From Bacillota bacterium (GTDB taxonomy: Bacteria > Bacillota > Clostridia > Ch29): a DNA stretch of 64,000 nt. The notes beneath the pieces were generated by a model. That model searched no databases. It saw only the letters and a list, made by a program, of their open reading frames with translations, and had not been told where the DNA came from. A program made the translations under genes and the position numbers. The stretch spans positions 21,469 through 85,468 of the forward strand of contig JAXGPT010000001.1 in NCBI GenBank assembly GCA_040766775.1, written 5' to 3'. Every line of letters begins with the position of its first letter. Position 1 is the first letter of the stretch. Positions 1 through 64,000 of the stretch are shown here, one piece after another.

Positions 1-331
1 CCTTGTATTTTCCGCCAACCAGGCGCTGCTGGCGGCGAGGGCCGGGGCGGCCTTTGTAAGCCCCTTTGTAGGCAGGATGGATGATATAGGAAACGACGGG
101 ATGGAGATAGTAAGGGATATCGTGGACATTTTCCGTATCCACGGTATAGCCTCGGAGGTTATTGCGGCAAGCATACGCCATCCCATGCACGTAACAAAAG
201 CCGCCCTTGCGGGGGCACACATTTCTACGGTACCCTTTACGGTGCTGAACGCAATGATAAAGCACCCGATGACCGACCTTGGCATAGAAAGGTTTCTGAA
301 GGACTGGAACCAAATGAAGAACAACGTATAA
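1..331 (+). CDS. transaldolase / fructose-6-phosphate aldolase family protein (C-terminal part, 5' end outside window)
   Basis: Frame open from nt 2; ...[22 protein letters not shown]... block typical of short TalC/FsaA-type aldolases; stop 329-331. Confidence 0.8.
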
Positions 332-434
332 CAAACCCGAAGGCTTGGGACAATGACAGGCCGGATTTTTGGCGAGAAAAATCGGAAAGGACCATCAAGC
401 CGGGGGTGTACCCGGCTATTTTAAGGGGGTAATT

Positions 435-1409
435 TTGTTGGATAGGGACCTTGCGCTAAATCTGGTCAGGGTAACCGAAGCGGCAGCGCTGAGGGCTGCC
501 AAGTTCATGGGCAGGGGAGATAAGAATGCCGCCGACCAGGCGGCGGTGGACGGTATGCGAAGAATGTTCGATACCATCCACATAAACGGAGTGGTGGTTA
601 TAGGCGAAGGCGAGATGGACGAAGCCCCGATGCTGTACATTGGGGAAAGGATTGGCTGCCGGGCGAAGGATGACGTCAAGGTGGATATAGCGGTGGACCC
701 CCTTGACGGCACGTCGCTAATAGCAAAGGGCAGGCCCAATGCCATATCGGTGGTCGCCATTGCGCCGGAGGGCTGCCTGCTGCATGCACCGGACATGTAC
801 ATGGACAAACTGGCGGTAAGCGCCAAGGCAAAGGGGGCGGTCGACATTAACGCACCCCTGGAGGACAACCTGACAAATGTCGCCAAGGCGCTCAACAAGG
901 ACATTTCCGACCTGACGGTTACAATGCTGGATAGGCCGAGGCATGAAGAAATGATAGACAGGATACGGAAATTGGGGGCAAGGATAAAGCTGTTCAGCGA
1001 CGGCGACGTTGCCGCAGCGATAGCCACCGGTTTCGAGCATACCGGCGTCGACATACTGATGGGCATAGGCGGTGCGCCGGAGGGCGTTATTGCGGCGGTG
1101 GCTATGAAATGCATGGGAGGGGACTTCCAGGGCAAGCTTGTACCCTATACCGAAGAGGAAAGGGAAAGGTGCCGCAGGATGGGCATAACCGATACCAACA
1201 GGGTGCTTTACCTGGACGACCTGGTAAAGGGAGACGAAGCGTATTTTGCGGCCACCGGTGTTTCGGACGGAGAGCTTTTAAAGGGCGTGGTGTACTACGG
1301 AAACGGCAGGGCCAAAACCCATTCGGTAATAATGAGGTCGGAGACCGGTACCATAAGGTTCATAGAAGCCATTCACCAACTCGATAAAAAACCCGTATAC
1401 GCAATTTAA
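435..1409 (+). CDS. glpX: class II fructose-1,6-bisphosphatase GlpX
   Basis: LVRVTEAAALRAAKFMGRGDKNAADQAAV..., DPLDGT metal motif, full-length similarity to GlpX; start placed at TTG 435/438 behind AAGGGGG RBS (track ORF opens at 369). Confidence 0.9.
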   Translation: MLDRDLALNLVRVTEAAALRAAKFMGRGDKNAADQAAVDGMRRMFDTIHINGVVVIGEGEMDEAPMLYIGERIGCRAKDDVKVDIAVDPLDGTSLIAKGRPNAISVVAIAPEGCLLHAPDMYMDKLAVSAKAKGAVDINAPLEDNLTNVAKALNKDISDLTVTMLDRPRHEEMIDRIRKLGARIKLFSDGDVAAAIATGFEHTGVDILMGIGGAPEGVIAAVAMKCMGGDFQGKLVPYTEEERERCRRMGITDTNRVLYLDDLVKGDEAYFAATGVSDGELLKGVVYYGNGRAKTHSVIMRSETGTIRFIEAIHQLDKKPVYAI

Positions 1410-1414
1410 TTTTA

Positions 1415-1445
1415 AAACGGGGCTATAAACCGCCCCGTTTTTGTC
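1415..1445 (+). terminator. intrinsic terminator after glpX
   Basis: AAACGGGGC-N8-GCCCCGTTT stem followed by T-run. Confidence 0.75.
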
Positions 1446-1462
1446 AAAACTTCAAATAACCC

Positions 1463-1490
1463 TTGTAATGTTTGAAAAATAAAGTATAAT
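1463..1490 (+). promoter_or_regulatory. candidate sigma-A promoter for rho
   Basis: TTGTAA (1463-1468) - 16 nt - TATAAT (1485-1490), about 95 nt upstream of rho start. Confidence 0.45.
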
Positions 1491-1584
1491 ATGGTTGTGT
1501 CTAACTGCTCATCCACTTTTAATCTCATTCTGCCGATATTAACTATATAATACATTGTGCACATAAACTTGGAGGTGCTGTTTA

Positions 1585-2871
1585 TTGAACCAGTCGGAAC
1601 TGGAGAATAAGACTATTGCTGAATTAAGAACCATAGCAAAGGGGTTGAATGTAAAAAGCCCCACCACCTATAAAAAGGCTAAACTAATCGAATTAATACA
1701 GGAAAAGCAGTTGGAAAAATTAAAGGGAGAAAAAATGAAGCAGATTGCCGTCCTTGCCGAGCCGGACCTCGTGACGGGAGTGCTGGAGGTTTTGCCCGAC
1801 GGCTACGGTTTCCTTCGCTCATACAATTACCTTCCCGGGTCAGATGACGTATACGTTTCGCCTTCCCAGATAAGAAAATTTAACCTGAAAACCGGCGATT
1901 TAATCACCGGCAAAACCAGGGCGGCAAAGGACACCGAGAAGTACCAGGCCCTGTTGTTCGTGGAAGCGGTAAACGGCGACAAGCCGGAAGTTGCGGCAAA
2001 AAGGCCGGACTTTGATACGCTGACCCCCATTTACCCGAACAAAAGGTTAACCCTTGAACATTCTCCCGCGGACCTTTCAACCAGGCTTATCGATATCATT
2101 TCCCCCATAGGCAAGGGGCAGAGGGGACTCATCGTGGCGCCGCCCAAGGCGGGTAAAACAATACTGCTCCAGAAGATTGCCAACAGCATAGAAAAAAACC
2201 ATCCCGACCTTAAGGTCATTGTGCTGCTCATTGACGAGCGGCCGGAGGAAGTTACCGACATGAAAAGGAACATAAACGGCGACGTTGTTTATTCCACCTT
2301 CGACGAGGTGCCGGAGCATCACATAAGGGTTGCGGAAATGGTACTGGAGCGGGCCCAGAGGCTTGTGGAGCAAAAAAAGGACGTTATAATACTGCTGGAC
2401 AGCATAACCAGGCTGGCCAGGGCCTATAACCTAACCATACCCCCGACCGGCAGGACGCTGTCGGGAGGCCTTGACCCGGGTGCGCTGCATAAGCCCAAGA
2501 GGTTCTTCGGCGCTGCCAGGAACATAGAGGAGGGGGGCAGCCTTACCATAATGGCCACCGCCCTGATAGAGACCGGCAGCCGTATGGACGACGTCATATA
2601 CGAGGAGTTCAAGGGCACCGGAAATATGGAACTGCACCTTGACCGCAAGCTGTCCGAGCGAAGAATTTTCCCGGCCATAGACCTGAACAGGTCGGGCACG
2701 AGGAGAGAGGAAATGCTGCTTGACCAGGACGAGATGGAAGCGGTATGGCATATCAGGAAGGCGCTGGGGGCGGGGCAGACCGCCGAGGTTACCGAGTTCC
2801 TGATAGACAGGCTGACCATGACAAAAACCAACCGGCAGTTCATAGAGATGATTAAAAAGATGACATTCTAA
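1585..2871 (+). CDS. rho: transcription termination factor Rho
   Basis: Rho_N + cold-shock-like RNA-binding region ([10 protein letters not shown]), Walker A PPKAGKT, conserved C-terminal ATPase blocks; GGAGGTG RBS. Confidence 0.95.
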
Positions 2872-2906
2872 TCATGGGTAATCATGGGGACGGTTCTTTT
2901 GATTAC
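2869..2906 (+). repeat. dispersed intergenic repeat, copy A (TAATCATGGG x2 + GACGGTTCTTTTGATTA)
   Basis: Starts on the rho TAA stop codon; near-identical to copies at 10566, 45437, 58387(-), 60371. Confidence 0.8.
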
Positions 2907-2941
2907 AAAACCAGGGTGGAGATATGCCCACCAAACAAGTA

Positions 2942-2972
2942 CCCCGCCGGTAAACCGGCGGGGCTTATTTTT
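2942..2972. terminator. bidirectional terminator between rho and the convergent aminotransferase
   Basis: CCCCGCCGG-TAAA-CCGGCGGGG hairpin with T-run on + strand and A-run upstream. Confidence 0.75.
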
Positions 2973-4153
2973 ACAGCAATTCTTTCAGAGCTTCTCCCAT
3001 CCTGGTTATGCCCTCTATTATCTTGTCCTCCGGCACAACCGAGAAACTGAACCTTGCGGTGTTTTCCCGCCGCCGTTGGGATAGAAGGGGCGCCGGGGAT
3101 GTAGGCGACGTTCTTTTCCAGCACCTTCGGCATGAGCTCGGTGGTGTTTATATGCTCCGGGAACTCTACCCACAGGAACAGGCCGCCGTCGGCTATGTTT
3201 ATTTTTACCTCTTCGGGGAAGCACTTTTTCATCTGCTGTACCATTACTTCCCTTCTTCTCCTGTAAACCTCTATAAGGTCCGTTATCCTGGAGTCAAGGT
3301 CGTACATCTCCATGTACTTGTTTATCTGTCTTTGGGTTAGCGAGTTTACCTGCAGGTCCGCCCCCTGCTTTATCAGGTTGTACTTGTTAAGGATTTCACT
3401 GCCGGCGCATACCCAGCCTATCCTTAATCCCGGGGCAAGGGTCTTTGAGAAGGTGCCCAGGAATACCACCCTGTCCTGGGTGTCAAAGGATTTAATGGCC
3501 GGCTTGGGCTCTCCCGAGTACCTGAGTTCGTAATAGGGGTTGTCCTCCACTACCACGGTTTTGTACTTATTGGCCAGCTCCACCAGCTGCTTTCTTCTTT
3601 CCGTGGACCAGGACTTCCCTGTCGGGTTCTGGAAATCGGGGATGACGTAGATAAACTTTGCATTCGGGTGAGTTTTTAGAGCCTGCTCCAACTGGTCCAT
3701 AAGCATCCCCTCGTCGTCCATCGGGATGTCCACGAACTTGCACTCATAGGCCCTGAACGCGTTTATCGCCCCCAGGTAACTGGGCCTTTCGCAGATAACC
3801 ACATCCCCGGGGTCTATGAATACTTTGGCGCTGAAGTCAAGCCCCTGCTGCGAGCCGGATGTAAACAGCACGTTATCCGCCGTGATGCCCTTGATGCCAA
3901 TTCTCTCCAACCTTTCAACGACTTTTTCCCTTAGGGGACGATAGCCGTCGGTGGGGCCGTACTGCAGGGCTTTTTGCCCGTCCTCCTCCAGGACCTTGAG
4001 CGTTACTTCTTTCATTTCGTCAATGGGGAAGAATTCCGCGGCCGGCATTCCGCCTCCAAAGGAAATGACCTCCGGCCTTTCGGTAAGCTTCAACACTTCC
4101 CGTATGGTTGAAGCCCTGATATTGTTCATTCTTGCCGCGAACTTGAAAGTCAT
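2971..4153 (-). pseudogene. PLP-dependent class I/II aminotransferase (2-aminoadipate/aromatic aminotransferase-like); 3' end frameshifted as assembled
   Basis: Body intact. The last ~35 codons make sense (PGAPFYPNGGGENTARFSFSVVPEDKIIEGITRMGEALKELL*) only if one C is added near 3090 and one G near 3066 (coding strand), both in homopolymer runs. Track ORF runs on to 2903 in a wrong frame. Confidence 0.8.
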
Positions 4154-4245
4154 TATATCACCTCCGGAATTTTTGGCTGATGATACTATTATTGTAACAT
4201 TGATTACAAATTTTTGATAGATGGTAAGAAGCGTTAAAAATCCAT

Positions 4246-4274
4246 TTGCGGGGGAATAATAGTTGTGTTATAAT
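4246..4274 (+). promoter_or_regulatory. candidate promoter for rpmE operon
   Basis: TTGCGG (4246-4251) - 17 nt - TGT-TATAAT (extended -10, 4266-4274). Confidence 0.5.
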
Positions 4275-4321
4275 ACTATAGTTGAATTAGCGCAATATTG
4301 CAGAGAAAGAGGTGAACCAGC

Positions 4322-4537
4322 GTGAAGGAAGGTATCCATCCAGAATATAAAAAAGCAGTGGTACGATGCGCTTGCGGCGAGACCTTTGAAACCGGTTCAG
4401 TGAAGGAAGAACTTAGAGTGGAAATATGCTCCAAATGTCATCCCTTCTTTACAGGGCGCCAAAAGTTTGTAGATACCGGTGGCCGTGTTGACAAGTTTAA
4501 AAAGAAATACGGTTTATCCGATGATGCGGAAGCTTAA
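4322..4537 (+). CDS. rpmE: 50S ribosomal protein L31
   Basis: [11 protein letters not shown]...CxCG...[13 protein letters not shown] start behind GAGGTG RBS. Confidence 0.95.
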
Positions 4538-4590
4538 ATGGCGGATATGGACTGGTGGCCGAGCCAGTCTATGTTGTATGGGGGATATAA

Positions 4591-5522
4591 ATGGCTGACA
4601 AGGAAAGGTTTGTCCTACCAGCATGCAAAGTCAGGCGGTTATCGAGGGCGTCATGATGAAAGGACCCCGCAGCTACGCCATTGCGGTAAGAAAGGCAAGC
4701 GGTGAAATACTGGTGCACCGGGAGCAGTTAAAGGGTATAGACAAAAAATACCCCATTTTCAAGCTGCCGGTTTTCAGGGGCATGTTCGCGCTCATAGATA
4801 CAATGGTGCTGGGCGTAAAGCGCTGGCCTTTTCCGCCGAGCAGGTGGATATCGAAGGCAGCATGGAGCCGTCGCGGTTTAACAAGCTCTGGAAAGGGTTT
4901 TTAAGGACAAGGCGGAGCAGGCCACCATATACTTTTCGGTGTTCCTTTCGCTGGTTCTGACGGTGGGGCTTTATAATACTTCCCACCTACCTGGTACGGT
5001 TTTCTTAAATTTGCCTCGACGATACCGTGTTCATGAACCTGGTGGAAGGCCTTTTGAGTTGAGATATTCCTGGTATACCTCTGGCGATTCAGCAGGATGA
5101 AGGACGCATCCGGAGGAGTGTTTGAATACCACGGGCGGAGCACAAGACAATACACTGTTACGAGCACGGTGAAGACGCTAAGGCGGAAAATGCCGCCCGC
5201 CATCCGCGGCTTCATCCCCGCTGCGGGATGATTTCCTGCTTATCGTGCTGGTGGTGAGCATAATAATGTTTTCCTTCATAGGCTGGCCCAACATGGCGGT
5301 GCGAATAATTACAAGGATTTTGCTGATGCCGCTGGTGGAGGCATATCCTATGGAAATAATAAAGTGGGCGGGAAGGAGCGAAGCCTGTTTGCAAAAGGTG
5401 GTCAGGTCTCCCGGTATGTTCTTGCAAGGCAACACCGCGGGAGCCGGACAGCGGCCAGCTGGAGGTGGCTATTGCCTGTATAGGGCGGTGGCCGGGGAAA
5501 AGAAGGGGTATCGCAGCAATGA
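4591..5522 (+). pseudogene. DUF1385 family membrane protein (rpmE/prmC-linked); multiple frameshifts as assembled
   Basis: QAVIEGVMMKGPRSYAIAVRK...FKLPVFRG (4623 ORF) and ...LLMPLV..YEIIKWAGR... (5245 ORF) are DUF1385 blocks lying in different frames; ends approximate. Confidence 0.65.
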
Positions 5523-6553
5523 AACAGGACACGGTAAGGGACTTGGTCAAAGGGGCTTTACAAGGCTTAAGCAGGCCGGCGTGGACGGCCCGCGGCTGGA
5601 TGCCGAGCTGCTTCTTGCCAAGGTTTTGGGGAAAGACAGGTTTTTGCATCAAGCCGGACCTTTGCCCGGAGGATGGGGCAGTGCGCGAATTTCTTTATCC
5701 TTGTCGAGCGAAGGGCCGCCGGCGACGGTACGGTATTTGACGGGGGTCCAGGGAGTTCATGGGGCTTGAATTTGCCGTAAAATCCTTCGGTGCTCATGCG
5801 GAGCCGGATACCGAAACGCTGGTGGAGGCAGTGCTGGAGCAGTTGAAAGCGTGCCGTAAAACGGGAGCGCACTGCGCGCCGCCGGCCGCCGTCTGGGGGC
5901 CGGTGCCGAGTACCTCAATTTACGGCAGCAAAACGACAACGGGGCCGTGGGCGAGGCGGCAAGCGGGAGGCGGTGCCCGGAGCCCAGCTTAAACGGTACG
6001 AAGCGGCAGGCCAGGGCCCATGGCGACACCGTCCATGGCGATACCGTCTTGCCCTTGACCTTGGTACCAGGAAGCGGCGCCATTGCGGTAAGCCTTGCAT
6101 ACTACTGCAAAGGGCTTTCAGTGAAGGCGGTGGATATTTCCGCCGAAGCGCTTCACCTTGCGCGGGAAAACGCCCTAAGGCACGGCGTGGCGGACAGGAT
6201 TGAATTCATGCAGGGAGACCTGTTTTCGCCCTTTGAGGGAACAGGAATTAAGTTTGACCTTATCGTATCAAACCCTCCCTATATTCCAGGGGAGGGCATG
6301 GGAAGGCTGCAGAGGAGGTCCGGCACGAGCCGCCGCATGCGCTGCGCAGGGGACGACGGCCTTGAGTTTTATAAAGAATAGCGGCGGGATCACCCCGGCA
6401 TATAATAAGGGGAGGAGCTGCTGGCCGTCGAGATTGGACATGACCAGGCGGAGGCGGTGCAAAGCATTTTAGGCCAAACCGGTGCCTATGCCGGTATAGA
6501 GCATGAAGGGCCTTGCCGGCAGGGACGGGGTGGTGCTGGGCACAGCCCTTTAA
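5519..6553 (+). pseudogene. prmC: peptide-chain-release-factor glutamine N5-methyltransferase PrmC; multiple frameshifts as assembled
   Basis: Fragments AGVDGPRLDAELLLAKVLGKDR, FIPRPETE-like, GSGAIAVSLA (SAM motif I), IVSNPPYIP (NPPY), GLEFYK spread over three frames. Confidence 0.75.
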
Positions 6554-6607
6554 AATTAAAACATTATTAAAACCATATACAACAGTAATGAACTGTAGAG
6601 GTGAAAA

Positions 6608-7647
6608 GTGCTGGAAAAGCTTGATTTTTCGACGGACAAATACAAGGACCGCAAGCGAATTCGATCGAAATAATAGCAAACAACGCGACTGGACTGGTAC
6701 GTTAAAGAGCACGCGGAAATCGAGCCGGTGGTCACAAAGTACCAGCAATACAAGAAAACAGTGTCCGAGCTTGCGGAAGCCAGGGAGATGCTGGAGGATG
6801 TGAAGGAAAAGGAATTGGAGGACTTGGTAAAGAGCGAGATAGCCGAGCTGTCGGACAGGAAAGGAAGCGCTGGAGGAGGAGCTTAAGGTGCTGCTTCTTC
6901 CGAAGGACCCCAACGACGAGAAAAACGTGTTCGTGGAGATCAGGGCGGGCACCGGCGGCGAAGAGGCGGCGCTGTTTGCCGGCACGCTGTTTAGGATGTA
7001 CAACAGGTATGCCGAGCGAAGGGATGGAAGGCCGAGATGATAAGCGCCAATGAGACCAATATGAGCGGTTTTTTAAAGAGTAGTCTTCATGCTGGAAGGA
7101 AAGGGCGCTTACAGCAGGCTAATACGGGTAGTGTCCACAAAGTGCGGCGAATTCCACCACCAGATCCGGGGGCAGGATACACCTCCGCCGCAACGGTGGC
7201 GGTACTGCCGGAGGCGGAAGTGGACATTGAAATAAACCCCAACGACATTAGGATTGACGCTGTTCCGGTCGTCGGGCCACGGCAGGCAGGCGTAAGCACG
7301 CGATTCCGCCATGGATAAACCCGCACTCCAACCGGGCTGGTGGTGTCCTGCCAAGACGGCGCGGCTTAAGAACAAGGAAAAGGCGCTGCGTGTTGCAGGC
7401 CCGATTGCTGAACGTGGAGACTGCCAGGCAAAACGAGGAGATCGCGCAGTCCAGGAAGAGTCAGGTAGGCTCCGGGGACAGGAGCGAGAGGATAAGGACC
7501 TACAATTACCCGCAGGGAAGGGTTACCGATCACAGGATAGGGCTTACGCTGTACCAGCTTGAAAGCTTTTTGGACGGCGACCTGGATGAGATGATAGACG
7601 CGCTAATTACCAGCGACCAGGCGGAAAAGCTGAAAAATGCCGAATAA
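6608..7647 (+). pseudogene. prfA: peptide chain release factor 1; several frameshifts as assembled
   Basis: GTG start after GAGGTG. Recognisable blocks [54 protein letters not shown]-region and intact C-terminus [32 protein letters not shown] lie in different frames. Confidence 0.85.
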
Positions 7648-7755
7648 CTATTAAAACTAAGAAATCAGCAAATAAAGCCCTGTGCTTCCCTGTGCTATTA
7701 TTGTCCGGGAGGGAATAGAATCATAACAGCGAATTCTTCTAAGGAGTGAATCCGG

Positions 7756-8493
7756 ATGAATACTGTTATCAGCTCCACCCTCCTGGGTTTTGTGGTTGGC
7801 ATTGTTGGCACCGGCGCAGGCGGTGTTGCCGCCTTCATGCTTAAAAGGCCGTCCCGACGGTTCATGGGTACCGTCCTTGGGCTGGCGGGGGGCCTTATGA
7901 TAGCCATAGTGTGTTTCGAGCTATTGCCGGAAGCCTTTGAAATGGCTGGTTTAACCACCGGCATAGCTGGTATAATATTAGGTGTGGTACTGGTTACAAT
8001 AATTGACCTGCTGGTCCCGGACAGGGATTTTACCCAAAGGAATATCCGCGACTGGGGCTATATAAGGGCGGGAATAATCCTGGGCCTGGGGATTGCCGTG
8101 CATAATTTCCCCGAGGGGCTGGCGATAGGTTCGGGGCTTGCGGTGGACCTTCGGCTGGGCTTAAGCCTTGCCCTTGCCATAGGCTTTCATAACATGCCGG
8201 AGGGACTGGCCATGGCGATGCCCATGATGATAGGCGGTTATTCCAGGGCAAGGGTTTTGGTAGCCACCGTTATAGCCGGTGTGCCCATGGGTTTTGGGGC
8301 CTTTGTGGGCATGCTGCTGGGGGAGATTTCCCCGCAGTTGGTCTCGCTATGCCTTTCCTTTGCCGGCGGGACCATGCTTTACATAACATGCGGCGAACTT
8401 ATACCAAAGTCACAAAACGTGTACCGCGGCAGGGCGTCGGCCTTTGGTATCATACTGGGAATCATAGCAGGGATAGCGCTGTCCGCCCTCTGA
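7756..8493 (+). CDS. ZIP family metal (Zn/Fe) transporter, ZupT-like
   Basis: Polytopic; paired HNFPEGLAIG / HNMPEGLAMA motifs. Confidence 0.85.
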   Translation: MNTVISSTLLGFVVGIVGTGAGGVAAFMLKRPSRRFMGTVLGLAGGLMIAIVCFELLPEAFEMAGLTTGIAGIILGVVLVTIIDLLVPDRDFTQRNIRDWGYIRAGIILGLGIAVHNFPEGLAIGSGLAVDLRLGLSLALAIGFHNMPEGLAMAMPMMIGGYSRARVLVATVIAGVPMGFGAFVGMLLGEISPQLVSLCLSFAGGTMLYITCGELIPKSQNVYRGRASAFGIILGIIAGIALSAL

Positions 8494-8539
8494 ACCGGGG
8501 CACGGTAAAAGACAGGAAAAATAGGAGGCATACTTCTTA

Positions 8540-9589
8540 ATGAATACAAGGGTTGTGAAAATTGACCCGCAAAACATAGACCATGAAGCGCTGAGGGCGG
8601 CGGGAGCCCTTATAAGGAACGGGGGCCTTGTGGCGTTCCCCACCGAAACGGTATACGGGCTGGGGGCCAACGGGCTTGACCCCGGTGCGGTAAAAAAGAT
8701 TTTCCAGGCCAAAGGCAGGCCTTCGGACAACCCGCTGATACTGCACATTTCCCGCGCCGAGGAGTTGGACAGGCTGGTGGAGGGCATACCCCCAACGGCG
8801 GAAAGGCTTATAGAAGAGTTCTGGCCGGGACCCTTAACGCTCATATTTAAAAAGTCGCCGCTGGTGCCGGAGGTTGTTACGGCGGGCCTTGACACGGTGG
8901 CCGTAAGGATGCCGTCGCATCCCGTTGCCATGAGCATGATACGTTATGCCGGGGTGCCGGTGGCGGCGCCCAGCGCCAACCTGTCCGGGAAGCCGAGCCC
9001 CACCCGGGCGGACCATGTCATAAAGGACCTCCTTGGCAAGGTGGACATGATAATAGACAGCGGCAGCGTCATGGTGGGGCTGGAATCCACCGTGGCGGAT
9101 GTAACCGGCGGCGGCGTGGTGGTGCTGCGGCCCGGCGGCATTACCCCGGAACAGCTGGGGGGGGTAGCCGGGGACGTTACGGTGGACCCGGGCCTTATTC
9201 CCGACAGTGACGCCACCATACCCAAGGCCCCCGGTATGAAATACGCCCATTATTCGCCGGATGCGCAGGTTATCATAATAGACGGGGACATGTGCAAGGC
9301 GGCGGAAAAAATAAAATTGATGGCAGAGGACCTGGAAGGGCAGGGCAAGCGGGTGGGTATAATGGCCACCGAGCAAACCAAGGCCCTGTACAGGGGCGTC
9401 CTGGTTGTATCGGTGGGGGACAGAAGGCGGCCTTACACCATAGCTGCCAACCTGTTTGCGGTTTTAAGGGAGTTTGACGCGCTGGGGGTGGACGTTATAC
9501 TGGCCGAGGGCATAGAGCGCCAAGGCGTGGGGCTGGCGGTAATGAATAGGCTCATTAAGGCCGCATCCCACAACATGGTCAGGGTATAA
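8540..9589 (+). CDS. tsaC: L-threonylcarbamoyladenylate synthase (Sua5/YwlC type, long form)
   Basis: YrdC domain (VAFPTETVYGLGAN, GRPSDNPLILH) plus Sua5 C-terminal domain. Confidence 0.9.
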   Translation: MNTRVVKIDPQNIDHEALRAAGALIRNGGLVAFPTETVYGLGANGLDPGAVKKIFQAKGRPSDNPLILHISRAEELDRLVEGIPPTAERLIEEFWPGPLTLIFKKSPLVPEVVTAGLDTVAVRMPSHPVAMSMIRYAGVPVAAPSANLSGKPSPTRADHVIKDLLGKVDMIIDSGSVMVGLESTVADVTGGGVVVLRPGGITPEQLGGVAGDVTVDPGLIPDSDATIPKAPGMKYAHYSPDAQVIIIDGDMCKAAEKIKLMAEDLEGQGKRVGIMATEQTKALYRGVLVVSVGDRRRPYTIAANLFAVLREFDALGVDVILAEGIERQGVGLAVMNRLIKAASHNMVRV

Positions 9590-9612
9590 AAAAGTATACG
9601 GGAGGTATTCGG

Positions 9613-10125
9613 GTGAAAAGCATATTGTTTGTCTGCACGGGCAATACCTGCAGGAGCAGTATGGCCGAGGCGATTTTTAAAGATATGCTGAAAAAAGCCG
9701 GGCTTAAAGCCGAGGTTTCCTCCGCGGGTACGGCGGTGTATTATGAAGGGGGCGCGTCCGAACAGGCGGTGGAGGCCATGAGGGAAAAGGGCATAGACCT
9801 GTCCGGCCACCGGTCACGGCCGGTGGGCAGGGAAGAGCTGGAGAAGGCGGACCTGGTGCTCACCATGACCCGGGCCCATAAAAGGGCGGTGCTGGATATG
9901 GCCCCGGACCTTTCGGACAAGGTTTTCACGCTCAAGGAATACGTATGCCGGGGGGAGCCGGGGGACGAAGAATGCGGGGATGGTCTCGATATAGCCGACC
10001 CCTTCGGACGGCCGGTGGAATATTACAGGGCCTGCGCCGAGGAGATTGAAAGAGCCCTGGAAAAATTGGTGGAAATGATTAAGGCCGAAGGGCCAGAAAC
10101 TAATAAGGAGGGTCCCGGGGAGTGA
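9613..10125 (+). CDS. low-molecular-weight protein arginine/tyrosine phosphatase (YwlE-like)
   Basis: CX5R P-loop [13 protein letters not shown]; DP motif; synteny with tsaC/rpiB. Confidence 0.85.
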
Positions 10126-10568
10126 AAATAGCCATTGGCAGTGACCATGGAGGTTTTGAACTGAAGGAGTGTATAAAGGAGTTTTTGCAAAGCGAAGGTA
10201 TGGAATACAACGACTTTGGCACCTATGACTTAAACTCTGTGGATTACCCCGACTTTGCCGGCAAGGTTGCCTCCGCCGTTGTGTCGGGGGAGTGCGAAAG
10301 GGGAATACTGTGCTGCGGCACCGGCATTGGCATTTCCATCGCGGCGAACAAGGTGCCCGGAATCAGGGCGGCCCTGTGCGGGGACTGCTATTCCGCCAAG
10401 ATGTCCCGGATGCACAACGATGCCAACATACTGTGCATGGGCGGTCGGGTGGTGGGCAAAGGCTTGGGCGTTGAAATTGTAAAGGTTTGGCTGGAGACGG
10501 AATTTGAGGGGGGCCGCCACCAAAGGAGAATAGACAAGATTCTCGATATTGAACGCAATCACAGGTAA
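10122..10568 (+). CDS. rpiB: ribose-5-phosphate isomerase B
   Basis: [11 protein letters not shown]...[20 protein letters not shown]; 4-nt overlap with the upstream gene. Confidence 0.92.
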
Positions 10569-10601
10569 TCATGGTAATCACAGGGACGGTTCTTTTGATT
10601 A
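10566..10601 (+). repeat. dispersed intergenic repeat, copy B
   Basis: TAATCATGGTAATCACAGGGACGGTTCTTTTGATTA, begins on the rpiB TAA stop. Confidence 0.8.
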
Positions 10602-10602
10602 G

Positions 10603-11289
<687 letters not shown>

Positions 11290-11392
11290 AGGAAAAATTA
11301 AATTTTGTTTACAATTTGTGCCTCCGTGTTGACAGTCTTGTCCTGTTGCTCTAGAATTAACAATAGGACTGATATTGAGGGGGCACATTCAA

Positions 11393-12436
11393 GTGGAAAG
11401 ATACATTATAGCCTTTTTGGCCGCTTTGACGGTTTCATTTATAACAACACCTTTCATAAAAAAACTGGCATTAAAAATCGGAGCCATAGACGTACCTAAA
11501 GACGACAGGCGTGTGCATGACAAGCCGATTCCCAGGCTGGGCGGCTTGGCTATTTATATAGCCTTTATAGCGGTTATTCTCGCATTGGTCCCCTACAGTC
11601 CCAAAATGTTCGGCATACTGGCGGGGGCCACAGTGATTGTTATACTCGGCGTGGTGGACGATATCAGGCCGCTTCCTTCAAAACTGAAGCTTTTGGTGCA
11701 GGTAGCCGCGGCGGTTATACTGGTTGCCAGCGGCGTCAGGGTGGAATGGGTTACAAATCCCTTCGACAACGTGGACGGCATGGCATACCTGTCCTATTTC
11801 AGTTATCCCATAACCATATTCTGGGTGGTGGGAGTTACAAATACGCTGAACCTGATTGACGGGCTGGACGGCCTGGCGGCGGGGATAGCTTCCATAGCGT
11901 CCCTTTCGCTGCTTGCGGTATCGGTAATGAACGGGCACCCGGTTGTGGTGATATACACGGCGGCGCTGGCCGGAGCGGCCATTGGGTTTTTGCCGTACAA
12001 TTTCAACCCCGCTAAAATTTTTATGGGGGATACCGGCTCCACCTTCCTTGGTTTCGTGCTGGCGGCCATATCCATAGAGGGCGCGATAAAAGGGGCTGCC
12101 ACGCTGGCCATAGCAATACCGATACTGGCGCTGGGCCTGCCCATTTTCGATACAACCTTTGCGATAATAAGGCGGGCGGTAAACGGCAAGCCCATCATGG
12201 AGGCGGACAGGGGTCACCTGCATCACAGGCTGCTGGCCCTTGGGCTGTCGCAGAGGCAGGTGGTGTTCACCCTTTACGCGGTGAGCGCATTCCTGGGGCT
12301 GGGGGCCATAGTGATTACCCAGGACAATCCCGTCAAGTCCATAGCGGTGGTGGGGTTTGTCGTTGCGACCATGGTGCTGGTCATGACCCAGATGGGGTTC
12401 CAGGAGCCCGAGCATAAAAGAAAGCTTGACCAATAA
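11393..12436 (+). CDS. tagO: glycosyltransferase family 4 (MraY/WecA/TagO-like) undecaprenyl-phosphate GlcNAc-1-P transferase
   Basis: Polytopic, DDxxxL, NLIDGLDGLA, MGDTGS motifs; start at GTG 11393 behind GAGGGGG RBS (track ORF opens at TTG 11375). Confidence 0.8.
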   Translation: MERYIIAFLAALTVSFITTPFIKKLALKIGAIDVPKDDRRVHDKPIPRLGGLAIYIAFIAVILALVPYSPKMFGILAGATVIVILGVVDDIRPLPSKLKLLVQVAAAVILVASGVRVEWVTNPFDNVDGMAYLSYFSYPITIFWVVGVTNTLNLIDGLDGLAAGIASIASLSLLAVSVMNGHPVVVIYTAALAGAAIGFLPYNFNPAKIFMGDTGSTFLGFVLAAISIEGAIKGAATLAIAIPILALGLPIFDTTFAIIRRAVNGKPIMEADRGHLHHRLLALGLSQRQVVFTLYAVSAFLGLGAIVITQDNPVKSIAVVGFVVATMVLVMTQMGFQEPEHKRKLDQ

Positions 12437-12459
12437 GCCGGGGATTAACCCGGCTTTTT
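12435..12459 (+). terminator. intrinsic terminator after tagO-like gene
   Basis: AAGCCGGG-N6-CCCGGCTT followed by TTTT. Confidence 0.7.
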
Positions 12460-12469
12460 AGCTATAGCG

Positions 12470-12735
12470 GGCGCGGGATAAGCTGAACCGCCGCAGGGTT
12501 TCGACAGCGAGGGGGCGAGAGCCTAGGCAGCGATGAGCGGTTCGTGGGCCCGGCGGCGAAGGGACGGTTTGAAAGTTTCGACAGCGAGGTGCGGTTCTAG
12601 AGCTTTAGCAACTAGGAGCGGCTCGTGGGTTCCGGCGGTGAAGAGCGGCTCGAGGGCCCCAGCGGCGAGAATCACTTTGAAGGTTTTGCAGCAAAGGGGT
12701 CATTTGCAGTTTCCGGCGGAGCCGGTTATAAGCCG
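12470..12735. repeat. GC-rich degenerate tandem repeat (period about 77 nt, 2 full units plus partial sub-repeats)
   Basis: GTTTCGACAGCGAGG at 12498 and 12575. GAGCGGYTCGWGGG...CGGCGGYGA recurs 3 times. TTTGAARGTTT(C/T)G(A)CAGC recurs. Confidence 0.7.
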
Positions 12736-12771
12736 GCGGGGGCCAGCTTTCATAGAATAAGGAGGCGGAGC

Positions 12772-13935
12772 ATGAACAGGATAAGGGTAATGACGGTTTT
12801 CGGGACAAGGCCGGAGGCGATAAAGATGGCGCCCCTTGTGAAGGCAATGAGGGGCTGCGGGCGTATTGAGACGGTTGTATGCGTTACCGCCCAGCACAGG
12901 GAGATGCTGGACCAGGTGCTGGAGCTTTTTGGCATTGTTCCGGACTATGACCTGGACATAATGCGTAAGCGGCAGACCCTTACCGACATTACGGTGAGAG
13001 CCCTTACCGGCCTTGAGAGGGTATTGGACGAAGTAAAACCGGATGCGCTGCTGGTTCACGGTGATACTACCACCACCTTTGCCGGAAGCCTGGCCGGTTT
13101 TTACCGTCAAATAAGGGTGGGGCACGTGGAGGCGGGGCTTAGAACCCTAAACCGGTACTCGCCTTTCCCGGAGGAAATAAACCGCAGGCTGACCGGCGCG
13201 CTGTCCGACATGCATTTTGCGCCCACCGCCGGGGCCAGGGAAAACCTTTTGAAGGAAAACGTACCCGAAAAGTCCATAGCGGTTACCGGGAACACCGTAA
13301 TTGACGCGCTGATGCAGGTGGTGGACAGCGATTACCGTTTTTCCAGCCGGCCCCTTAGGGACATTGACTTTGGCTCAAAGAGAGGTATTCTTTTAACATG
13401 CCACCGGCGGGAAAACATCGGGGAGCCCATGGCGGAAATTTTCAGAGCGGTGGCGGACATTGTATCCGCATACAGCGATGTTGAAGTGGTGTACCCGGTG
13501 CACAGGAATCCCGCGGTGATTGACACTGCCCGGAGCATCCTGGGCGGCAGGGAGCGGATACACCTTATAGAGCCGCTGGATTATCTCCCCTTTGCCAACC
13601 TCATGGGAAGGTGCCACCTGGTTATGACGGATTCCGGCGGCATCCAGGAAGAGGCGCCGTCGCTGGGCAAGCCGGTGCTGGTGCTGCGGGAGGTCACCGA
13701 GAGGCCGGAGGCGGTGCAAGCGGGCACCGTAAGGCTGGCCGGCGTGAAAAGAGAGAGGGTGTTTGAGGAGGCGTTGCGGCTGCTGGAGGACCAGGGCCTG
13801 TACAATAAAATGGCCCACGCGGTAAACCCCTACGGTGACGGAAAGGCATCCCAAAGAATCGTGGACGCGCTGCTTTATTTCTTCGGCATAAACGAAAACC
13901 CGCCGGAGGACTTCTGCCCGGCAGCGGGGAAATAA
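12772..13935 (+). CDS. wecB: UDP-N-acetylglucosamine 2-epimerase (non-hydrolysing)
   Basis: MNRIRVMTVFGTRPEAIKMAPLV, HVEAGLRT, DSGGIQEEAPSLGKPVLVLR; ATG 12772 behind GGAGG (track ORF opens inside the repeat at 12625). Confidence 0.92.
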   Translation: MNRIRVMTVFGTRPEAIKMAPLVKAMRGCGRIETVVCVTAQHREMLDQVLELFGIVPDYDLDIMRKRQTLTDITVRALTGLERVLDEVKPDALLVHGDTTTTFAGSLAGFYRQIRVGHVEAGLRTLNRYSPFPEEINRRLTGALSDMHFAPTAGARENLLKENVPEKSIAVTGNTVIDALMQVVDSDYRFSSRPLRDIDFGSKRGILLTCHRRENIGEPMAEIFRAVADIVSAYSDVEVVYPVHRNPAVIDTARSILGGRERIHLIEPLDYLPFANLMGRCHLVMTDSGGIQEEAPSLGKPVLVLREVTERPEAVQAGTVRLAGVKRERVFEEALRLLEDQGLYNKMAHAVNPYGDGKASQRIVDALLYFFGINENPPEDFCPAAGK

Positions 13936-14012
13936 CCCGGAAAGCATTCCTATCAAAAACCTCAAAAAAGATTACAAAATAATAAACGGTAATACAATTT
14001 TTTGATAAATGT

Positions 14013-14042
14013 TTGACAGGAATTTTAAGTATTATGTAGAAT
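14013..14042 (+). promoter_or_regulatory. candidate promoter of the V-type ATPase operon
   Basis: TTGACA (14013-14018) - 18 nt - TAGAAT (14037-14042); a second TATAAT at 14115-14120. Confidence 0.45.
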
Positions 14043-14174
14043 GTATACATGTATTAATGGGGGCCTTCGTCCCTTATTTCATGCATGTAATTTTTATTAT
14101 GTAAAATTTTATAGTATAATAAAGGTACATTGGAGAATCGTTCCCATGTATCGCAGAGAGGTGGTGAGTATCCG

Positions 14175-14487
14175 TTGGCATACCAGGCAATAGAAAACAT
14201 CAAGGACGCTGAAAGGGAAGCGGCTTTGATGGTTGCAGAGGCCAGGAAGAAGGCCGCCCAGATGATGAAGGATGGCAGGGAAAAGGCCGATGCCATCATT
14301 GAAAAGGCCCAGAAGAAGGCCGAGGATAAAAGCCGCCATATGGTGGATGAGGCCAGGAAGTCCTGCGAGGAGGAGGTAGATAAGCTTAAGGAAAGGTACA
14401 GGGAGGAAGGCAGTTTCCTTGAGCAGTCGGCCGCTAGGAATATGGACCGGGCTGTTGATTTTATTGTGGAGAGGATAGTGACACAGT

Positions 14488-14501
<14 letters not shown>
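14175..14501 (+). CDS. V/A-type ATPase small coiled-coil peripheral-stalk subunit (G/H-like)
   Basis: Charged helical protein (IENIKDAEREAALMVAEARKKAAQMMKDGREKADAIIEKAQKKAE) heading the operon; start TTG 14175 behind GAGAGGTGGTG, alternative TTG 14130. Confidence 0.7.
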
Positions 14502-16920
<2,419 letters not shown>

Positions 16921-16933
16921 GGGAGTGTCCTAA

Positions 16934-17520
16934 ATGGAGGGAATGGAGAGGATTAGAGAAAGCATATTGGCGGAAGCAAGGACACAGGCGGAAGCTATTA
17001 TAAAGGAAGCCGAAGACAAGGTTAAGGAAATGGAGAGTCAGGCCGAAAAAAGGGCGGAGGAATTAACCAAGAACCGCTTTGAAAGGGCGGAAGTAGAAGC
17101 CCAGGAGGCCCAAAAAGCGATGCCGTCCATGGCGGAGCTGGAGCTTAAAAAACAAAGCCTGGAAGCAAAACAATCCATTATAGACCAGGCCTTCGACAAA
17201 GCCCTTGTAAAGCTTAACAACCTCCCGAGTGAGAAAAAATACGCCATGATAGTTTCTGTTCTGGCAGCGTTGGTATAAAAGGCGGGGAGGAACTGATTGT
17301 TCCGCTTAAGGACAGGGAGAAATTCCAAAAGGGCCTTTTGAAGAGAATAAACGACAAACTTGGTTTTGAACTGAAGCTGTCGGATGAAGACCGCGGCATA
17401 CAGGGCGGTTTTATAGTGAAAGTTGATGGAGTGGAAATAAACAACTCCTTTGAAACATTACTCAGGATGGAGAGGGAGAAAGTAGAGAGCGAAATTGCGG
17501 ATATCCTTTTCCAACAGTAA
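16934..17520 (+). pseudogene. ntpE: V/A-type ATPase subunit E; one frameshift near 17275 as assembled
   Basis: Coiled-coil N-half (16934-17278) plus C-half ...GGFIVKVDGVEINNSFETLL... (17338-17520) in another frame. Confidence 0.8.
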
Positions 17521-17532
17521 GGAGGGACCCCA

Positions 17533-18541
17533 ATGAGGGATAAGATGTACCTATACGCAGTCGCCAGGGTAAAGGCCCTGGAAAACAACCTCCTTTCCAG
17601 AAGTACGGTGGACAGGATGCTGGAAGCCCCGGCTCCGGAAGAAGCCCTCAAAATCCTCGGGGAAACCGATTACGGCAACTATTTCGGAGAGGTGGATAAC
17701 GTATACGACTTTGAAAAGGCCCTTGACCAAGGTTTAAGGGCGGCATACAAGGTAATAGACGATTCCACTGGGGGACCGAGGTTTACACTCCTTTCCAGGC
17801 TGAAATACGATTTCCACAACCTCAAGGTGCTCATGAAGGAAAAGTATCTCGGCGAAGACTACAGGTCCATCCTCTCCCATACCGGGTCAATAGGCGTGGA
17901 GACGCTGCGCAAGGCGGTGGACGCACAAGAACATGACGGGGTTTAACCTGCATATCAGGGATGCCTATGAAAAGGCCGACACCGACTTCGAGCTGAACGG
18001 CGACCCAAGGAGAATAGACTTGATACTGGACCGCGGACTTTATGATTACATCTACGAACTGGCGGTCGAAATAGGGGATGAAGACCTTATTGACCTTGTG
18101 AAAACCGAGATTGACCTTTTGAATATCAACACGCTGCTTCGGGTAAGGAAGATGGGCGAAAGCGTAAGGCTGCTGGAGATGGCGCTCATAGACGGCGGAA
18201 AGCCTTGGACCGGTCGGTATTTTTAGGCGCCATGCGGAGAGCCGGCAGGCAGCTTTGCGGATAGGCTGTCGCCCACCAGGTATGACAGTGGGTGGCGGTT
18301 GAAGGCATAGGGGCATGGATAGACACCGGCAGCTCCACCGTGTTAGAAAAAATGTCGGATGATTTACTCCTTAATATGGCTAAAAAAGGCAAGTACGCAG
18401 CCTTCGGTGTTCTGCCCATAATCGGGTACCTAAGGGCTGCTGGAGAACGAGGTCCGGGTGGTCAGGATGATTATGGTGGGAAAGATAAACAGGATACCGG
18501 CGGACACTCTGCGGGAAAGGTTGCGTGATCTATATGTATAG
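17533..18541 (+). pseudogene. ntpC: V/A-type ATPase subunit C (d-type); at least 2 frameshifts as assembled
   Basis: Three consecutive ORF pieces (17533-17946, 17933-18226, 18292-18528) with subunit-C-like repeats; reconstructed end ...RERLRDLYV* at 18541. Confidence 0.75.
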
Positions 18542-18868
18542 GGTAGGAGTTATTGGAGACAGGGATACGGTGCTTGCTTTCAAAGCCCTCGGCGTGGATA
18601 TCGCGCTCCCGGTTGTAAGCCCCGAGGAAGCAAAAAAAGCCCTAGCGGCGATGGCGAGGAAAAGTACGCGGTTATATTTGTAACCGAGCAGGTATCCGTC
18701 CAGATTGATGATATGATAGGCGAATACGAAAACGAAGTCCTTCCTGCCATAATACCGATACCCAACAACCAGGGTTCTCTTGGTGTAGGGCTGAAGAGGA
18801 TAAGAGAATCCGTTGAAAGGGCCATAGGAGTGGATATATTCTTCGAAAGAGAGGGAGAAGAGAATTGA
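18534..18868 (+). pseudogene. V/A-type ATPase subunit F; one frameshift near 18658 as assembled
   Basis: MYRVGVIGDRDTVLAFKALGVDI... continues as ...YAVIFVTEQVSVQIDD...LPAIIPIPN... if one G is added in the run at about 18658. Confidence 0.75.
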
Positions 18869-20643
18869 AACAAGGTAGAATAACCAAAGTTTCCGGTCCC
18901 CTGGTAATGGCTGAAGGCCTCGAAGACGCCAAGATGTTTGACGTTGTGGTGCTGGTAGGCAGCGGCCTCCCGATAGGGGAAATAATAGAGCTGAGAAGCG
19001 GTGTGGCCTCGATACAGGTTTACGAGGAGACCGCGGGCCTAAGCCCGGGAGACCCGGTAGAGGGCACCGGAGCCCCGCTAAGCGTTGAACTGGCTCCCGG
19101 TATGATGGAAGGTATCTTTGACGGTATACAGCGGCCGCTGGACCTTATAAAGGAAAAGGTTGGGGCGTATATCACCAGGGGCGTTGAAGTCCCGGCCCTG
19201 GACCATGAAAAGAAATGGGACTTCGTACCCACCGCAAAGGTCGGGGACGAGGTAACCGGCGGGGACATACTGGGGGTTGTCCAGGAAACCATACTGGTGG
19301 AGCACCGGGTAATGGTCCCCCACGGCATAAAGGGTAAAATCAAGAAAATAAACTCGGGCCCGGCCACCATTGTGGATACAATTGCCGAGATTGAAACGGA
19401 AGACGGGGTCAAAGAGGTGCAGATGCTGCAGAAGTGGCCGGTAAGAAAGATAAGGCCCTATAAGGAAAAACTGCCTCCCGTTCAGGCAATGACCACCGGC
19501 CAGAGGGTTATAGACATGTTCTTCCCGGTGGCAAAGGGCGGGGTTGCATGCATCCCGGGACCCTTTGGCAGCGGCAAGACGGTGGTTCAGCACCAGCTGG
19601 CCAAGTGGGCGGAAGCGGACATTGTTGTGTACATTGGCTGCGGCGAGCGCGGGAACGAAATGACCGACGTGTTGATGGAGTTCCCGGAGCTAGTGGACCC
19701 GAAGTCGGGGGAGCCGCTCATGAAGCGTACCGTGCTTATAGCCAACACCTCCAACATGCCGGTTGCGGCCAGGGAGGCATCGATATACACCGGCATAACC
19801 ATTGCCGAGTACTTCAGGGACATGGGCTACAGCGTCGCCCTGATGGCGGACTCCACGTCAAGGTGGGCGGAGGCCCTGAGGGAAATGTCCGGCCGTCTTG
19901 AGGAGATGCCCGGCGAGGAAGGTTACCCGGCTTACCTGGCATCCCGTATCGCCGAGTTCTACGAGCGGGCGGGAAGGGTTGTATGCGCCGGGAGCCAGCA
20001 CCGTGAAGGCTCGGTAACCGCCGTAGGAGCGGTATCACCCCCCGGCGGCGACCTGTCCGAGCCGGTTACCCAGGGTACGCTGAGGGTTGTCAAGGTGTTC
20101 TGGGCGCTGGACGCATCCCTTGCGTACAGCCGTCACTTCCCGGCGATAAACTGGCTTACCAGCTACTCGCTTTACCTGGATACGCTGGAGAACTGGCTGA
20201 AGGAAAACGTAAACCCCGAATGGGGCGAACTGCGTGCCGAAGCAATGAGGCTGTTGCAGCTTGAGTCGGAGCTGCAGGAAATAGTGCGGCTGGTGGGTAT
20301 AGACGCGCTGTCGGTCAAGGACAGGCTGGTACTGGAGGTAGCCAAGTCCATCAGGGAAGACTTCCTGCACCAGAACGCGTTCCACGAGGTGGACACCTAC
20401 GCGTCGCTCAAAAAACAGTTCGAGATGCTAAAGACAATCCTGGTGTTCTACCACGAGGCGGAAAAGGCCATGGAGGCGGGTGCTTCCTTCAAGGACGTGG
20501 AGACCCACCCGGTGAGGGAGAGGATATCCAGGATGAAATACTACAAGGAAGAAGAGATGGACAAGATAGAGGCTGTCAAGGACGAGGTAAAGAAGGCACT
20601 GGAAAGCCTGGTTTCGGAAGAAGGGGGTGGGCTGAGTGCTTAA
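18865..20643 (+). CDS. ntpA: V/A-type ATPase catalytic subunit A
   Basis: 592 aa, Walker [10 protein letters not shown], non-homologous insert typical of A subunits. Confidence 0.95.
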
Positions 20644-22018
20644 GGAATACAGAACCGTTAGGGAAGTTGCGGGTCCGCTTATGCTGGTTGACGGGGTAGA
20701 CGGAGCCCGTTACGACGAACTGGTGGAGATAGAACTTAAGGGCGGCGAGCTCCGAAGGGGCAAGGTGCTGGAGGTAAACGGCGACAAGGCCCTTATACAG
20801 CTGTTCGAGGGTTCCTCCGGTATTAACGCCAACGAGTGCAAGGTAAGGTTCCTGGGCAAGGGAATAGAGCTGCCGGTATCACTGGATATACTGGGCCGTG
20901 TATTCGACGGCTTCGGAAGGCCGAGGGACAACGGGCCGAGAATAATACCCGAAAAAAGGCTTGACATAAACGGCGCACCGATAAACCCCACCGCCAGGGA
21001 CTATCCCTCGGAATTCATACAGACCGGTGTATCGGCAATAGACGGGCTTAATACGCTGGTTAGGGGACAGAAGCTGCCCATATTCTCCGGGTCGGGTCTT
21101 CCCCACTCGCAGCTTGCGGCGCAGATAGCCCGTCAGGCGAGGGTGCTGGGCACCGAGAGCAAATTCGCCGTTGTGTTCGCGGCCATAGGTATTACCTTTG
21201 AGGAGGCCAACTACTTTATAGAGGACTTCACCAGGACAGGGGCCATAGACCGTTCGGTACTGTTCATAAACCTGGCCAACGACCCGGCCATAGAGCGTAT
21301 CGCAACGCCCAGGATGGCGCTTACCGCGGCGGAATACCTGGCCTATGAGAAAAACATGCACGTCCTGGTAATACTGACCGATATAACCAACTACTGCGAA
21401 GCCCTAAGGGAGATTTCGGCGGCCCGTAAGGAGATACCCGGCAGAAGGGGTTATCCCGGTTACATGTATACCGACCTCTCCACCATTTACGAGAGGGCCG
21501 GAAGGCTTATAGGCGCGGAAGGCTCGGTCACCCAGATACCGATACTGACCATGCCGGAGGACGACAAGACCCACCCGATACCCGACCTTACCGGTTATAT
21601 TACCGAGGGGCAGGTAATCCTAAGCAGGGAACTGTACCGCAAGGGCGTTATGCCGCCCATAGACGTTCTGCCGTCGCTGTCCCGACTTAAGGACAAGGGT
21701 ATTGGTAAGGGCAAGACCAGGGAAGACCACGCCGATACCATGAACCAGCTGTTTGCAGCCTACGCGAGGGGTAAGGAAGCCAAGGAGCTTGCGGTAATCC
21801 TCGGCGAGGCGGCCCTCAGCGATACCGACAAGCTGTTTGCGAAATTTGCCGATGAGTTCGAGAAGAGGTACGTTTCCCAGGGTGAATACGAAAACCGCTC
21901 CATAGAGGAAACGCTGCAGATAGGCTGGGACCTTTTGGCCATACTGCCCAGGGCGGAGCTTAAGCGAATCAGGGACGAGTACCTTGACAAATACCTGCCC
22001 GAGAAAAAGGAGTTGTAG
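20636..22018 (+). CDS. ntpB: V/A-type ATPase subunit B
   Basis: 460 aa, full-length B-subunit blocks (…SGSGLPH…, [14 protein letters not shown]). Confidence 0.95.
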
Positions 22019-22021
22019 GCC

Positions 22022-22666
22022 GTGGAAATACGAGTCAATCCAACCCGGATGGAGCTTTCAAAGCTCAAGAAAAGAATTGTGGTTGCGAGGAGAGGCCATA
22101 AGCTCTTGAAGGACAAACAGGACGAGCTTGTCAAGAAATTCATCGATATGGTGAAGGAGAACAAGAGCCTCCGGGAGGAAGTGGAGAAGGAGCTTCAAGA
22201 CGCCTTTGGACACTTTGTAATGGCCAGGACCCTTATGTCAGACCAGGTACTGGAGGAGAGCCTCATGTACCCGGTGGGCAAGGTGGATATCAAGGTGGCC
22301 CAGAGGAACGTGATGAGCGTGCGCATTCCGGATATAAATATAGTCTCCGGCGGCGATGAGAAGGACGACAATGGGAAAAGCCCCTTTGCCTACGGTTTCG
22401 CCGGCACCTCCGCAGAGCTGGACCGTTCCATTTCGATTTTGGCGGGGATACTTCCAAAGCTTCTCAAGCTGGCGGAGCTGGAGAAGGGCTGTCGGCTTAT
22501 GGCCATTGAGATAGAAAAGACCCGGCGCAGGGTGAACGCGCTGGAGTATGTAATGATACCATCAATGGCGGAGAAGATAAAATACATCACGATGAAGCTG
22601 GACGAGAACGAGAGGGGCAACGTTACCCGGCTGATGAAGGTCAAAGACATGATGATGGAAAAATAA
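22022..22666 (+). CDS. ntpD: V/A-type ATPase central-stalk subunit D
   Basis: MEIRVNPTRMELSKLKKRIVVARRGHKLLKDKQDEL... typical D subunit. Confidence 0.92.
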   Translation: MEIRVNPTRMELSKLKKRIVVARRGHKLLKDKQDELVKKFIDMVKENKSLREEVEKELQDAFGHFVMARTLMSDQVLEESLMYPVGKVDIKVAQRNVMSVRIPDINIVSGGDEKDDNGKSPFAYGFAGTSAELDRSISILAGILPKLLKLAELEKGCRLMAIEIEKTRRRVNALEYVMIPSMAEKIKYITMKLDENERGNVTRLMKVKDMMMEK

Positions 22667-22675
22667 TAAAGCATA

Positions 22676-22733
22676 GACAGGGGGACGGTTCTCGTGTCTG
22701 CGTAGGGATAGACAAGGGAACCGTCCCCTTGTC
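22676..22733 (+). terminator. hairpin/terminator after ntpD built from a GACAGGGGGACGGTTC inverted repeat
   Basis: 16-bp arms 22676-22691 / 22718-22733 (1 mismatch); left arm plus 7 nt is near-identical to 42231-42253 (reverse). Confidence 0.6.
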
Positions 22734-22765
22734 TTTGTCTGTCCCTGTCTATGCGGGGTGAGAGT

Positions 22766-22987
22766 ATGAAGAGAAAGGATATAACGCCCCTTAAGTATGT
22801 GGGCCTAATACTGCGGCTGGGGCTTTCCATGGCGCTGCCGGTTGTTTTTGGGGTGCTTGCGGGAAGATACCTGGACCGGCGGCTGGGCACCGGAGGAGTA
22901 CTGCTGGTTATTTCAATAGCCATTGGCATTTTAACATCCTTCAGAAACCTGTACCATCAAGCAAATAAAATTACCGGCAAAAAATAG
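22766..22987 (+). CDS. AtpZ/AtpI-like small membrane protein (family normally heading F-type atp operons)
   Basis: 2-TM, ...LGLSMALPVVFGVLAGRYLDRRLGTGGVLLVISIAIGIL... pattern of ATPase_gene1/AtpZ proteins. Confidence 0.65.
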   Translation: MKRKDITPLKYVGLILRLGLSMALPVVFGVLAGRYLDRRLGTGGVLLVISIAIGILTSFRNLYHQANKITGKK

Positions 22988-22998
22988 CCGGTTTTTTT
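22973..22998 (+). terminator. intrinsic terminator after atpZ-like gene
   Basis: ACCGGC-N8-GCCGGT followed by T7. Confidence 0.6.
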
Positions 22999-23193
22999 AT
23001 TTTGCATAAAATGATTGTGGGAAACTCATGCCCGAACAGGCAAGTTTTACAATAGCAAATGTGGTATATGGAAGAAATCTATTATGAAATACTAGTATAA
23101 ACGGGGACCTAAAAGAGCGGCGTGCGGCGGGCGGTATATTTTACCGGGTTTGGGCAATAATCGAAAAGGCTTAAATCCCGGGAGGTGGATGCT

Positions 23194-23973
23194 TTGAAAA
23201 GAAAAGTAATTTTTGCTGCGGCGTTATCGGTTTTTTTATGTGCTGTATTCGTGGTTTCCAACGCGGTCAGCGTGTTCCGGACCCAGGCGGGGGGTGGGGA
23301 CATGCTTGTCAAGGCCTTTGGCTGTTCCGGGGCCGCCATAGTGGAGACGAATATCAATGCATATGCTTCGGCGACGGATGTTTTCCTGGACAAGGACGAG
23401 GTTGTCGAAATGGTTAAATCCCTTGCCGAAGGGCTGGACCTTGACTATGAACAAGCCGAAAGGGTGGAAAATTTCAGCGAAGATTACAACCAGCTTTCGG
23501 TCATCGGGAAAAATGAAAAAGGGTACAGCGTTGTCATAATCGTGCATTCGATGGACTTTACAGGCATTGAAGACGGGCCGGGAGGCTTTGAGAGCAACAT
23601 AGTGGTTGATGTCGCCCTGGGCAGCGACCTGGAAGAACTGCCGCATATCGAAAGAAAAGTGAAAGACCTGGTGGAGGGGTATATGGAAGGGGCCCGCACC
23701 AACTGCTGCATAGTGGGCAGTTACGCCGAAAGAGTTCCCCGGGACAGCATCGAGGCAATCATAGGTTCCATTTTACAGTCGGCCGGCGCATCGGAGGTGG
23801 AAAGGGCCGTATATGACGATTTTGTCAGCGTATCCGCCTATACGCCCGATATTGGCCGCCACGTTGAAATGGGGGAAAACAGGGTAAACCTGAATGTTGC
23901 GATGAGGTACAATTCCTTTGAAGGCAAGACCTACATATGGCTTGGTTCTCCGGTCATATCCCTGGAATACTAA
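23194..23973 (+). CDS. YwmB family (DUF1779, 'TATA-box-binding-like') protein
   Basis: Signal/TM N-terminus, family resemblance and conserved position directly upstream of murA; TTG 23194 behind GGAGGTG (track start GTG 23185). Confidence 0.7.
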
Positions 23974-24001
23974 GCGGTTTAACAGAACGGGAGGATGCAA
24001 A

Positions 24002-25255
24002 TTGCCAAAATTAGTAGTAGAGACCGGTCCCCCGCTGAAGGGGACTGTTAGGATAAGCGGCGCAAAAAACGCAGTACTGCCAATCATAGCTGCAAGCCTT
24101 TTATCAAGCGACAGGTGTATACTGGATGAAACCCCGATGCTGGACGACGTGGAGATAATGTGCGAAGTCCTGGTATCGCTTGGAGCGGATATTAAAAGGG
24201 TCTCGGGCGGCAGGATTGAGATAAATTCAAAGGGAATAGACAACCATGAAGCGCCCTACGAACTGGTACGGCGGATGAGGGCGTCCTTCCTTGTGATGGG
24301 TCCAATGCTGGCCCGGCTGGGGAAGGCAAGGATATCCCTGCCGGGGGGGTGCGCCATCGGAACAAGGCCCATAGACCTGCATCTTAAAGGCTTCAGGGCC
24401 ATGGGGGCGGAAATAACCCTCGGCTATGGTTACGTGGAGGCCAAGGCGGACCGGCTTAAGGGGGAAAGGATTTACCTGGACTTTCCCAGCGTAGGGGCCA
24501 CCGAAAACATTATGATGGCCGCCGCCCTGGCGGAGGGCAGGACGGTGATAGAGAACGCCGCCGAAGAGCCGGAGATAGTGGACCTGGCCAATTTTATCAA
24601 CAAAATGGGCGGCGAAATAAAGGGAGCCGGCACCGACACCATAAGGATAGACGGGGTAAAGGAGCTGGGCGGTGCGGTTCACACGGTGATTCCCGACAGG
24701 ATCGAGGCGGGGACCTTCATGGTTGCCGGGGCCATTACCGGGGGAGACATCATAGTGGATAATATAGTTTTATGCCATCTCATGCCCATTATAGCAAAGC
24801 TTAGGGAGGCCGGCGTGACGGTGGATGAGCTGGGCAACAGCGTGAGGGTGCGAAGCGATGGGAGGGTGGATGCGGTGGATATAAAAACGCTGCCCTACCC
24901 GGGGTTCCCGACCGATATGCAGGCGCAGATGATGGCCCTTATGAGCGTTGCCAGGGGCACCAGTATAATAATTGAAACGGTCTTTGACAACAGGTACATG
25001 CACGTAAACGAGCTGCGCAGGATGGGCGCTTGCATCAAAATAGACGGCAGGAGCGCAGTGGTACAGGGGGTGCCGGAGCTTACCGGGGCGAGGGTTAAGG
25101 CCACCGACCTGAGGGCGGGGGCTGCCTTGGTGCTGGCGGGCCTGGCTGCCCGGGGGCAGACCGAGATATACGACATCCACCACCTTGACCGGGGCTACCA
25201 TAACCTGGACAAAAAGATGCGGGACCTGGGCGCCCGTATAAAAAGGGTTGATTAA
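24002..25255 (+). CDS. murA: UDP-N-acetylglucosamine 1-carboxyvinyltransferase
   Basis: [21 protein letters not shown], active-site Cys loop [16 protein letters not shown]; TTG 24002 behind GGGAGGA (track ORF opens at 23918 inside ywmB). Confidence 0.93.
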
Positions 25256-25305
25256 GGGGACGGGGGCTGTGATTTAAAAATCACAGCCCCCGTCCCCTTA
25301 ATTTT
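25254..25305 (+). terminator. strong intrinsic terminator after murA
   Basis: 19-bp perfect stem GGGGACGGGGGCTGTGATT / AATCACAGCCCCCGTCCCC followed by TTTT. Confidence 0.85.
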
Positions 25306-25379
25306 CCAAAAAATTTTTTTTATTTTTAGAAGGATTATTCAAAAAGGCATAGAATACATATAGTATAATTGATATATAC

Positions 25380-25395
25380 CTCATGTATACATGAG
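25380..25395. promoter_or_regulatory. perfect 16-bp palindrome CTCATGTATACATGAG, candidate operator (GntR-type GT-Nx-AC core)
   Basis: Sits between/over TATAAT-like hexamers (25364-25369, 25397-25402, 25412-25417) upstream of the first island gene. Confidence 0.4.
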
Positions 25396-25508
25396 ATATA
25401 ATTTCCTTAGATATAATGCAGATTTGCTTGACGGCTTCAAACCCGATGATAAAGAGGGAGGGTTGTTTTTTAGCGTTATTTAATTTAAATCATAATGGAG
25501 GTGCAGTA

Positions 25509-26498
25509 ATGAGTATTGTTCTAATAAGCGGTGACCAAGTAAAAAAAGCAATAAGTGCAAAGGAAGCAGTAAAAGTAGCCGAGCAGGTGTACAGGGACCA
25601 TGGAAATGGTCAAGTGGTTATGCCTGCCAAAATAAATCTGAATATGGGTATAAATGGAGAATGGCCCCATTTCTATGGCTCGGCCAACTCCATGCCGGCA
25701 TACGTGGCTTCATTACAGGCCATGGGAATAAAATTCGTTTCCGGTTATACCAAAAATCCCGAAAAAGGATTACCTTTCATATTCGGAACCATAATATTGA
25801 CCGAGCCTGAAACCGGGCGCCCCATTGCTGTTATGGATGGGACATATGTGACCGCAATAAGAACGGGCGCTGCTACAGCTATTGCTGTAAAATACCTGGC
25901 AAGAAAAGACGCAGCTACGGTAGGAATAATAGGCGCGGGTCTCCAGGGCAGGATGCACATCATGGCATTGAACGAAGTTATGGATATCAAGGAAATCAGG
26001 ATAACGGATATTAACCAGGAAACAGCGGTTAAATGCGCGAAGGAAATGGCCGATATGCTGGGCCTGAATATAAAGGCTGTGGGATCGAACAAGGAAGTGG
26101 TGGAAGGCGCGGACGTTGTGGCTACAGTAACAGTGGCGGATGAACCGCTGGTCAGAAAAGAATGGCTGAAGAAAGGGGCATTGGTAGTAGCGGTGGGCTC
26201 GTATCAGGAATTGGATGAACAGATTCCACTGACTTGCGACAAGCTTATTGTTGACAGTTGGGCCCAAAATGCACACAGGGGCGAGCTTCTTAAGCTGGTG
26301 AAGGCGGGAAGAATTAGCGAAGACGATGTCTATTCAGAACTGGGATATATAGTATCAGGGAAAAAACCGGCAAGGGAAAGCGATGATGAACTCATATGTG
26401 CATGCTTGATAGGAATTGGTTCGCTGGATATAGGCACTGCCAAGTACGTATACGACAAGTTAGCGAATGGGGAAAACGTACCGGTATTTGACCTTTAG
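25509..26498 (+). CDS. ornithine cyclodeaminase / mu-crystallin family NAD(P) enzyme, paralog 1
   Basis: Family-typical N-terminus and Rossmann VGIIGAGLQGRMH; ATG behind GGAGGTG. Confidence 0.85.
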   Translation: MSIVLISGDQVKKAISAKEAVKVAEQVYRDHGNGQVVMPAKINLNMGINGEWPHFYGSANSMPAYVASLQAMGIKFVSGYTKNPEKGLPFIFGTIILTEPETGRPIAVMDGTYVTAIRTGAATAIAVKYLARKDAATVGIIGAGLQGRMHIMALNEVMDIKEIRITDINQETAVKCAKEMADMLGLNIKAVGSNKEVVEGADVVATVTVADEPLVRKEWLKKGALVVAVGSYQELDEQIPLTCDKLIVDSWAQNAHRGELLKLVKAGRISEDDVYSELGYIVSGKKPARESDDELICACLIGIGSLDIGTAKYVYDKLANGENVPVFDL

Positions 26499-26542
26499 TA
26501 CTGTACAAAAACAAAAATAACCAAAAAGGGTTGGGTGATGAC

Positions 26543-28108
26543 ATGACGTATTCAAACAGCTTTGACATCTTTGACATTATAGGTCCCATAATGATAGGAC
26601 CGTCGAGCTCCCATACTGCCGGCGCCGTAAGAATAGGCTTGGTTGCAGGGCAGCTTTGCGATTACAAGCCAAAGGAAATAACGGTATTATTCCATGGTTC
26701 ATTAGCCAGCACCTATTCGTTTCACAAAACCGATGTGGCGGTTGTGGCGGGAGTTACAGGGATGAAAGTTGACGATGAGCGCATAAGGGATTCTATTGAT
26801 ATTGCCAGGAAGGGCGGAATCAAAGTCAATGTAGACAAGGTAAACCTTGAGAACGCCCATCCCAGTACAATCATAATTGAAATTTTGGACCAGAACGGCA
26901 AAAAACAGGTTCTAAGGTCCGCTACAATAGGCGGAGGCAATATATACATTGAAGAGGTGAATGGTTACCGGGTAGATACCGATGGGAAGCAGGACTGTAT
27001 AGTTGGATTGACCACACAAAAAAGACCGGAATTTGAGATGCAGTTGTCGGGTATTGACGAGAAGCTGGAGATTGTATGTTTTGCCGACCAAGGTGAATGT
27101 TATTCGTTTAAACTGGAAAAGGCCAGTCCAATGGATGGCAGAATGTTGCAAAAGGTCAGAGACCTGCCCGGGACAAAAGAGGCGTTCTTGTTTAAGGCGG
27201 TGATGGCGCTTACCGAAAAAGGAAAGAGTTTCTTTAGGACATGCGAGGAGCTTGTTGCAAAATCCAAGGAGAACAATTGCCGGATAAGCGATGTGGTTAT
27301 TGCTTTTGACGCAGAAAAGTCAGGGAAAACAGAAGCGGAAGTCTTTGAATACATGAAACAAAATTATGTTGCAATGAGGGATTCCATCCAAAAAGGCCTG
27401 GAAAAAGAAAATGACCTTTTGGGCAATATTTTCAAAGGAAACGCAGCCAAGATGGATAGGTTTGCAAAATCGGGAAGGAGCATATGCGGCGTTACCGTGA
27501 CAGAAATTGTTAAGAATGCACTGGCGGTAATGGAAGTCAACGGCTCCATGGGTAAAATAGTAGCATGCCCGACGGCAGGGTCCGCAGGGACGGTACCCGC
27601 AGCGGTAATAACAGTAGCAGAAAAAAATAGTGTGCCCGAAGAAAAGGTTGTGAGGGCTCTCTTTACCGGGGCAGGGATAGGTGTCATCATAGCCGAGAAC
27701 GCAAGCATATCCGGAGCGGTAGGCGGGTGCCAAGCGGAATGCGGTTCAGCGTCGGCCATGGCAGCAGCTATTATTACGGATATGTTTGACGGTGACAGCG
27801 ACCAGGTTTTGAGTGCTGTTTCTCTCGCCCTTGGCAACGTTTTGGGTATGGTTTGCGACCCGGTGGCGGGGATGGTGGAGATACCCTGTATCCAAAGGAA
27901 TACGATAGCCGCGGTAAATGCGATAATTTGCGCCGAAATGGCCCTAGCAGGGGTTGATAGTGTTATACCGGCAGACGAGATGATAGGAGCCCTTAAAGAG
28001 GTGGGAGACCTTATGCATGTATCACTTAAGGATACGCTCGGGGCAGGAATATCCAATACTCCAACGGCAAGAAAGATAGAAGAGAGATTTTTCGGAAAAC
28101 GTGATTAG
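26543..28108 (+). CDS. sdaA: iron-sulfur L-serine dehydratase, fused beta-alpha form
   Basis: N-terminal FDIFDIIGPIMIGPSSSHTAGA (beta), then alpha blocks ACPTAGSAGTVPAA, SGAVGGCQAECGSASAMAAA, VCDPVAGMVEIPC. Confidence 0.85.
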   Translation: MTYSNSFDIFDIIGPIMIGPSSSHTAGAVRIGLVAGQLCDYKPKEITVLFHGSLASTYSFHKTDVAVVAGVTGMKVDDERIRDSIDIARKGGIKVNVDKVNLENAHPSTIIIEILDQNGKKQVLRSATIGGGNIYIEEVNGYRVDTDGKQDCIVGLTTQKRPEFEMQLSGIDEKLEIVCFADQGECYSFKLEKASPMDGRMLQKVRDLPGTKEAFLFKAVMALTEKGKSFFRTCEELVAKSKENNCRISDVVIAFDAEKSGKTEAEVFEYMKQNYVAMRDSIQKGLEKENDLLGNIFKGNAAKMDRFAKSGRSICGVTVTEIVKNALAVMEVNGSMGKIVACPTAGSAGTVPAAVITVAEKNSVPEEKVVRALFTGAGIGVIIAENASISGAVGGCQAECGSASAMAAAIITDMFDGDSDQVLSAVSLALGNVLGMVCDPVAGMVEIPCIQRNTIAAVNAIICAEMALAGVDSVIPADEMIGALKEVGDLMHVSLKDTLGAGISNTPTARKIEERFFGKRD

Positions 28109-28145
28109 TAAAATACGACTATATTACACAATGGAGGAGAGAAGA

Positions 28146-29228
28146 ATGAAAAACGTCAAATACGCAGTGTTAGGCGCGGGTAATGGAGGTCAATGCATAG
28201 CTGCCTATCTCAAATTAATGGGATATGAAGTCAGTTTATATGACAGGTATGAAGATGTAGTCAAACCGTTGATAGAAAAAGGCGGAATTGAGCTTAAAGG
28301 TGCTTCGCTGAACGGATTTGCAGAGATTGAGAATATCTCTACAAGTATAAAACAGGCGGTTGAGGGTAAGGATGTAATACTTGTGGTTTTGCCCGCCTTT
28401 GCCCATGAATACATCGCTGAAAACCTGGCCCCCGAACTGGTGGACGGACAAACAGTAATATTGTGCCCGGGTTCAACCGGGGGTGTCCTTGAATTCAAAA
28501 GGGTGCTGAAAGAGAAAAATTGTACCGCGGATATCAAGCTGGCAGAAACAAACAGTCTTTTCTATGCAGCCAGGCTCGAAAAACCGGGTGTTGCGGTTAT
28601 CGGCGGCATCAAAAAGGTTATGCCCATAGCAGCTCTTCCCACGTCGGATACCGATGAAATAATTGAGCTGTTGAAAGAACCCTACCCGCAGCTTGTGAGG
28701 GAACAGAACGTTCTGTCATCCGACATGAGCAATAACAACGCGATAATACACCCTTACCCGGTGATGCTAAATACCGGGTGGGTAGAAGAAACAAAGGGCG
28801 GCTTCAAATTTTATTATGACGGTATCAGCCGGACAATAGGAAGAATGGTGGAAGCCCTGGATGCGGAAAGGATTGAAATCTGTAAAGCGCTGGGCATAAA
28901 AGTAAAGGATATCAAGGAAAGCATGTTTGAATATTATAGTGCTTCCGGTGACACCATGTACGAAATAGTGCGCAATGTTAAAGGATATGCAATTGTTAAT
29001 GCTCCGCCAAAGCTTGACACTAGATTATTGACAGAGGATATACCGATGGGGCTGGTACCCATGACAGAGATAGCAAAACTGGTAAATGTAAAAACGCCCG
29101 TTATGGACCTGGCTATAGATTTAGCCTCGGCCCTATTGGAAAGAGACTTTCGGGCTGAAGGAAGAACGCTTGAGAAGATGGGTATAAGCGGAATGAGTAA
29201 AGAAGACCTGTTGGAGTATGTCAGATGA
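28146..29228 (+). CDS. NAD/NADP octopine/nopaline (opine) dehydrogenase family protein
   Basis: Rossmann KYAVLGAGNGGQCIAAYL plus C-terminal opine-DH helical domain pattern. Confidence 0.8.
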   Translation: MKNVKYAVLGAGNGGQCIAAYLKLMGYEVSLYDRYEDVVKPLIEKGGIELKGASLNGFAEIENISTSIKQAVEGKDVILVVLPAFAHEYIAENLAPELVDGQTVILCPGSTGGVLEFKRVLKEKNCTADIKLAETNSLFYAARLEKPGVAVIGGIKKVMPIAALPTSDTDEIIELLKEPYPQLVREQNVLSSDMSNNNAIIHPYPVMLNTGWVEETKGGFKFYYDGISRTIGRMVEALDAERIEICKALGIKVKDIKESMFEYYSASGDTMYEIVRNVKGYAIVNAPPKLDTRLLTEDIPMGLVPMTEIAKLVNVKTPVMDLAIDLASALLERDFRAEGRTLEKMGISGMSKEDLLEYVR

Positions 29229-29274
29229 GGTTTTAAGAAACGATCATGTTAAATAGGAAGGAGGGAAGAATAAC

Positions 29275-29937
29275 ATGGCGGCAAGAACGAGCACAATAGA
29301 AGTATACGACATAATAAAAGAAAAAATACTATTATGTGAATACGAGCCGGGACAGCTTGTCTCGGAAAAAGAGATAGTAGAAGAACTGGAAATAAGCAGA
29401 ACACCTGTCAGGGAAGCCCTAAATATCCTGAACGGCCAGGGCCTGCTCAAAGTAATACCCAAGAAGGGGGTACAGATTGCACCCCTTTCCATAAAAAGAA
29501 TAAAAGAGATATACGATATCAGGATGCTGCTGGAACCCTTTGCAGTAAAACTGGCGATTAAAAACCTGGGGCCGGACGATATTGAAAAACTTATAACACT
29601 AGATAAAAAACTAAGTAAAGAATATGAAGAAGAGGATGTATCCGAGGTGTTTAAGACCGGTATGGACATACACTTGTACGTTGCTTATTTGTCCGGCAAC
29701 GAAGTTGTTTATGAACTGATAAAACAGCTCAGGAGGGAAAGTCACAGGGGATATGTGTATTACTTGAAGCGATATCTTGACAAACGCCCCAGCAAAGAAA
29801 GTAGGGAGACAGAGATACGTCTTTCAAGAATTCACAATAAGTTTATAAAGGCCCTCGTTGAAGGAGACGAAAAGCTGGCGGTTGACTACCTAATAGAGGA
29901 CCTTACTACCATGAAGAGAGTACTGTCTGAATCATAG
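29275..29937 (+). CDS. GntR family transcriptional regulator (FadR/FCD subfamily)
   Basis: wHTH LVSEKEIVEELEISRTPVREAL plus helical FCD-like C-domain. Confidence 0.88.
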   Translation: MAARTSTIEVYDIIKEKILLCEYEPGQLVSEKEIVEELEISRTPVREALNILNGQGLLKVIPKKGVQIAPLSIKRIKEIYDIRMLLEPFAVKLAIKNLGPDDIEKLITLDKKLSKEYEEEDVSEVFKTGMDIHLYVAYLSGNEVVYELIKQLRRESHRGYVYYLKRYLDKRPSKESRETEIRLSRIHNKFIKALVEGDEKLAVDYLIEDLTTMKRVLSES

Positions 29938-29963
29938 GATTTTCTTAAAAAGGGGGTAGAAAG

Positions 29964-30491
29964 ATGAAGCCGGAGAGTGGTATTAAAAAGGCACTTAACA
30001 AATTGATTTCATTACAGAAAATGGTAACCGTTGTACTAGTGCTGGCTTTAACTGTTATGGTGGTTGTCCAGGTTGTATTGAGATACGTTTTCAAGGCACC
30101 GCTTATGGGGATCGAAGAAATGATGCTGTTTCCCATCATATGGCTTTATATGATAGGGGGGGCAAATGCTTCGCAGCAGAGGAATCATATTGAATGTGGT
30201 GTTATGACGGTATATATCAAGAGACCAATAGTTTTAAAGCTATTTAATGTGGTAAAAAGCTTAATTTCTATAGTTGTATGTATATGGTTGACATACTGGG
30301 CGTACTGGTTCTTTGATTACTCCCTGACCCGTTGGAAAGTAAGCGACCTTCTGTATATCCCGATGTTTTTCGGGGAAAGTGCGATGTTTATCGGGTTAAT
30401 TCTAATGCTTGTATATGCCGTAATTGAATTCATGGATTATGTAAAGGACTTTAGCAACAGTATATTTGCAGTTGATAAGGAGGAGATATAA
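29964..30491 (+). CDS. dctQ: TRAP transporter small permease (DctQ)
   Basis: 4-TM, about 175 aa, immediately precedes and abuts DctM. Confidence 0.85.
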   Translation: MKPESGIKKALNKLISLQKMVTVVLVLALTVMVVVQVVLRYVFKAPLMGIEEMMLFPIIWLYMIGGANASQQRNHIECGVMTVYIKRPIVLKLFNVVKSLISIVVCIWLTYWAYWFFDYSLTRWKVSDLLYIPMFFGESAMFIGLILMLVYAVIEFMDYVKDFSNSIFAVDKEEI

Positions 30492-31792
30492 TGCTTACCA
30501 TTGTCCTTCTGGATGTTATTTTACTTGTTGTTCTCCTCATAATGAGTGTGCCTCTTCCATATTGCTTTGGCGGAGCACTGCTGTTTATGAGTATATTCGG
30601 CGGCGTTTCAATGAAAAGCATGATGCTCTGGGGTTTCAATCAGATGATAAACCCCGTGCTGCTTGCCAGTCCGCTTTTTATCCTCGCAGGATCCCTTATG
30701 GGCGGAAGTGGTATAGCGAAACGCCTCCTGGACTTTGTTGACGCCTTTGTGGGAAGAATAAAAGGAGGACTGGGCGTTATTAGCGTTGTTACCTGTGCGC
30801 TGATAGGTGCGATCTCTGGTAGCGGTTTCACCGGCGTGGCGGCTACGGCTCCAATCATGGTTCCTAGGATGGTTGAGCAGGGTTATCCCAGAGGATATTC
30901 AACTGCCTTGATAACTGTTTCGTCAATACTGGGACTTCTAATACCCCCAAGTGTAATCATGATTTTGTACGGGTGGGTTACCGAGACGTCAATCCTGGCT
31001 TGCTTTCTTTCAACGATAGGGCCCGGGATTGCGATTACAATTACCCTCTCTACTATTAACATGATTTGGGCAAGAAAATTTGACCTGGTTCTGGAGCCTC
31101 CGATGCCCGCTTCAGAAAAATTCAGGCAGGTAATAAACCGTTCATGGGGTGCACTGCCAGCTATATTAATGCCAGTTATTATACTTGGCGGCATATACGG
31201 AGGAGTTTTCACTCCTACCGAGGCAGCCGGTGTTGCAGCGTTCTATGCAATCCCAATAGGTTTTTTGGTTTACAAAACCATGGACAGGAAGAGTTTCTAC
31301 GAAATGACAGTTGAGGCATCGACATCCATAGGTGCTATCATGACAATGATCGTGTTCTGCCTAATGCTGAGCCAGACATATGTTATGCTGCAGGTGCCCC
31401 AGGCCATTATTGACCTGTTCTTCGGCCTTACCCAAAACAGGACGCTTATGTTGATAATTATAAATTTATTCCTGTTCCTGGTGGGCATGATAGTAAACGA
31501 CGCTACAGGTATGATACTGGTTGCACCGCTGCTTCTTCCGCTGGCCCAGGAACTGGGAATACATCCGATACATTTTGCATCCATAATGGGAGTTAACCTG
31601 GCCATGGGTGGGGTTACGCCGCCCTATGCAAGTATCCTGTACTTGGGCATGCGAGTAGGGAAGTGCAGTTTCAATGAAATACTAAAGCCTACGCTGATAT
31701 TCTTGATTTTGGGTTATATACCGATTGTGTTTCTTACAACCTTCTGGCCGGATTTATCACTTTTCCTGCCAAGACTTTTCGGTTTCCTGTAG
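30491..31792 (+). CDS. dctM: TRAP transporter large permease (DctM)
   Basis: 433-aa polytopic protein with DctM family pattern. Confidence 0.9.
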   Translation: MLTIVLLDVILLVVLLIMSVPLPYCFGGALLFMSIFGGVSMKSMMLWGFNQMINPVLLASPLFILAGSLMGGSGIAKRLLDFVDAFVGRIKGGLGVISVVTCALIGAISGSGFTGVAATAPIMVPRMVEQGYPRGYSTALITVSSILGLLIPPSVIMILYGWVTETSILACFLSTIGPGIAITITLSTINMIWARKFDLVLEPPMPASEKFRQVINRSWGALPAILMPVIILGGIYGGVFTPTEAAGVAAFYAIPIGFLVYKTMDRKSFYEMTVEASTSIGAIMTMIVFCLMLSQTYVMLQVPQAIIDLFFGLTQNRTLMLIIINLFLFLVGMIVNDATGMILVAPLLLPLAQELGIHPIHFASIMGVNLAMGGVTPPYASILYLGMRVGKCSFNEILKPTLIFLILGYIPIVFLTTFWPDLSLFLPRLFGFL

Positions 31793-31808
31793 AGGCCTGT
31801 ACGCAGTC

Positions 31809-31857
31809 TAATAAATTCTTTGAGATAGCGGTCTTAGCGGTCTTAAAGAGTTTATTA
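31809..31857 (+). other. AT-rich 17-bp inverted repeat with an internal AGCGGTCTT direct duplication
   Basis: TAATAAATTCTTTGAGA ... TCTTAAAGAGTTTATTA (two G-U positions in RNA); loop holds AGCGGTCTTAGCGGTCTT; no U-tract on + strand. Confidence 0.5.
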
Positions 31858-31884
31858 TAAAAAAACAACAAAGGAGGAGTAATA

Positions 31885-32889
31885 GTGTCAGGTAAAGTAG
31901 AAACAGTACTGTTAAGCCAAGAAGACATCAAAAAAGTAATTACCATGAAAGACGTAGTAGAGATAGTTGACAAGACCTTTAAGGGGTTTGGCGAAGGCAC
32001 CGTCATTAACCCGACAAAAGTTAACCTGGACCTAGGTGAGACGGCCCCATATCCGCCCTACCAGGGATTTATGAACGCAATGCCCGCCTATGTAGGTTGG
32101 CTGGATACCGCGGGCATCAAATGGGCCGGGGGGTTCTTGGGCGAGCGTAAAAAACTCGGTTTCCCATACATTACTTCCATGATACTGCTGATTGATCCGA
32201 AAATCGGGCACTTTAGGGCTGTTATGGACGGTGCCCTCATTACAAACCTTAGAACGGGAGCCCAAACAGCGACTGCACTGAAGTATATGTTTGATAAAAA
32301 ATCAATACGCATCGGTCTGTTTGGTGCAGGCATGCAGGGGCATACTCAAACCATGGCAATCTCTGAAGTATTTGACATCGAAGAACTCAGGGTATATGAC
32401 ATTAACAAGGAAGCAAGCCTGAGATTTGCAGAAAATATGAAGGATACGGTAAAGGGCGAAATAGTAGTCGTTGATGCTCCCGAAGAAGCAGCTAAGGGGG
32501 ATGCAGTAATATGTGTCACCCAGTCTAAGGAAAAGTTCGTGAAGGATGAGTGGATTAAGCCGGGAATGGTACTTTTCCCGATGGGCTCCTACCAAGAATG
32601 CGAAGACGCATTTATACTGAATGCCGACAAGATTATAGTCGACCATATCGGGCAAACCCTGCACAGGGGAGCCCTTGCGGAACTTAACGAAGCGGGCAAG
32701 ATTACCGAAGATAATATTTATGCTACAATAGGCGAACTTGCTGCTGGACTAAAGCCCGGGCTGATAGGTAAAGACGAGCGCTACCTCTGCATTCCGATAG
32801 GCACAGGCGCCATGGATATTGCAGTGGCAACCGTTGCATATCAAAAGGCGGTTGAAAAAGGGCTGGGCGGAAAGTTTGCCTTTGTATAA
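31885..32889 (+). CDS. ornithine cyclodeaminase / mu-crystallin family NAD(P) enzyme, paralog 2
   Basis: Same architecture as paralog 1; Rossmann IGLFGAGMQGHTQ; GTG start behind AGGAGGAG. Confidence 0.85.
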   Translation: MSGKVETVLLSQEDIKKVITMKDVVEIVDKTFKGFGEGTVINPTKVNLDLGETAPYPPYQGFMNAMPAYVGWLDTAGIKWAGGFLGERKKLGFPYITSMILLIDPKIGHFRAVMDGALITNLRTGAQTATALKYMFDKKSIRIGLFGAGMQGHTQTMAISEVFDIEELRVYDINKEASLRFAENMKDTVKGEIVVVDAPEEAAKGDAVICVTQSKEKFVKDEWIKPGMVLFPMGSYQECEDAFILNADKIIVDHIGQTLHRGALAELNEAGKITEDNIYATIGELAAGLKPGLIGKDERYLCIPIGTGAMDIAVATVAYQKAVEKGLGGKFAFV

Positions 32890-32910
32890 AAACCAGAGGG
32901 AGGGAAAAAA

Positions 32911-33939
32911 ATGAAAAGACTAAAACTGATAAGCCTGGCAATTTGCGTAGCTATGTTGGTTGTAAGCCTTGCAGCATGCTCTTCATCCAAACCGGGAGAA
33001 AGCAAGGAAGGCGAAGTAACGGTGTGGAAAATGGCCCATATAAGGCCGGCCGGTTCGGTATCTGACCTGGACTTCCAGGCCTTTGTAAAGGACGTGGAAG
33101 AGAGAAGTAACGGCAGTCTGAAGATCGAGCTTTATCCTGCCAGCCAGTTGGGGGACTATACGGTGGTACAGGAGCGTGTGAGCATAGGCGACGTTGAAAT
33201 GCAGTGCGCTTCGGTTGGAACAAACCTGGACAAGAGCTTTGGTATAACAAGTGCTCCTTACCTGGTTGAAAACTGGGAGCAGGCGCGAAAGGTATACGCC
33301 AGCGACAGCACATTGAACACAGCTATGGCTGAAATACTTGACAAGAACAATATGACGCTAATAGCCGTATATCCATTATATTTCGGAGGAATCGCCCTGG
33401 TGGACGAACCAAAGGAGCCGCAAAATGCGGATGTTCCGAAGAATATAAAGATAAGGGTTCCCCCAATAAAATCCTTTGAAAAGACAGCAGAAGCATTGGG
33501 CTATTTAGCGACTCCCCTGCCATTCTCCGAGACCTTTACCGCTATGCAGACCGGTATGGTTAACGGGGCTATAGGCGCAGGCGCGGAAGGGTATTATTCG
33601 AACTTCAAGGACCTGATTAAATGGTACCTGCCGCTTAATGACCACTTTGAAATGTGGTACATGTATGTAAACAAGGATGCATTTGAAAGATTATCGCCCG
33701 AACAGCAGGAAGCCCTGACTGGAGCAGCGAAAGCAATGGAAGAAAAGCGTTTCATCGATGCGGAAGCACAGGAAAAGGAATTTGAAGACCTGCTTGCCGA
33801 GGCAGGGGCAACTATTGTTGAGTTCAGCGAGGAAGACCTTGCAGCCTTTGCCGAGAAAGTTAGAAGAGAAGTATGGCCGCTGGTAAAGGGAGACTATGGA
33901 GAAGAACTGTTTGAAAAAATTGTAAGTGAAATAGAATAG
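32911..33939 (+). CDS. dctP: TRAP transporter substrate-binding lipoprotein (DctP family)
   Basis: Lipobox LAACSSS, DctP-type periplasmic binding fold pattern. Confidence 0.85.
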   Translation: MKRLKLISLAICVAMLVVSLAACSSSKPGESKEGEVTVWKMAHIRPAGSVSDLDFQAFVKDVEERSNGSLKIELYPASQLGDYTVVQERVSIGDVEMQCASVGTNLDKSFGITSAPYLVENWEQARKVYASDSTLNTAMAEILDKNNMTLIAVYPLYFGGIALVDEPKEPQNADVPKNIKIRVPPIKSFEKTAEALGYLATPLPFSETFTAMQTGMVNGAIGAGAEGYYSNFKDLIKWYLPLNDHFEMWYMYVNKDAFERLSPEQQEALTGAAKAMEEKRFIDAEAQEKEFEDLLAEAGATIVEFSEEDLAAFAEKVRREVWPLVKGDYGEELFEKIVSEIE

Positions 33940-33975
33940 AGCCCGATGTAAGAGACAGAATATCGATTAATAACT

Positions 33976-34016
33976 CCATAACAAACACCAAGGCTTAACC
34001 TTGGTGTTTGTTATGG
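33976..34016 (+). other. perfect 18-bp intercistronic hairpin after dctP (no U-tract)
   Basis: CCATAACAAACACCAAGG-CTTAA-CCTTGGTGTTTGTTATGG. Confidence 0.7.
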
Positions 34017-34058
34017 TCAACCCGGCAACAGCCTGCAGTTGTAAAGGAGGTGCATTTA

Positions 34059-35345
34059 ATGCAGTTGGAAGTTGGTAAAGTCATGGTCCGGGATATACGT
34101 TTTTCCGACAGAACCAGTATGGAAGCGGGGGTACTTCATATTGACAAAAATGAACTTGTTAAGTATCTTAAGGAAGATGTCAATATAAAGGATGTGGATA
34201 TAGACATCGCAAGGCCAGGAGAATCAGTCCGCATTATTCCGGTGAAGGATATTATCCAGCCAAGGATTAAGGTTAAAGGCTGCGGGCAGGTTTTTCCTGG
34301 CTTTATCAGTGACGTTGATTCGGTCGGAGAAGGAGTTACTCATGTATTGGAAGGATGTGCCGTTGTAACTTGCGGGAAGATTGTTAATTTCCAGGAAGGC
34401 ATAATAGACATGAGCGGTCCCGGGGCCAAATATAATAGTTTTTCGGCTTTGAATAATGTTGTTCTACTTATTGAACCGGTCCCGGGACTGACAAAACACG
34501 CCCATGAGGCAACAGTAAGGCAGGCCGGACTGAAGGCTGCCTACTACCTGGGAAAAGCGGCGCAAAATGTACAACCGGACGAAAAAGAGACATTCACTTA
34601 CAATACTTTGGCAGAGTCGGCACGGCTTTACCCGGATTTGCCGAGGGTAGCGTATGTTTATATGATACAAAGCCAGGGTTTGATGCATGATAATTATATA
34701 TATGGACTGGACGCCAAAGGCATACTCCCAACCTAATCTCACCCACTTGAGGTAATTGACGGTGCGATAGTAAGCGGCAACTGTGCGGCCCCATGCCACA
34801 AAAACACTACGTTTCATCATCAGAACAACCCTGTTATCATGGACCTTATGCGAAGGCATGGAAAGGAACTGTGCTTTGTAGGGGTTATTATTACCAATGA
34901 AAGCACGATGCTTTCATACAAGAAACGGGCTGCCCATTTTACCCAAAAACTAGCCAGGCTAATTGAAGCGGAAGGGGCAATTGTGACCGAAGAAGGAGGC
35001 GGAATCCCGAGACCGATTTGATGCTGAATTGTAAACTGCTCGAAAAATCCGGCATTAAAACCGTACTGATTACCGATGAATACGCGGGCCGTGACGGCAG
35101 GTCACAGGGTTTGGCAGGATATTACAGCCGAAGCGGATGCCGTAATAACCAACGGAAACGGAAACGAGCTTATAACATTGCCTCCGATGGAACGAACTAT
35201 AGGTTTTCTTGAAAGCGTTGAAATAATAACAGGCGGATTCAGCGGCAGCCTGAATCCCGATGGAAGCATCACCGTAGAACTGGCAAGCATAATGGGGTCA
35301 TTGTGCGAATTGGGTTATGAGCGCCTGACAACCAGGCTTAAATAG
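34059..35345 (+). pseudogene. GrdE-like proprotein (glycine/sarcosine-reductase protein B alpha/beta type); frame broken as assembled, likely artefact
   Basis: Full-length resemblance to GrdE incl. ...EVIDGAIVSGNCAAPCHKNTTFHHQNNPV... (Asn-Cys processing site). In-frame TAA at 34734, indels near 35003 and 35116. Pieces 34059-34736, 34839-35021, 35018-35212, 35076-35345. Confidence 0.75.
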
Positions 35346-35359
35346 GGAGGTGAACTGCG

Positions 35360-36662
35360 GTGAAAAAGCTTAAGTTTGCACACTATATTAATCAGTTTTA
35401 CGGACAAATCGGTGGGGAGGACAAGGGCGACCAGCCACCGGTTGTACATGAAGGGGCAGTTGGACCCGGCAGTGGATTGGAAAAGCTCTTTGGAGAAGAA
35501 GGAGAAATTATTGCAACGGTGATATGCGGCGATACTTACTTTGCAGAAGAATCCGGAAAAAGCTGTGGAAGATATAACGGATATACTAAAAAATTTGATT
35601 TTGACTGTTTTATTGCCGGGCCCGCCTTTAATGCCGGAAGGTACGGCATAGCCTGCGGTGCTATCTGCAGGGCGGTCCAGGAACGGCTGGGGCTCCCCAC
35701 TGTGACTTCAATGTACACCGAAAACCCGGGAGCGGAGATATATGCAAAGGATATTTATGTGCTAGAGACCGGCAAGTCGGCTGCTGCAATGAAAGACGCG
35801 CTGCCTGTCATTGCTGAATTTGCCCTGAAACTTGCCAGGGGCGGAGATAGGTTTCCCGGAAGATGAGGGATACATTCCGCAGGGCAGAAGGGTAAACGTA
35901 TTTGCAGATAAAACTGGCGCGGTAAGGGGAGTGGATATGCTGCTTTCCAAGCTGAAGGGAGAGCATTTTACAACCGAACTGCCTATGCCTGTTTTCGATC
36001 GTGTGCCCCCGGCACCGGCGGTAAAAAATCTAGCCCGGGCAAAGATTGCGCTTGTGACATCGGGAGGGGTTGTGCCCAGGGGAAATCCTGACCGCATAGA
36101 GGCGGCAAACGCTACCAAATATGGCAAGTATTCCATTGAGGGTATAGACGACCTGGTTAAGGATGAGTATATAACCGTTCATGGCGGATATGACCCGGTG
36201 TATGTACTTGAGGACCCGGACCGGGTGCTCCCGGTTGATGTAATGAGACTGCTTGAAAAGGAAGGAGTTATAGGAAAGCTGTTTGAATACTTTTATTCCA
36301 CCGTGGGTAACACCACCGCTGTTAGCAGCGCGAAGCGTTTCGGAGAAGAGATTGGTAGGGATTTGCTGGCAAATGGTGTGGACGGAGCAATACTGACCTC
36401 TACCTGAGGCACCGACACCCGTTGCGGAGCAACGATGGCTAAGGCTATTGAAGAGCTGGGTATTCCTGCGGTGCATGTGTGTACCATTGTTCCGATTTCT
36501 GAAACTGTGGGCGCAAACAGAATACTGCCGGGGGTTGCCATACCCAATCCCACCGGCAATCCTAACCTAAGCCAGCATGACGAGTTTATGCTGCGCAAAA
36601 ACCTCATGTTAAAAGCTCTTGATTCTTTGAAGAGCGCAATAGAAGAGCAAACAGTTTTTTAG
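35360..36662 (+). pseudogene. GrdB-like selenoprotein (reductase protein B gamma type) with in-frame UGA at 36405-36407; one frameshift near 35835-35866 as assembled
   Basis: ...GVDGAILTST-TGA-GTDTRCGATMAKAIEELGIPAVHVCT... matches the U-containing active-site context of GrdB/GrdF/GrdH. Reading continues in frame to 36662. Confidence 0.8.
36408..36440 (+). promoter_or_regulatory. candidate bacterial SECIS hairpin downstream of the UGA
   Basis: CGUUGC-GGA-GCAACG (36420-36434), extendable by CC/GG with a 2-nt bulge; starts about 11 nt after UGA. Confidence 0.4.
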
Positions 36663-36684
36663 TAAAAGATATGGGAAGTGTTCA

Positions 36685-36730
36685 AAAAGTAGTATAGTGC
36701 GGCCGGGCAAGGCCGCACTATACTACTTTT
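36685..36730. terminator. bidirectional terminator between grdB-like gene and ribU
   Basis: 20-bp perfect stem AAAAGTAGTATAGTGCGGCC / GGCCGCACTATACTACTTTT, A/T runs on both sides. Confidence 0.85.
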
Positions 36731-36758
36731 AACAAAATAGTATTCAGTTTTTACTCTA

Positions 36759-37328
36759 TTATTCGTGCTGGCGGGCTTCGCCGCCGATGGGTTCAATCCT
36801 TAACACTCTTGCCACCGATTTGTATACAAGTACCGTAAGGGCCGAGTTTGCAGTCGCCTTTATAAGGTTAAAGGGTACTATGATGGGCACAATCATTGCC
36901 TTTACCGCCTCAACGGGTACTCCCAGGAACTTGGTGGTGAAATAAAGGTTAAGCGGTATCATTATAAGGGTCATGCCAAGGGTGCCCGCCGCAAGGGCCA
37001 AAACAGCCCCTTTGAAAGTGTGTACCTTCCTGTAAATAAGGCCTGCCACCAAAACCATGGTGCCGGTGGCGACCATATGCATCACCGCTCCGATCCAGCC
37101 GCTCCCCGCGCTGACGGTGGTGGCCTGGAACAGCGAAACCGCGGCGGTTATCAATAGTCCTGCGCCCGGGCCGTACAAAAATGCGCCTATCAGGGCGGGA
37201 ACGTCCCCCGGTTCGTATTCTAAAAAGGGTGCCGATGGAATGATTGGAAATCGGATGACCATCATTAGCAGTATTGACAGTGCGGAAAGCAGTGCCAGTT
37301 TTACAATTTTGTTCAAGTCTTGATTCAT
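36759..37328 (-). CDS. ribU: ECF transporter S component, riboflavin type (RibU-like)
   Basis: Six-TM S-component pattern and an FMN riboswitch directly upstream. Confidence 0.8.
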   Translation of the reverse strand: MNQDLNKIVKLALLSALSILLMMVIRFPIIPSAPFLEYEPGDVPALIGAFLYGPGAGLLITAAVSLFQATTVSAGSGWIGAVMHMVATGTMVLVAGLIYRKVHTFKGAVLALAAGTLGMTLIMIPLNLYFTTKFLGVPVEAVKAMIVPIIVPFNLIKATANSALTVLVYKSVARVLRIEPIGGEARQHE

Positions 37329-37345
37329 TGCAATTTACCTCCCTG

Positions 37346-37515
37346 AAAATTAAAATTCCCTGCAATATAATCCCAGGGAAATAAAAAAATCAATCTTCTC
37401 CCATCCAGACTATACTGTCGGCCCCGGAATCGCACCGGGTCAGCGTGAGCTCGCGGGCTAGCGGACCTTATCCGCATTACCGCCGGTCGGGAATTTCACC
37501 CTGCCCTGAAGATTA
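37346..37515 (-). promoter_or_regulatory. FMN riboswitch (RFN element) with terminator expression platform
   Basis: Minus strand reads ...CUUCAGGGCAGGGUGAAAUUCCCGACCGGCGGUAA...AGCCCGCGAGC...GGUGCGAUUCCGGGGCCGACAGUAUAGUCUGGAUGGGAGAAG, then hairpin UUCCCUG/CAGGGAA + U-run (37346-37380). Confidence 0.92.
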
Positions 37516-37658
37516 TATTTGGTTTTCCTAAAAAATATAATAGCATCGAGACATTGCGATGTCAAGGGCCGGGAAAAGTATCCCGGCGGTATCATACTTT
37601 AATTTAATGGCACAATAAAGTATAATAGGATAAAGTACCAAGGATAGGAGGGAGCGAA

Positions 37659-38190
37659 ATGATAGAGCTTCTCAAGAAAGAAGAAGCATTCGCAAATACA
37701 AAAAGTCCCGCTGGAGGGGGATAAACTGGACAACCTGGTAAAGGCGCTGCTGCTTTCGCCTTCGGGCAGCAACCAAAGGCCCTGGGAATTCATACTGGTA
37801 ACCGACAGGGACCTCCTGGAAACCCTGTCAACGGTGAGAAAGGGCAGCTCGGTTTTCTTAAAGGATGCAGCGCTGGGGATAGTGCTGCTGGGAGAATCCG
37901 ACCGCCGGGATACCTGGATAGAGGATACAACCATAGCCGGCATACTGGCACAGCTTACCGCCCATTCGATGGGGCTTGGTTCCTGCTGGATACATATAAG
38001 GAACAGGATGTATGACGGTTCAAAGAGTGCCGAACAGTTTGTGAAAGAACTGCTGGAGATACCGAAGCAAAGGAGCGTTGAGGCCATAATAGCGGTGGGC
38101 TACCCCGACGAGCAGAAGGAACCTTACCGGGAGGAAGACCTGCAGTACTCCAAGGTTTACATGAACAGGTACGGCCTGCAGTACCGGTAA
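37659..38190 (+). pseudogene. nitroreductase family protein; one frameshift near 37705 as assembled
   Basis: MIELLKKRRSIRKYKK... then (other frame) ...LLLSPSGSNQRPWEFILVTD...; C-half intact (37834-38190). Confidence 0.8.
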
Positions 38191-38281
38191 AGGAAAAACC
38201 TCTCATCCTTCCCCGCTTGATTCATGCTTGAGTTTGATATAGCATAGTTACTGTAGAATAAAAGGGGGGGAGGTTGAAACA

Positions 38282-38692
38282 ATGGAAAAAAACGTAGAAA
38301 TTCCCGAAACCGAAACTACAAGGATGGACGCCAGGAGGAAAAAGCAAAGGACCAGGAAAATTCTCATCAACATAGTCTTGTTCATAGTAAGCGCAGGAGT
38401 ATGGTGCGCCGCTGTTTATTACGGCTACACCTACGCCAAGGACTACATCGACACCTCCATTAGAAACGTGCAGCAGCAAAATGCGATGAATATACAGCAG
38501 CTTACCGAAAGGATGGAAGCGCTGGGTCAGGAGATATCCGGGCTGAGGGAGAGCATAGAGGATGCGGATTCCACCATATCCGATTCCACTTCGGTACAAA
38601 GGCGCATAGACGAAAAACTGGAGGACCTGGAGGACCAGCTGGAGGAACTGGAAAGGGCGCTGGAGATATTAAAGGAGGCTCCCAATGTTTAA
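38282..38692 (+). CDS. hypothetical membrane-anchored coiled-coil protein
   Basis: Basic N-terminus, 1 TM, heptad-like acidic C-terminus; 8-nt overlap with next gene. Confidence 0.6.
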   Translation: MEKNVEIPETETTRMDARRKKQRTRKILINIVLFIVSAGVWCAAVYYGYTYAKDYIDTSIRNVQQQNAMNIQQLTERMEALGQEISGLRESIEDADSTISDSTSVQRRIDEKLEDLEDQLEELERALEILKEAPNV

Positions 38693-39731
38693 GTTTAATG
38701 TGTTAATGGCTTTCCTGGCGGCGCCTTTTTTGGCCCTTTTCCTGGTGTGCTATGACTTTGTGGAAGACAGCAGTATGCTGCAATTCCCTACCGTCTCGCT
38801 GGAAGAGGGGGCGGTTATGCTGCAGCAGGAGACCGAGGTTTTAAGGCAGAGCATAGGGGACCTTGGCATGCTGGCCCGTACGCAGGTGGACATTTTTTCC
38901 GAGCAGTACGAAAGCCTGTCCGCCCTGTCCGAAAAAAGCGTGTCCCACAGGAAGCTGTCCGACGATATATACGATCAAAAGATACTGGAAATGCTGGGGC
39001 CCACCGTTTCCGCCCATATTTCGGACAACAACGAGATAAAGATTTTCAAGCTGGCGGAGCTGGGCTACCGCGGTTTTATCGCCAAGGTAAAACTCTTTGA
39101 GCCCAAGTCCTTCAGAGTGGTGCTGGCCCAGGACACGCTGGGCAAGCTGGAGACCACCTCCGAAGCGGCCAAAAGAACCGGGGCGATGCTGGCAATAAAC
39201 GGCGGCGGTTTTTACACCGAGATTAGAAACGGCCAAACCTACGCCCAGATGATAGGCAATACGGTGATAGACGGCAAGCTGGTGGAACCCTTCAACGGCT
39301 ACCCCGGGGATTTGTTCTTTGCGGGGATAAACAAAAAGGGCCAGGTAATAGGTACGGTGCCCAAAACCGAAAAGGACCTTACCGCGCTGAAACCCTACCA
39401 GGGGGTAAGTTTTATACCGGTGCTGTTAAAGGACGGCAAGAAGGTTGAGATACCCGAGAAATGGAAGACCACCAAGCAGCCCAGGACCATAATAGGCAAG
39501 TACGCCAACGACGACCTCATTATGATAGTAATAGACGGGCGGCAGGGGGACTGGAGCGTCGGGGTTACGCTGGAGCACCTGCAGGACAAGCTGCTTGAAC
39601 TGGGCGTCAAGGAGGCCTACAACCTGGACGGCGGCGGCTCCAGCACCATGTACTTCAACGGGGTGGTGCTGAACAGGCCCTCGGACGGCAAAGAGCGCCC
39701 GGTGGTAAACAACATCATAGTGCTGCCATAG
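38685..39731 (+). CDS. phosphodiester glycosidase family protein (DUF2233)
   Basis: N-terminal TM, AINGGGFY and NLDGGGSSTMYFNG blocks. Confidence 0.8.
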   Translation: MFKFNVLMAFLAAPFLALFLVCYDFVEDSSMLQFPTVSLEEGAVMLQQETEVLRQSIGDLGMLARTQVDIFSEQYESLSALSEKSVSHRKLSDDIYDQKILEMLGPTVSAHISDNNEIKIFKLAELGYRGFIAKVKLFEPKSFRVVLAQDTLGKLETTSEAAKRTGAMLAINGGGFYTEIRNGQTYAQMIGNTVIDGKLVEPFNGYPGDLFFAGINKKGQVIGTVPKTEKDLTALKPYQGVSFIPVLLKDGKKVEIPEKWKTTKQPRTIIGKYANDDLIMIVIDGRQGDWSVGVTLEHLQDKLLELGVKEAYNLDGGGSSTMYFNGVVLNRPSDGKERPVVNNIIVLP

Positions 39732-39942
39732 AAGTTAAGGGGGACGGTCCCTGCGAGGTACAAGTGCCGGGCACCGGGTATTAAGCGGCGCATCACCGGT
39801 GGCGGCCGGCAGCCCGCAGGCGGTGGGTATCAGGGTTAAGCTTACGGGATAATAACCTGGCTGCTGGCCACCCAATGGGCGCTGCTGCCAAAGGAGGCCA
39901 TAGGGGGACCGTCTCCCTTTAGCGTTTTGAAAGGAGAAAACC

Positions 39943-40134
39943 ATGGAAAGTAAAGAGAAATGTCCGGAATGCGGCTGCAAGGAGATAGGCCGGGGGAAGA
40001 TGTCGGGATACGCATGCATGGTGCCCGAGGGCAGGGTGTTTGCGTCGTCGGCCTTAATAGCCGAGGTGTGTACCGACTGCGGGCTTATACTTCGCCTAAA
40101 GGTGGAAAAACCCCATAAATTCAAGCGGAAATAA
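39943..40134 (+). CDS. small Cys4 zinc-ribbon protein
   Basis: CPECGC ... CTDCG; good AGGAGA RBS. Confidence 0.6.
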   Translation: MESKEKCPECGCKEIGRGKMSGYACMVPEGRVFASSALIAEVCTDCGLILRLKVEKPHKFKRK

Positions 40135-40149
40135 AAAGAGGGGAACATC

Positions 40150-41497
40150 ATGACAAAAACGGGAAAGAATCCCGAGTTCGCGGCCGGCGGGGCGGCAGGG
40201 GATACAAGGCACAAGATAGGGCTTGCCGGGGCCGTGGAGATAATAATCGGCACGGTAATAGGCTCGGGAATATACATAATGATAGGTCCGCTGGCGGCCG
40301 CCGCAGGTCCCGGCCTTTTTTTGTGCTACCTTATTGCGCTTGTCGTTGCGGTGGCGGCGTCAATTTGTTATGCCCAGGTGGCATCCGTCTTCCCGGCCAC
40401 CGCCGCCACTTACCGTTACACCAAAATGTTCTACGGCGACTTTATAGGGTTTGTAGTGGGCTGGTTCAGGCTGGTGGGATCTTTTTGCGGCCTGGCACTG
40501 ATGAGCAGCGGGTTCGCCGATTACGTGTCGGTGTACCTGGCGGTGGACAAAAGGATTACCGCCGCCGCGGCGCTGACGGTTATCCTGGTAGTCAACCTGC
40601 TGGGCATCAAAACCACCCAAAGGGTTGTGCAGTTCCTTGTTATAGCAGTCATGGGCGGCCTCGCGCTGTTCTGCGGTTTCGGTGCGCCGCACGTAAGGCT
40701 AAGCAACCTCACCCCGTTGTGGGGAGCGGGAGCAGGCACCATATTAAAGGGCAGCATGTCAGCCTTTTATGCGTACACCGGGCTGTATATTGTGGCCGAG
40801 GTGGGGGACGAGGTGCAAAACGCCCAGAAGAACATTCCACGGTCCATTATTATTTCATCGGCGGTAGTGGGCCTTTTGTACCTTGGTACAACGCTTACCT
40901 TTGCCGGGGACTGGGCTGGGACACCATCAAGGCCTGAGGCCGACAAAACCAGGCGGCGGGGCTAATGCTAAACCCATGGGTGGCGGCGCTGGTGCAGTTG
41001 GGGGCCATTCTGGCCATTATCACCCCGATGAATGCATCCTATATGGCAAGCAGCAGGTCGCTGTACAGCCTGGCGGTGGACGGAATGATGCCGCGTATTC
41101 TTTCAAGGCTCAACCGGTACAATGTTCCGGGGCTTGCGACAATAACTATATACATTCCCGCGCTGCTTGTAGTGGTGCTGGACCTACCGGTACTTTTCCT
41201 GGGCACCGTAAGTTCCATAGTACTGTTAAGCAGTATGACCCTTGTGGCCGGGGCATGTCTTATGCTGAAGAGTACCCGGAGGAGTTCCAAAGGGCTCCCT
41301 TCAGGCTGGCGGATACCGCCCTTAAGATACTGCCGGTTTTCACGGTAATGGCCGCGGTGCTGCTGACGATAGTCTCGCTGGTGGAGGATTTGCTTATACT
41401 GTACTCCTTCGGTTTCTGGACGCTGGCGGGGTGGGTATACTATTACGTATGGCAAAGGAGCCGCAAGCGCAGGGCACAACTTAAGCCTACCCGTTAA
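40150..41497 (+). pseudogene. APC superfamily amino-acid permease; at least 2 frameshifts (about 40900, about 41250) as assembled
   Basis: N-terminal GTVIGSGIYIMIGP signature; pieces 40150-40965, 40965-41348, and the last part of 40883-41497 join into one 12-TM permease. Confidence 0.8.
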
Positions 41498-41562
41498 CCA
41501 TATAGGGATGTGCCGAATATACTAAAAAAAAGGCACATCATTTAATAAGGAGATGGTTGGGT

Positions 41563-42183
41563 ATGGCAAATATGCAGCTGCCTGTCTTGGTCAATACGCA
41601 GAGGGTTAAGGAACCGCGGCTGGACCTTTATTACCCGGTGGTGCACGGCCTAAAAAATATTGCAGTGCAGCGCGAGGATAAATTATGCAATACAGAATCT
41701 GGTGAAAAAGATGCTGTCCGACCAGGGGCATATTCAAACCCAAGGACCCAGGTTACGGCATCCTACGAGGTAAAGACAAACGAGCGAGGGGTACTCAGCC
41801 TTTCGCTTAACAATTACGCCTTTGCCGGCGGAGCCCACGGGATGACCATAATAAAATCCCTTACCTTTGATGTTTGTACCGGAAGGATATACAGCCTGGC
41901 CGACCTTTTCAAGCCGGGAAGCGATTACCAGAAAGTGCTGTCAGCCATCATAGAAAAGCAGATAAAGGAGAGGGAAATACCGGTAATAAACGAGTTTACC
42001 GGTATAAAGCCGGACCAGGACTATTATATCGCGGATAAGGTGCTGGTTGTATACTTCCAGCTTTACGACCTTACGCCCTATGCCTATGGCTTCCCCGAGT
42101 TCCCGATTACGATGTACCAGGTAGAGGATATTGTTGACGAGAACGGGCCGCTGGGAAGAATGATACCGGCTATTGGGATTTAA
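41563..42183 (+). CDS. DUF3298/DUF4163 domain protein (RsiV/PdaC C-terminal-like)
   Basis: ...YAFAGGAHGMT..., ...VVYFQLYDLTPYAYGFPEFPI. Codons about 41675-41735 read better in the +1 frame (INYAIQNLVKKMLSDQG), suggesting a compensated indel pair. Confidence 0.75.
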   Translation: MANMQLPVLVNTQRVKEPRLDLYYPVVHGLKNIAVQREDKLCNTESGEKDAVRPGAYSNPRTQVTASYEVKTNERGVLSLSLNNYAFAGGAHGMTIIKSLTFDVCTGRIYSLADLFKPGSDYQKVLSAIIEKQIKEREIPVINEFTGIKPDQDYYIADKVLVVYFQLYDLTPYAYGFPEFPITMYQVEDIVDENGPLGRMIPAIGI

Positions 42184-42230
42184 GCTGGAGTCAGTAGTTG
42201 GGAGTTGGCAGGCGTCAGGGTACAAAAAAA

Positions 42231-42253
42231 GACAGGAGAACCGTCCCCCTGTC
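42231..42253 (-). repeat. GACAGGGGGACGGTTCTCCTGTC element (reverse orientation), second copy of the 22676 motif
   Basis: 22/23 identity with 22676-22698 after reverse complementing. Confidence 0.7.
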
Positions 42254-42427
42254 TTATTTCCCTGTCTTACCGGTGGAGGAAAACCCGGGGCCGGTGTAGA
42301 ATAATTCCAAATGGAGAATTTTTATTGTCCGGGGCGGGATGCCGAATATACCGGTTTGCCCTGGACAATATAGTAGTGGACAAACTTTCAGAAAAAATAA
42401 CCAATCGCAAAGAGGGGATTAGCTCAA

Positions 42428-43366
42428 ATGAACAAGCAGGAAAAGGAAAGAGTATGGCAGGGTTTTTGGCAGCTGGCCGATCCTAAGATTTGGATAGCTT
42501 CCACCGTTCCCATGCTGGTGGCGGCGGCCCTTGCCTACGGCAATACCGGGCGGTTCCATATCGGCTGGTTTTTGCTTTCGGTGGCGGGGATTTACCTTAT
42601 CGAAACGGGCAAAAACGCCATAAACGAGTACGTGGACTATAAGTCGGGAGCGGACCGGAACGTGACGCCGGAAAACAGGACACCCTTCAGCGGGGGCAAA
42701 AAAACAATCGTGGACGGGAAACTGACCCTTGGCGAGGTAAAGGTTATATCCTACGGCACAATGCTGGCGGCCTGTGCCATAGGGCTGTTTATAGTGCTCT
42801 ACCGCGAGTTTGACGTGCTCTGGATAGGCCTTGCCGGGGTTTTCTTGTCGGTTTTTTACAGCGTTCCGCCCTTTAGCTTTGCATACTCCGGCCTGGGGGA
42901 ACTGGCGGTGGGGTTGACCTTCGGACCCCTGATTACCACCGGTATGTACCTGGTGCTGACCGGTTCGGTGCAGCCGGAGGTGGTGGCGGCGTCAATCCCC
43001 ATTGGTTTTTTGATTGCCAATGTTCTGTGGATTAACCAGTACCCGGACTATGAAGCGGACAAAAAGGCCGGAAAGCATAACTGGGTGGTACGGATGGGCA
43101 AGGAACGGGGCGTAAGGGTGTATGCGGCACTTTTTGCGATGGCCTACGCGATGTTCCCGGTGTTAGCCCTTCTTTACCGGAACCCGGTATGGCTGTTGGG
43201 GCTTGTCAGCATCCCGGTGGCGGTGCGATCGGTAAAGGTAGCCAAAAGGGAGTTCAACTATACTCCAAGGCTTATCCAGGCAAACGCCGGGACAGTGCAG
43301 GTTTATCAAATAACCGGTATAATAATGGTGATAGCAGCCCTTTCAAACCGGTTTATTAGTATTTGA
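42428..43366 (+). CDS. UbiA family prenyltransferase (MenA-like)
   Basis: 8-9 TM, NxxxDxxxD-type motifs (AINEYVDYKSGAD; NQYPDYEADKKAG). Confidence 0.8.
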   Translation: MNKQEKERVWQGFWQLADPKIWIASTVPMLVAAALAYGNTGRFHIGWFLLSVAGIYLIETGKNAINEYVDYKSGADRNVTPENRTPFSGGKKTIVDGKLTLGEVKVISYGTMLAACAIGLFIVLYREFDVLWIGLAGVFLSVFYSVPPFSFAYSGLGELAVGLTFGPLITTGMYLVLTGSVQPEVVAASIPIGFLIANVLWINQYPDYEADKKAGKHNWVVRMGKERGVRVYAALFAMAYAMFPVLALLYRNPVWLLGLVSIPVAVRSVKVAKREFNYTPRLIQANAGTVQVYQITGIIMVIAALSNRFISI

Positions 43367-43383
43367 AGGAGAGGTGTACATAT

Positions 43384-44121
43384 ATGAATGGCTTGGAGGA
43401 CCACAGGAATTTTCTAAAAGGTTACCTATGGGACCGTTGGGACGACTTAGAAAGGGACCAGCAGAAGGGTTTGCCGGCCCCGCCGCTCCAGAAACCCTAC
43501 GACGGGGATGCGGCCTTTGTAGACCTTGTGGCGCGAAAGGACATAACGGTGGGAAACATGCCGCTTATAAACGCCCTGGAGCGAAGAAGAAGCTGCAGGA
43601 AATTCACCGGGCAGCCCCTAAGCCTGGAAGAACTGTCCTTCCTTCTATGGGCGGTGCAGGGTGTTACCGGTGACAGGGAGGACAGGAGGACCGCCCCGTC
43701 GGCCGGGGCACGACATCCCTTTGAAACATACCTGGCGGTCATGAACGTGGAGGGCGTAAAACCCGGGCTGTACAGGTACCTGCCAGTGGAACACCGGCTG
43801 CTTACTATGGACCGCCCGGAGGAGCTGGACCGGAAAGTGGTGGAAGCCTGCAAGGGGCAAAGCTTTACAGCGGACGGGGCGGTGGTTTTTATGTGGACGG
43901 TGCTTCCCTATCGCGCTGAATGGCGATACAGCCTTATTGCCCATAAAATGATAGCTATAGATGCGGGTCACCTGTGCCAGAATCTTTACCTTGCATGCCA
44001 GTCCATCGGCGCGGGTGCCTGCGCCATAGGGAAGTATGCGCAGGATAAAATGGACGCGCTTCTCGGGGTTGACGGAACCGATGAATTTGCGGTATACGCC
44101 GCGGTGGTAGGAAAGGTATGA
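43384..44121 (+). CDS. SagB/ThcOx-type dehydrogenase (nitroreductase superfamily)
   Basis: RRSCRKF, ...TAPSAGARHPFETYL..., ...GLYRYLPVEHRL...; ATG 43384 behind GAAGGAGAGG (track start TTG 43363 overlaps the prenyltransferase stop). Confidence 0.8.
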   Translation: MNGLEDHRNFLKGYLWDRWDDLERDQQKGLPAPPLQKPYDGDAAFVDLVARKDITVGNMPLINALERRRSCRKFTGQPLSLEELSFLLWAVQGVTGDREDRRTAPSAGARHPFETYLAVMNVEGVKPGLYRYLPVEHRLLTMDRPEELDRKVVEACKGQSFTADGAVVFMWTVLPYRAEWRYSLIAHKMIAIDAGHLCQNLYLACQSIGAGACAIGKYAQDKMDALLGVDGTDEFAVYAAVVGKV

Positions 44122-44142
44122 CAACTACGGAGGATGTATTTT

Positions 44143-44847
44143 ATGACCTTTGGTGGAGTAATATTCGATATGGACGGCACGCTGCTGGATACCATTGAGG
44201 ACCTGGCCAAATGCATGAACAGGGTTCTTGAGCGGCACGGCTATCCCGTCCACCCGGTGGATTCTTACCGGTATTTCGTAGGGGAAGGCATGGAAATGCT
44301 GGTTAGAAGAGCCCTTCCCACCGGCTGGGACGACCGGGAAGCGGTGACGAAGTGCCTGGCAGAAATGCAAGAGGAATACAGCTCTGGATGGGCGTGCTGC
44401 TCAAGACTTTACCCGGGAATTGGGGAACTCCTTGACTTCCTGGAGGATAAAAGGATTCCGAAGGCCGTGCTGTCCAACAAGCCGGATGACTTCACTAAGG
44501 CCATGGCCGAGGCTTTCCTGGGGCAGTGGACTTTTTTTGAAGTAAGGGGGGAGAGGCCATCCAGCCCAAGGAAACCCGATCCTGCCGCTGCGGTGGAAAT
44601 AGCCGCCGGGATGGGTGTCCCGCCGCAGAATATACTATACCTGGGGGACAGCGGTATTGACATGCAGACCGCTGCCAGGGCGGGAATGTACCCGGTAGGG
44701 GCACTTTGGGGTTTCAGGAGCGCCGACGAGCTTAAACTAAACGGGGCCAGGGCGCTGGTAAAAACCCCCGGGGAGGTTATATCCATCATATCCGGCGGGC
44801 TTAAAAAACTTAAGTGTAAAATTCCCGGCACGGGAAAAGCTATTTAG
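44143..44847 (+). CDS. HAD-IA hydrolase (phosphoglycolate phosphatase-like)
   Basis: Motif I DMDGTLLDT, motif II SNK, motif IV GDSGIDM. Confidence 0.85.
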   Translation: MTFGGVIFDMDGTLLDTIEDLAKCMNRVLERHGYPVHPVDSYRYFVGEGMEMLVRRALPTGWDDREAVTKCLAEMQEEYSSGWACCSRLYPGIGELLDFLEDKRIPKAVLSNKPDDFTKAMAEAFLGQWTFFEVRGERPSSPRKPDPAAAVEIAAGMGVPPQNILYLGDSGIDMQTAARAGMYPVGALWGFRSADELKLNGARALVKTPGEVISIISGGLKKLKCKIPGTGKAI

Positions 44848-44953
44848 TGTCAGGGGGCTCCTTAAATCGTCACGGGGCTGCCGCAAGCCTTTGAATGCTG
44901 CCGGCGCCCTGGACATCAGGGGCCCTTGGCGCTAATTTTGCTTAAAAAGGGGA

Positions 44954-45439
44954 GTGACGGGAGTGGGCAAAAGGATAAACCTTCTGGTGTTTAGCGGGGA
45001 CTATGACAAACTCTATGCCGCGCTTCTTATAGCCAACGGCGCACGGGATATGGATATGGACGTGTCCATGTTTTTTGCTTTTTGGGGCTTACTTGTAATG
45101 CGGGACCCGGAGAGAATGGACAGCGAGGGCAAAAGCGCCTATGAAAAGATGTTTGGAGCGGTGACGCCCAAGGGGCCTGAGGACTTAAGCCTGTCCAGGA
45201 TGAACATGATGGGCATAGGCAAGTCCATGATGCTGGATATGATGAAGGAGGATAATGCCCCCAGCCTTAAAGATTTGCTGGACGGGGCACGCAAGAACAA
45301 GGTCAAGTTTTACGGCTGTAAGCTGTCCGTCGAGGTCATGGGCTTCAAAAAGGAGGAGCTGCTGCCGGAGCTGGAGATTGTGGATGTGAAGGCCTACATA
45401 CAGGATGCCGTTAATTCCGACATGCAGCTTTTTATCTAA
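44954..45439 (+). CDS. DsrE/DsrF/DrsH-like family protein
   Basis: ...INLLVFSGDYDKLYAALLIANGA...FFAFWGL... pattern of DsrE-like (COG2210) proteins. Confidence 0.7.
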   Translation: MTGVGKRINLLVFSGDYDKLYAALLIANGARDMDMDVSMFFAFWGLLVMRDPERMDSEGKSAYEKMFGAVTPKGPEDLSLSRMNMMGIGKSMMLDMMKEDNAPSLKDLLDGARKNKVKFYGCKLSVEVMGFKKEELLPELEIVDVKAYIQDAVNSDMQLFI

Positions 45440-45501
45440 TCAAGGGGACGGTTCTTATGATTGCAATCATAAGAACCGTCCCCTTGATTACCCTTGATTA
45501 C
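45437..45501. repeat. two overlapping inverted copies of the dispersed repeat forming a perfect 54-nt palindrome (bidirectional terminator candidate)
   Basis: TAATCAAGGGGACGGTTCTTATGATTGCAATCATAAGAACCGTCCCCTTGATTA + CCCTTGATTAC; flanked by the stops of the DsrE-like gene (+) and fba (-). Confidence 0.85.
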
Positions 45502-46431
45502 TTATAGTTTTCCGCTGCAGCCCAGCACATTCCTTATCTTATGGGCCACCATCTTCTTTATGGCTTCCCTGGCGGGGCCAAGGTATTTCCTCGGGTCGAA
45601 CACCGACGGGTTTTCGGCCAGGTACTGCCTTACGGCGGCGGTCAGCGCCAGCCGCAGGTCGGTATCTATGTTTATCTTGCACACTCCCATTTGGGCAGCC
45701 CTTCTCAGCATGTCCTCGGGGACACCCTTGGCGCCCGGTATGTTGCCGCCGTATTTGTTGCAAAGGTCCACGAACTCGGGAAGCACCGTGGACGCCCCGT
45801 GCAGGACCAGCGGGAATCCCGGCAGCAGGGAGCTTATCTTTTGGAGCCTGTCAAAGTCCAGCCTGGGTTCCCCCTTGAACTTGTACGCGCCGTGGCTTGT
45901 TCCTATGGCTATGGCCAGAGAATCTATGCCGGTCCTTTCAACAAATTCCACCGCCTGGTCCGGGTCGGTGAAGGTGGCTTCCCTTTCGCTCACACTGACG
46001 TTGTCTTCTATCCCCGCCAGTTTCCCCAACTCGGCTTCCACCACCACACCCCTGGAATGGGCGTAATCCACCACTTTTTTTGTAATTTCTATGTTCTCCT
46101 CAAAGGGATACTTTGAACCGTCAATCATTACCGACGTGAAGCCGTCGTCTATGCAAGACTTGCAAACCTCAAAGTCCTCGCCGTGGTCAAGGTGAAGCAC
46201 CACCGGAAGCCCGGTATCCTCCACCGCCGCCTCCACCAGCTTTCTCAGGTAAATGGGTTTGGCATATTTGCGGGCACCGGCGGAAACCTGAAGTATTAAA
46301 GGTGCCTGTTCTTCCTTTGCGGCATCCACGATGCCCTGTATTATCTCCATATTGTTGACGTTGAAGGCCCCCACCGCATATTTGCCCTGGTAGGCCTTTT
46401 GAAACATATCGGTAGAAGTAACAAGTGGCAT
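45502..46431 (-). CDS. fba: class II fructose-1,6-bisphosphate aldolase
   Basis: MPLVTSTDMFQKAYQGKYAVGAFNVNNME..., LHLDHG, AIGTSHGAYK; ATG 46431 behind GAAGGAGG (track ORF extends to 46536). Confidence 0.93.
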   Translation of the reverse strand: MPLVTSTDMFQKAYQGKYAVGAFNVNNMEIIQGIVDAAKEEQAPLILQVSAGARKYAKPIYLRKLVEAAVEDTGLPVVLHLDHGEDFEVCKSCIDDGFTSVMIDGSKYPFEENIEITKKVVDYAHSRGVVVEAELGKLAGIEDNVSVSEREATFTDPDQAVEFVERTGIDSLAIAIGTSHGAYKFKGEPRLDFDRLQKISSLLPGFPLVLHGASTVLPEFVDLCNKYGGNIPGAKGVPEDMLRRAAQMGVCKINIDTDLRLALTAAVRQYLAENPSVFDPRKYLGPAREAIKKMVAHKIRNVLGCSGKL

Positions 46432-46828
46432 AAAAAAACCTCCTTCATAGTGGTATGGGGACACATAACAAATCCCGCTTTGCGGATGAATGCCCCCGAC
46501 TGACAGGTTATCGGGTTGGCAACATACACAGGTCATGGGTCATAGTAAGAGTAATCTGCGGAGCGCTTAAAAAAAGACAGCGCTTGCTGCGGAATGTTCC
46601 CCTGTCAGCCCATATAATAGTATATAACAAATGTATTGGAAAATACAGGGCATATTTACGACATCAGCCTCGCCCTTGCAAATAATGCCGTGTGTGTAGC
46701 AAATAATAAGATTTTCTGGAGGAATATCCGTTTTTTGGTCGAATATTTATAAACAGCCGTTGGAGGCTGCAGCGGTACAAAGCCTGCAAGCCGCTGCCCT
46801 GTTAAATATTATTTTTGGGGGGCTTAGC

Positions 46829-48183
46829 ATGAGAATCCGGTTTTTTGGCCTTGCACTTTTGATATTTGCAGTGGGCGCTGCGGCACCAATGCTGCTTCTT
46901 GAAGGGGCCCATTATACCCCCGTTGATACCCGCAGCATTGCTGCGGTACTGGGAGCGGCGCTGGTGACGGCCGGTGTCTCCGCGGGGATAATGCACGGAC
47001 TTATGAAAGGGCGGATTCAAAAATGCCGTATGCTCATAGAAGGGGTCAGCCGGTCCAGCATGACCCAGGACATAAAGAGTACCGGGGACAAATGGATGGA
47101 GGGGACCGTCTGCGCCCTCAATGACCTGGTTAAGAACATAAGGAAGCTGGTGGGCAAGGTGCTCACGGCCACCGACAAACTTTCCACCTATTCCGAGGCA
47201 ATAGAGGCGGAATGCGGCGATGTGAGCAGTTCGGTGGAGGAAATATCCGTTACGATAAACGAAGTGTCCCAGGGAGCCGAGAGCCAGGCGGAGAGAGCCA
47301 TGGACACAAAGGCAAGCACCGTAAGGATAGTGGAGGTTTCAAAGGCCATAGCCGACCTGGCGGAAAACACCTTTTCAATTACAAGGGATATGAAGGAAAG
47401 GGTGAAGGAATCCGAGGAGAAGCTGCAGGAGCTTTTGGAAAAACTGGGCAAATCCAACCGGGATAACAAGGAACTGGCGGTGGAAATTGAAAGGCTTCAA
47501 CGGGACGCCGGCGAGATAAGGGATATTATTGCAATCGTGAGGGGAATAAGCGAGCAGACCAACCTTCTTGCGCTAAATGCCGCCATAGAGGCTGCGAGGG
47601 CGGGGGAAAGCGGAAGGGGCTTTGCGGTGGTGGCGGAGGAAGTAAGAAAGCTGGCAGAGGAATCCGACAGGTCCGCTGCGCGCATCCGCGACATAATAGA
47701 GAGCATTTACCAAAAAATAAGCCACATAACAGGGCGCATCGAGGCCCAGGTTGCCGACATGGACATGAGCATGCAGTATGCCGGCGAGTTCCGTGAGCTT
47801 TTTTCAAGCGTGGAAAGCACCTCGGAGGATACGCTGAAGTCCGCCGGGGAAATTGTTAAGCTGTCCGCCCAGGGCATAGAGAATGCAAGCAAGGTGGATG
47901 GACTGATGGATGAAAATATCGGCGGTAACACAGCAGACCGCGGCGGGGCATGGAGGAGATTAACGCAGCCACCCAGAACGAGGTGGAGATGGTAAGGAAA
48001 ATATACCAGTCGGTGGGCAGCCTGTCGGATATGGCAAAGGACCTTAACGAGGTATTAAAGGCGGTGGAGGGCAACTATAAATTGGCAAAGGACGAAGAGG
48101 AAAGGATAAGGCGGGCGGAAGGAATACTGAAAGATTCCTTGAAAAATTCGGGTCCCATAATCCCGAAGATGTGCAGGGGATAG
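46829..48183 (+). pseudogene. methyl-accepting chemotaxis protein; one frameshift near 47930 as assembled
   Basis: 2 TM + HAMP, signalling hairpin [38 protein letters not shown]; C-terminus continues in ORF 47950-48183. Confidence 0.85.
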
Positions 48184-48464
48184 GCAGCTTTGTAAGGGAC
48201 CTGGGCTCCGGCCCACGGTGACGTGTTTGAGGCGGTTTTTGCACTGATCCTGATGGCAGCGTTATTGCTTCCAGCGTAGAGACTGACACCACCAATTTTC
48301 ACACCGGCAGTATTTCAAGCAAGCTATGCAGGGCAAGCGTCAGCGTTACCGCTCCATATATCCGTTGTTACTGACGGGTACCAGGTCATCGTCGGCGTTG
48401 GCAAAAAGGGAAGGTCAGGTTGTCGGCGTGGTATTCGGGGACGAAGCTGTAGCGGGCATTGTGC

Positions 48465-48840
48465 TTAAAATATGTTTTCCAGGACAATTTTTCCTTGTCC
48501 GGGATATGCCTTATCAAAAGCTCCAGCGAGGACAGCTCGCCGAGAGCAGCCTTTTTCACCGGTTTTATATACTGCTCGATTTTTGCCAGGGCTGTCAATA
48601 TTGTCTATTTCAGTGTGGTCAATAAGTATCGCCCACAAAGGCTTGACGCCGTTCCAGAAGTCTTCAAACCTTTTCAAATGCTCCAGGGCTTTTTCCCCAT
48701 TCCCCGTCCTGTACGCCCGTCTTTATATCGTTGCAGTGGGAAAGCAGTACTTCCGACGTGCCGGACACCTGAAATGGTGTAATACCCCACACCCAGTATA
48801 AGGCGCCCAGGGTTACGATGATTAATAGTATGGACCTCAT
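48465..48840 (-). pseudogene. DUF4363 family small membrane protein; about 3 frameshifts as assembled
   Basis: MRSILLIIVTLGALY..., ...FEDFWNGVKPLWAILIDHTEIDNID..., ...LIRHIPDKEKIVLENIF* reconstructed from three minus-strand ORF pieces. Confidence 0.55.
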
Positions 48841-48845
48841 TTCAT

Positions 48846-49498
48846 CACCTTTTTCTGTTTTCCTGGACGACAGCCGGCCGCCGTCACTAGCAAAAAAGCA
48901 CCTCGGAAACATCGTCATACCCGGCAGACTTAAGCTGGTCTAGCAGCCATTCCTCGGTAATGTCCAGTTTCTTTAAGTCGTTTCTGGGATGCGGCCGTCC
49001 ATTATAATACTTGTGGGCAGCCCTTCATATTCGGGTAATACCCAGGTCCTCGGTAACTACCGGCCTTTTTTCCGGCTTGGGTAATATGCTCGTCGGGCCG
49101 TCGGTCTGCGCGGCGTAATCCACGTCGGCAGTTGGGATACCTGTTGAGGCGGAGCTGCTCAATCAAGTCGTTTATGTTGTACCTGCCGCCCTCACTTCCT
49201 TCTCCATTATTTTTCCTTCTCCACCAGTATGCTGGGGATGCATATTATCCTCCGGGCCTTGTCGCTTTTTAGGTTATATAGGGCCAGGTTACCTGGGAGA
49301 GCATCAGTGTCAGGATTGCCACAAGGCCGTTGGCCAGCGGGATGTTTGTATCGCTCATGGGTATGCTGCAAGCCTGGATAAGCACGGCTATTACAAATTC
49401 GAAGGGCTGAAGCTGGCCCAGCTGTCTTTTTCCCATTGGCGGATTGTAATCGGCAAGGACTGTGTAAAGGAGGAGGCTTTGATAAAGACTATCAGCAT
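48846..49498 (-). pseudogene. DUF421 (YetF-like) membrane protein; several frameshifts as assembled
   Basis: Reconstructed blocks GKRQLGQLQPFEFVIAV..., ...DLKKLDITEEWLLDQLKSAGYDDVSEVLFAS...; ends approximate. Confidence 0.55.
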
Positions 49499-49776
49499 GT
49501 GTTTTATATCACCCCGGTTTTGGTGACAGTATAGTTTTGCGTAATTTGGCCGGTTTTATTCGCTGCGGCCCCGGCGCCGGCTCATGACCCTCCTCGCGGT
49601 CCTGACCGAGTGAATATATTGTAGCAATCCCAGCGAGAATAATGCCAGAATAATGATAAGTGGCTTCAAAGGGCATCACTCCCAAATTTGCATAGTGGAA
49701 TATTTGTATGCATGGTGTATGATAGGTTTGAGGTGTGCGGGGCACAAAGCCTTGCAGTACGGGACGGGGAGGGCGC

Positions 49777-50823
49777 TTGAATGAGGGAAGCTCAATCGGC
49801 AAAAACGACAGCGGGCAGAGGGCGGATAAATTCTGAAAAGTTCATGCCTGATGCATCCGCCGGGTTTATATACGGCAGCATGAGGAGGAAGAAATAAGGC
49901 TTAACGGTAAAGCTGAAGCCGTCCACCATACTGGCCGAGGGGGACGTCCTGCAGTTTTACATGGACGGTGAAGACTTTGAAGGACAGGCAGCCCTTGGAA
50001 GCCCCGGCAGCTCCGGCAGCTCCTTTTCCGGTGGCGTACCAGGACGGGAACATATTAATTGCCGACAAGCCGGCGGGCCTTTTATCCCATCCCGACGGCC
50101 GGAAGAATGGGACGCTGGCCGACTGGGTAGTGTACTATCTTTATGAAAACGGTGAATACAATCCCCGGGAGAGAATACCTTCACCCCAGCCATATGCAAC
50201 AGGTTGGACCGCAACACCGGCGGGCTGGTTATAGCGGCCAAGAACTGCCGCGCTGCAGGACATGAACCTTATGATCAGGGAAAGATGGGTTGAACGGTAC
50301 TATAAACTGGTGGTGGCAGGGATAATAGACAAACCGCTGGATATTTCGGCGTATCTTGTGAAGGATGAGCGGACAAACAAGGTGAGGGTAGAGGACCGGT
50401 GGAGCGAGGGAAGCGACCGGATTGAGACCTACATAAAACCGTTGAGGCACAGCCCCCGGGGCTATACGCTGCTGGAGGCGGAGCTTTTACCGGGAAGACC
50501 CACCAGATAAGGGCCCACCTGCTCATATAGGCCACCCGCTGGTGGGGGACACCAAGTACGGGGACGGGGAAATAAATGAGTTTTTCAGGAAGGACTTTTG
50601 CCCAGGCACCAGTTTCTATACGCGTACCGGCTGGTGTTTAAGAGAACAACGCCGCTTTTCAAATACCTTGAGGGTATGGAGTGTTATGCCGCTGCCGGAA
50701 AAGCTGGAGGCACATAGAGCAAGAGCTGTTTGGCAGGGTTTGTATCATACCCCCTATGGCGGCGAAACTAACGGTTTTCTTATCCCCCGGCAGACCTTGG
50801 GAGCAGTAAAGTTTCCTCTTTAA
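49777..50823 (+). pseudogene. RluA-family pseudouridine synthase with S4 domain; many frameshifts as assembled
   Basis: Pieces ...GQRADKF..., ...YQDGNILIADKPAGLLSHPD, ...RLDRNTGGLVIAAKN..., ...YYKLVVAGI..., ...HQIRAHLAHIGHPLVGDTKYG in different frames; ends approximate. Confidence 0.65.
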
Positions 50824-50898
50824 GGGGCCGGGGGGCTTTATTCATTTTGTGTTTTTATGGTATAATGGGGTATATTTTATATGCAGGGGCATCCTCCG

Positions 50899-51979
50899 AT
50901 GATTACAAGGGAACAACAAGGGAATATATGTATGGGCTGGGGTTGTGCCGGGTCGGGTTTCATGCCGGGCCTTTGGCTGGCTGGAGGGGTGCTTGAAGAA
51001 AGGCACGCTCGGTACCTTTCGGGCTTTGAAAAGGGGGGCTGTAAAGGAGCGGTGCCGTCCCGGCGAGTGCTTTGACTGGGTGCGGTCCATCATCTCGGCC
51101 GCATACCCCTACAGGCTGTACCGTGACGGCCAAGGCTCCGGCCTTAAGGGCACCATAAGCGGCAGCGCCGTAGGGGAGGACTATCACCGTTTGCTGGGCG
51201 AAAAACTGCGCCAGGCGGCGGAATTTATATCCCGAAGGGTGGAGGGCTTTCGTTACGAAATCATGGTGGATACAGGCCCGCTGGCCGACCGGGAGGTGGC
51301 ATGCCGCTCGGGGGTAGGATGGTTTGGCAAAAACTGCTCCATAATAACCCCTTCCTTTGGGTCGGCGGTGGTGCTGGGGGAGATACTTACAAACCTCGAA
51401 CTGGAGCCGGACCCGCCGATTGAGGGTGACTGCGGTGAATGCGCCCGCTGCATTGAAAGCTGTCCCACCGGCGCCCTGGTGGCGCCCTATACGCTGGACG
51501 CCCGAAGGTGCATATCCTACCTGACCCAGAAAAGGGGGGGCATCCCCCGGGAAATAAGGGATAAAATGGGGGTTAGCCTCTACGGGTGCGACCGCTGCAT
51601 CGAGGCCTGTCCCCACAACCGGCACGGCTTGGAAGACAGCGGACCGGCCGCAGTGGACCTGGAGCGGCTGGTAACGATGGACAAGAAAGAGTTTGACAGG
51701 CTGTACAAAAACAGTGCCCTCGGCTGGAGGGGGCTTAACGTGATAAAACGAAACGCGGTGGTGGCCCTGGGCAACCTTGGGGCCCGGTCGGGGCTTGATG
51801 TTTTGGAAGAGGCATTGAAACACCCGTCCGCCGTAATAAGGGGACATGCCGCCTGGGCGGTGGGTCGAATCGGCGGCCAAAGGGCGCGTGAAATGCTCGA
51901 AAAAAGCCTTGACAGTGAAAGGGACCAATACGTGAGGGAGGAAATAACAGCCGCCCTGGCCGGGTTGAAGCAAGATTAA
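50899..51979 (+). pseudogene. queG: tRNA epoxyqueuosine(34) reductase QueG; frameshifts in the first ~150 nt as assembled
   Basis: Body intact (50945-51979): two ferredoxin motifs CGECARCIESCP / CDRCIEACP, C-terminal HEAT-like repeats; N-terminus ...YGLGLCRVGF... in other frames. Confidence 0.85.
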
Positions 51980-52067
51980 GGAAATTGGCCGGGGAAAATG
52001 GCGGTTTATAGAGGCCGGGAGTGCATCCGCCGACAATGTGGATGAGAAAATACAAGGAGGGTGTTTA

Positions 52068-52769
52068 ATGAAGTTCAAAGTATATCCGGAAGTTTTCGAG
52101 AAGCTGCCCAATGTCTGTTTTGCGGTGGTGGCGGCGTACGGGATAGACAACCGGGGGGAGCACAAGAGAATACAGGAACTCTTAATGCACTCACTCGAAA
52201 AGGTGAGAGAGGAAATTGGCGGTACCGACATAAAGAAAAACAGGGATATAATTCCTTACAGGCAGGCCTTTTCCGAGCTTGGATTTAACCCCAACAAGTA
52301 TTTAAGCTCCATTGAAGCTATGGTCAAAAGGGTGGCCAAGGGCGGCGACCTGCCTTCAATAAACCCTGTGGTGGACCTTGTAAACGCGGTGTCGCTGCAA
52401 TACATGCTCCCGATGGGAGCCCATGACATGGACGCGCTGGAGGGTGAAATTGCGGTAAGGTTTGCGGTGCCGGGGGATACGTTCGTCCCGTTGGGCGAAA
52501 CCGGCGAAGAGGCGGTGGAGCCGGGGGAACTGGTTTATGCCGATGCCAAAAGGATAAGGACCAGGAGATGGATTTGGAGACAGAGCGACCGGGGCAAAAT
52601 AACCGCCGAAAGCAGAAATATATTTTTCCCGATAGACGGTTTCCGGGGTGAAAACTGCAACAGGATGCTGGAGGCGAGAAACAAGCTGGCGGCGCTGCTT
52701 TCCGAGCATTTCGGGTGCCGGGTGGAAAAGTACTTTATTAAAGACGATTGTAGCGAGGTGGACCTTTAA
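52068..52769 (+). CDS. B3/B4 domain protein (Phe-tRNA-synthetase beta-subunit-like tRNA-binding domain)
   Basis: Family pattern ...NPVVDLVNAVSLQYMLPMGAHD...; ATG behind AGGAGGG. Confidence 0.7.
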   Translation: MKFKVYPEVFEKLPNVCFAVVAAYGIDNRGEHKRIQELLMHSLEKVREEIGGTDIKKNRDIIPYRQAFSELGFNPNKYLSSIEAMVKRVAKGGDLPSINPVVDLVNAVSLQYMLPMGAHDMDALEGEIAVRFAVPGDTFVPLGETGEEAVEPGELVYADAKRIRTRRWIWRQSDRGKITAESRNIFFPIDGFRGENCNRMLEARNKLAALLSEHFGCRVEKYFIKDDCSEVDL

Positions 52770-52808
52770 AAAAAACCTGTATCGGTCAATGCCGATACAG
52801 GTTTTTTT
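52768..52808. terminator. bidirectional terminator between B3/4 gene and htrA
   Basis: AACCTGTATCGG-N6-CCGATACAGGTT flanked by A8 / T7. Confidence 0.85.
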
Positions 52809-53976
52809 AATAGTTTGCAGGCCTCGCTTCCAGCTTCACGTCCACTGTGTTTTGGGTTTTTCCCCTGTAGTATGTGACTTTTATGGTATCCCCCGGCCTG
52901 TATTTATAAAGCTCCCTGGTAAGCTGGCTCATGCCGTTTATCTTCTTGTCGTTAAGGGCGGTTATTATATCCCCGGCTCTCAGCCCGGCCTTGCCGACCG
53001 GCGTGTTATTGCCCGCCTCGAACACGTAAACGCCGTCTTCCACAGCCAGCTCTATGCCGTGCTGTCTTCTTACCGCCTGCACGTCTATGCCGCGAATCCC
53101 TAGGTATACCATCGTGAATTTACCCTCTTCAATTATCTGCTCCAGGATTGGCTTTGCCTGGTTTATGGGGATGGCAAAACCAAGTCCCTCCGCCACGTTG
53201 GATGATATTTTGGCGGTGTTCATTCCTATTACCTCGCCCTTCGAGTTCAGCAGGGGGCCGCCGCTGTTTCCCGGGTTTATGGATGCATCGGTTTGTATCA
53301 GGTCCTCCATTACCTCGGATTGCGACAGTTGGATGGACCGGTGCAGCCCGCTTATAATCCCCGAGGTGACGCTTCGCTGGAAGTCAAGCCCCAAGGGGTT
53401 TCCTATCGCAATGGCGAGTTCTCCCACCATAAGCTTGTCGCTGTCGCCCAGGTCGGCCACCGGCAGGTTTTTGGCGTCCACCTTAAGCACCGCCATGTCC
53501 AGCGTGCTGTTGTTCCACAATACCTTGGCGTCTTTTTCGGTACCGTCGTTGAACAGCACTGTGATTTTTTCGGCCTGTCCGCTGTTAACCACGTGGTCGT
53601 TGGTCAGGATGTACCCATCCGGGTGTACTATGAACCCCGAACCCACTCCCTCGCCCCGTCGGGGTATACCAAAGAACATGTCCCTTTGGATTGTAACGGT
53701 GGTAACCCCCACCACCGTCGGAGTGGCTTTCTGCGCCACCGCGGATACTACCGTAATATCCTCGCCGCTTGGCTCTATGACTATTTGGCGCTGGTCGCCC
53801 GAGGGAACCTGGATTATGTTCTTTTCCATGATGGTTGGCATATAATAGGCTGTCAGAAGGCTTCCCACTATTGCCCCAATAAGGGCGAATACAAAGGCCT
53901 TGAACGCGCCGGAACGGCGGGGATAATTCCTGTGGTAATAGTCATCATTAGGATTGCCGGGTGTGTAATTGTCCAT
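52807..53976 (-). CDS. htrA: HtrA/DegP-family serine protease with one PDZ domain
   Basis: TM anchor, His/Asp/Ser triad blocks (TNDHV, D.A, NPGNSGGPLLN), C-terminal PDZ. Confidence 0.92.
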   Translation of the reverse strand: MDNYTPGNPNDDYYHRNYPRRSGAFKAFVFALIGAIVGSLLTAYYMPTIMEKNIIQVPSGDQRQIVIEPSGEDITVVSAVAQKATPTVVGVTTVTIQRDMFFGIPRRGEGVGSGFIVHPDGYILTNDHVVNSGQAEKITVLFNDGTEKDAKVLWNNSTLDMAVLKVDAKNLPVADLGDSDKLMVGELAIAIGNPLGLDFQRSVTSGIISGLHRSIQLSQSEVMEDLIQTDASINPGNSGGPLLNSKGEVIGMNTAKISSNVAEGLGFAIPINQAKPILEQIIEEGKFTMVYLGIRGIDVQAVRRQHGIELAVEDGVYVFEAGNNTPVGKAGLRAGDIITALNDKKINGMSQLTRELYKYRPGDTIKVTYYRGKTQNTVDVKLEARPANY

Positions 53977-54251
53977 TGTTTCCTGCCTCCTTACCGGAAA
54001 TTACCGAAACATAGTATTAAAATACCCTTAATATTATATTCTAAAACCGGCCCAGAGAAAAATCAAGAAAGCAAAGGGGCGGTTCTCCGCTTCCATTTTA
54101 AAGGGCAGCGAAGGGGCATTTTTTCAGCGTTTCAGGACAGGGCAGCACATCTTTAATTTTATGGAGGAAAATGGGTTATCCTATAGTATAATTAAAGTGG
54201 AGTATTAATAGCCGGGCGCTGCGCCCGGTATTGGAGGGGGAAAAAGGAAAA

Positions 54252-55446
54252 ATGAAAACGCCTAGCGTACACGAGATGCATTTCCTGAAGGAGAAGATTG
54301 ACCAGTTTAAGGAGCAGGGAGTGTACCGGAAGCTACCGGAGCTCCAGGGGGCCTTCGGGAGCCCTGTCGGTTATAAACGGGAAGGAGGTAATAAACCTTT
54401 CTTCCAACAACTACCTGGGTTTTGCCAACCATCCGCGGCTTAAGAAAGCCGCCATTGAGGCGGTGGAAAAATACGGCGCCGGGGCCGGTGCGGTAAGGAC
54501 CATAATAGGTACCATGGACATACATAACCAAATGGAGTCGATACTGGCCGAGTTCAAAAGGGAGGAAGCGGTCATAGTATTCCAGTCGGGGCTTACCTGC
54601 AATTCCGGGACCATACCGGCGGTTATGGAGGACGGCGACCTTATTATCTCCGACGAGCTGAACCATGCAAGCATTATCGACGGCTGCCGCCTTTCAAAGG
54701 CCAAAACCGTACGGTTCAAGCACTCGGACATGGACGACCTCGAGAGGGTCCTTAAGGAGAACTGCCACAAGTACAGGAACCGCCTCATAATAACCGACGG
54801 CGTGTTCAGCATGGACGGGGACATCGCAAAGCTGCCGGATATTGTGGAGCTGGCGGAGAAATACGAATGCATGACCTATGTAGACGATGCCCATGCCAGC
54901 GGCGTGCTGGGGGAAAGCGGCAGGGGTACGGTGGACCATTTCGGGCTCCACGGCCGGGTGGACTTTACAATAGGCACCCTTTCAAAGGCAATTGGCGTAA
55001 TGGGGGGATATGTAGCCGGTACCCGGGTGCTCATTGACTGGCTCAAGCACCGGGGAAGGCCCTTCCTGTTCAGCACTGCCCACCCGCCGGCGGTGGTGGG
55101 GGCGGTCATAGAGGCGATAAAAATGCTGATGGAGTCCACCCAGTACACCGACAGGCTGTGGGACAATGCACGCTACTTCAAGGCAAAGCTGGAAGCCCTG
55201 GGTTTCAACACCGGCAAGAGCGAAACGCCCATAACCCCGGTTATAATAGGCGAGGAGGCCAAGGCCATGAAGTTCAGCGACAGGCTGTTCGAGGAAGGGG
55301 TATTTGCCCAGGGTATTGCGTACCCCACCGTACCGAGGGGTACCGCCCGTGTAAGGACCATAGTGACCGCCGAGCACACTAGGGAGCAGCTGGACCGCGC
55401 CGCCGAAGCGTTCAAAAAGGTCGGGGAAGAGATGAAAATACTGTAG
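54252..55446 (+). pseudogene. kbl: glycine C-acetyltransferase (2-amino-3-ketobutyrate CoA ligase) / AONS family; one frameshift near 54350 as assembled
   Basis: N-terminal 35 codons in one frame, remainder ([17 protein letters not shown]..., PLP-Lys TLSKAIG) in ORF 54298-55446. Confidence 0.85.
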
Positions 55447-55453
55447 TAAGCAT

Positions 55454-55478
55454 ACCGCCCTTCATCGGGGCGGTTTTA
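55454..55478 (+). terminator. intrinsic terminator after kbl (overlaps the 3' end of the DUF5131 gene)
   Basis: ACCGCCC-TTCATCG-GGGCGGT followed by TTTT. Confidence 0.65.
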
Positions 55479-56208
55479 TATTGGCATGTTCAGTTGGGTT
55501 TATTTCAGGCATGTCATCCCAGGTTTTCCCCAAAAGTTTCCGGCCATTTTTCTTTTTATTTGTCCCACCCCATTGTTTAAAATAAAAATAGACTTTTTGC
55601 TGTTCACATTGGTTCTTTATATTTAAAATCCAATCCTCTTCAATCTTTCTACAATTAAATCCGCTTTCTCCTCCTACAATAACCCAATCTATACTACTAA
55701 GATTGACACTACCGACATCTCCAATAAGCGGCTCAAAAGATACAAATTTTATTCTTGCGGGCACTCTTTTTAGAAGCTCTATCCTGCTTTTATATTTTTC
55801 GCTTTCCACAGTTACACCCTGCCAGATGTTAGGGCTCCAGTTAAGCTGCTCTGAAATCGAAACCAAACGCTCGGCTCTTTTGGTCAATATTTGAAAAGTA
55901 TGCCATGTTGCCTGATTCATAATATCAAATACTTGCTTAATAAAACCAATTGGTACTTCTTCATGAAAAAGGTCCGACATGGAATTAACAAAAATTAAAG
56001 ATGGTTTATTCCAATTCAGTGGTTCTGTGAGGCAGTTTTTATGTAGAGTGACTTTAAAACCGTTGACATATTTTCTATTCCCCATTCCTTGTAGTCTTTT
56101 CGCCATTCTATAAGCATAACAATTTTGACAGCCGTCGGAGATTTTTGTACACCCTGTTACGGGGTTCCAGGTATTTTCCGTCCATTCTATTTTTGATTTA
56201 AGAGCCAT
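55462..56208 (-). CDS. DUF5131 / phage Gp37-Gp68 family protein with N-terminal three-Cys motif
   Basis: IEWTENTWNPVTGCTKISDGCQNCYA (C-x6-C-x2-C), ...WVIVGGESG..., ...FYFKQWGG...; ATG 56208 behind GGAAAGGGGA. Confidence 0.85.
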   Translation of the reverse strand: MALKSKIEWTENTWNPVTGCTKISDGCQNCYAYRMAKRLQGMGNRKYVNGFKVTLHKNCLTEPLNWNKPSLIFVNSMSDLFHEEVPIGFIKQVFDIMNQATWHTFQILTKRAERLVSISEQLNWSPNIWQGVTVESEKYKSRIELLKRVPARIKFVSFEPLIGDVGSVNLSSIDWVIVGGESGFNCRKIEEDWILNIKNQCEQQKVYFYFKQWGGTNKKKNGRKLLGKTWDDMPEINPTEHANIKPPR

Positions 56209-56224
56209 TTTAATTCCCCTTTCC

Positions 56225-57049
56225 TTATTCAACTATATGGGTCAAAATGTGATCGGCAGCTTTAAGAGACAATCGAATAGCGGTATCAGAAGGATTGCTG
56301 ACACAAAAACAGATCAAAAATAACGGCGCTCTCTTTTCCACATTGGTCAATATCTTTGCATTGTCTGACACGCCAGGAAACACAGTTTTTAGACGCCTTA
56401 TAATGTATTCCCGTATAGAATCAATAGAACACTTTTCAAGGTTTTTATTATCTAAAAAAGATAGTTGTCGTGATTCTCTGTATAATTCTTTGCGCCAGTC
56501 GTCAGTGCCCAACAGTATATTAAGCTTTTCTTCGTAGCTATCCGGTATTCTTCTATCTCTGCGAAGCAATCTATTCATTGCCATTAAGGGGAACAGGTAC
56601 CAAACATCAAAGGCTTCGGTTTGAGCTATCACCTTTAAGGATTCCCATCTTAATTCCATTGCAAAAGGGTCTATGAATATAACACCTCGCCATCCCTCTT
56701 TTTTCCATTGGACGGCGCTTAATGTTTTTAAAAGTTCATTGCAGTCACCCTGCATAATAACAACACTTTTATGTTGATGTTTTTTTGAGATTTCTTTTTT
56801 TAATGCGGTGATATAACTTTGTTCCTTTTCAAAAAAGTAATACTCATGAAACGGATAATCCAATGCCCTGATGGCAGAACCGGGTATTGCTATTTCTCCC
56901 CTGATATCGATTTTACCGCTTCCGGCAAATGCATCTATATAACATAGTTTAAATGGTTGGTTTTTCAAAGCTGTGGTGTAAAAATTCAAGTACTTTTCTA
57001 ATACCTCCAGTTTAATTAGTGTCCAGAGGCCGCCGAATCTCTGTCGCAT
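56225..57049 (-). CDS. tcmP: three-Cys-motif partner protein TcmP (methyltransferase-like fold)
   Basis: GGLWTLIKLEVLEKYLNFYTTAL, YIDAFAGSG, FFEKE, QGDCNELL, IFIDPF; ATG 57049 behind GGAGGTG. Confidence 0.8.
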   Translation of the reverse strand: MRQRFGGLWTLIKLEVLEKYLNFYTTALKNQPFKLCYIDAFAGSGKIDIRGEIAIPGSAIRALDYPFHEYYFFEKEQSYITALKKEISKKHQHKSVVIMQGDCNELLKTLSAVQWKKEGWRGVIFIDPFAMELRWESLKVIAQTEAFDVWYLFPLMAMNRLLRRDRRIPDSYEEKLNILLGTDDWRKELYRESRQLSFLDNKNLEKCSIDSIREYIIRRLKTVFPGVSDNAKILTNVEKRAPLFLICFCVSNPSDTAIRLSLKAADHILTHIVE

Positions 57050-57090
57050 TTCAGCACCTCCAAAATACGAACACATGTTTCTCTATATAT

Positions 57091-57119
57091 ATAATAACTT
57101 ATTTTAATCATTTATTCAA
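57091..57119 (-). promoter_or_regulatory. candidate promoter of the tcmP-DUF5131 pair
   Basis: Minus strand TTGAAT (57119-57114) - 17 nt - TATTAT (57096-57091). Confidence 0.45.
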
Positions 57120-57370
57120 CATTTTTTAGAAATAATGTTATATATAACAAGGCTTCAACATCTGAGGGTTTGCAGTAATCTATGTACAACGCACTAATAG
57201 TATTACATTCCTTTATATTTTATTAACAGGATGCGAAAATCCGGAGAAACTGTAACACTAGGAGGTATAAAGCTCTAAATGCGTTATATAGGATATGAAT
57301 AATAGTAGCTGAGCTATCCAGCGTTATAGTAACTTGTGGTTATTGCAGAAAATAGCGTAATACAAGGCTG

Positions 57371-57399
57371 TTGGCGTTTGACGGTGCTTTTGGTATAAT
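57371..57399 (+). promoter_or_regulatory. candidate promoter of the DUF503-nth unit
   Basis: TTGGCG (57371-57376) - 17 nt incl. TGG - TATAAT (57394-57399). Confidence 0.5.
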
Positions 57400-57413
57400 T
57401 ATACTATACTTCT

Positions 57414-57711
57414 GTGGGGGTATTGGCGATATGTATACCGGGATATGCAGTGCTTGATATAATACTATATGATTCAGGGATGCCTAAAGGACAGGAGAAG
57501 GATACTAAAAGCATAACCCGAGATCAGGAACAAGTTCAACGTATCGGTATCCGAAGTTGGAGAGGGCGACAAATGGCAGACCGCATCCATCGGGTTTTCC
57601 ACCGTCTCCAACAAGGCGGCACAGGTGGACAGGGTGATGGATGAGGTTATAAGGTTTGTGGAGACCGACGGCCGGATTGAAATAGCCCGGTGCCGCAAGG
57701 AAATGGTTTGA
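57414..57711 (+). pseudogene. DUF503 (YlxP-like) protein; frame broken as assembled
   Basis: ...GYAVLDIILYDSG / LKDRRRILK / EIRNKFNVSVSEVGEGDKWQTASIGFSTVSN... matches the DUF503 pattern but needs 2-3 indel corrections. Confidence 0.65.
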
Positions 57712-57732
57712 ATACAGCACAGGAGGACCATA

Positions 57733-58373
57733 ATGGGACAAAGGAACGAAGAAGATATAAGGAGAAAGACGGTACTGGATATCCTGGAGAGGACTTACCC
57801 GGACGCAACCACCGAACTGGTGCACAAAAATCCCTACCAGCTGCTTATAGCGACCATGCTTTCAGCCCAGACTACCGACAAGCAGGTGAACAGGGTAACA
57901 CCGGAGCTTTTTAAAAGGTTTCCGGATGCCAAGGCCCTTGCGGAGGCGGATATAGGCGAGATTGAGAGCCTTATAAAAACCTGCGGGTTTTATAAAACCA
58001 AGGCAAGGAACATAAAGGAAGCTTGCCGCGTTATAGTGGAGGAATATGGAGGAAAAGTTCCGCAAACCCTGGAGGAGTTGACGGCCCTTCCGGGGGTGGG
58101 CAGGAAAACGGCAAACGTGGTGCGAGCAACGCCTTCGGCGTGGACGCCATAGCCGTCGACACCCATGTATTCAGGGTGGCCAATAGGCTGGGGCTGGCGC
58201 AGTCGGGGGATGTGAGGGGCACCGAGGAACAGCTGATGGAAAACATCCCCAGGGAAAAGTGGTCCCGTGCACACCACTGGCTGATTCATCACGGCAGGAG
58301 GATATGCAAAGCCAGGAGACCCAAGTGCGCCGAGTGCCCGCTGGCGGAAGTTTGCAGATCTGAAGCGGAATAG
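57733..58373 (+). pseudogene. nth: endonuclease III; one frameshift near 58120 as assembled
   Basis: HhH LPGVGRKTANVV, then (other frame) VDTHVFRVANRLGL and 4Fe-4S CKARRPKCAECPLAEVC. Confidence 0.88.
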
Positions 58374-58386
58374 TAACGGCTGTCGC

Positions 58387-58422
58387 GTAATCAAAAGAAC
58401 CGTCCCTATGATTGCTATGATT
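58387..58422 (-). repeat. dispersed intergenic repeat, copy D (reverse orientation)
   Basis: Reverse complement reads CCAATCATAGCAATCATAGGGACGGTTCTTTTGATTAC. Confidence 0.8.
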
Positions 58423-58435
58423 GGAGGGGTGGGAA

Positions 58436-60373
58436 ATGGTAAACACGATATTCGCGCTGGATATAGGCACAAGGACGGTGGTGGGGGTGCTGGCCCGGGG
58501 CAGTGCCGACCGGGACCTGCTGGAGATTATTGATATGGAGGTTATGGAGCAGCGACCGGAGCATGTTTGACGGGCAGATACACGATATCCCCAAGGTAAC
58601 CGAAGTGGTAAAAAGCGTAAAAACCGACCTGGAGAACAGGAACAACTGCCGGCTGCAGCATGTATCGGTGGCGGCGGCAGGCAGGGCCCTCATTACCCAC
58701 AGGGTGAGGGTAACAGAAAACGTCGAAGGACGGGAGCCGGCGGATTCCACCTTTATAAACAGCCTGGAGCTTAAAGCGATGCAGGAAGCGCAGCAGCAAA
58801 TACAGGATACATACAAGGACAATTCGCAGCACTACTGCGTGGGATACAGCGTCGTGGACTACTACCTGGACGGGGTGCCCATAAAAAGCCTCGAAGGCCA
58901 CAGGGGCCATGAAATGGGCGTGGAGGTTATAGCCACCTTCCTGCCGCGGTCGGTGGTGGAAAGCCTCTACGCGGTTATGGAAAGGTCCGGCCTCGAGGTT
59001 ATAAATCTTACGCTGGAACCCATAGCGGCCATTACGCTGGCCATCCCGGAAAAGCTGCGATGCTGAACCTTGCCATGGTGGACATAGGCGCCGGAACGTC
59101 AGATATCGCGATATCCCGAAACGGCAGCATTTCCGCCTATGCAATGGTATCCATGGCCGGGGACGAAGTGACCGACGAAATAGCGCAGCATTTTTTGCTG
59201 GACTTTCAAAGTGCCGAAGGGGTGAAAAGAAAGCTTTTCTCGGGGGCTTCTTCGACCGTTTGCAGGGATGTAATGGGAAACCAGCTTACAATAAGCCGGG
59301 AGGAACTGTGCGAAATAGTCCGACCGGTGGTGGAAAGGATTTCCCACAGTATTGCCGAGAGCATTATAGAATACAACCAGGGACCGCCCAAGGCGCTGTT
59401 TTGCATAGGGGGCGGCAGCCTTACCCCGGGTATTAAAGAGTGCCTGCAATCCCGCTTGGGGCTTCCCGAAAGCCGGGTGGGCATAAAGGGCCTGGAGGAC
59501 AATGAGAGGCTTATGGTTTCGGTACCCGGTTTTACGGGGCCCGATTATATAACCCCTGTCGGGATTGCGCTGGCGGGATACAGGGCCGCCGGGGACCATT
59601 TTGCCGATGTTACCGTCAACGGCAAGGGCCTTCGGCTTCTAAGAACAAGGAGGATTACCGTAAGCGATGCACTTTTGTCCATTGGTTTTTCTCCGAGGAA
59701 GCTGATACCCGCAAGGGGAGAGAGCATCAGTTTTTACATAAACGGCCGGGTAAGGGAAATAAAAGGGGAACCGGGCCGGCCCGCGGTTATCAGGCTGAAC
59801 GGGCAGCAGGCCGGCCTTGATTCCGAGCTGAAAAACGGCGACGTGGTGGAAGTAACCGAGGCCGCCGCCGGCAGCCCGGCAAGGCCCACGGTGGCGCAGG
59901 TAATACAAAAAGAATCCTGCCGGGTTACGCTGGAGGGCAAAGAAATTGCACTGCCGGTCAAGTGGACTTTAAACGGTAAAGAGGCGTCCGCCGATGAGGT
60001 TATAAACGACGGGGACAGGCTGGATATTACACGCATAAATACTTTAGGAGAGTTTATAGAAGCATGCGGCCTTCCGAAAAAAGGATATGTCTACAGCATA
60101 AACGGCCAAAGAGCGGACTTTGCGCAGCGGCTTAACGACGGGGACAGCATTTCCCTTAGGGAAGAAACCCGGGACAGGGTAATAACCGTCATGGTGAACG
60201 GCAAAAGGGTGGACCTTCCGTTCAGGGAAGAGCCGTACATATTCGTGGACCTTTTCAGGTACATGGACTTTGACGTGGAAAGGACAAGGGGTAGAATACA
60301 GCTTGCCATAAACGGCAAAAAAGCGGGATATACAGATATAATCAGGGAAGGGGACAGCATAGAAATAATGTAA
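58436..60373 (+). pseudogene. actin/FtsA-like ATPase with three C-terminal ThiS/MoaD-like modules; 2 frameshifts (about 58550, about 59060) as assembled
   Basis: ALDIGTRTVVG, MVDIGAGTSDIAI, FCIGGGS phosphate motifs; C-terminal repeats ending ...NGDVVEV / ...DGDSISL / ...EGDSIEI. Confidence 0.75.
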
Positions 60374-60392
60374 TCATGGGGACGGTTCTTCT
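60371..60392 (+). repeat. dispersed intergenic repeat, truncated copy E
   Basis: TAATCATGGGGACGGTTCTTCT starting on the TAA stop of the actin-like gene. Confidence 0.7.
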
Positions 60393-60579
60393 TAAAGCCG
60401 GAAGCCCATGGTCTTATGTATTTATAAAGCCTGACAGAGTGAAGAGGGTCAACTTGGGCTAGGTTTGGGGCAGTAATTCCTGTTGAGGCAGGAATTTTCC
60501 TTTTTGCAAAGAAATTCTTAATGTATGTCGTAAGAAGACTTATGTATCATACAAAAATGACGGATGGGAGTAGAGGCTT

Positions 60580-61257
60580 ATGAATGGACCCCTGTATCAG
60601 GTGAAGGTGAAGTGCCCGGTCTGCGGGGCATCCTTTAATACCAGCCGGGTAAGGAGTAAAAGCTGCATCGTGGAGGGCAGGGATACGGATTTTTGTGTAT
60701 ACTATAAGGAGTGCAACCCCATATATTACGAGGTCGCCGTGTGCAGGCACTGCGGCTACGCGGACATGTACAGCCGGTTTGATGAAATAGACCCGGAGGA
60801 TGCGGGCATTGTACGGGCAGAGATTGAGGGAAAATGGAACGGCAGGGACTTTGGCGGTGAAAGGACCATGGAGGACGCATTGGACTCTTACAAGCTGGCG
60901 CTGTTTTGCGCCCAGCTGCGAAAGGGCACCCCCGCCGGGGCGCTTGCGTCCATTTGCATGAGGCTGGCTTGGTTATACAGGATGAAAGGGGATGCCAAGG
61001 AGGAAAAGAGGTTCCTAGCCCATGCGCTGGAACAGTACATGGAGCTCTATGACAGGGGCAGGACACCCGAAAAGATGGACGAAATAACGCTTGTTTACCT
61101 TATAGGGGAGTTAAGCCGCCGGCTGGGCAAGGGAAAGGATGCGGTGGTGTGGTTCAACAGGGTTGTATCCCATGAAATGAGCAAACAAAAGCCCTTGATA
61201 GTGAGAATGGCAAGGGAGCAGTGGTCGCTGGTAAGGAATACAGGGCAGGAGGTGTGA
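60580..61257 (+). CDS. DUF2225 domain protein (zinc ribbon + TPR-like helical domain)
   Basis: CPVCG ... CRHCGY ribbon, helical C-terminal two thirds. Confidence 0.7.
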   Translation: MNGPLYQVKVKCPVCGASFNTSRVRSKSCIVEGRDTDFCVYYKECNPIYYEVAVCRHCGYADMYSRFDEIDPEDAGIVRAEIEGKWNGRDFGGERTMEDALDSYKLALFCAQLRKGTPAGALASICMRLAWLYRMKGDAKEEKRFLAHALEQYMELYDRGRTPEKMDEITLVYLIGELSRRLGKGKDAVVWFNRVVSHEMSKQKPLIVRMAREQWSLVRNTGQEV

Positions 61258-61262
61258 GAGGG

Positions 61263-61793
61263 ATGGAACAAAGGATTGTTTACTGCCGTTTTGATACTGC
61301 AATAGGTCCAATGCTGGCGGCGGAGGGTCCCCCATGGGCCTTTGCAGGTTGTGCCTCCCGGGAGAGGGCGAGGGTTTTTTTGACTGGGCGGCCAAGAAGT
61401 ACCCGGGGGCTGTTGTGGAGGAAGGCTGCAGCGAATTGTTAAGAAGTACCCGGCAGCAGCTTGAGGAGTACCTTTCGGGTGCAAGAAAGACCTTCTCGGT
61501 AACGCTGGACCTAAAGGGAACGGTATTTCAAAGGAGGGTATGGCATATACTTATGCAGATACCCTACGGAGGCACTGCCAGTTACAAGGATGTTGCAGTG
61601 ACTGCCGGAAGCCCTGCCGCCGTCAGGGCGGTGGGCCAGGCGAACAACAGGAACCCGGTGCCGATTATAGGCTCCCTGCCACAGGGTGGTGGGCAGCGAC
61701 GGAAAGCTGGTGGGGTATGGCGGGGGGCTGGACATTAAACGCCGCCTCCTGGAGCTGGAGGGAATTAAGGTGCGGAAGGAAAGCATAATATGA
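61263..61793 (+). pseudogene. ogt: methylated-DNA-protein-cysteine methyltransferase; at least 2 frameshifts as assembled
   Basis: ...FQRRVWHILMQIPYGGTASYKDVA...; active-site [25 protein letters not shown] only after a frame correction. Confidence 0.8.
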
Positions 61794-62342
61794 GAAAGGG
61801 CCTTGTATATGTTACCGGGGGTGCCCGCAGCGGTAAGAGCACCTTTGCGGAAGGGCTCATGATGGAGCAGGGGCACAGGATTTTATACATAGCCACCGCC
61901 GTCCCCTTCGACAATGAGATGAGGGACAGGATAAAAAAGCACCGGCAGGAAAGGCCCTCTTTTGGCGCACCCTTGAAGCCTACAAGGGTATAGGCAAAAG
62001 CCTTGAAGACAGGGGGGAACGTTTCCACGGTATACTGTTGGACTGTGTTACCGTTATGATAACCAACCTTATGATGGACATGGGCTTTGACGAAGAGGAG
62101 TTTACCCCGAAAGGACAGCCCGGATGGAGGCACAGGTGATGGCGGAGGTGGATTCCGCGATCTCGGGAATAAGGAAATGGGCAGATTTGGGCGTAATAGT
62201 ATCCAATGAAGTGGGGATGGGGCTGGTGCCGGAAAGCCCATTGGGAAGGATTTTCAGGGACATTGCCGGCCGGGTCAACCAGCATATAGCCGCTGAAGCG
62301 GACAGCGGGTACCTGCTGGTTTCAGGCATCCCCCTGAGCTGA
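61790..62342 (+). pseudogene. cobU: adenosylcobinamide kinase / adenosylcobinamide-phosphate guanylyltransferase; frameshifted as assembled
   Basis: P-loop GGARSGKS, ...IATA.PFD.EM..RI..H...R..., C-terminal VSNEVGMGLVPESPLGRIFRD in another frame; ATGA overlap with ogt. Confidence 0.8.
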
Positions 62343-62473
62343 AGTAAGTTTTCACCGGCGAAGTGCTTTATATGGACGGCCGGTTTTAAAAAACCCTCGT
62401 GCCGGAGGCCCTTGAAACCGGAGGGGCTGTTTCCGATGTTTGCATGGAGGGCAAAAAGCGAGGATGGTAAAAC

Positions 62474-63015
62474 ATGGCGAGAAAAACTCTTGAAAGGGTC
62501 TTATACAGGTATATACGGGAGACGGCAAGGAAGACCACTGCGGCCCTGGGCCAGGCCCTAAGGTCGGTGGGCGCCGGTTACAGGGTGTACATGGTCCAGT
62601 TCTTAAAGGGCGGAAAAACAGGGGAGCTTGAAGCCGCCAGGAGGCTGGAGCCGGACTTTAAAATTTTCCGTTTTGAAAAGGAGAGGGTTTTTTCTGGACG
62701 CTGGACCAAAGGCAGAAGGAGGAACTTAAGGCGGAAGTTAAGAAAGCCTTTGAATTTGTAACCGACGTGGTACGGCAGCAGAGCTGTGACATCCTGATAC
62801 TGGACGAAATAATGGGTATACTGCATAATGGACTTTTAACCGAACAGGATATTTGTGAACTGTTGGAACAAAAACCGGATAAAATGGAAATAATACTAAC
62901 CGGTAGGAATGTCCCGGACAGGATAAAGGAAATGGCCCACCTGGTGACCGACATGAAAATGATAAAGCACCCCTTTGAACAGGGTATTGGCCCCCGGGAA
63001 GGGATTGAATTGTAG
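62474..63015 (+). pseudogene. cobO: cob(I)yrinic acid a,c-diamide adenosyltransferase (CobO/BtuR type); frameshifted as assembled
   Basis: KGLIQVYTGDGK / GKTTAALGQALR / ...ILILDEIM...EIILTGRN... in shifting frames. Confidence 0.8.
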
Positions 63016-63016
63016 C

Positions 63017-63760
63017 ATGAAAGGGTTTATTGCGATACTTCGGTTTACAACAAGGCTGCCCATTCCCCAACGGGAGGACACCACCGAAAGGGACCTTTTA
63101 GGGGGCATAAAGTATATGCCTCTGGCGGGGGGCATCATTGGGGCGGTGGCGGCCCTTATATACAGGGCCCTTTATGGTTTTGACCCCGCGGTGGCGGCCA
63201 TAGCGGCGGTGCTGTCGGAAATCGTAATAACGGGGGGCCTTCACCAGGACGGCCTGGCGGACACCTTTGACGGCCTGTACAGCGGAAAGGACAGGGAAGG
63301 GACGCTGGAGGTCATGAAGGACAGCAGGCTGGGTACCCATGGCGTCCTGGCCCTTACCGGGGCGCTGCTTTTAAAGGTGGCCCTTGTAAATGCACTCAAA
63401 GAGCCGGGGGCACTGCTTGCGGCGCCGGTGTTTTCAAGGCTTGCGATGGTTTATGGTGCCGCGTTCTCAAGGAGTGCCAGGCAGGCGGGGCTGGGATGCT
63501 TGTTTATAAACGGCACATCCGGCCGGGATGCCCTGGCCGCCGGCCTTATAGCAGCGGCTATAAGCCTTTATGCCGTTGGAGCCGCTGTAACGGCTGCCGC
63601 CAGGGTAGTTTCGCCGGCAATTGCCCTTGCCGTCGTAAAGCTTTGCAGCCGGAGGATAGGCGGCATGACGGGGGATACGTTGGGGGCCTTGGGTGAAATA
63701 GCCGGGTTGGGCTTTCTGGTTGTTTACTGTGTGGTCATTGGTATTGCAAAATTAGTGTAA
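63017..63760 (+). CDS. cobS: adenosylcobinamide-GDP ribazoletransferase (cobalamin synthase)
   Basis: Polytopic, ...GGLHQDGLADTFDG... signature. Confidence 0.9.
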   Translation: MKGFIAILRFTTRLPIPQREDTTERDLLGGIKYMPLAGGIIGAVAALIYRALYGFDPAVAAIAAVLSEIVITGGLHQDGLADTFDGLYSGKDREGTLEVMKDSRLGTHGVLALTGALLLKVALVNALKEPGALLAAPVFSRLAMVYGAAFSRSARQAGLGCLFINGTSGRDALAAGLIAAAISLYAVGAAVTAAARVVSPAIALAVVKLCSRRIGGMTGDTLGALGEIAGLGFLVVYCVVIGIAKLV

Positions 63761-63814
63761 ATGAGAAATGCTTATTCTTTAAACCCAGTTAAATCAGTAG
63801 AAGGTGGTATTGGG

Positions 63815-64000
63815 ATGTTGGAGCTAATAATTGTAAGGCACGGGGAAACCGAGGGCAACAAGAAAAGGATATACCAAGGGTGGACGGATACCGAACTCAA
63901 CCAAACCGGCCTGCGCCAGGCCCAGCGCCTTGCGGAAAGGCTTAAGGACAAGGACCTGGACATCATATACAGCAGTCCGCTTAACAGGGCGCTGGCAACG
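63815..64000 (+). CDS. cobC: histidine phosphatase family, alpha-ribazole phosphatase-like (3' end outside window)
   Basis: LIIVRHGETEGN catalytic RHG motif; position after cobS. Confidence 0.75.
   Translation, partial: MLELIIVRHGETEGNKKRIYQGWTDTELNQTGLRQAQRLAERLKDKDLDIIYSSPLNRALAT

Follow-up and report, generated by a model that had tools for sequence, protein, structure and literature searches.

By sequence comparison, the GrdE-like and GrdB-like proteins encoded in the window (the whole stretch of 64,000 nt that was analysed) belong to a distinct and widespread lineage of protein B with altered pyruvoyl-site and selenocysteine (Sec) motifs. Their genes lie in a block (25510–36661), for which no published description was found. 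In the best reading of the data, favoured as a whole with roughly even confidence, this block works as a catabolic operon that was gained by horizontal transfer, and its reductase pair would be a protein B specific for an amino acid with a secondary amine (opine- or imino-type), aided by GrdA, GrdC/GrdD and thioredoxin encoded elsewhere. The features of the block, with gene identities based on Pfam, NCBIfam and PDB matches, are as follows:

25255–25298, + strand: intrinsic terminator of murA with a stem of 20 bp; the island's upstream boundary
25509–26498, + strand: OCD/mu-crystallin family enzyme 1 (OCD1), 329 aa (PF02423, 249.9 bits)
26543–28108, + strand: fused Fe–S L-serine dehydratase (SDH), beta and alpha domains, 521 aa (PF03315, PF03313, PDB 4RQO)
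28146–29228, + strand: opine dehydrogenase (OpDH) of the CENDH type (N-(1-D-carboxyethyl)-L-norvaline dehydrogenase), 360 aa (PF02317, 155 bits)
29275–29937, + strand: GntR-family regulator with FCD ligand domain, 220 aa (PF00392, PF07729)
29964–30491, + strand: DctQ, TRAP small membrane subunit (PF04290)
30491–31792, + strand: DctM, TRAP large membrane subunit (PF06808, 281.5 bits)
31885–32889, + strand: OCD/mu-crystallin family enzyme 2 (OCD2), 334 aa (PF02423)
32911–33939, + strand: DctP, TRAP solute-binding lipoprotein, signal peptide with lipobox LAAC (PF03480, NF037995)
33976–34016, no strand assigned: hairpin with a 19-bp stem in the dctP–grdE spacer, a possible attenuator or RNA-processing site
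34059–35345, + strand: GrdE-like pyruvoyl proprotein, 428 aa if intact (PF09338, 628.8 bits, model positions 1–426 of 426)
35360–36662, + strand: GrdB-like selenoprotein, 434 aa if intact (PF07355, 538 bits)
36405–36407, + strand: in-frame TGA, selenocysteine codon, kept in more than 80 homologues
36408–36445, + strand: bacterial SECIS element (Rfam RF01990, SECIS_4, 38.8 bits vs. gathering score 38)
36694–36730 (approximately), no strand assigned: GC-rich hairpin separating the grdB-like gene from the convergent ribU, read from the sequence (the T-run rule did not pick it up); likely terminates transcription in both directions and bounds the island downstream

All ten genes (25509–36662) are found on the + strand between the murA terminator and the convergent ribU hairpin, in the order given by the first-pass annotation. 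The block, previously judged AT-rich by eye, has a computed G–C content of 45.7%, below the 53.4% and 52.1% of its flanks; no other 11.4-kb stretch of the window is lower in GC than the one starting at 25501. GC3 is 45–50% for the island genes and 60–75% for the flank genes, and homology to loci in three other genomic contexts (L008, L136 and L133) ends exactly at 25510 and 36661. The compositional shift and the sharp ends of homology suggest that the block was acquired. As reported earlier for grdA, grdC, grdD and trx, tblastn searches across the whole 64 kb revealed no grdA, grdC, grdD, grdX, trxA or trxB; GrdX, the companion gene of most relatives, is absent from the window lineage.

The closest solved relative of OCD1 is the Delta1-pyrroline-2-carboxylate (Pyr2C) reductase of T. 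litoralis (PDB 6T3E, 204 bits), followed by archaeal alanine dehydrogenase (1OMO, 187 bits); its score on the NCBIfam model ala_DH_arch (253 bits) is under the cutoff. OCD2, which shares 40% identity with OCD1, best matches the alanine dehydrogenase of A. fulgidus (PDB 1VLL/1OMO, 166 bits). These matches place both paralogs in the predicted NAD(P)-dependent alanine-dehydrogenase/pyrroline-2-carboxylate-reductase subgroup. The earlier designation of both as OCD holds for the family (PF02423), but their nearest relatives are not cyclodeaminases. The serine dehydratase, the start position of which was adopted from the gene calls of assembly L001, passes the cutoff of TIGR00718 (sda_alpha; 299.5 vs. 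243.2 bits), and the opine dehydrogenase matches CENDH over its full length (PDB 1BG6, 277 bits; E-value, 1.9 × 10−81). The PDB relatives of DctP are weak and distant, the top one being an isethionate-binding DctP (96 bits).

The reductase pair resembles canonical glycine reductase protein B (GrdE and GrdB) of Stickland Clostridia in its full-length PF09338 and PF07355 domains, the Asn–Cys self-cleavage site (SGN↓CAAPCHK in the GrdE-like protein), the in-frame UGA at the equal position followed by a SECIS, and 56–60% identity. The SECIS match starts immediately 3′ of the TGA; its fold energy by itself is not significant. On the other hand, the pair falls in a large separate clade, and the split between canonical and non-canonical proteins was recovered in 50 of 60 bootstraps of an NJ tree. 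Comparison with reference sets of 70–76 canonical GrdE/GrdB sequences revealed 22 discriminating columns in the GrdE-like protein, including four residues by the pyruvoyl Cys (VSACD to AAPCH, i.e., CAAPCHK vs. canonical CVSACDK). In the GrdB-like protein, six columns that are (near-)invariant in 70 canonical GrdB are substituted, including C353D at U+3 and AHGG to VHGG; the Sec motif, T-S-T-U-G-T-D-T-R-C, thus contains U-G-T-D-T-R-C and not the canonical U-G-T-C-T-R-C (UxxDxxC vs. UxxCxxC). The altered motifs show an active site unlike the canonical one, whatever ligand it may bind. Nesting inside glycine-specific GrdB, which the first-pass annotation had named as evidence against its proposal, was not observed. 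At the same time, the GrdB-like protein scores just above the cutoff of the equivalog model for glycine reductase B (TIGR01917; 616.7 bits, cutoff 602.2, canonical proteins 736–744) and agrees with the published GrdB motif save one residue, which keeps glycine among the possible substrates.

In the window, both reductase genes are frameshifted, as had been noted before, by seven indel events within 1.1 kb (34731–35842). Four of them affect the grdE-like gene (34731, 34747, 35000 and 35116), where an in-frame TAA arises, and three the grdB-like gene (35547, 35587 and 35842), the last being an uncompensated 2-nt deletion. Although such lesions would be expected of true pseudogenes at a decaying locus, the probability that this strain carries them appears close to negligible. 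Both genes are intact in all eight other same-species assemblies (L001–L006, L215 and L216; 98.6–99.9% identity to the window), where the GrdB-like frame is broken only by the Sec TGA, and the region of 34–37 kb differs from the closest assembly (L006) by indels with zero substitutions. Similar window-only indels disrupt a nitroreductase and a permease, and indel patches on the same contig break up the essential genes prfA and prmC but leave Rho and Sua5 at 100% identity. The dN/dS values of the two genes (0.09–0.15 within the species, 0.04–0.05 vs. L008) indicate strong purifying selection on both. Based on the eight intact assemblies, the indel-ridden prfA patches and dN/dS of 0.04–0.15, the frameshifts are very probably assembly errors, and the earlier worry about a decayed locus seems unwarranted.

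The conservation of the neighbourhood, a check proposed in the first-pass annotation, is apparent from the relatives. Locus L008 has the same 10-gene order in another genomic context, and L088 has the same nine functions reshuffled over both strands. In L007, L011 and L089, a sigma54 regulator–GrdX–GrdE–GrdB cluster of the non-canonical type is accompanied by an OCD-family gene and a transporter, the minimal relatives comprise only a transporter, OCD and GrdX–GrdE–GrdB without opine dehydrogenase, and many metagenome loci retain OCD, SDH-like, OpDH and TRAP genes even at 51–58% GrdE identity. Co-occurrence was compared between 62 non-canonical and 64 canonical loci, each 8 kb or longer and many of them partial. 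In raw counts that ignore kinship, OCD (24/62 vs. 0/64), OpDH (15/62 vs. 0/64), TRAP (36/62 vs. 0/64) and SDH-like genes (16/62 vs. 1/64) mark the non-canonical loci, whereas GrdA (5/62 vs. 56/64) and Trx (7/62 vs. 62/64) mark the canonical ones. Since the linkage to OCD, OpDH, SDH and TRAP is kept through rearrangement, a chance neighbourhood is unlikely, in line with the functional coupling of the selenoenzyme to opine dehydrogenase, OCD and TRAP proposed previously.

Some relatives of the pair are co-encoded with GrdA, GrdX, TrxAB and GrdCD. A D-type GrdB is found in L090 inside a complete operon with GrdA-GrdX-TrxB-TrxA-GrdC-GrdD, flanked by CN_hydrolase and amidohydrolase genes; in L195 the GrdB-like gene adjoins TrxB-TrxA-GrdA, and in L089, GrdA. 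The UBA3546 MAG holds a canonical grd operon in addition to a paralog linked to OCD, and L011 and L020 show that a canonical glycine reductase can be present in the same genome. From L090, L195, L089 and the UBA3546 MAG, we infer that the lineage works with the common Grd proteins.

In the proposed mechanism, the GrdE-like protein would cleave itself at Asn–Cys, and the resulting pyruvoyl group would bind an imported amino acid with a secondary amine through its amino group, rather than free glycine; candidates are opine-type N-carboxymethyl or N-carboxyalkyl amino acids and related imino acids. The Sec of the GrdB-like protein would attack the alpha-carbon, with cleavage of the C–N bond, and the carboxyalkyl group would be handed to GrdA and on to GrdC/GrdD, all encoded at other sites of the genome, to yield an acyl phosphate and ATP, with electrons supplied by thioredoxin/NADPH. 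The freed amino-acid part would be converted to pyruvate and NH3 by the OCD-family dehydrogenases, opine dehydrogenase and serine dehydratase, and these oxidative steps would restore the NAD(P)H used by the reductase, i.e., an internal Stickland reaction.

Alternatively, as supposed in the first-pass annotation, the opine dehydrogenase may release glycine for an ordinary glycine reductase: a pyruvate-derived opine would be split into pyruvate and glycine, alanine or serine, the glycine would be reduced by a glycine-specific pair, and OCD alanine dehydrogenases and the serine dehydratase would handle alanine and serine. This scheme would leave no enzyme of the window unexplained. OpDH is truly of the CENDH type, archaeal alanine dehydrogenase is the best or second match of both OCD paralogs, and the SDH and TIGR01917 cutoffs are passed. 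The scheme is nevertheless unlikely and fits poorly with the substitution of canonically invariant residues at the pyruvoyl and Sec sites, the coexistence of canonical glycine reductase in some genomes (L011 and L020), the minimal relatives devoid of opine dehydrogenase and the low frequency of OpDH at non-canonical loci. The earlier interpretation as a whole is thus partly supported. Somewhat less likely still is a cyclic imino-acid route, in which the Fe–S dehydratase would act on hydroxylated imino acids (3-hydroxyproline-like or hydroxyectoine-like), OCD, in the manner of a Pyr2C reductase, would reduce the product to a proline-, pipecolate- or ectoine-type compound, and the reductase, like D-proline reductase, would open the ring reductively at C-alpha–N. 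It is consistent with the Pyr2C reductase as the best solved relative of OCD1, with AcnX (PF04412) in the L120 module, a family that includes cis-3-hydroxy-L-proline dehydratase, with further SDH_alpha-like dehydratases at other loci, and with SSF-type or LIV-type amino-acid transporters in some relatives. The combination of dehydratase, OCD-family reductase, TRAP and GntR is reminiscent of the proposed hydroxyectoine EutB/EutC/UehABC module, and ectoine_eutC gives 208 bits, though under the cutoff. However, the architecture is that of GrdE/GrdB and not PrdA/PrdB (67 and 92 bits), the relatives are tied to GrdA, GrdC, GrdD and GrdX, and known GrdA/GrdC/GrdD systems process a carboxymethyl group; besides, SDH resembles genuine L-serine dehydratase, and the window contains no racemase or known hydroxyproline gene.

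The pair is very unlikely to represent a divergent form of the sarcosine (N-methylglycine) reductase GrdG/GrdF next to an unrelated pathway. Several clade members are labelled 'sarcosine reductase' by JGI, the top raw NCBIfam scores come from the GrdF and GrdG models, and the CN_hydrolase and amidohydrolase of L090 could fit an N-carbamoylsarcosine/hydantoin route. Still, these scores are far under the cutoffs (641 vs. 800 bits for GrdF, 567 vs. 780 for GrdG) and below those of canonical glycine-type proteins (719–749 and 656–678, respectively), the published GrdF motif IHGGYDR...TTGTGT is replaced by VHGGYDP...TVGNTTAV, and the conserved but rearranged linkage to OCD, OpDH, SDH and TRAP argues against unrelated neighbours. 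The GrdH cutoff is likewise failed (538 vs. 775 bits; 835 for the true GrdH in L077).

In Peptoclostridium acidaminophilum, substrate-specific E/B-type pairs share proteins A and C. Similar to sarcosine GrdG/GrdF and betaine GrdI/GrdH, the island pair would be an additional substrate-specific pair with abutting genes that may stand apart from grdA/CD, but its conserved neighbourhood is different. The abutment, taken earlier as a sign of such a pair, is not diagnostic, since grdE and grdB also abut in canonical operons (L025); unlike those, the island operon combines TRAP, OCD, opine dehydrogenase and serine dehydratase genes without adjacent grdA, trx or grdCD. With D-proline reductase (PrdA/PrdB), the pair would share pyruvoyl- and selenocysteine-dependent reductive C-alpha–N cleavage of a secondary amine, although sequence similarity is weak, and classical Stickland metabolism pairs that reductase with an OCD-family enzyme (ornithine to proline). 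Recruitment of the Grd scaffold for a non-glycine X-CH2-COO- substrate is exemplified by the FarE-type fluoroacetate reductase of Synergistota (PMC10838667). The island protein scores only 181 bits on the FarE model (NCBIfam NF053623; cutoff 675), and the neighbourhoods are unrelated. The octopine/nopaline regions of Agrobacterium combine an opine-cleaving enzyme with ornithine cyclodeaminase; as in opine catabolism, the island unites an importer, a secondary-amine-cleaving dehydrogenase close to bacterial CENDH and OCD-family enzymes in one transferable block. It differs from the Agrobacterium regions in its anaerobic host, the NAD-type dehydrogenase in place of a flavin oxidase, TRAP in place of ABC transport, OCDs nearer to alanine dehydrogenase/Pyr2C reductase than to cyclodeaminase, and the added selenoenzyme branch.

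For the secondary-amine protein B, the preferred concrete substrate would be, speculatively, a strombine-like compound or another N-carboxymethyl-amino-acid. With the island, an unusual N-substituted amino acid, and not glycine itself, probably becomes an energy source for anaerobes.

Searches against Pfam and NCBIfam revealed ten genes between positions 25509 and 36662 of the + strand, in the content and order given by the first-pass annotation: an OCD/mu-crystallin family protein (OCD1), a fused Fe-S L-serine dehydratase (SDH) whose alpha part scores above the curated NCBIfam cutoff, a dehydrogenase with an Octopine_DH domain (OpDH), a GntR/FCD regulator, DctQ, DctM, a second OCD/mu-crystallin protein (OCD2), DctP, and the GrdE-like and GrdB-like subunits of a glycine-reductase-type protein B. 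The edges of this island and the selenocysteine (Sec) codon within it are as follows.

25255-25298, murA terminator, upstream edge of the island
Between the grdB-like gene and the convergent ribU, strong hairpin, downstream edge of the island
36405-36407, + strand, in-frame TGA (Sec codon) of the grdB-like gene

The AT-richness of the island, initially judged by eye, was confirmed by computation: at 45.7%, its GC content lies below the 53.4% and 52.1% of the flanks, island genes have a GC3 of 45–50% versus 60–75% for flank genes, and the lowest-GC 11.4-kb stretch in the window begins at 25501. As had been noticed before, grdA, grdC, grdD, trxA and trxB are absent from the 64-kb window, and so is grdX. 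On contig L008, the identical ten genes are found in the identical order at 74–76% nucleotide identity, flanked by genes for an AraC-type regulator and an integrase; in several relatives the order is rearranged. Homology to L008 and to two further loci, L136 (87%) and L133 (91%), ends exactly at 25510 and 36661. Thus, with the same block and ends recurring in different genomic contexts and a composition deviating from that of the flanks, the island is a discrete, horizontally moved operon.

Several other features of the window were recorded. The dctP-grdE spacer harbors a hairpin with a 19-bp stem (33976-34016), at the place where relatives carry a sigma54 activator and GrdX. The gene for the ECF riboflavin transporter, ribU (36759-37328, - strand), is preceded by an FMN riboswitch (RF00050 in Rfam, 123.7 bits, 37389-37517, - strand). 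The region of the V-type ATPase operon (12722-19842) is 90.8% identical to loci L211 and L212, versus 97.3–97.7% for positions 1-12470, and relatedness along the contig is therefore mosaic. A low-GC patch at 55462-57076 (- strand; GC of 0.37 at 56–57 kb), which encodes a DUF5131 protein and a 283-aa ORF without a Pfam match, possibly represents a small mobile insertion. For the window protein encoded at 59060-60370, an exact look-up returned no matching record.

Both reductase genes are frame-broken in the window sequence, as originally reported, but decay is a very unlikely reading of these frameshifts. The same species is represented by eight further assemblies (98.6–99.9% identical), found via an exact look-up of DctP and a 95%-identical GrdE. 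Among them are a 2.6-Mb contig (FZPS01000165.1 of GCA_900198705.1; 98.6% identical over the island) and a MAG (GCA_050952605.1). All eight carry the same ten genes, with a GrdE-like gene of 428 aa and a GrdB-like gene interrupted solely by the Sec codon. The dN/dS values of the two reductase genes, 0.09–0.15 within the species and 0.04–0.05 against an 83%-identical relative, indicate strong purifying selection. Compared to the closest assembly (L006), the window shows four substitutions in 11.8 kb and seven indel events, the latter all within 34731-35842. In the comparison of positions 1–12.5 kb, 107 indel bases were counted, concentrated at 4–8 kb, where dense window-only indels at 4600-7650 (about 95 indel bases in 4–8 kb) break a DUF1385 gene along with the essential prfA (RF-1) and prmC; the flanking Rho and Sua5 are 100% identical to other assemblies. 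Window-only indels at 37676, 37704 and 40905-41270 likewise break nitroreductase and spore-germination-type amino-acid permease genes that are intact in four of the assemblies (L001–L004). Since prfA and prmC are shredded right beside unaltered Rho and Sua5, the window contig contains patchy zones of indel errors, and the lesions in the reductase genes are thus very probably assembly-type errors of the same kind. Judging from these comparisons, the island represents a functional, transferable operon.

The GrdE-like protein matches PF09338 over its full length (628.8 bits, positions 1-426 of 426) and retains the conserved Asn-Cys autoprocessing site (SGN/C). The flank of the pyruvoyl-forming Cys differs, reading CAAPCHK in 40/40 members of the clade versus CVSACDK in 76 canonical, that is, ordinary glycine-type, GrdE proteins; in total, 22 GrdE columns, including the residues directly after this Cys (SGN/CAAPCHK versus canonical SGN/CVSACDK), discriminate the two clades. 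The GrdB-like protein matches PF07355 (GRDB) with 538 bits. Directly 3' of its TGA codon a SECIS element was detected (RF01990, SECIS_4; 38.8 bits versus 38 in Rfam); the region folded alone is no better than shuffles (z = −0.65), so the assignment is based on the covariance-model match and the conserved TGA. The Sec motif is U-G-T-D-T-R-C, versus T-S-T-U-G-T-C-T-R-C in 70/70 canonical GrdB, and U-x-x-C-x-x-C is therefore lacking. Five further invariant or near-invariant canonical columns are also altered, including AHGG to VHGG; this A to V exchange is the one residue at which the protein departs from the published GrdB motif AHGGxD...RV[IL]PxD...TxGNxTxV (PMC9751293). At the third position after Sec (U+3), the CAAPCHK group has Asp, Gly or Ser, and only a CAAPGHK subgroup has Cys. 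At metagenome loci L091–L210, Gly is the commonest U+3 residue among the partners of CAAPCHK-type GrdE, Asp and Ser occur as well, and Cys never does; the loss of the first UxxCxxC Cys is systematic in this group. A PDB sequence search with both subunits retrieved no related solved structure.

Comparison with the curated families sets the window pair apart from the sarcosine, betaine and D-proline reductases. On the glycine reductase B equivalog (TIGR01917) the GrdB-like protein scores 616.7 bits, marginal with respect to the cutoff of 602.2, while canonical proteins reach 736–744. On the sarcosine reductase models NF040793 (GrdG) and NF040794 (GrdF) the pair remains below the cutoffs (567 versus 780 and 641 versus 800 bits) and even below canonical glycine-type proteins (656–678 bits for GrdE on the GrdG model); the published GrdF motif IHGGYDR...TTGTGT (PMC9751293) is absent from the window protein, and no GrdF-type gene was found in any compared locus. 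The betaine reductase model NF040795 gives 538 bits for the GrdB-like protein (cutoff 775), versus 835 bits for a positive control, the second pair in locus L077, and the D-proline reductase models TIGR04480 and TIGR04483 give only 67 and 92.5 bits (cutoffs 700 and 300). The abutting of the two genes had been taken as a likeness to the GrdG/F and GrdI/H pairs; this sign was discarded, as canonical grd operons show the same adjacency.

A scan of a genome collection, with one genome per species, yielded at least 78 loci, the window's own species not being among those listed. Among the matches listed, all 73 loci with GrdE no more than 60% identical to the window type have the canonical context of GrdX, TrxB, TrxA and GrdA, whereas the loci with GrdE 60–83% identical are without these genes and have TRAP and/or OCD genes instead. 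Neighbour-joining separated the canonical proteins from a CA[AG]P[CG]HK group in 50/60 bootstraps; strict monophyly of "CAAP" sequences failed the bootstrap test, with two CAGPCHK variants nesting inside the group. Based on motifs, profile scores and phylogeny, the window pair is assigned to a separate protein-B lineage with a remodelled active site. In public databases these genes are labelled as generic glycine/sarcosine/betaine reductase component B, "sarcosine reductase" or "beta-aspartyl peptidase", and literature searches (Grd with OCD, TRAP or opine dehydrogenase; GrdB-like and GrdE-like proteins; sarcosine reductase genes; the assembly accessions) returned no account of this clade, of its motifs or of the genes around it.

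As to the accompanying enzymes, OpDH (PF02317, 155 bits) has both the NAD-binding N-domain and the Octopine_DH helical domain, and aligns over residues 4-352 with N-(1-D-carboxyethyl)-L-norvaline dehydrogenase of Arthrobacter (PDB 1BG6; 277 bits), which identifies it as a probable CENDH-type opine dehydrogenase, a close full-length relative. Both OCD paralogs belong to family PF02423, as annotated, but ornithine cyclodeaminase sensu stricto was rejected (PRK07589, 130 and 75 bits versus a cutoff of 350); their nearest relatives are archaeal alanine dehydrogenase (ala_DH_arch; AlaDH in PDB) and Delta1-pyrroline-2-carboxylate (Pyr2C) reductase of T. litoralis. The TRAP set is complete (DctP PF03480, DctQ PF04290, DctM PF06808), and the solved relatives of DctP in PDB are distant only.

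The linkage of the reductase to opine dehydrogenase, OCD and TRAP functions persists in relatives with rearranged genes. In L088 (GrdE 76% identical), SDH, OpDH, the FCD regulator, DctQ, DctM, OCD and DctP occupy one strand, and sigma54 activator-GrdX-GrdE-GrdB followed by a second OCD the other. L007 and L011 (GrdE about 80%) show sigma54 activator-GrdX-GrdE-GrdB-OCD and one more gene (in L007 annotated as a sodium:solute symporter), L089 has OCD-sigma54-GrdX-GrdE-GrdB-LIV-type ABC transporter-GrdA, and L009 harbors two TRAP systems, OCD and a fused GrdE/GrdB-like protein. The latter, a 583-aa Gly_reductase and GRDB fusion (12947-14698), directly follows the window-type pair of L009. Two carriers are in culture, Clostridiaceae bacterium 35-E11 (CP121688) and Clostridium sp. 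1001271st1 H5.

Searching metagenomes with a DNA pattern for GNCAAP[CG]HK recovered about 115 loci that encode the window type of GrdE. They come from sediments, bioreactors, fermentations and guts, and many have OCD, SDH-like, OpDH, TRAP and GrdX genes even at GrdE identities of 51–58%. Co-occurrence was counted in loci no shorter than 8 kb, 62 of them non-canonical and 64 canonical: OCD in 24 versus 0, OpDH in 15 versus 0, TRAP in 36 versus 0, SDH-like in 16 versus 1, GrdA in 5 versus 56 and Trx in 7 versus 62, counts that ignore relatedness and, because the contigs are incomplete, are lower bounds. This distribution indicates a conserved coupling of the protein-B lineage to a carboxylate/amino-acid importer and predicted NAD(P)-dependent imine-forming dehydrogenases.

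Additional Fe-S dehydratases occur in the module: AcnX (PF04412; L120, 4059-5336) in one metagenome locus, and an extra SDH_alpha-only protein in several (e.g., the CyuA-like 423-aa protein of L108, 5148-6419). In L012–L014, a 580–588-aa fusion of a GntR DNA-binding domain and an argininosuccinate-lyase-like domain (e.g., L013, 4565-6307, - strand) is divergent from DctQMP-GrdX and the reductase pair. The fusion adjoins the CAAPGHK ("SN-U-G-T-C") subgroup and may sense an N-substituted amino acid.

The canonical operon context missing from the window (grdA, trxB/trxA, grdC/grdD) is seen beside non-canonical pairs at L090, L195 and L089. In L090, the complete operon reads CN_hydrolase-DctPQM-amidohydrolase-GrdE-GrdB-GrdA-GrdX-TrxB-TrxA-GrdC-GrdD and includes a GrdB with Asp at U+3; in L195, a GrdB of this type adjoins TrxB-TrxA-GrdA, and one MAG holds both an OCD-linked paralog (L011) and a canonical grd operon (L020). 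Substrate-specific proteins B that share proteins A and C are an established paradigm, with which these arrangements are consistent.

In the scheme put forward in the first-pass annotation, the opine dehydrogenase would act first and release, for example, glycine, which would then undergo ordinary glycine reduction. This scheme accounts for the enzymes of the window, but leaves unexplained both the changed active site and the relatives without an opine dehydrogenase. A reductase acting directly on an N-carboxymethyl-type amino acid, and thereby freeing an amino acid for a dehydrogenase, would explain the minimal set of a transporter, OCD and GrdX-GrdE-GrdB. The substrate of the window-type pair would be an imported secondary-amine amino acid, whose C-alpha-N bond it would break reductively, the acyl unit passing on to GrdA and GrdCD. 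Oxidation of the amino-acid products to pyruvate by the OCD-type dehydrogenases, OpDH and SDH would give back the reducing equivalents. A route through cyclic imino acids, in which a dehydratase, a Pyr2C-type reductase and reductive ring opening follow one another, is also possible.

The selenium-dependent Stickland reductases that have long been known act on glycine, sarcosine, betaine and D-proline. A Grd homologue that reduces fluoroacetate is a recent addition (PMC10838667). We tentatively suggest, as a rather uncertain proposal, that the CA[AG]P[CG]HK / Uxx[D/G/S]xxC clade might represent one more substrate class of the glycine-reductase selenoenzyme system, widespread and so far unrecognised, which would reductively cleave opine-type N-carboxymethyl or N-carboxyalkyl amino acids, or related imino acids, without the first Cys of UxxCxxC. 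Examples of substrates would be strombine-like compounds or glycation products of the carboxymethyl-lysine type, and anaerobes of digesters, sediments and guts would gain substrate-level ATP by an internal Stickland reaction in which OCD-family dehydrogenases form the paired oxidative branch. If true, many genes now labelled as "glycine" or "sarcosine" reductase would have to be renamed, the first of the two Cys in the UxxCxxC motif of GrdB would be dispensable, which would constrain the catalytic mechanism, and anaerobic amino-acid fermentation would gain a new class of electron acceptors and a new ATP-yielding reaction.

Follow-up and report, generated by a model that had tools for sequence, protein, structure and literature searches.

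A low-GC cassette of about 1.88 kb, carrying a gene for TcmP (a 'three-Cys-motif partner') followed by a gene for a DUF5131 (phage Gp37/Gp68 family) protein, sits in the DNA of an uncultured Clostridia bacterium between kbl and the DUF503-nth operon as the result of one ancient insertion, and since then has been passed on by vertical descent with purifying selection acting on it. TcmP and DUF5131 form an obligate pair, with no third partner in our sample, and very likely encode a methyltransferase and a radical-SAM-type enzyme, respectively. Profile matches place the cassette in PDC-M41, an already catalogued candidate defence family. Our best reading, to which we give an even chance, is that the pair constitutes a mobile, self-contained, SAM-dependent module for the modification of nucleic acid, probably DNA, in phage-host conflict.

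The cassette occupies positions 55479–57361 of the window (the whole 64-kb stretch of DNA that was analysed), with borders placed to within about 10 nt by alignment with insert-free genomes, by comparison of the junctions and by GC content. Its GC content of 0.361 is the lowest in the whole 64 kb and compares with a mean of 0.518 (sd 0.036, z −4.3) over 583 non-overlapping 1.9-kb windows; along the sequence, GC drops from ~0.55–0.58 to 0.31–0.40 between about 55450 and 57400. GC3 is 0.33 for DUF5131 and 0.36 for TcmP, as against 0.60–0.73 for five neighbouring genes. An earlier note on this DNA had described an AT-rich block of opposite polarity to both neighbours that encodes only TcmP and, a few nucleotides downstream, DUF5131, and all of this is borne out: kbl, DUF503 and nth lie on the plus strand, and the block is filled by two ORFs on the minus strand, TcmP (56225–57049, 274 aa) and then DUF5131 (55462–56208, 248 aa). 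The two are separated by a 16-nt spacer (56209–56224), an operon junction that holds the DUF5131 ribosome-binding site (AAAGGGGA), as read from the sequence. One conspecific or sister contig (L002) has a 10-bp insertion just upstream of this spacer, at 56236. Start codons were chosen from homologue lengths and ribosome-binding sites, which places the real starts at 57049 for TcmP (an ATG 5 nt from a GGAGGTG at 57055–57061) and at 56208 for DUF5131, while the ORF lister extends TcmP to 57076 to give a 283-aa ORF.

Both borders are formed by native elements. On the left, the DUF5131 frame runs into the kbl terminator (55454–55478, plus strand), a hairpin (55454–55474) with a T-run, such that the stop codon of DUF5131 (55462–55464) lies within the hairpin loop. 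Equivalents of this terminator follow kbl in two insert-free genomes (L005 and L006); in correction of the earlier outline, the hairpin belongs to kbl and not to the insert. On the right is the promoter of the DUF503-nth operon (57371–57407, plus strand; TTGGCG/TTGACG ... TATAAT/TATACT, 10/12 matches), which is conserved in the empty-site genomes L004–L006.

Upstream of TcmP lie about 310 nt of AT-rich non-coding DNA (57050–57361), in agreement with the earlier description of such DNA on one side of the pair. The promoter claimed there is present as the sequence TTGAAT-17-TATTAT (57119 to 57091, minus strand, 9/12 matches), ~35 nt upstream of the TcmP ribosome-binding site, and both hexamers are conserved in an 8% divergent contig (L105). 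Promoter-like matches are no commoner in the AT-rich region than in shuffles (8 versus 6.8 ± 2.9), and the promoter is therefore plausible rather than proven. The distal part (57120–57361) came with the cassette, since it aligns to L105 throughout and is absent from the insert-free genomes, and it contains a terminator-like hairpin (57322–57308, minus strand). A hidden element in the ~310-nt region was considered and rejected: it contains no ORF of at least 40 aa (those at 57120–57361 comprise 25 and 20 aa inside, with 36 and 20 aa crossing the edges), and a Rfam scan gave no match even at E ≤ 1. A tRNA search of the 64-kb window and a search of the flanking genes for integrases or transposases were likewise negative. 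The sole border repeat, 15 nt with an 80% match (55434–55448 and 57348–57362), is degraded further in L105 and is taken as chance rather than as a target duplication. The earlier reading that integrase, tRNA and direct repeats are lacking is thus retained.

Comparison with relatives, which the earlier note had proposed, reveals the history of the site. In five related genomes (L003–L007), whose kbl is 87–93% identical at the protein level, kbl is followed directly by DUF503-nth across a spacer of 14 to about 160 bp. Alignments of these genomes to the window end at 55446–55458 and restart at 57377–57391, with the more divergent L007 restarting at 57780. The site is filled, at the identical position, in the conspecific or sister contigs L001, L002, L104, L184 and L105. 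Filled sites in sisters and empty sites in relatives together point to one clean insertion, into the 17 nt that separate the DUF503-nth promoter from the terminator of kbl, and the horizontal acquisition suspected from composition and layout is now practically certain. The empty sites also rule out core synteny or a housekeeping role. Synonymous divergence is equal to that of the flanks (dS of 0.196 for TcmP, 0.204 for DUF5131 and 0.187 for kbl), and dN/dS is 0.19 for TcmP and 0.15 for DUF5131. Of 8 further loci that contain the pair, 6 also show it to be poorer in GC than the DNA on either side, the difference being 0.03–0.26.

TcmP matches TIGR04474 (three-Cys-motif partner) over residues 18–272 of the 283-aa ORF (177 bits against a cut-off of 53, E 6.5e-52), and the PF07505 gene expected beside a member of this family adjoins it. 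The AF2 model (pLDDT 91.9) finds its best Foldseek match in 2oo3 of the DUF519/RlmJ family (E 2.9e-6, TM 0.52); a further 117 structures match at E ≤ 0.001, and those listed are SAM methyltransferases nearly throughout. Motifs I (DAF[AS]GSG), II (acidic), III (D-C-N) and IV (D-P-[YF]) are present in 45–46 of 46 homologues, the last being a variant one residue shorter than D/N-P-P-aromatic. Motifs and modelled fold thus correspond to a class I SAM-dependent amino-methyltransferase, and with all four SAM-binding and catalytic motifs in place TcmP is predicted to be an amino-group nucleic-acid methyltransferase of the RlmJ/RsmD type. The likeness to RlmJ, the 23S rRNA m6A2030 methyltransferase, is structural only: the two share their size, a Rossmann-type core with a helical insertion, an xDxxxGxG motif I and a D-P-x-aromatic-type motif IV, although that of TcmP is one residue shorter than DPPY. 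At the sequence level TcmP falls outside the RlmJ/DUF519 family, with no Pfam match at E ≤ 0.01, no DUF519 among the weak Pfam matches of the 46 members, weak RsmD-family matches in 11 of them, and marginal RsmD-family matches only (E 0.008) among sequences of solved structures. RlmJ is furthermore a solitary core gene, whereas TcmP genes are mobile, scattered in their distribution and in every case coupled to a gene of radical-SAM type. The family is large (5,020 clusters at 50% identity, E ≤ 1e-3) and essentially bacterial, because it appears in 7 of 50,697 phage GenBank records and a scan of IMG/VR returned 2 loci only.

DUF5131 matches PF07505 over all 243 profile positions (1–243; 327.6 bits against a cut-off of 28.9, E 6e-98) and also phrog_2045. 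The three cysteines noted at the outset are C20, C27 and C30, in the spacing Cx6Cx2C. Together with C201 and a GGESG motif they are invariant in 8 diverse members, bacterial and phage; among 44 close homologues C20 and C30 never vary and C27 is kept in at least 90%, while the motif NSMSDLFH is invariant in phage homologues too. All 44 match TIGR04471 (radical SAM mobile pair protein A), below its cut-off. The canonical radical-SAM signature of CX3CX2C with PF04055 is not found, as PF04055 (Radical_SAM) is absent from the Pfam matches at E ≤ 0.01; variant cysteine spacings are known in the superfamily. DUF5131 has no match among sequences of solved structures, and its moderately confident model (pLDDT 77.7) matches SPL, MiaB, NifB, LIAS and EpeE only weakly (E about 1e-2, TM 0.49 or lower). 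Closest among natural solved folds is spore photoproduct lyase (4fhc, 4k9r; TM 0.47–0.49, probability 0.97–0.99 for the four best-scoring SPL entries). SPL acts on DNA, which it binds and whose damaged bases it flips out. With its CX3CX2C motif and length of about 340 aa it differs from DUF5131 (Cx6Cx2C, about 240 aa), which shares no detectable sequence similarity with SPL and has no link to sporulation. SFLD/RadicalSAM.org curation treats DUF5131 as a radical-SAM subgroup that neighbours spore photoproduct lyase in the sequence network (PMC9477430). DUF5131 is probably a minimal, non-canonical Fe-S/radical-SAM-type barrel (a partial TIM barrel), with the DNA repair enzyme SPL as its nearest solved relative.

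The pairing of the two genes is strict. DUF5131 lies 3–269 bp after TcmP on the same strand in all 73 metagenome loci with room downstream, and a third conserved partner is rejected, as the 150 ORFs that flank the pair in 35 loci include no Pfam or PADLOC family seen more than 4 times. Phages differ, in that DUF5131 occurs in 178 of the 50,697 records and is mostly solo: a methyltransferase gene is immediately adjacent in only 3 of 10 inspected phage loci, and in a fourth, that of phage TChen, one is found at a distance of five genes. DUF5131, as the radical-SAM enzyme, is thus able to function in the absence of TcmP. A convergent pair is still kept in Synechococcus and Gordonia phages; in phage Bakery the stop codon of a C5 DNA methyltransferase gene overlaps the start of DUF5131. 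Other phage copies lie in DNA-replication blocks or beside MazG-type NTP pyrophosphohydrolases or HD hydrolases, and some phage annotators label DUF5131 an 'RNA methyltransferase'. In Gordonia phage Angelique, a PDC-M30 variant (gp42-gp43) has the integrase on one side and the immunity repressor on the other. Its DUF5131 (48% identity) matches PDC-M41B and PDC-M30B almost equally and is likewise partnered by a TcmP-related, methyltransferase-like protein. This partner is longer (365–372 aa) and distant (in sister phage Jablanski, its first 180 residues from the N-terminus are about 28% identical), and the Angelique pair is convergent and lies in a prophage immunity region, whereas the pair described here is co-oriented.

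The earlier statement that the pair is known only as a recurrent gene couple needs to be corrected. TcmP matches PADLOC model PDC-M41A (E 6.4e-84, 280 bits) and DUF5131 matches PDC-M41B (E 2.6e-118, 392 bits); PADLOC calls PDC-M41 from both models in adjacent genes, and here both matches are full-length, while the genes share one strand and follow the PDC-M41 order. With this listing and the cataloguing of DUF5131 as a radical-SAM subgroup, the idea of a defence role is therefore not new. PDC-M41 is a candidate system, and such candidates owe their prediction to being embedded in systems of the BREX, DISARM and type I RM kinds (Payne et al., bioRxiv 10.1101/2024.01.29.577857). The cassette shows no structural difference from PDC-M41, although that family was predicted by 'guilt by embedding' and the present copy stands alone between housekeeping genes. 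In raw counts, 4 of 10 annotated bacterial neighbourhoods are clear defence islands, 3 more contain toxin-antitoxin pairs or methyltransferases, and 3 are plain housekeeping contexts, as is the cassette's own site. One of the defence-island pairs, directly after a type I hsdR, is the nearest relative from outside the species that the protein search returned, and in S. meliloti the listing places a TcmP gene immediately behind hna (PMC12445080). Our literature search found no functional paper on DUF5131, TcmP, PDC-M41 or PDC-M30.

The folds, the obligate pairing, the 4 defence islands among 10 neighbourhoods and the variant in a prophage immunity region strengthen the earlier suggestion of a modification or defence system. 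We consider a nucleic-acid substrate rather probable, with DNA clearly the likelier of the two polymers, and a role in phage-host conflict evenly poised. TcmP and DUF5131 would share a single nucleic-acid substrate, most likely DNA, on which they cooperate: TcmP would bind, flip out and N-methylate a base, while DUF5131, using a [4Fe-4S] cluster and SAM, would generate a 5′-deoxyadenosyl radical and modify that position or one beside it. The unusual mark so produced would serve in conflict with phages and mobile elements, in bacteria as a self-mark or shield and in DUF5131-carrying phages as an anti-restriction or takeover function. Counting against this proposal, the nearest relatives of TcmP methylate rRNA, not DNA; the cassette also has no recognisable effector or nuclease, so that immunity from modification alone would be unexplained. 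The moderate model and weak structural matches of DUF5131, its solo state in most phages and the housekeeping contexts weigh in the same direction. A bolder version is doubtful but deserves mention, namely a new epigenetic immunity with either a radical-SAM restriction arm that damages unmarked DNA or a two-step pathway, N-methylation and then radical-SAM chemistry, to a hitherto undescribed DNA base mark. Such a mark may be used by bacteria as a self-mark and by phages, through solo DUF5131, as a counter-measure.

TcmP and DUF5131 are widespread, named and flagged as defence candidates; this locus is an unusually clean experiment of nature, in which two genes and a promoter-like site within 1.9 kb are combined with exact empty-site controls in sister genomes and with long-term purifying selection, and it thereby sets the smallest unit for cloning. 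Should the pair write a new nucleic-acid modification, or use radical chemistry to restrict DNA, it would represent new enzymology in phage-host conflict and possibly also a new means to mark DNA or RNA. Should it instead be an orphan methylation system of the ordinary sort, PDC-M41 could be reclassified.

Among the alternatives, an analogue of restriction-modification would have TcmP methylate host DNA as a self-mark and DUF5131 damage unmethylated incoming DNA by radical chemistry. The methyltransferase-first order and 16-nt coupling resemble M-then-R operons, and a mobile two-gene unit of foreign, low-GC composition that is repeatedly transferred, frequent in defence islands, and adjacent to or inside RM systems recalls type II RM in particular; the gene overlap in phage Bakery and the DNA-binding, base-flipping activity of SPL fit as well. 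We nevertheless think this improbable, because DUF5131 is modelled as a radical-SAM-type barrel rather than a nuclease fold, with none of Pfam, PADLOC and Foldseek returning a nuclease family that could stand for a type II endonuclease (PD-(D/E)XK, HNH, GIY-YIG or PLD), and because it is far more conserved (65–78% identity across phyla) than restriction enzymes, which diversify in specificity. A toxic effector is also hard to square with the lack of a partner methyltransferase for most phage copies, and we know of no radical-SAM nuclease. It also seems distinctly unlikely that the pair modifies rRNA or tRNA and thereby alters translation, as in Cfr/Erm-like antibiotic resistance or a translation-level phage block. 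The best relatives of TcmP are indeed rRNA or RNA-cap methyltransferases (RlmJ family, RsmD, Tgs1-like, RlmCD), the radical-SAM enzymes RlmN and Cfr methylate an rRNA adenine, the 'RNA methyltransferase' label points the same way, and a small, mobile, AT-rich cassette with its own promoter-like site is reminiscent of resistance cassettes. Yet the family is embedded in DNA-modification-based systems and in phage DNA-replication blocks, the solved structure nearest in fold to DUF5131 belongs to an enzyme of DNA, and DUF5131 has only one extra invariant cysteine (C201) where RlmN and Cfr need two; the 5′ UTR, at about 35 nt, holds no leader or attenuator.

Two further explanations are less likely still. 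DUF5131 could convert a free nucleotide into an antiviral analogue in the manner of viperin, with TcmP methylating the substrate or product. Radical-SAM defences of this logic are proven in the pVips and in the Ophion system (bioRxiv 10.1101/2025.09.30.679545), and the MazG-type and HD hydrolases beside some phage DUF5131 genes would suit a nucleotide pathway. The PADLOC scan, however, gave no viperin (pVip) match for DUF5131, the D-P-aromatic motif of TcmP is typical of base-flipping nucleic-acid methyltransferases, no kinase or nucleotide-binding partner is present, and phages would be carrying a polymerase-poisoning gene, all of which makes this route highly unlikely. That the cassette is a prophage remnant in decay, or a passenger 'moron' that does nothing for its present host, is scarcely credible. 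The family name, the 178 phage records with DUF5131 and the foreign composition would agree with a phage origin, but no further phage gene is present at the site, nor is an integrase or an att-like repeat, and TcmP is nearly absent from phages. Both cassette ORFs are intact while three flanking genes in the window are frameshifted, and dN/dS of 0.15–0.19 has been maintained over a dS of about 0.2.

A natural fusion (P0295) joins TcmP to DUF1848, another Cys-cluster domain (CxxxCxxC-YA). Homology between DUF1848 and DUF5131 was not detected (probability 3%, in a low-powered comparison of a profile with a single sequence). The fusion and the UG25 methylase-RT system with DUF1848 show a methyltransferase recurrently joined to a CxxxCxxC enzyme in defence-associated loci; UG25 differs from the present pair in that it includes a reverse transcriptase and that its Cys-cluster family is DUF1848 rather than DUF5131.

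The TcmP/DUF5131 gene pair lies on the minus strand between kbl and DUF503-nth, in a block (55479–57361) that stands out sharply from its surroundings. In the GC profile of the window, G+C drops abruptly from ~0.55–0.58 to 0.31–0.40 across ~55450–57400, and the block itself, at 0.361, has the lowest value of the window (z = −4.3 against 583 non-overlapping 1.9-kb windows of the 64-kb stretch, GC 0.518 ± 0.036). GC3 is 0.33 for DUF5131 and 0.36 for TcmP, compared with 0.60–0.73 for kbl, an HtrA-like protease, a B3/4-domain gene, nth and an FtsA-like gene. The low-GC, two-gene anatomy described in the earlier note is thus accurate: two minus-strand ORFs occupy the block, separated by 16 nt. The TcmP start at 57049 is supported by a GGAGGTG-5 nt-ATG ribosome-binding site and homologue lengths of 270–275 aa, and that of the downstream DUF5131 at 56208 by a ribosome-binding site and homologue lengths of 236–244 aa; the latter ORF matches PF07505 over its full length (327.6 bits versus a cut-off of 28.9). 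The AT-rich non-coding stretch is present upstream of TcmP, where ~310 nt contain no ORF of at least 40 aa and no match in an Rfam search. A motif search recovers the proposed TTGAAT-17-TATTAT promoter at 57119→57091 on the minus strand, with both hexamers conserved in the 8%-divergent contig L105, but promoter-like sites in the AT-rich DNA of the cassette are not enriched over shuffles.

Comparison with relatives, gathered by a Kbl-protein scan with one genome per species, reveals both filled and empty sites. The insert is present in four conspecific contigs (L001, L002, L104 and L184; 97–99% nucleotide identity to the window) and, at the same site, in the sister-lineage contig L105 (91.6%), while kbl and DUF503 adjoin without it in the related genomes L003–L007 (Kbl 87–93% amino acid identity). 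Alignments of L003–L006 to the window end at 55446–55458 and restart at 57377–57391, the kbl–DUF503 distance in these genomes being only 14 to ~160 bp; L007 has the same empty site, with nucleotide alignment restarting only within nth. The junctions identify the kbl terminator (hairpin 55454–55474 plus T-run) and the DUF503-nth promoter (57371–57407) as native left and right borders, and place the foreign DNA in the ~17-nt spacer between them, with the DUF5131 frame lengthened by ~10 codons into the terminator loop (stop 55462–55464). Horizontal acquisition, suspected earlier from composition and layout, is therefore virtually certain, and the empty sites rule out a housekeeping role. The junctions show neither target duplication nor terminal inverted repeat. 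The sole border repeat, a 15-nt match of 80% identity considered as an insertion signature, looks like chance, in keeping with the direct repeats and tRNA reported as absent; a tRNA search of the window found none. Between the window and L105, TcmP (dS 0.196) and DUF5131 (dS 0.204) match kbl (dS 0.187) in synonymous divergence, and their dN/dS is 0.19 and 0.15, respectively. Together these values indicate a single insertion predating the split of the two lineages, with purifying selection acting on the vertically inherited block ever since.

Several differences among strains were also observed. Relative to the conspecific L001, L002 and L184, which carry intact versions (Kbl 397 aa, DUF503 93 aa, Nth 213/214 aa), the window has specific frameshifts in kbl (54231–55446; an extra G at 54347), DUF503 (57431–57711; four indels in the region, at 57451, 57476, 57506 and 57519) and nth (57733–58373; split near 58125). 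Either indel errors entered the assembly or the genes are real pseudogenes; unlike the three flanking genes, TcmP and DUF5131 are intact. In L105, the homopolymer at 56773–56780 (T8 on the plus strand, A8 on the coding strand of TcmP) lacks 1 bp, which would frameshift TcmP; the loss may stem from a sequencing error or from slipped-strand on/off switching as in methyltransferases of RM systems. L002 carries a 10-bp insertion at 56236, at the TcmP 3′ end, immediately before the ribosome-binding site of DUF5131, its sole difference from the window within 54739–56977. Over 50000–64000, L002 diverges from the window in a mosaic, near-identical over 51.0–57.0 kb, insert included, and 5–8% divergent at 57.0–58.7, 60.2–60.7 and 61.2–62.0 kb, a pattern that suggests recombination between strains with one boundary at ~57229, in the upstream non-coding DNA of the cassette.

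When metagenomes were scanned with the TcmP profile, DUF5131 followed TcmP by 3–269 bp on the same strand in all 73 loci with downstream room, and in the seven loci without it the sequence ended within 97 bp of TcmP. No third conserved partner emerged: in 35 non-redundant loci with 150 flanking ORFs, every Pfam or PADLOC family appears four times at most. With 1.84 billion representatives searched, the TcmP family reaches 5,020 clusters at E ≤ 1e-3 and still 913 at the stricter E ≤ 1e-30. It includes a natural DUF1848–TcmP fusion (P0295, 608 aa) in which the DUF1848 part closes with a canonical CX3CX2C motif (CLHGCKYCYA); DUF1848 has been reported adjoining methylase–reverse-transcriptase fusions of the defence-associated UG25 group. 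Another natural fusion joins TcmP to an FGE-sulfatase-domain protein (P0284, 1226 aa), and the two may show which partners TcmP modules serve.

The AlphaFold2 model of TcmP is confident (pLDDT 91.9, pTM 0.90). Its top PDB match is 2oo3 (E 2.9e-6, TM 0.52), a Legionella protein of Pfam DUF519, the RlmJ rRNA m6A methyltransferase family, of which TcmP is not a sequence-level member; 117 more matches reach E ≤ 0.001, and those listed are nearly all class I SAM-dependent methyltransferases. The diagnostic motifs show essentially no variation across 46 homologues: motif I (D39-A-F-[AS]-G-S-G45), the acidic residue ending strand 2 (position 74), motif III (D102-C-N), motif IV (D127-P-[Y/F]) and, in the N-terminal helix, K13 and Y20. 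Together with weak sequence matches to RsmD-type amino-methyltransferases, fold and motifs make TcmP look like a catalytically competent methyltransferase for the exocyclic amine of a nucleic-acid base.

DUF5131 is far more conserved than TcmP (65–78% identity across Bacillota, Dehalococcoidia and Bacteroidales), and is modelled with moderate confidence (pLDDT 77.7). Spore photoproduct lyase is the nearest natural PDB structure (TM 0.47–0.49, probability 0.97–0.99 for the four best-scoring entries), and MiaB, NifB, lipoyl synthase and EpeE are also among the best matches; all are radical-SAM enzymes, but the matches are weak (E ~1e-2). At RadicalSAM.org, DUF5131 forms a subgroup (megacluster 5-2) next to spore photoproduct lyase (PMC9477430), and TIGR04471 ('radical SAM mobile pair protein A') is hit by all 44 homologues, at scores under its cut-off. 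Members from bacteria, actinophages and a cyanophage retain C20, C27 and C30 (Cx6Cx2C, then Y-A), C201, GGESG, NSM[SA]DLFH and LTKR without exception. Because this cysteine spacing is non-canonical for radical SAM and PF04055 is absent from the Pfam matches at E ≤ 0.01, the predicted superfamily membership rests on curation and fold.

Both proteins match a catalogued PADLOC-DB candidate, TcmP as PDC-M41A and DUF5131 as PDC-M41B, so the cassette belongs to the TIGR04474 + PF07505 family and is not a new kind of system. The PDCs are 145 phage defence candidates, predicted on the strength of genes that lie within BREX, DISARM and type I RM systems (bioRxiv 10.1101/2024.01.29.577857), and a listing for S. 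meliloti has a TcmP gene immediately following the validated defence gene hna (PMC12445080). Of ten distinct Pfam-annotated neighbourhoods of the pair, four are clear defence islands, with SIR2-HerA, type III RM and transposases (L083), McrBC, HicAB, GmrSD and AbiV (L088–L090), hsdS-Abi_C-hsdR directly before the pair (L096, the nearest relative outside the species that the protein search gave) or SNF2/methyltransferase/ResIII and PemK (L099). Toxin-antitoxin pairs or methyltransferases lie nearby in three (L091, L098, L101), and three are plain housekeeping (L081, L085, L087), like the window. The pair is lower in GC than its flanks in six of eight other loci, by 0.03–0.26, which suggests repeated transfer. 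Locus L101 also holds, ~1.2 kb downstream of the pair (12740–14153), a gene for a 202-aa Radical_SAM/Fer4_12 protein with weak viperin-model matches, overlapping a gene for a 271-aa protein of no known family, with two N6_N4 methyltransferase genes nearby; the two overlapping genes may constitute a further 'mobile pair' of the radical-SAM kind within the island.

Among 50,697 phage records, DUF5131 occurs in 178, chiefly of Mycobacterium and Gordonia phages, and TcmP in only seven. Synechococcus phages Ssp-JY39 and Yong-M2-251 carry the full PDC-M41 pair in convergent orientation; in Gordonia phage Angelique and relatives, DUF5131 is convergent with a 365-aa TcmP-like 'methyltransferase' (PDC-M30A), the Angelique pair lying between integrase and immunity repressor, where prophage-expressed defence genes of actinophages are usually found. 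In phage Bakery, a C5 DNA methyltransferase gene overlaps the DUF5131 start. Six other sampled phages encode a longer, solo DUF5131 (290–400 aa) in early/replication gene blocks, with neighbours as varied as MazG, a PAPS-reductase-like gene, HNH and RuvC. The radical-SAM-type enzyme can therefore function without TcmP, in the company of DNA metabolism.

The cassette is thus an imported, self-sufficient operon encoding an obligate pair: a methyltransferase that keeps its SAM-binding and catalytic motifs intact, and a partner of the Fe-S/radical-SAM type. We give about even odds to a mechanism in which both enzymes modify one nucleic-acid substrate, DNA being likelier than RNA: TcmP would recognise and N-methylate a base, DUF5131 would perform 5′-deoxyadenosyl-radical chemistry on the same substrate, and the product would serve in conflict with phages and mobile elements. 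Counting against this mechanism are the weak fold evidence for DUF5131, the lack of an effector in the cassette and the action of the nearest TcmP relatives on rRNA. Modification of rRNA or tRNA is unlikely, as is, to the same degree, an RM-like system with the radical-SAM enzyme itself as effector; radical-SAM-based restriction or new DNA hypermodification is a slightly better, still doubtful prospect. Viperin-like synthesis of a nucleotide analogue appears quite improbable, and a functionless prophage remnant more so. What makes the cassette valuable is that it is a minimal, cleanly delimited and selection-maintained instance of its family, ready for cloning.

Elsewhere in the window, the second-lowest GC stretch (28101–31792, ~0.41) carries genes for an octopine-dehydrogenase-like oxidoreductase, a GntR/FCD regulator and the TRAP transporter subunits DctQ and DctM; it is a metabolic rather than a defence island. 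A SECIS_4 element (36408–36445) directly follows the stop of the ORF for GrdB, glycine/sarcosine/betaine reductase selenoprotein B (region 35832–36445), so this stop probably encodes selenocysteine. An FMN riboswitch on the minus strand (37389–37517) precedes an ECF riboflavin-transporter S component (region 36759–37517).
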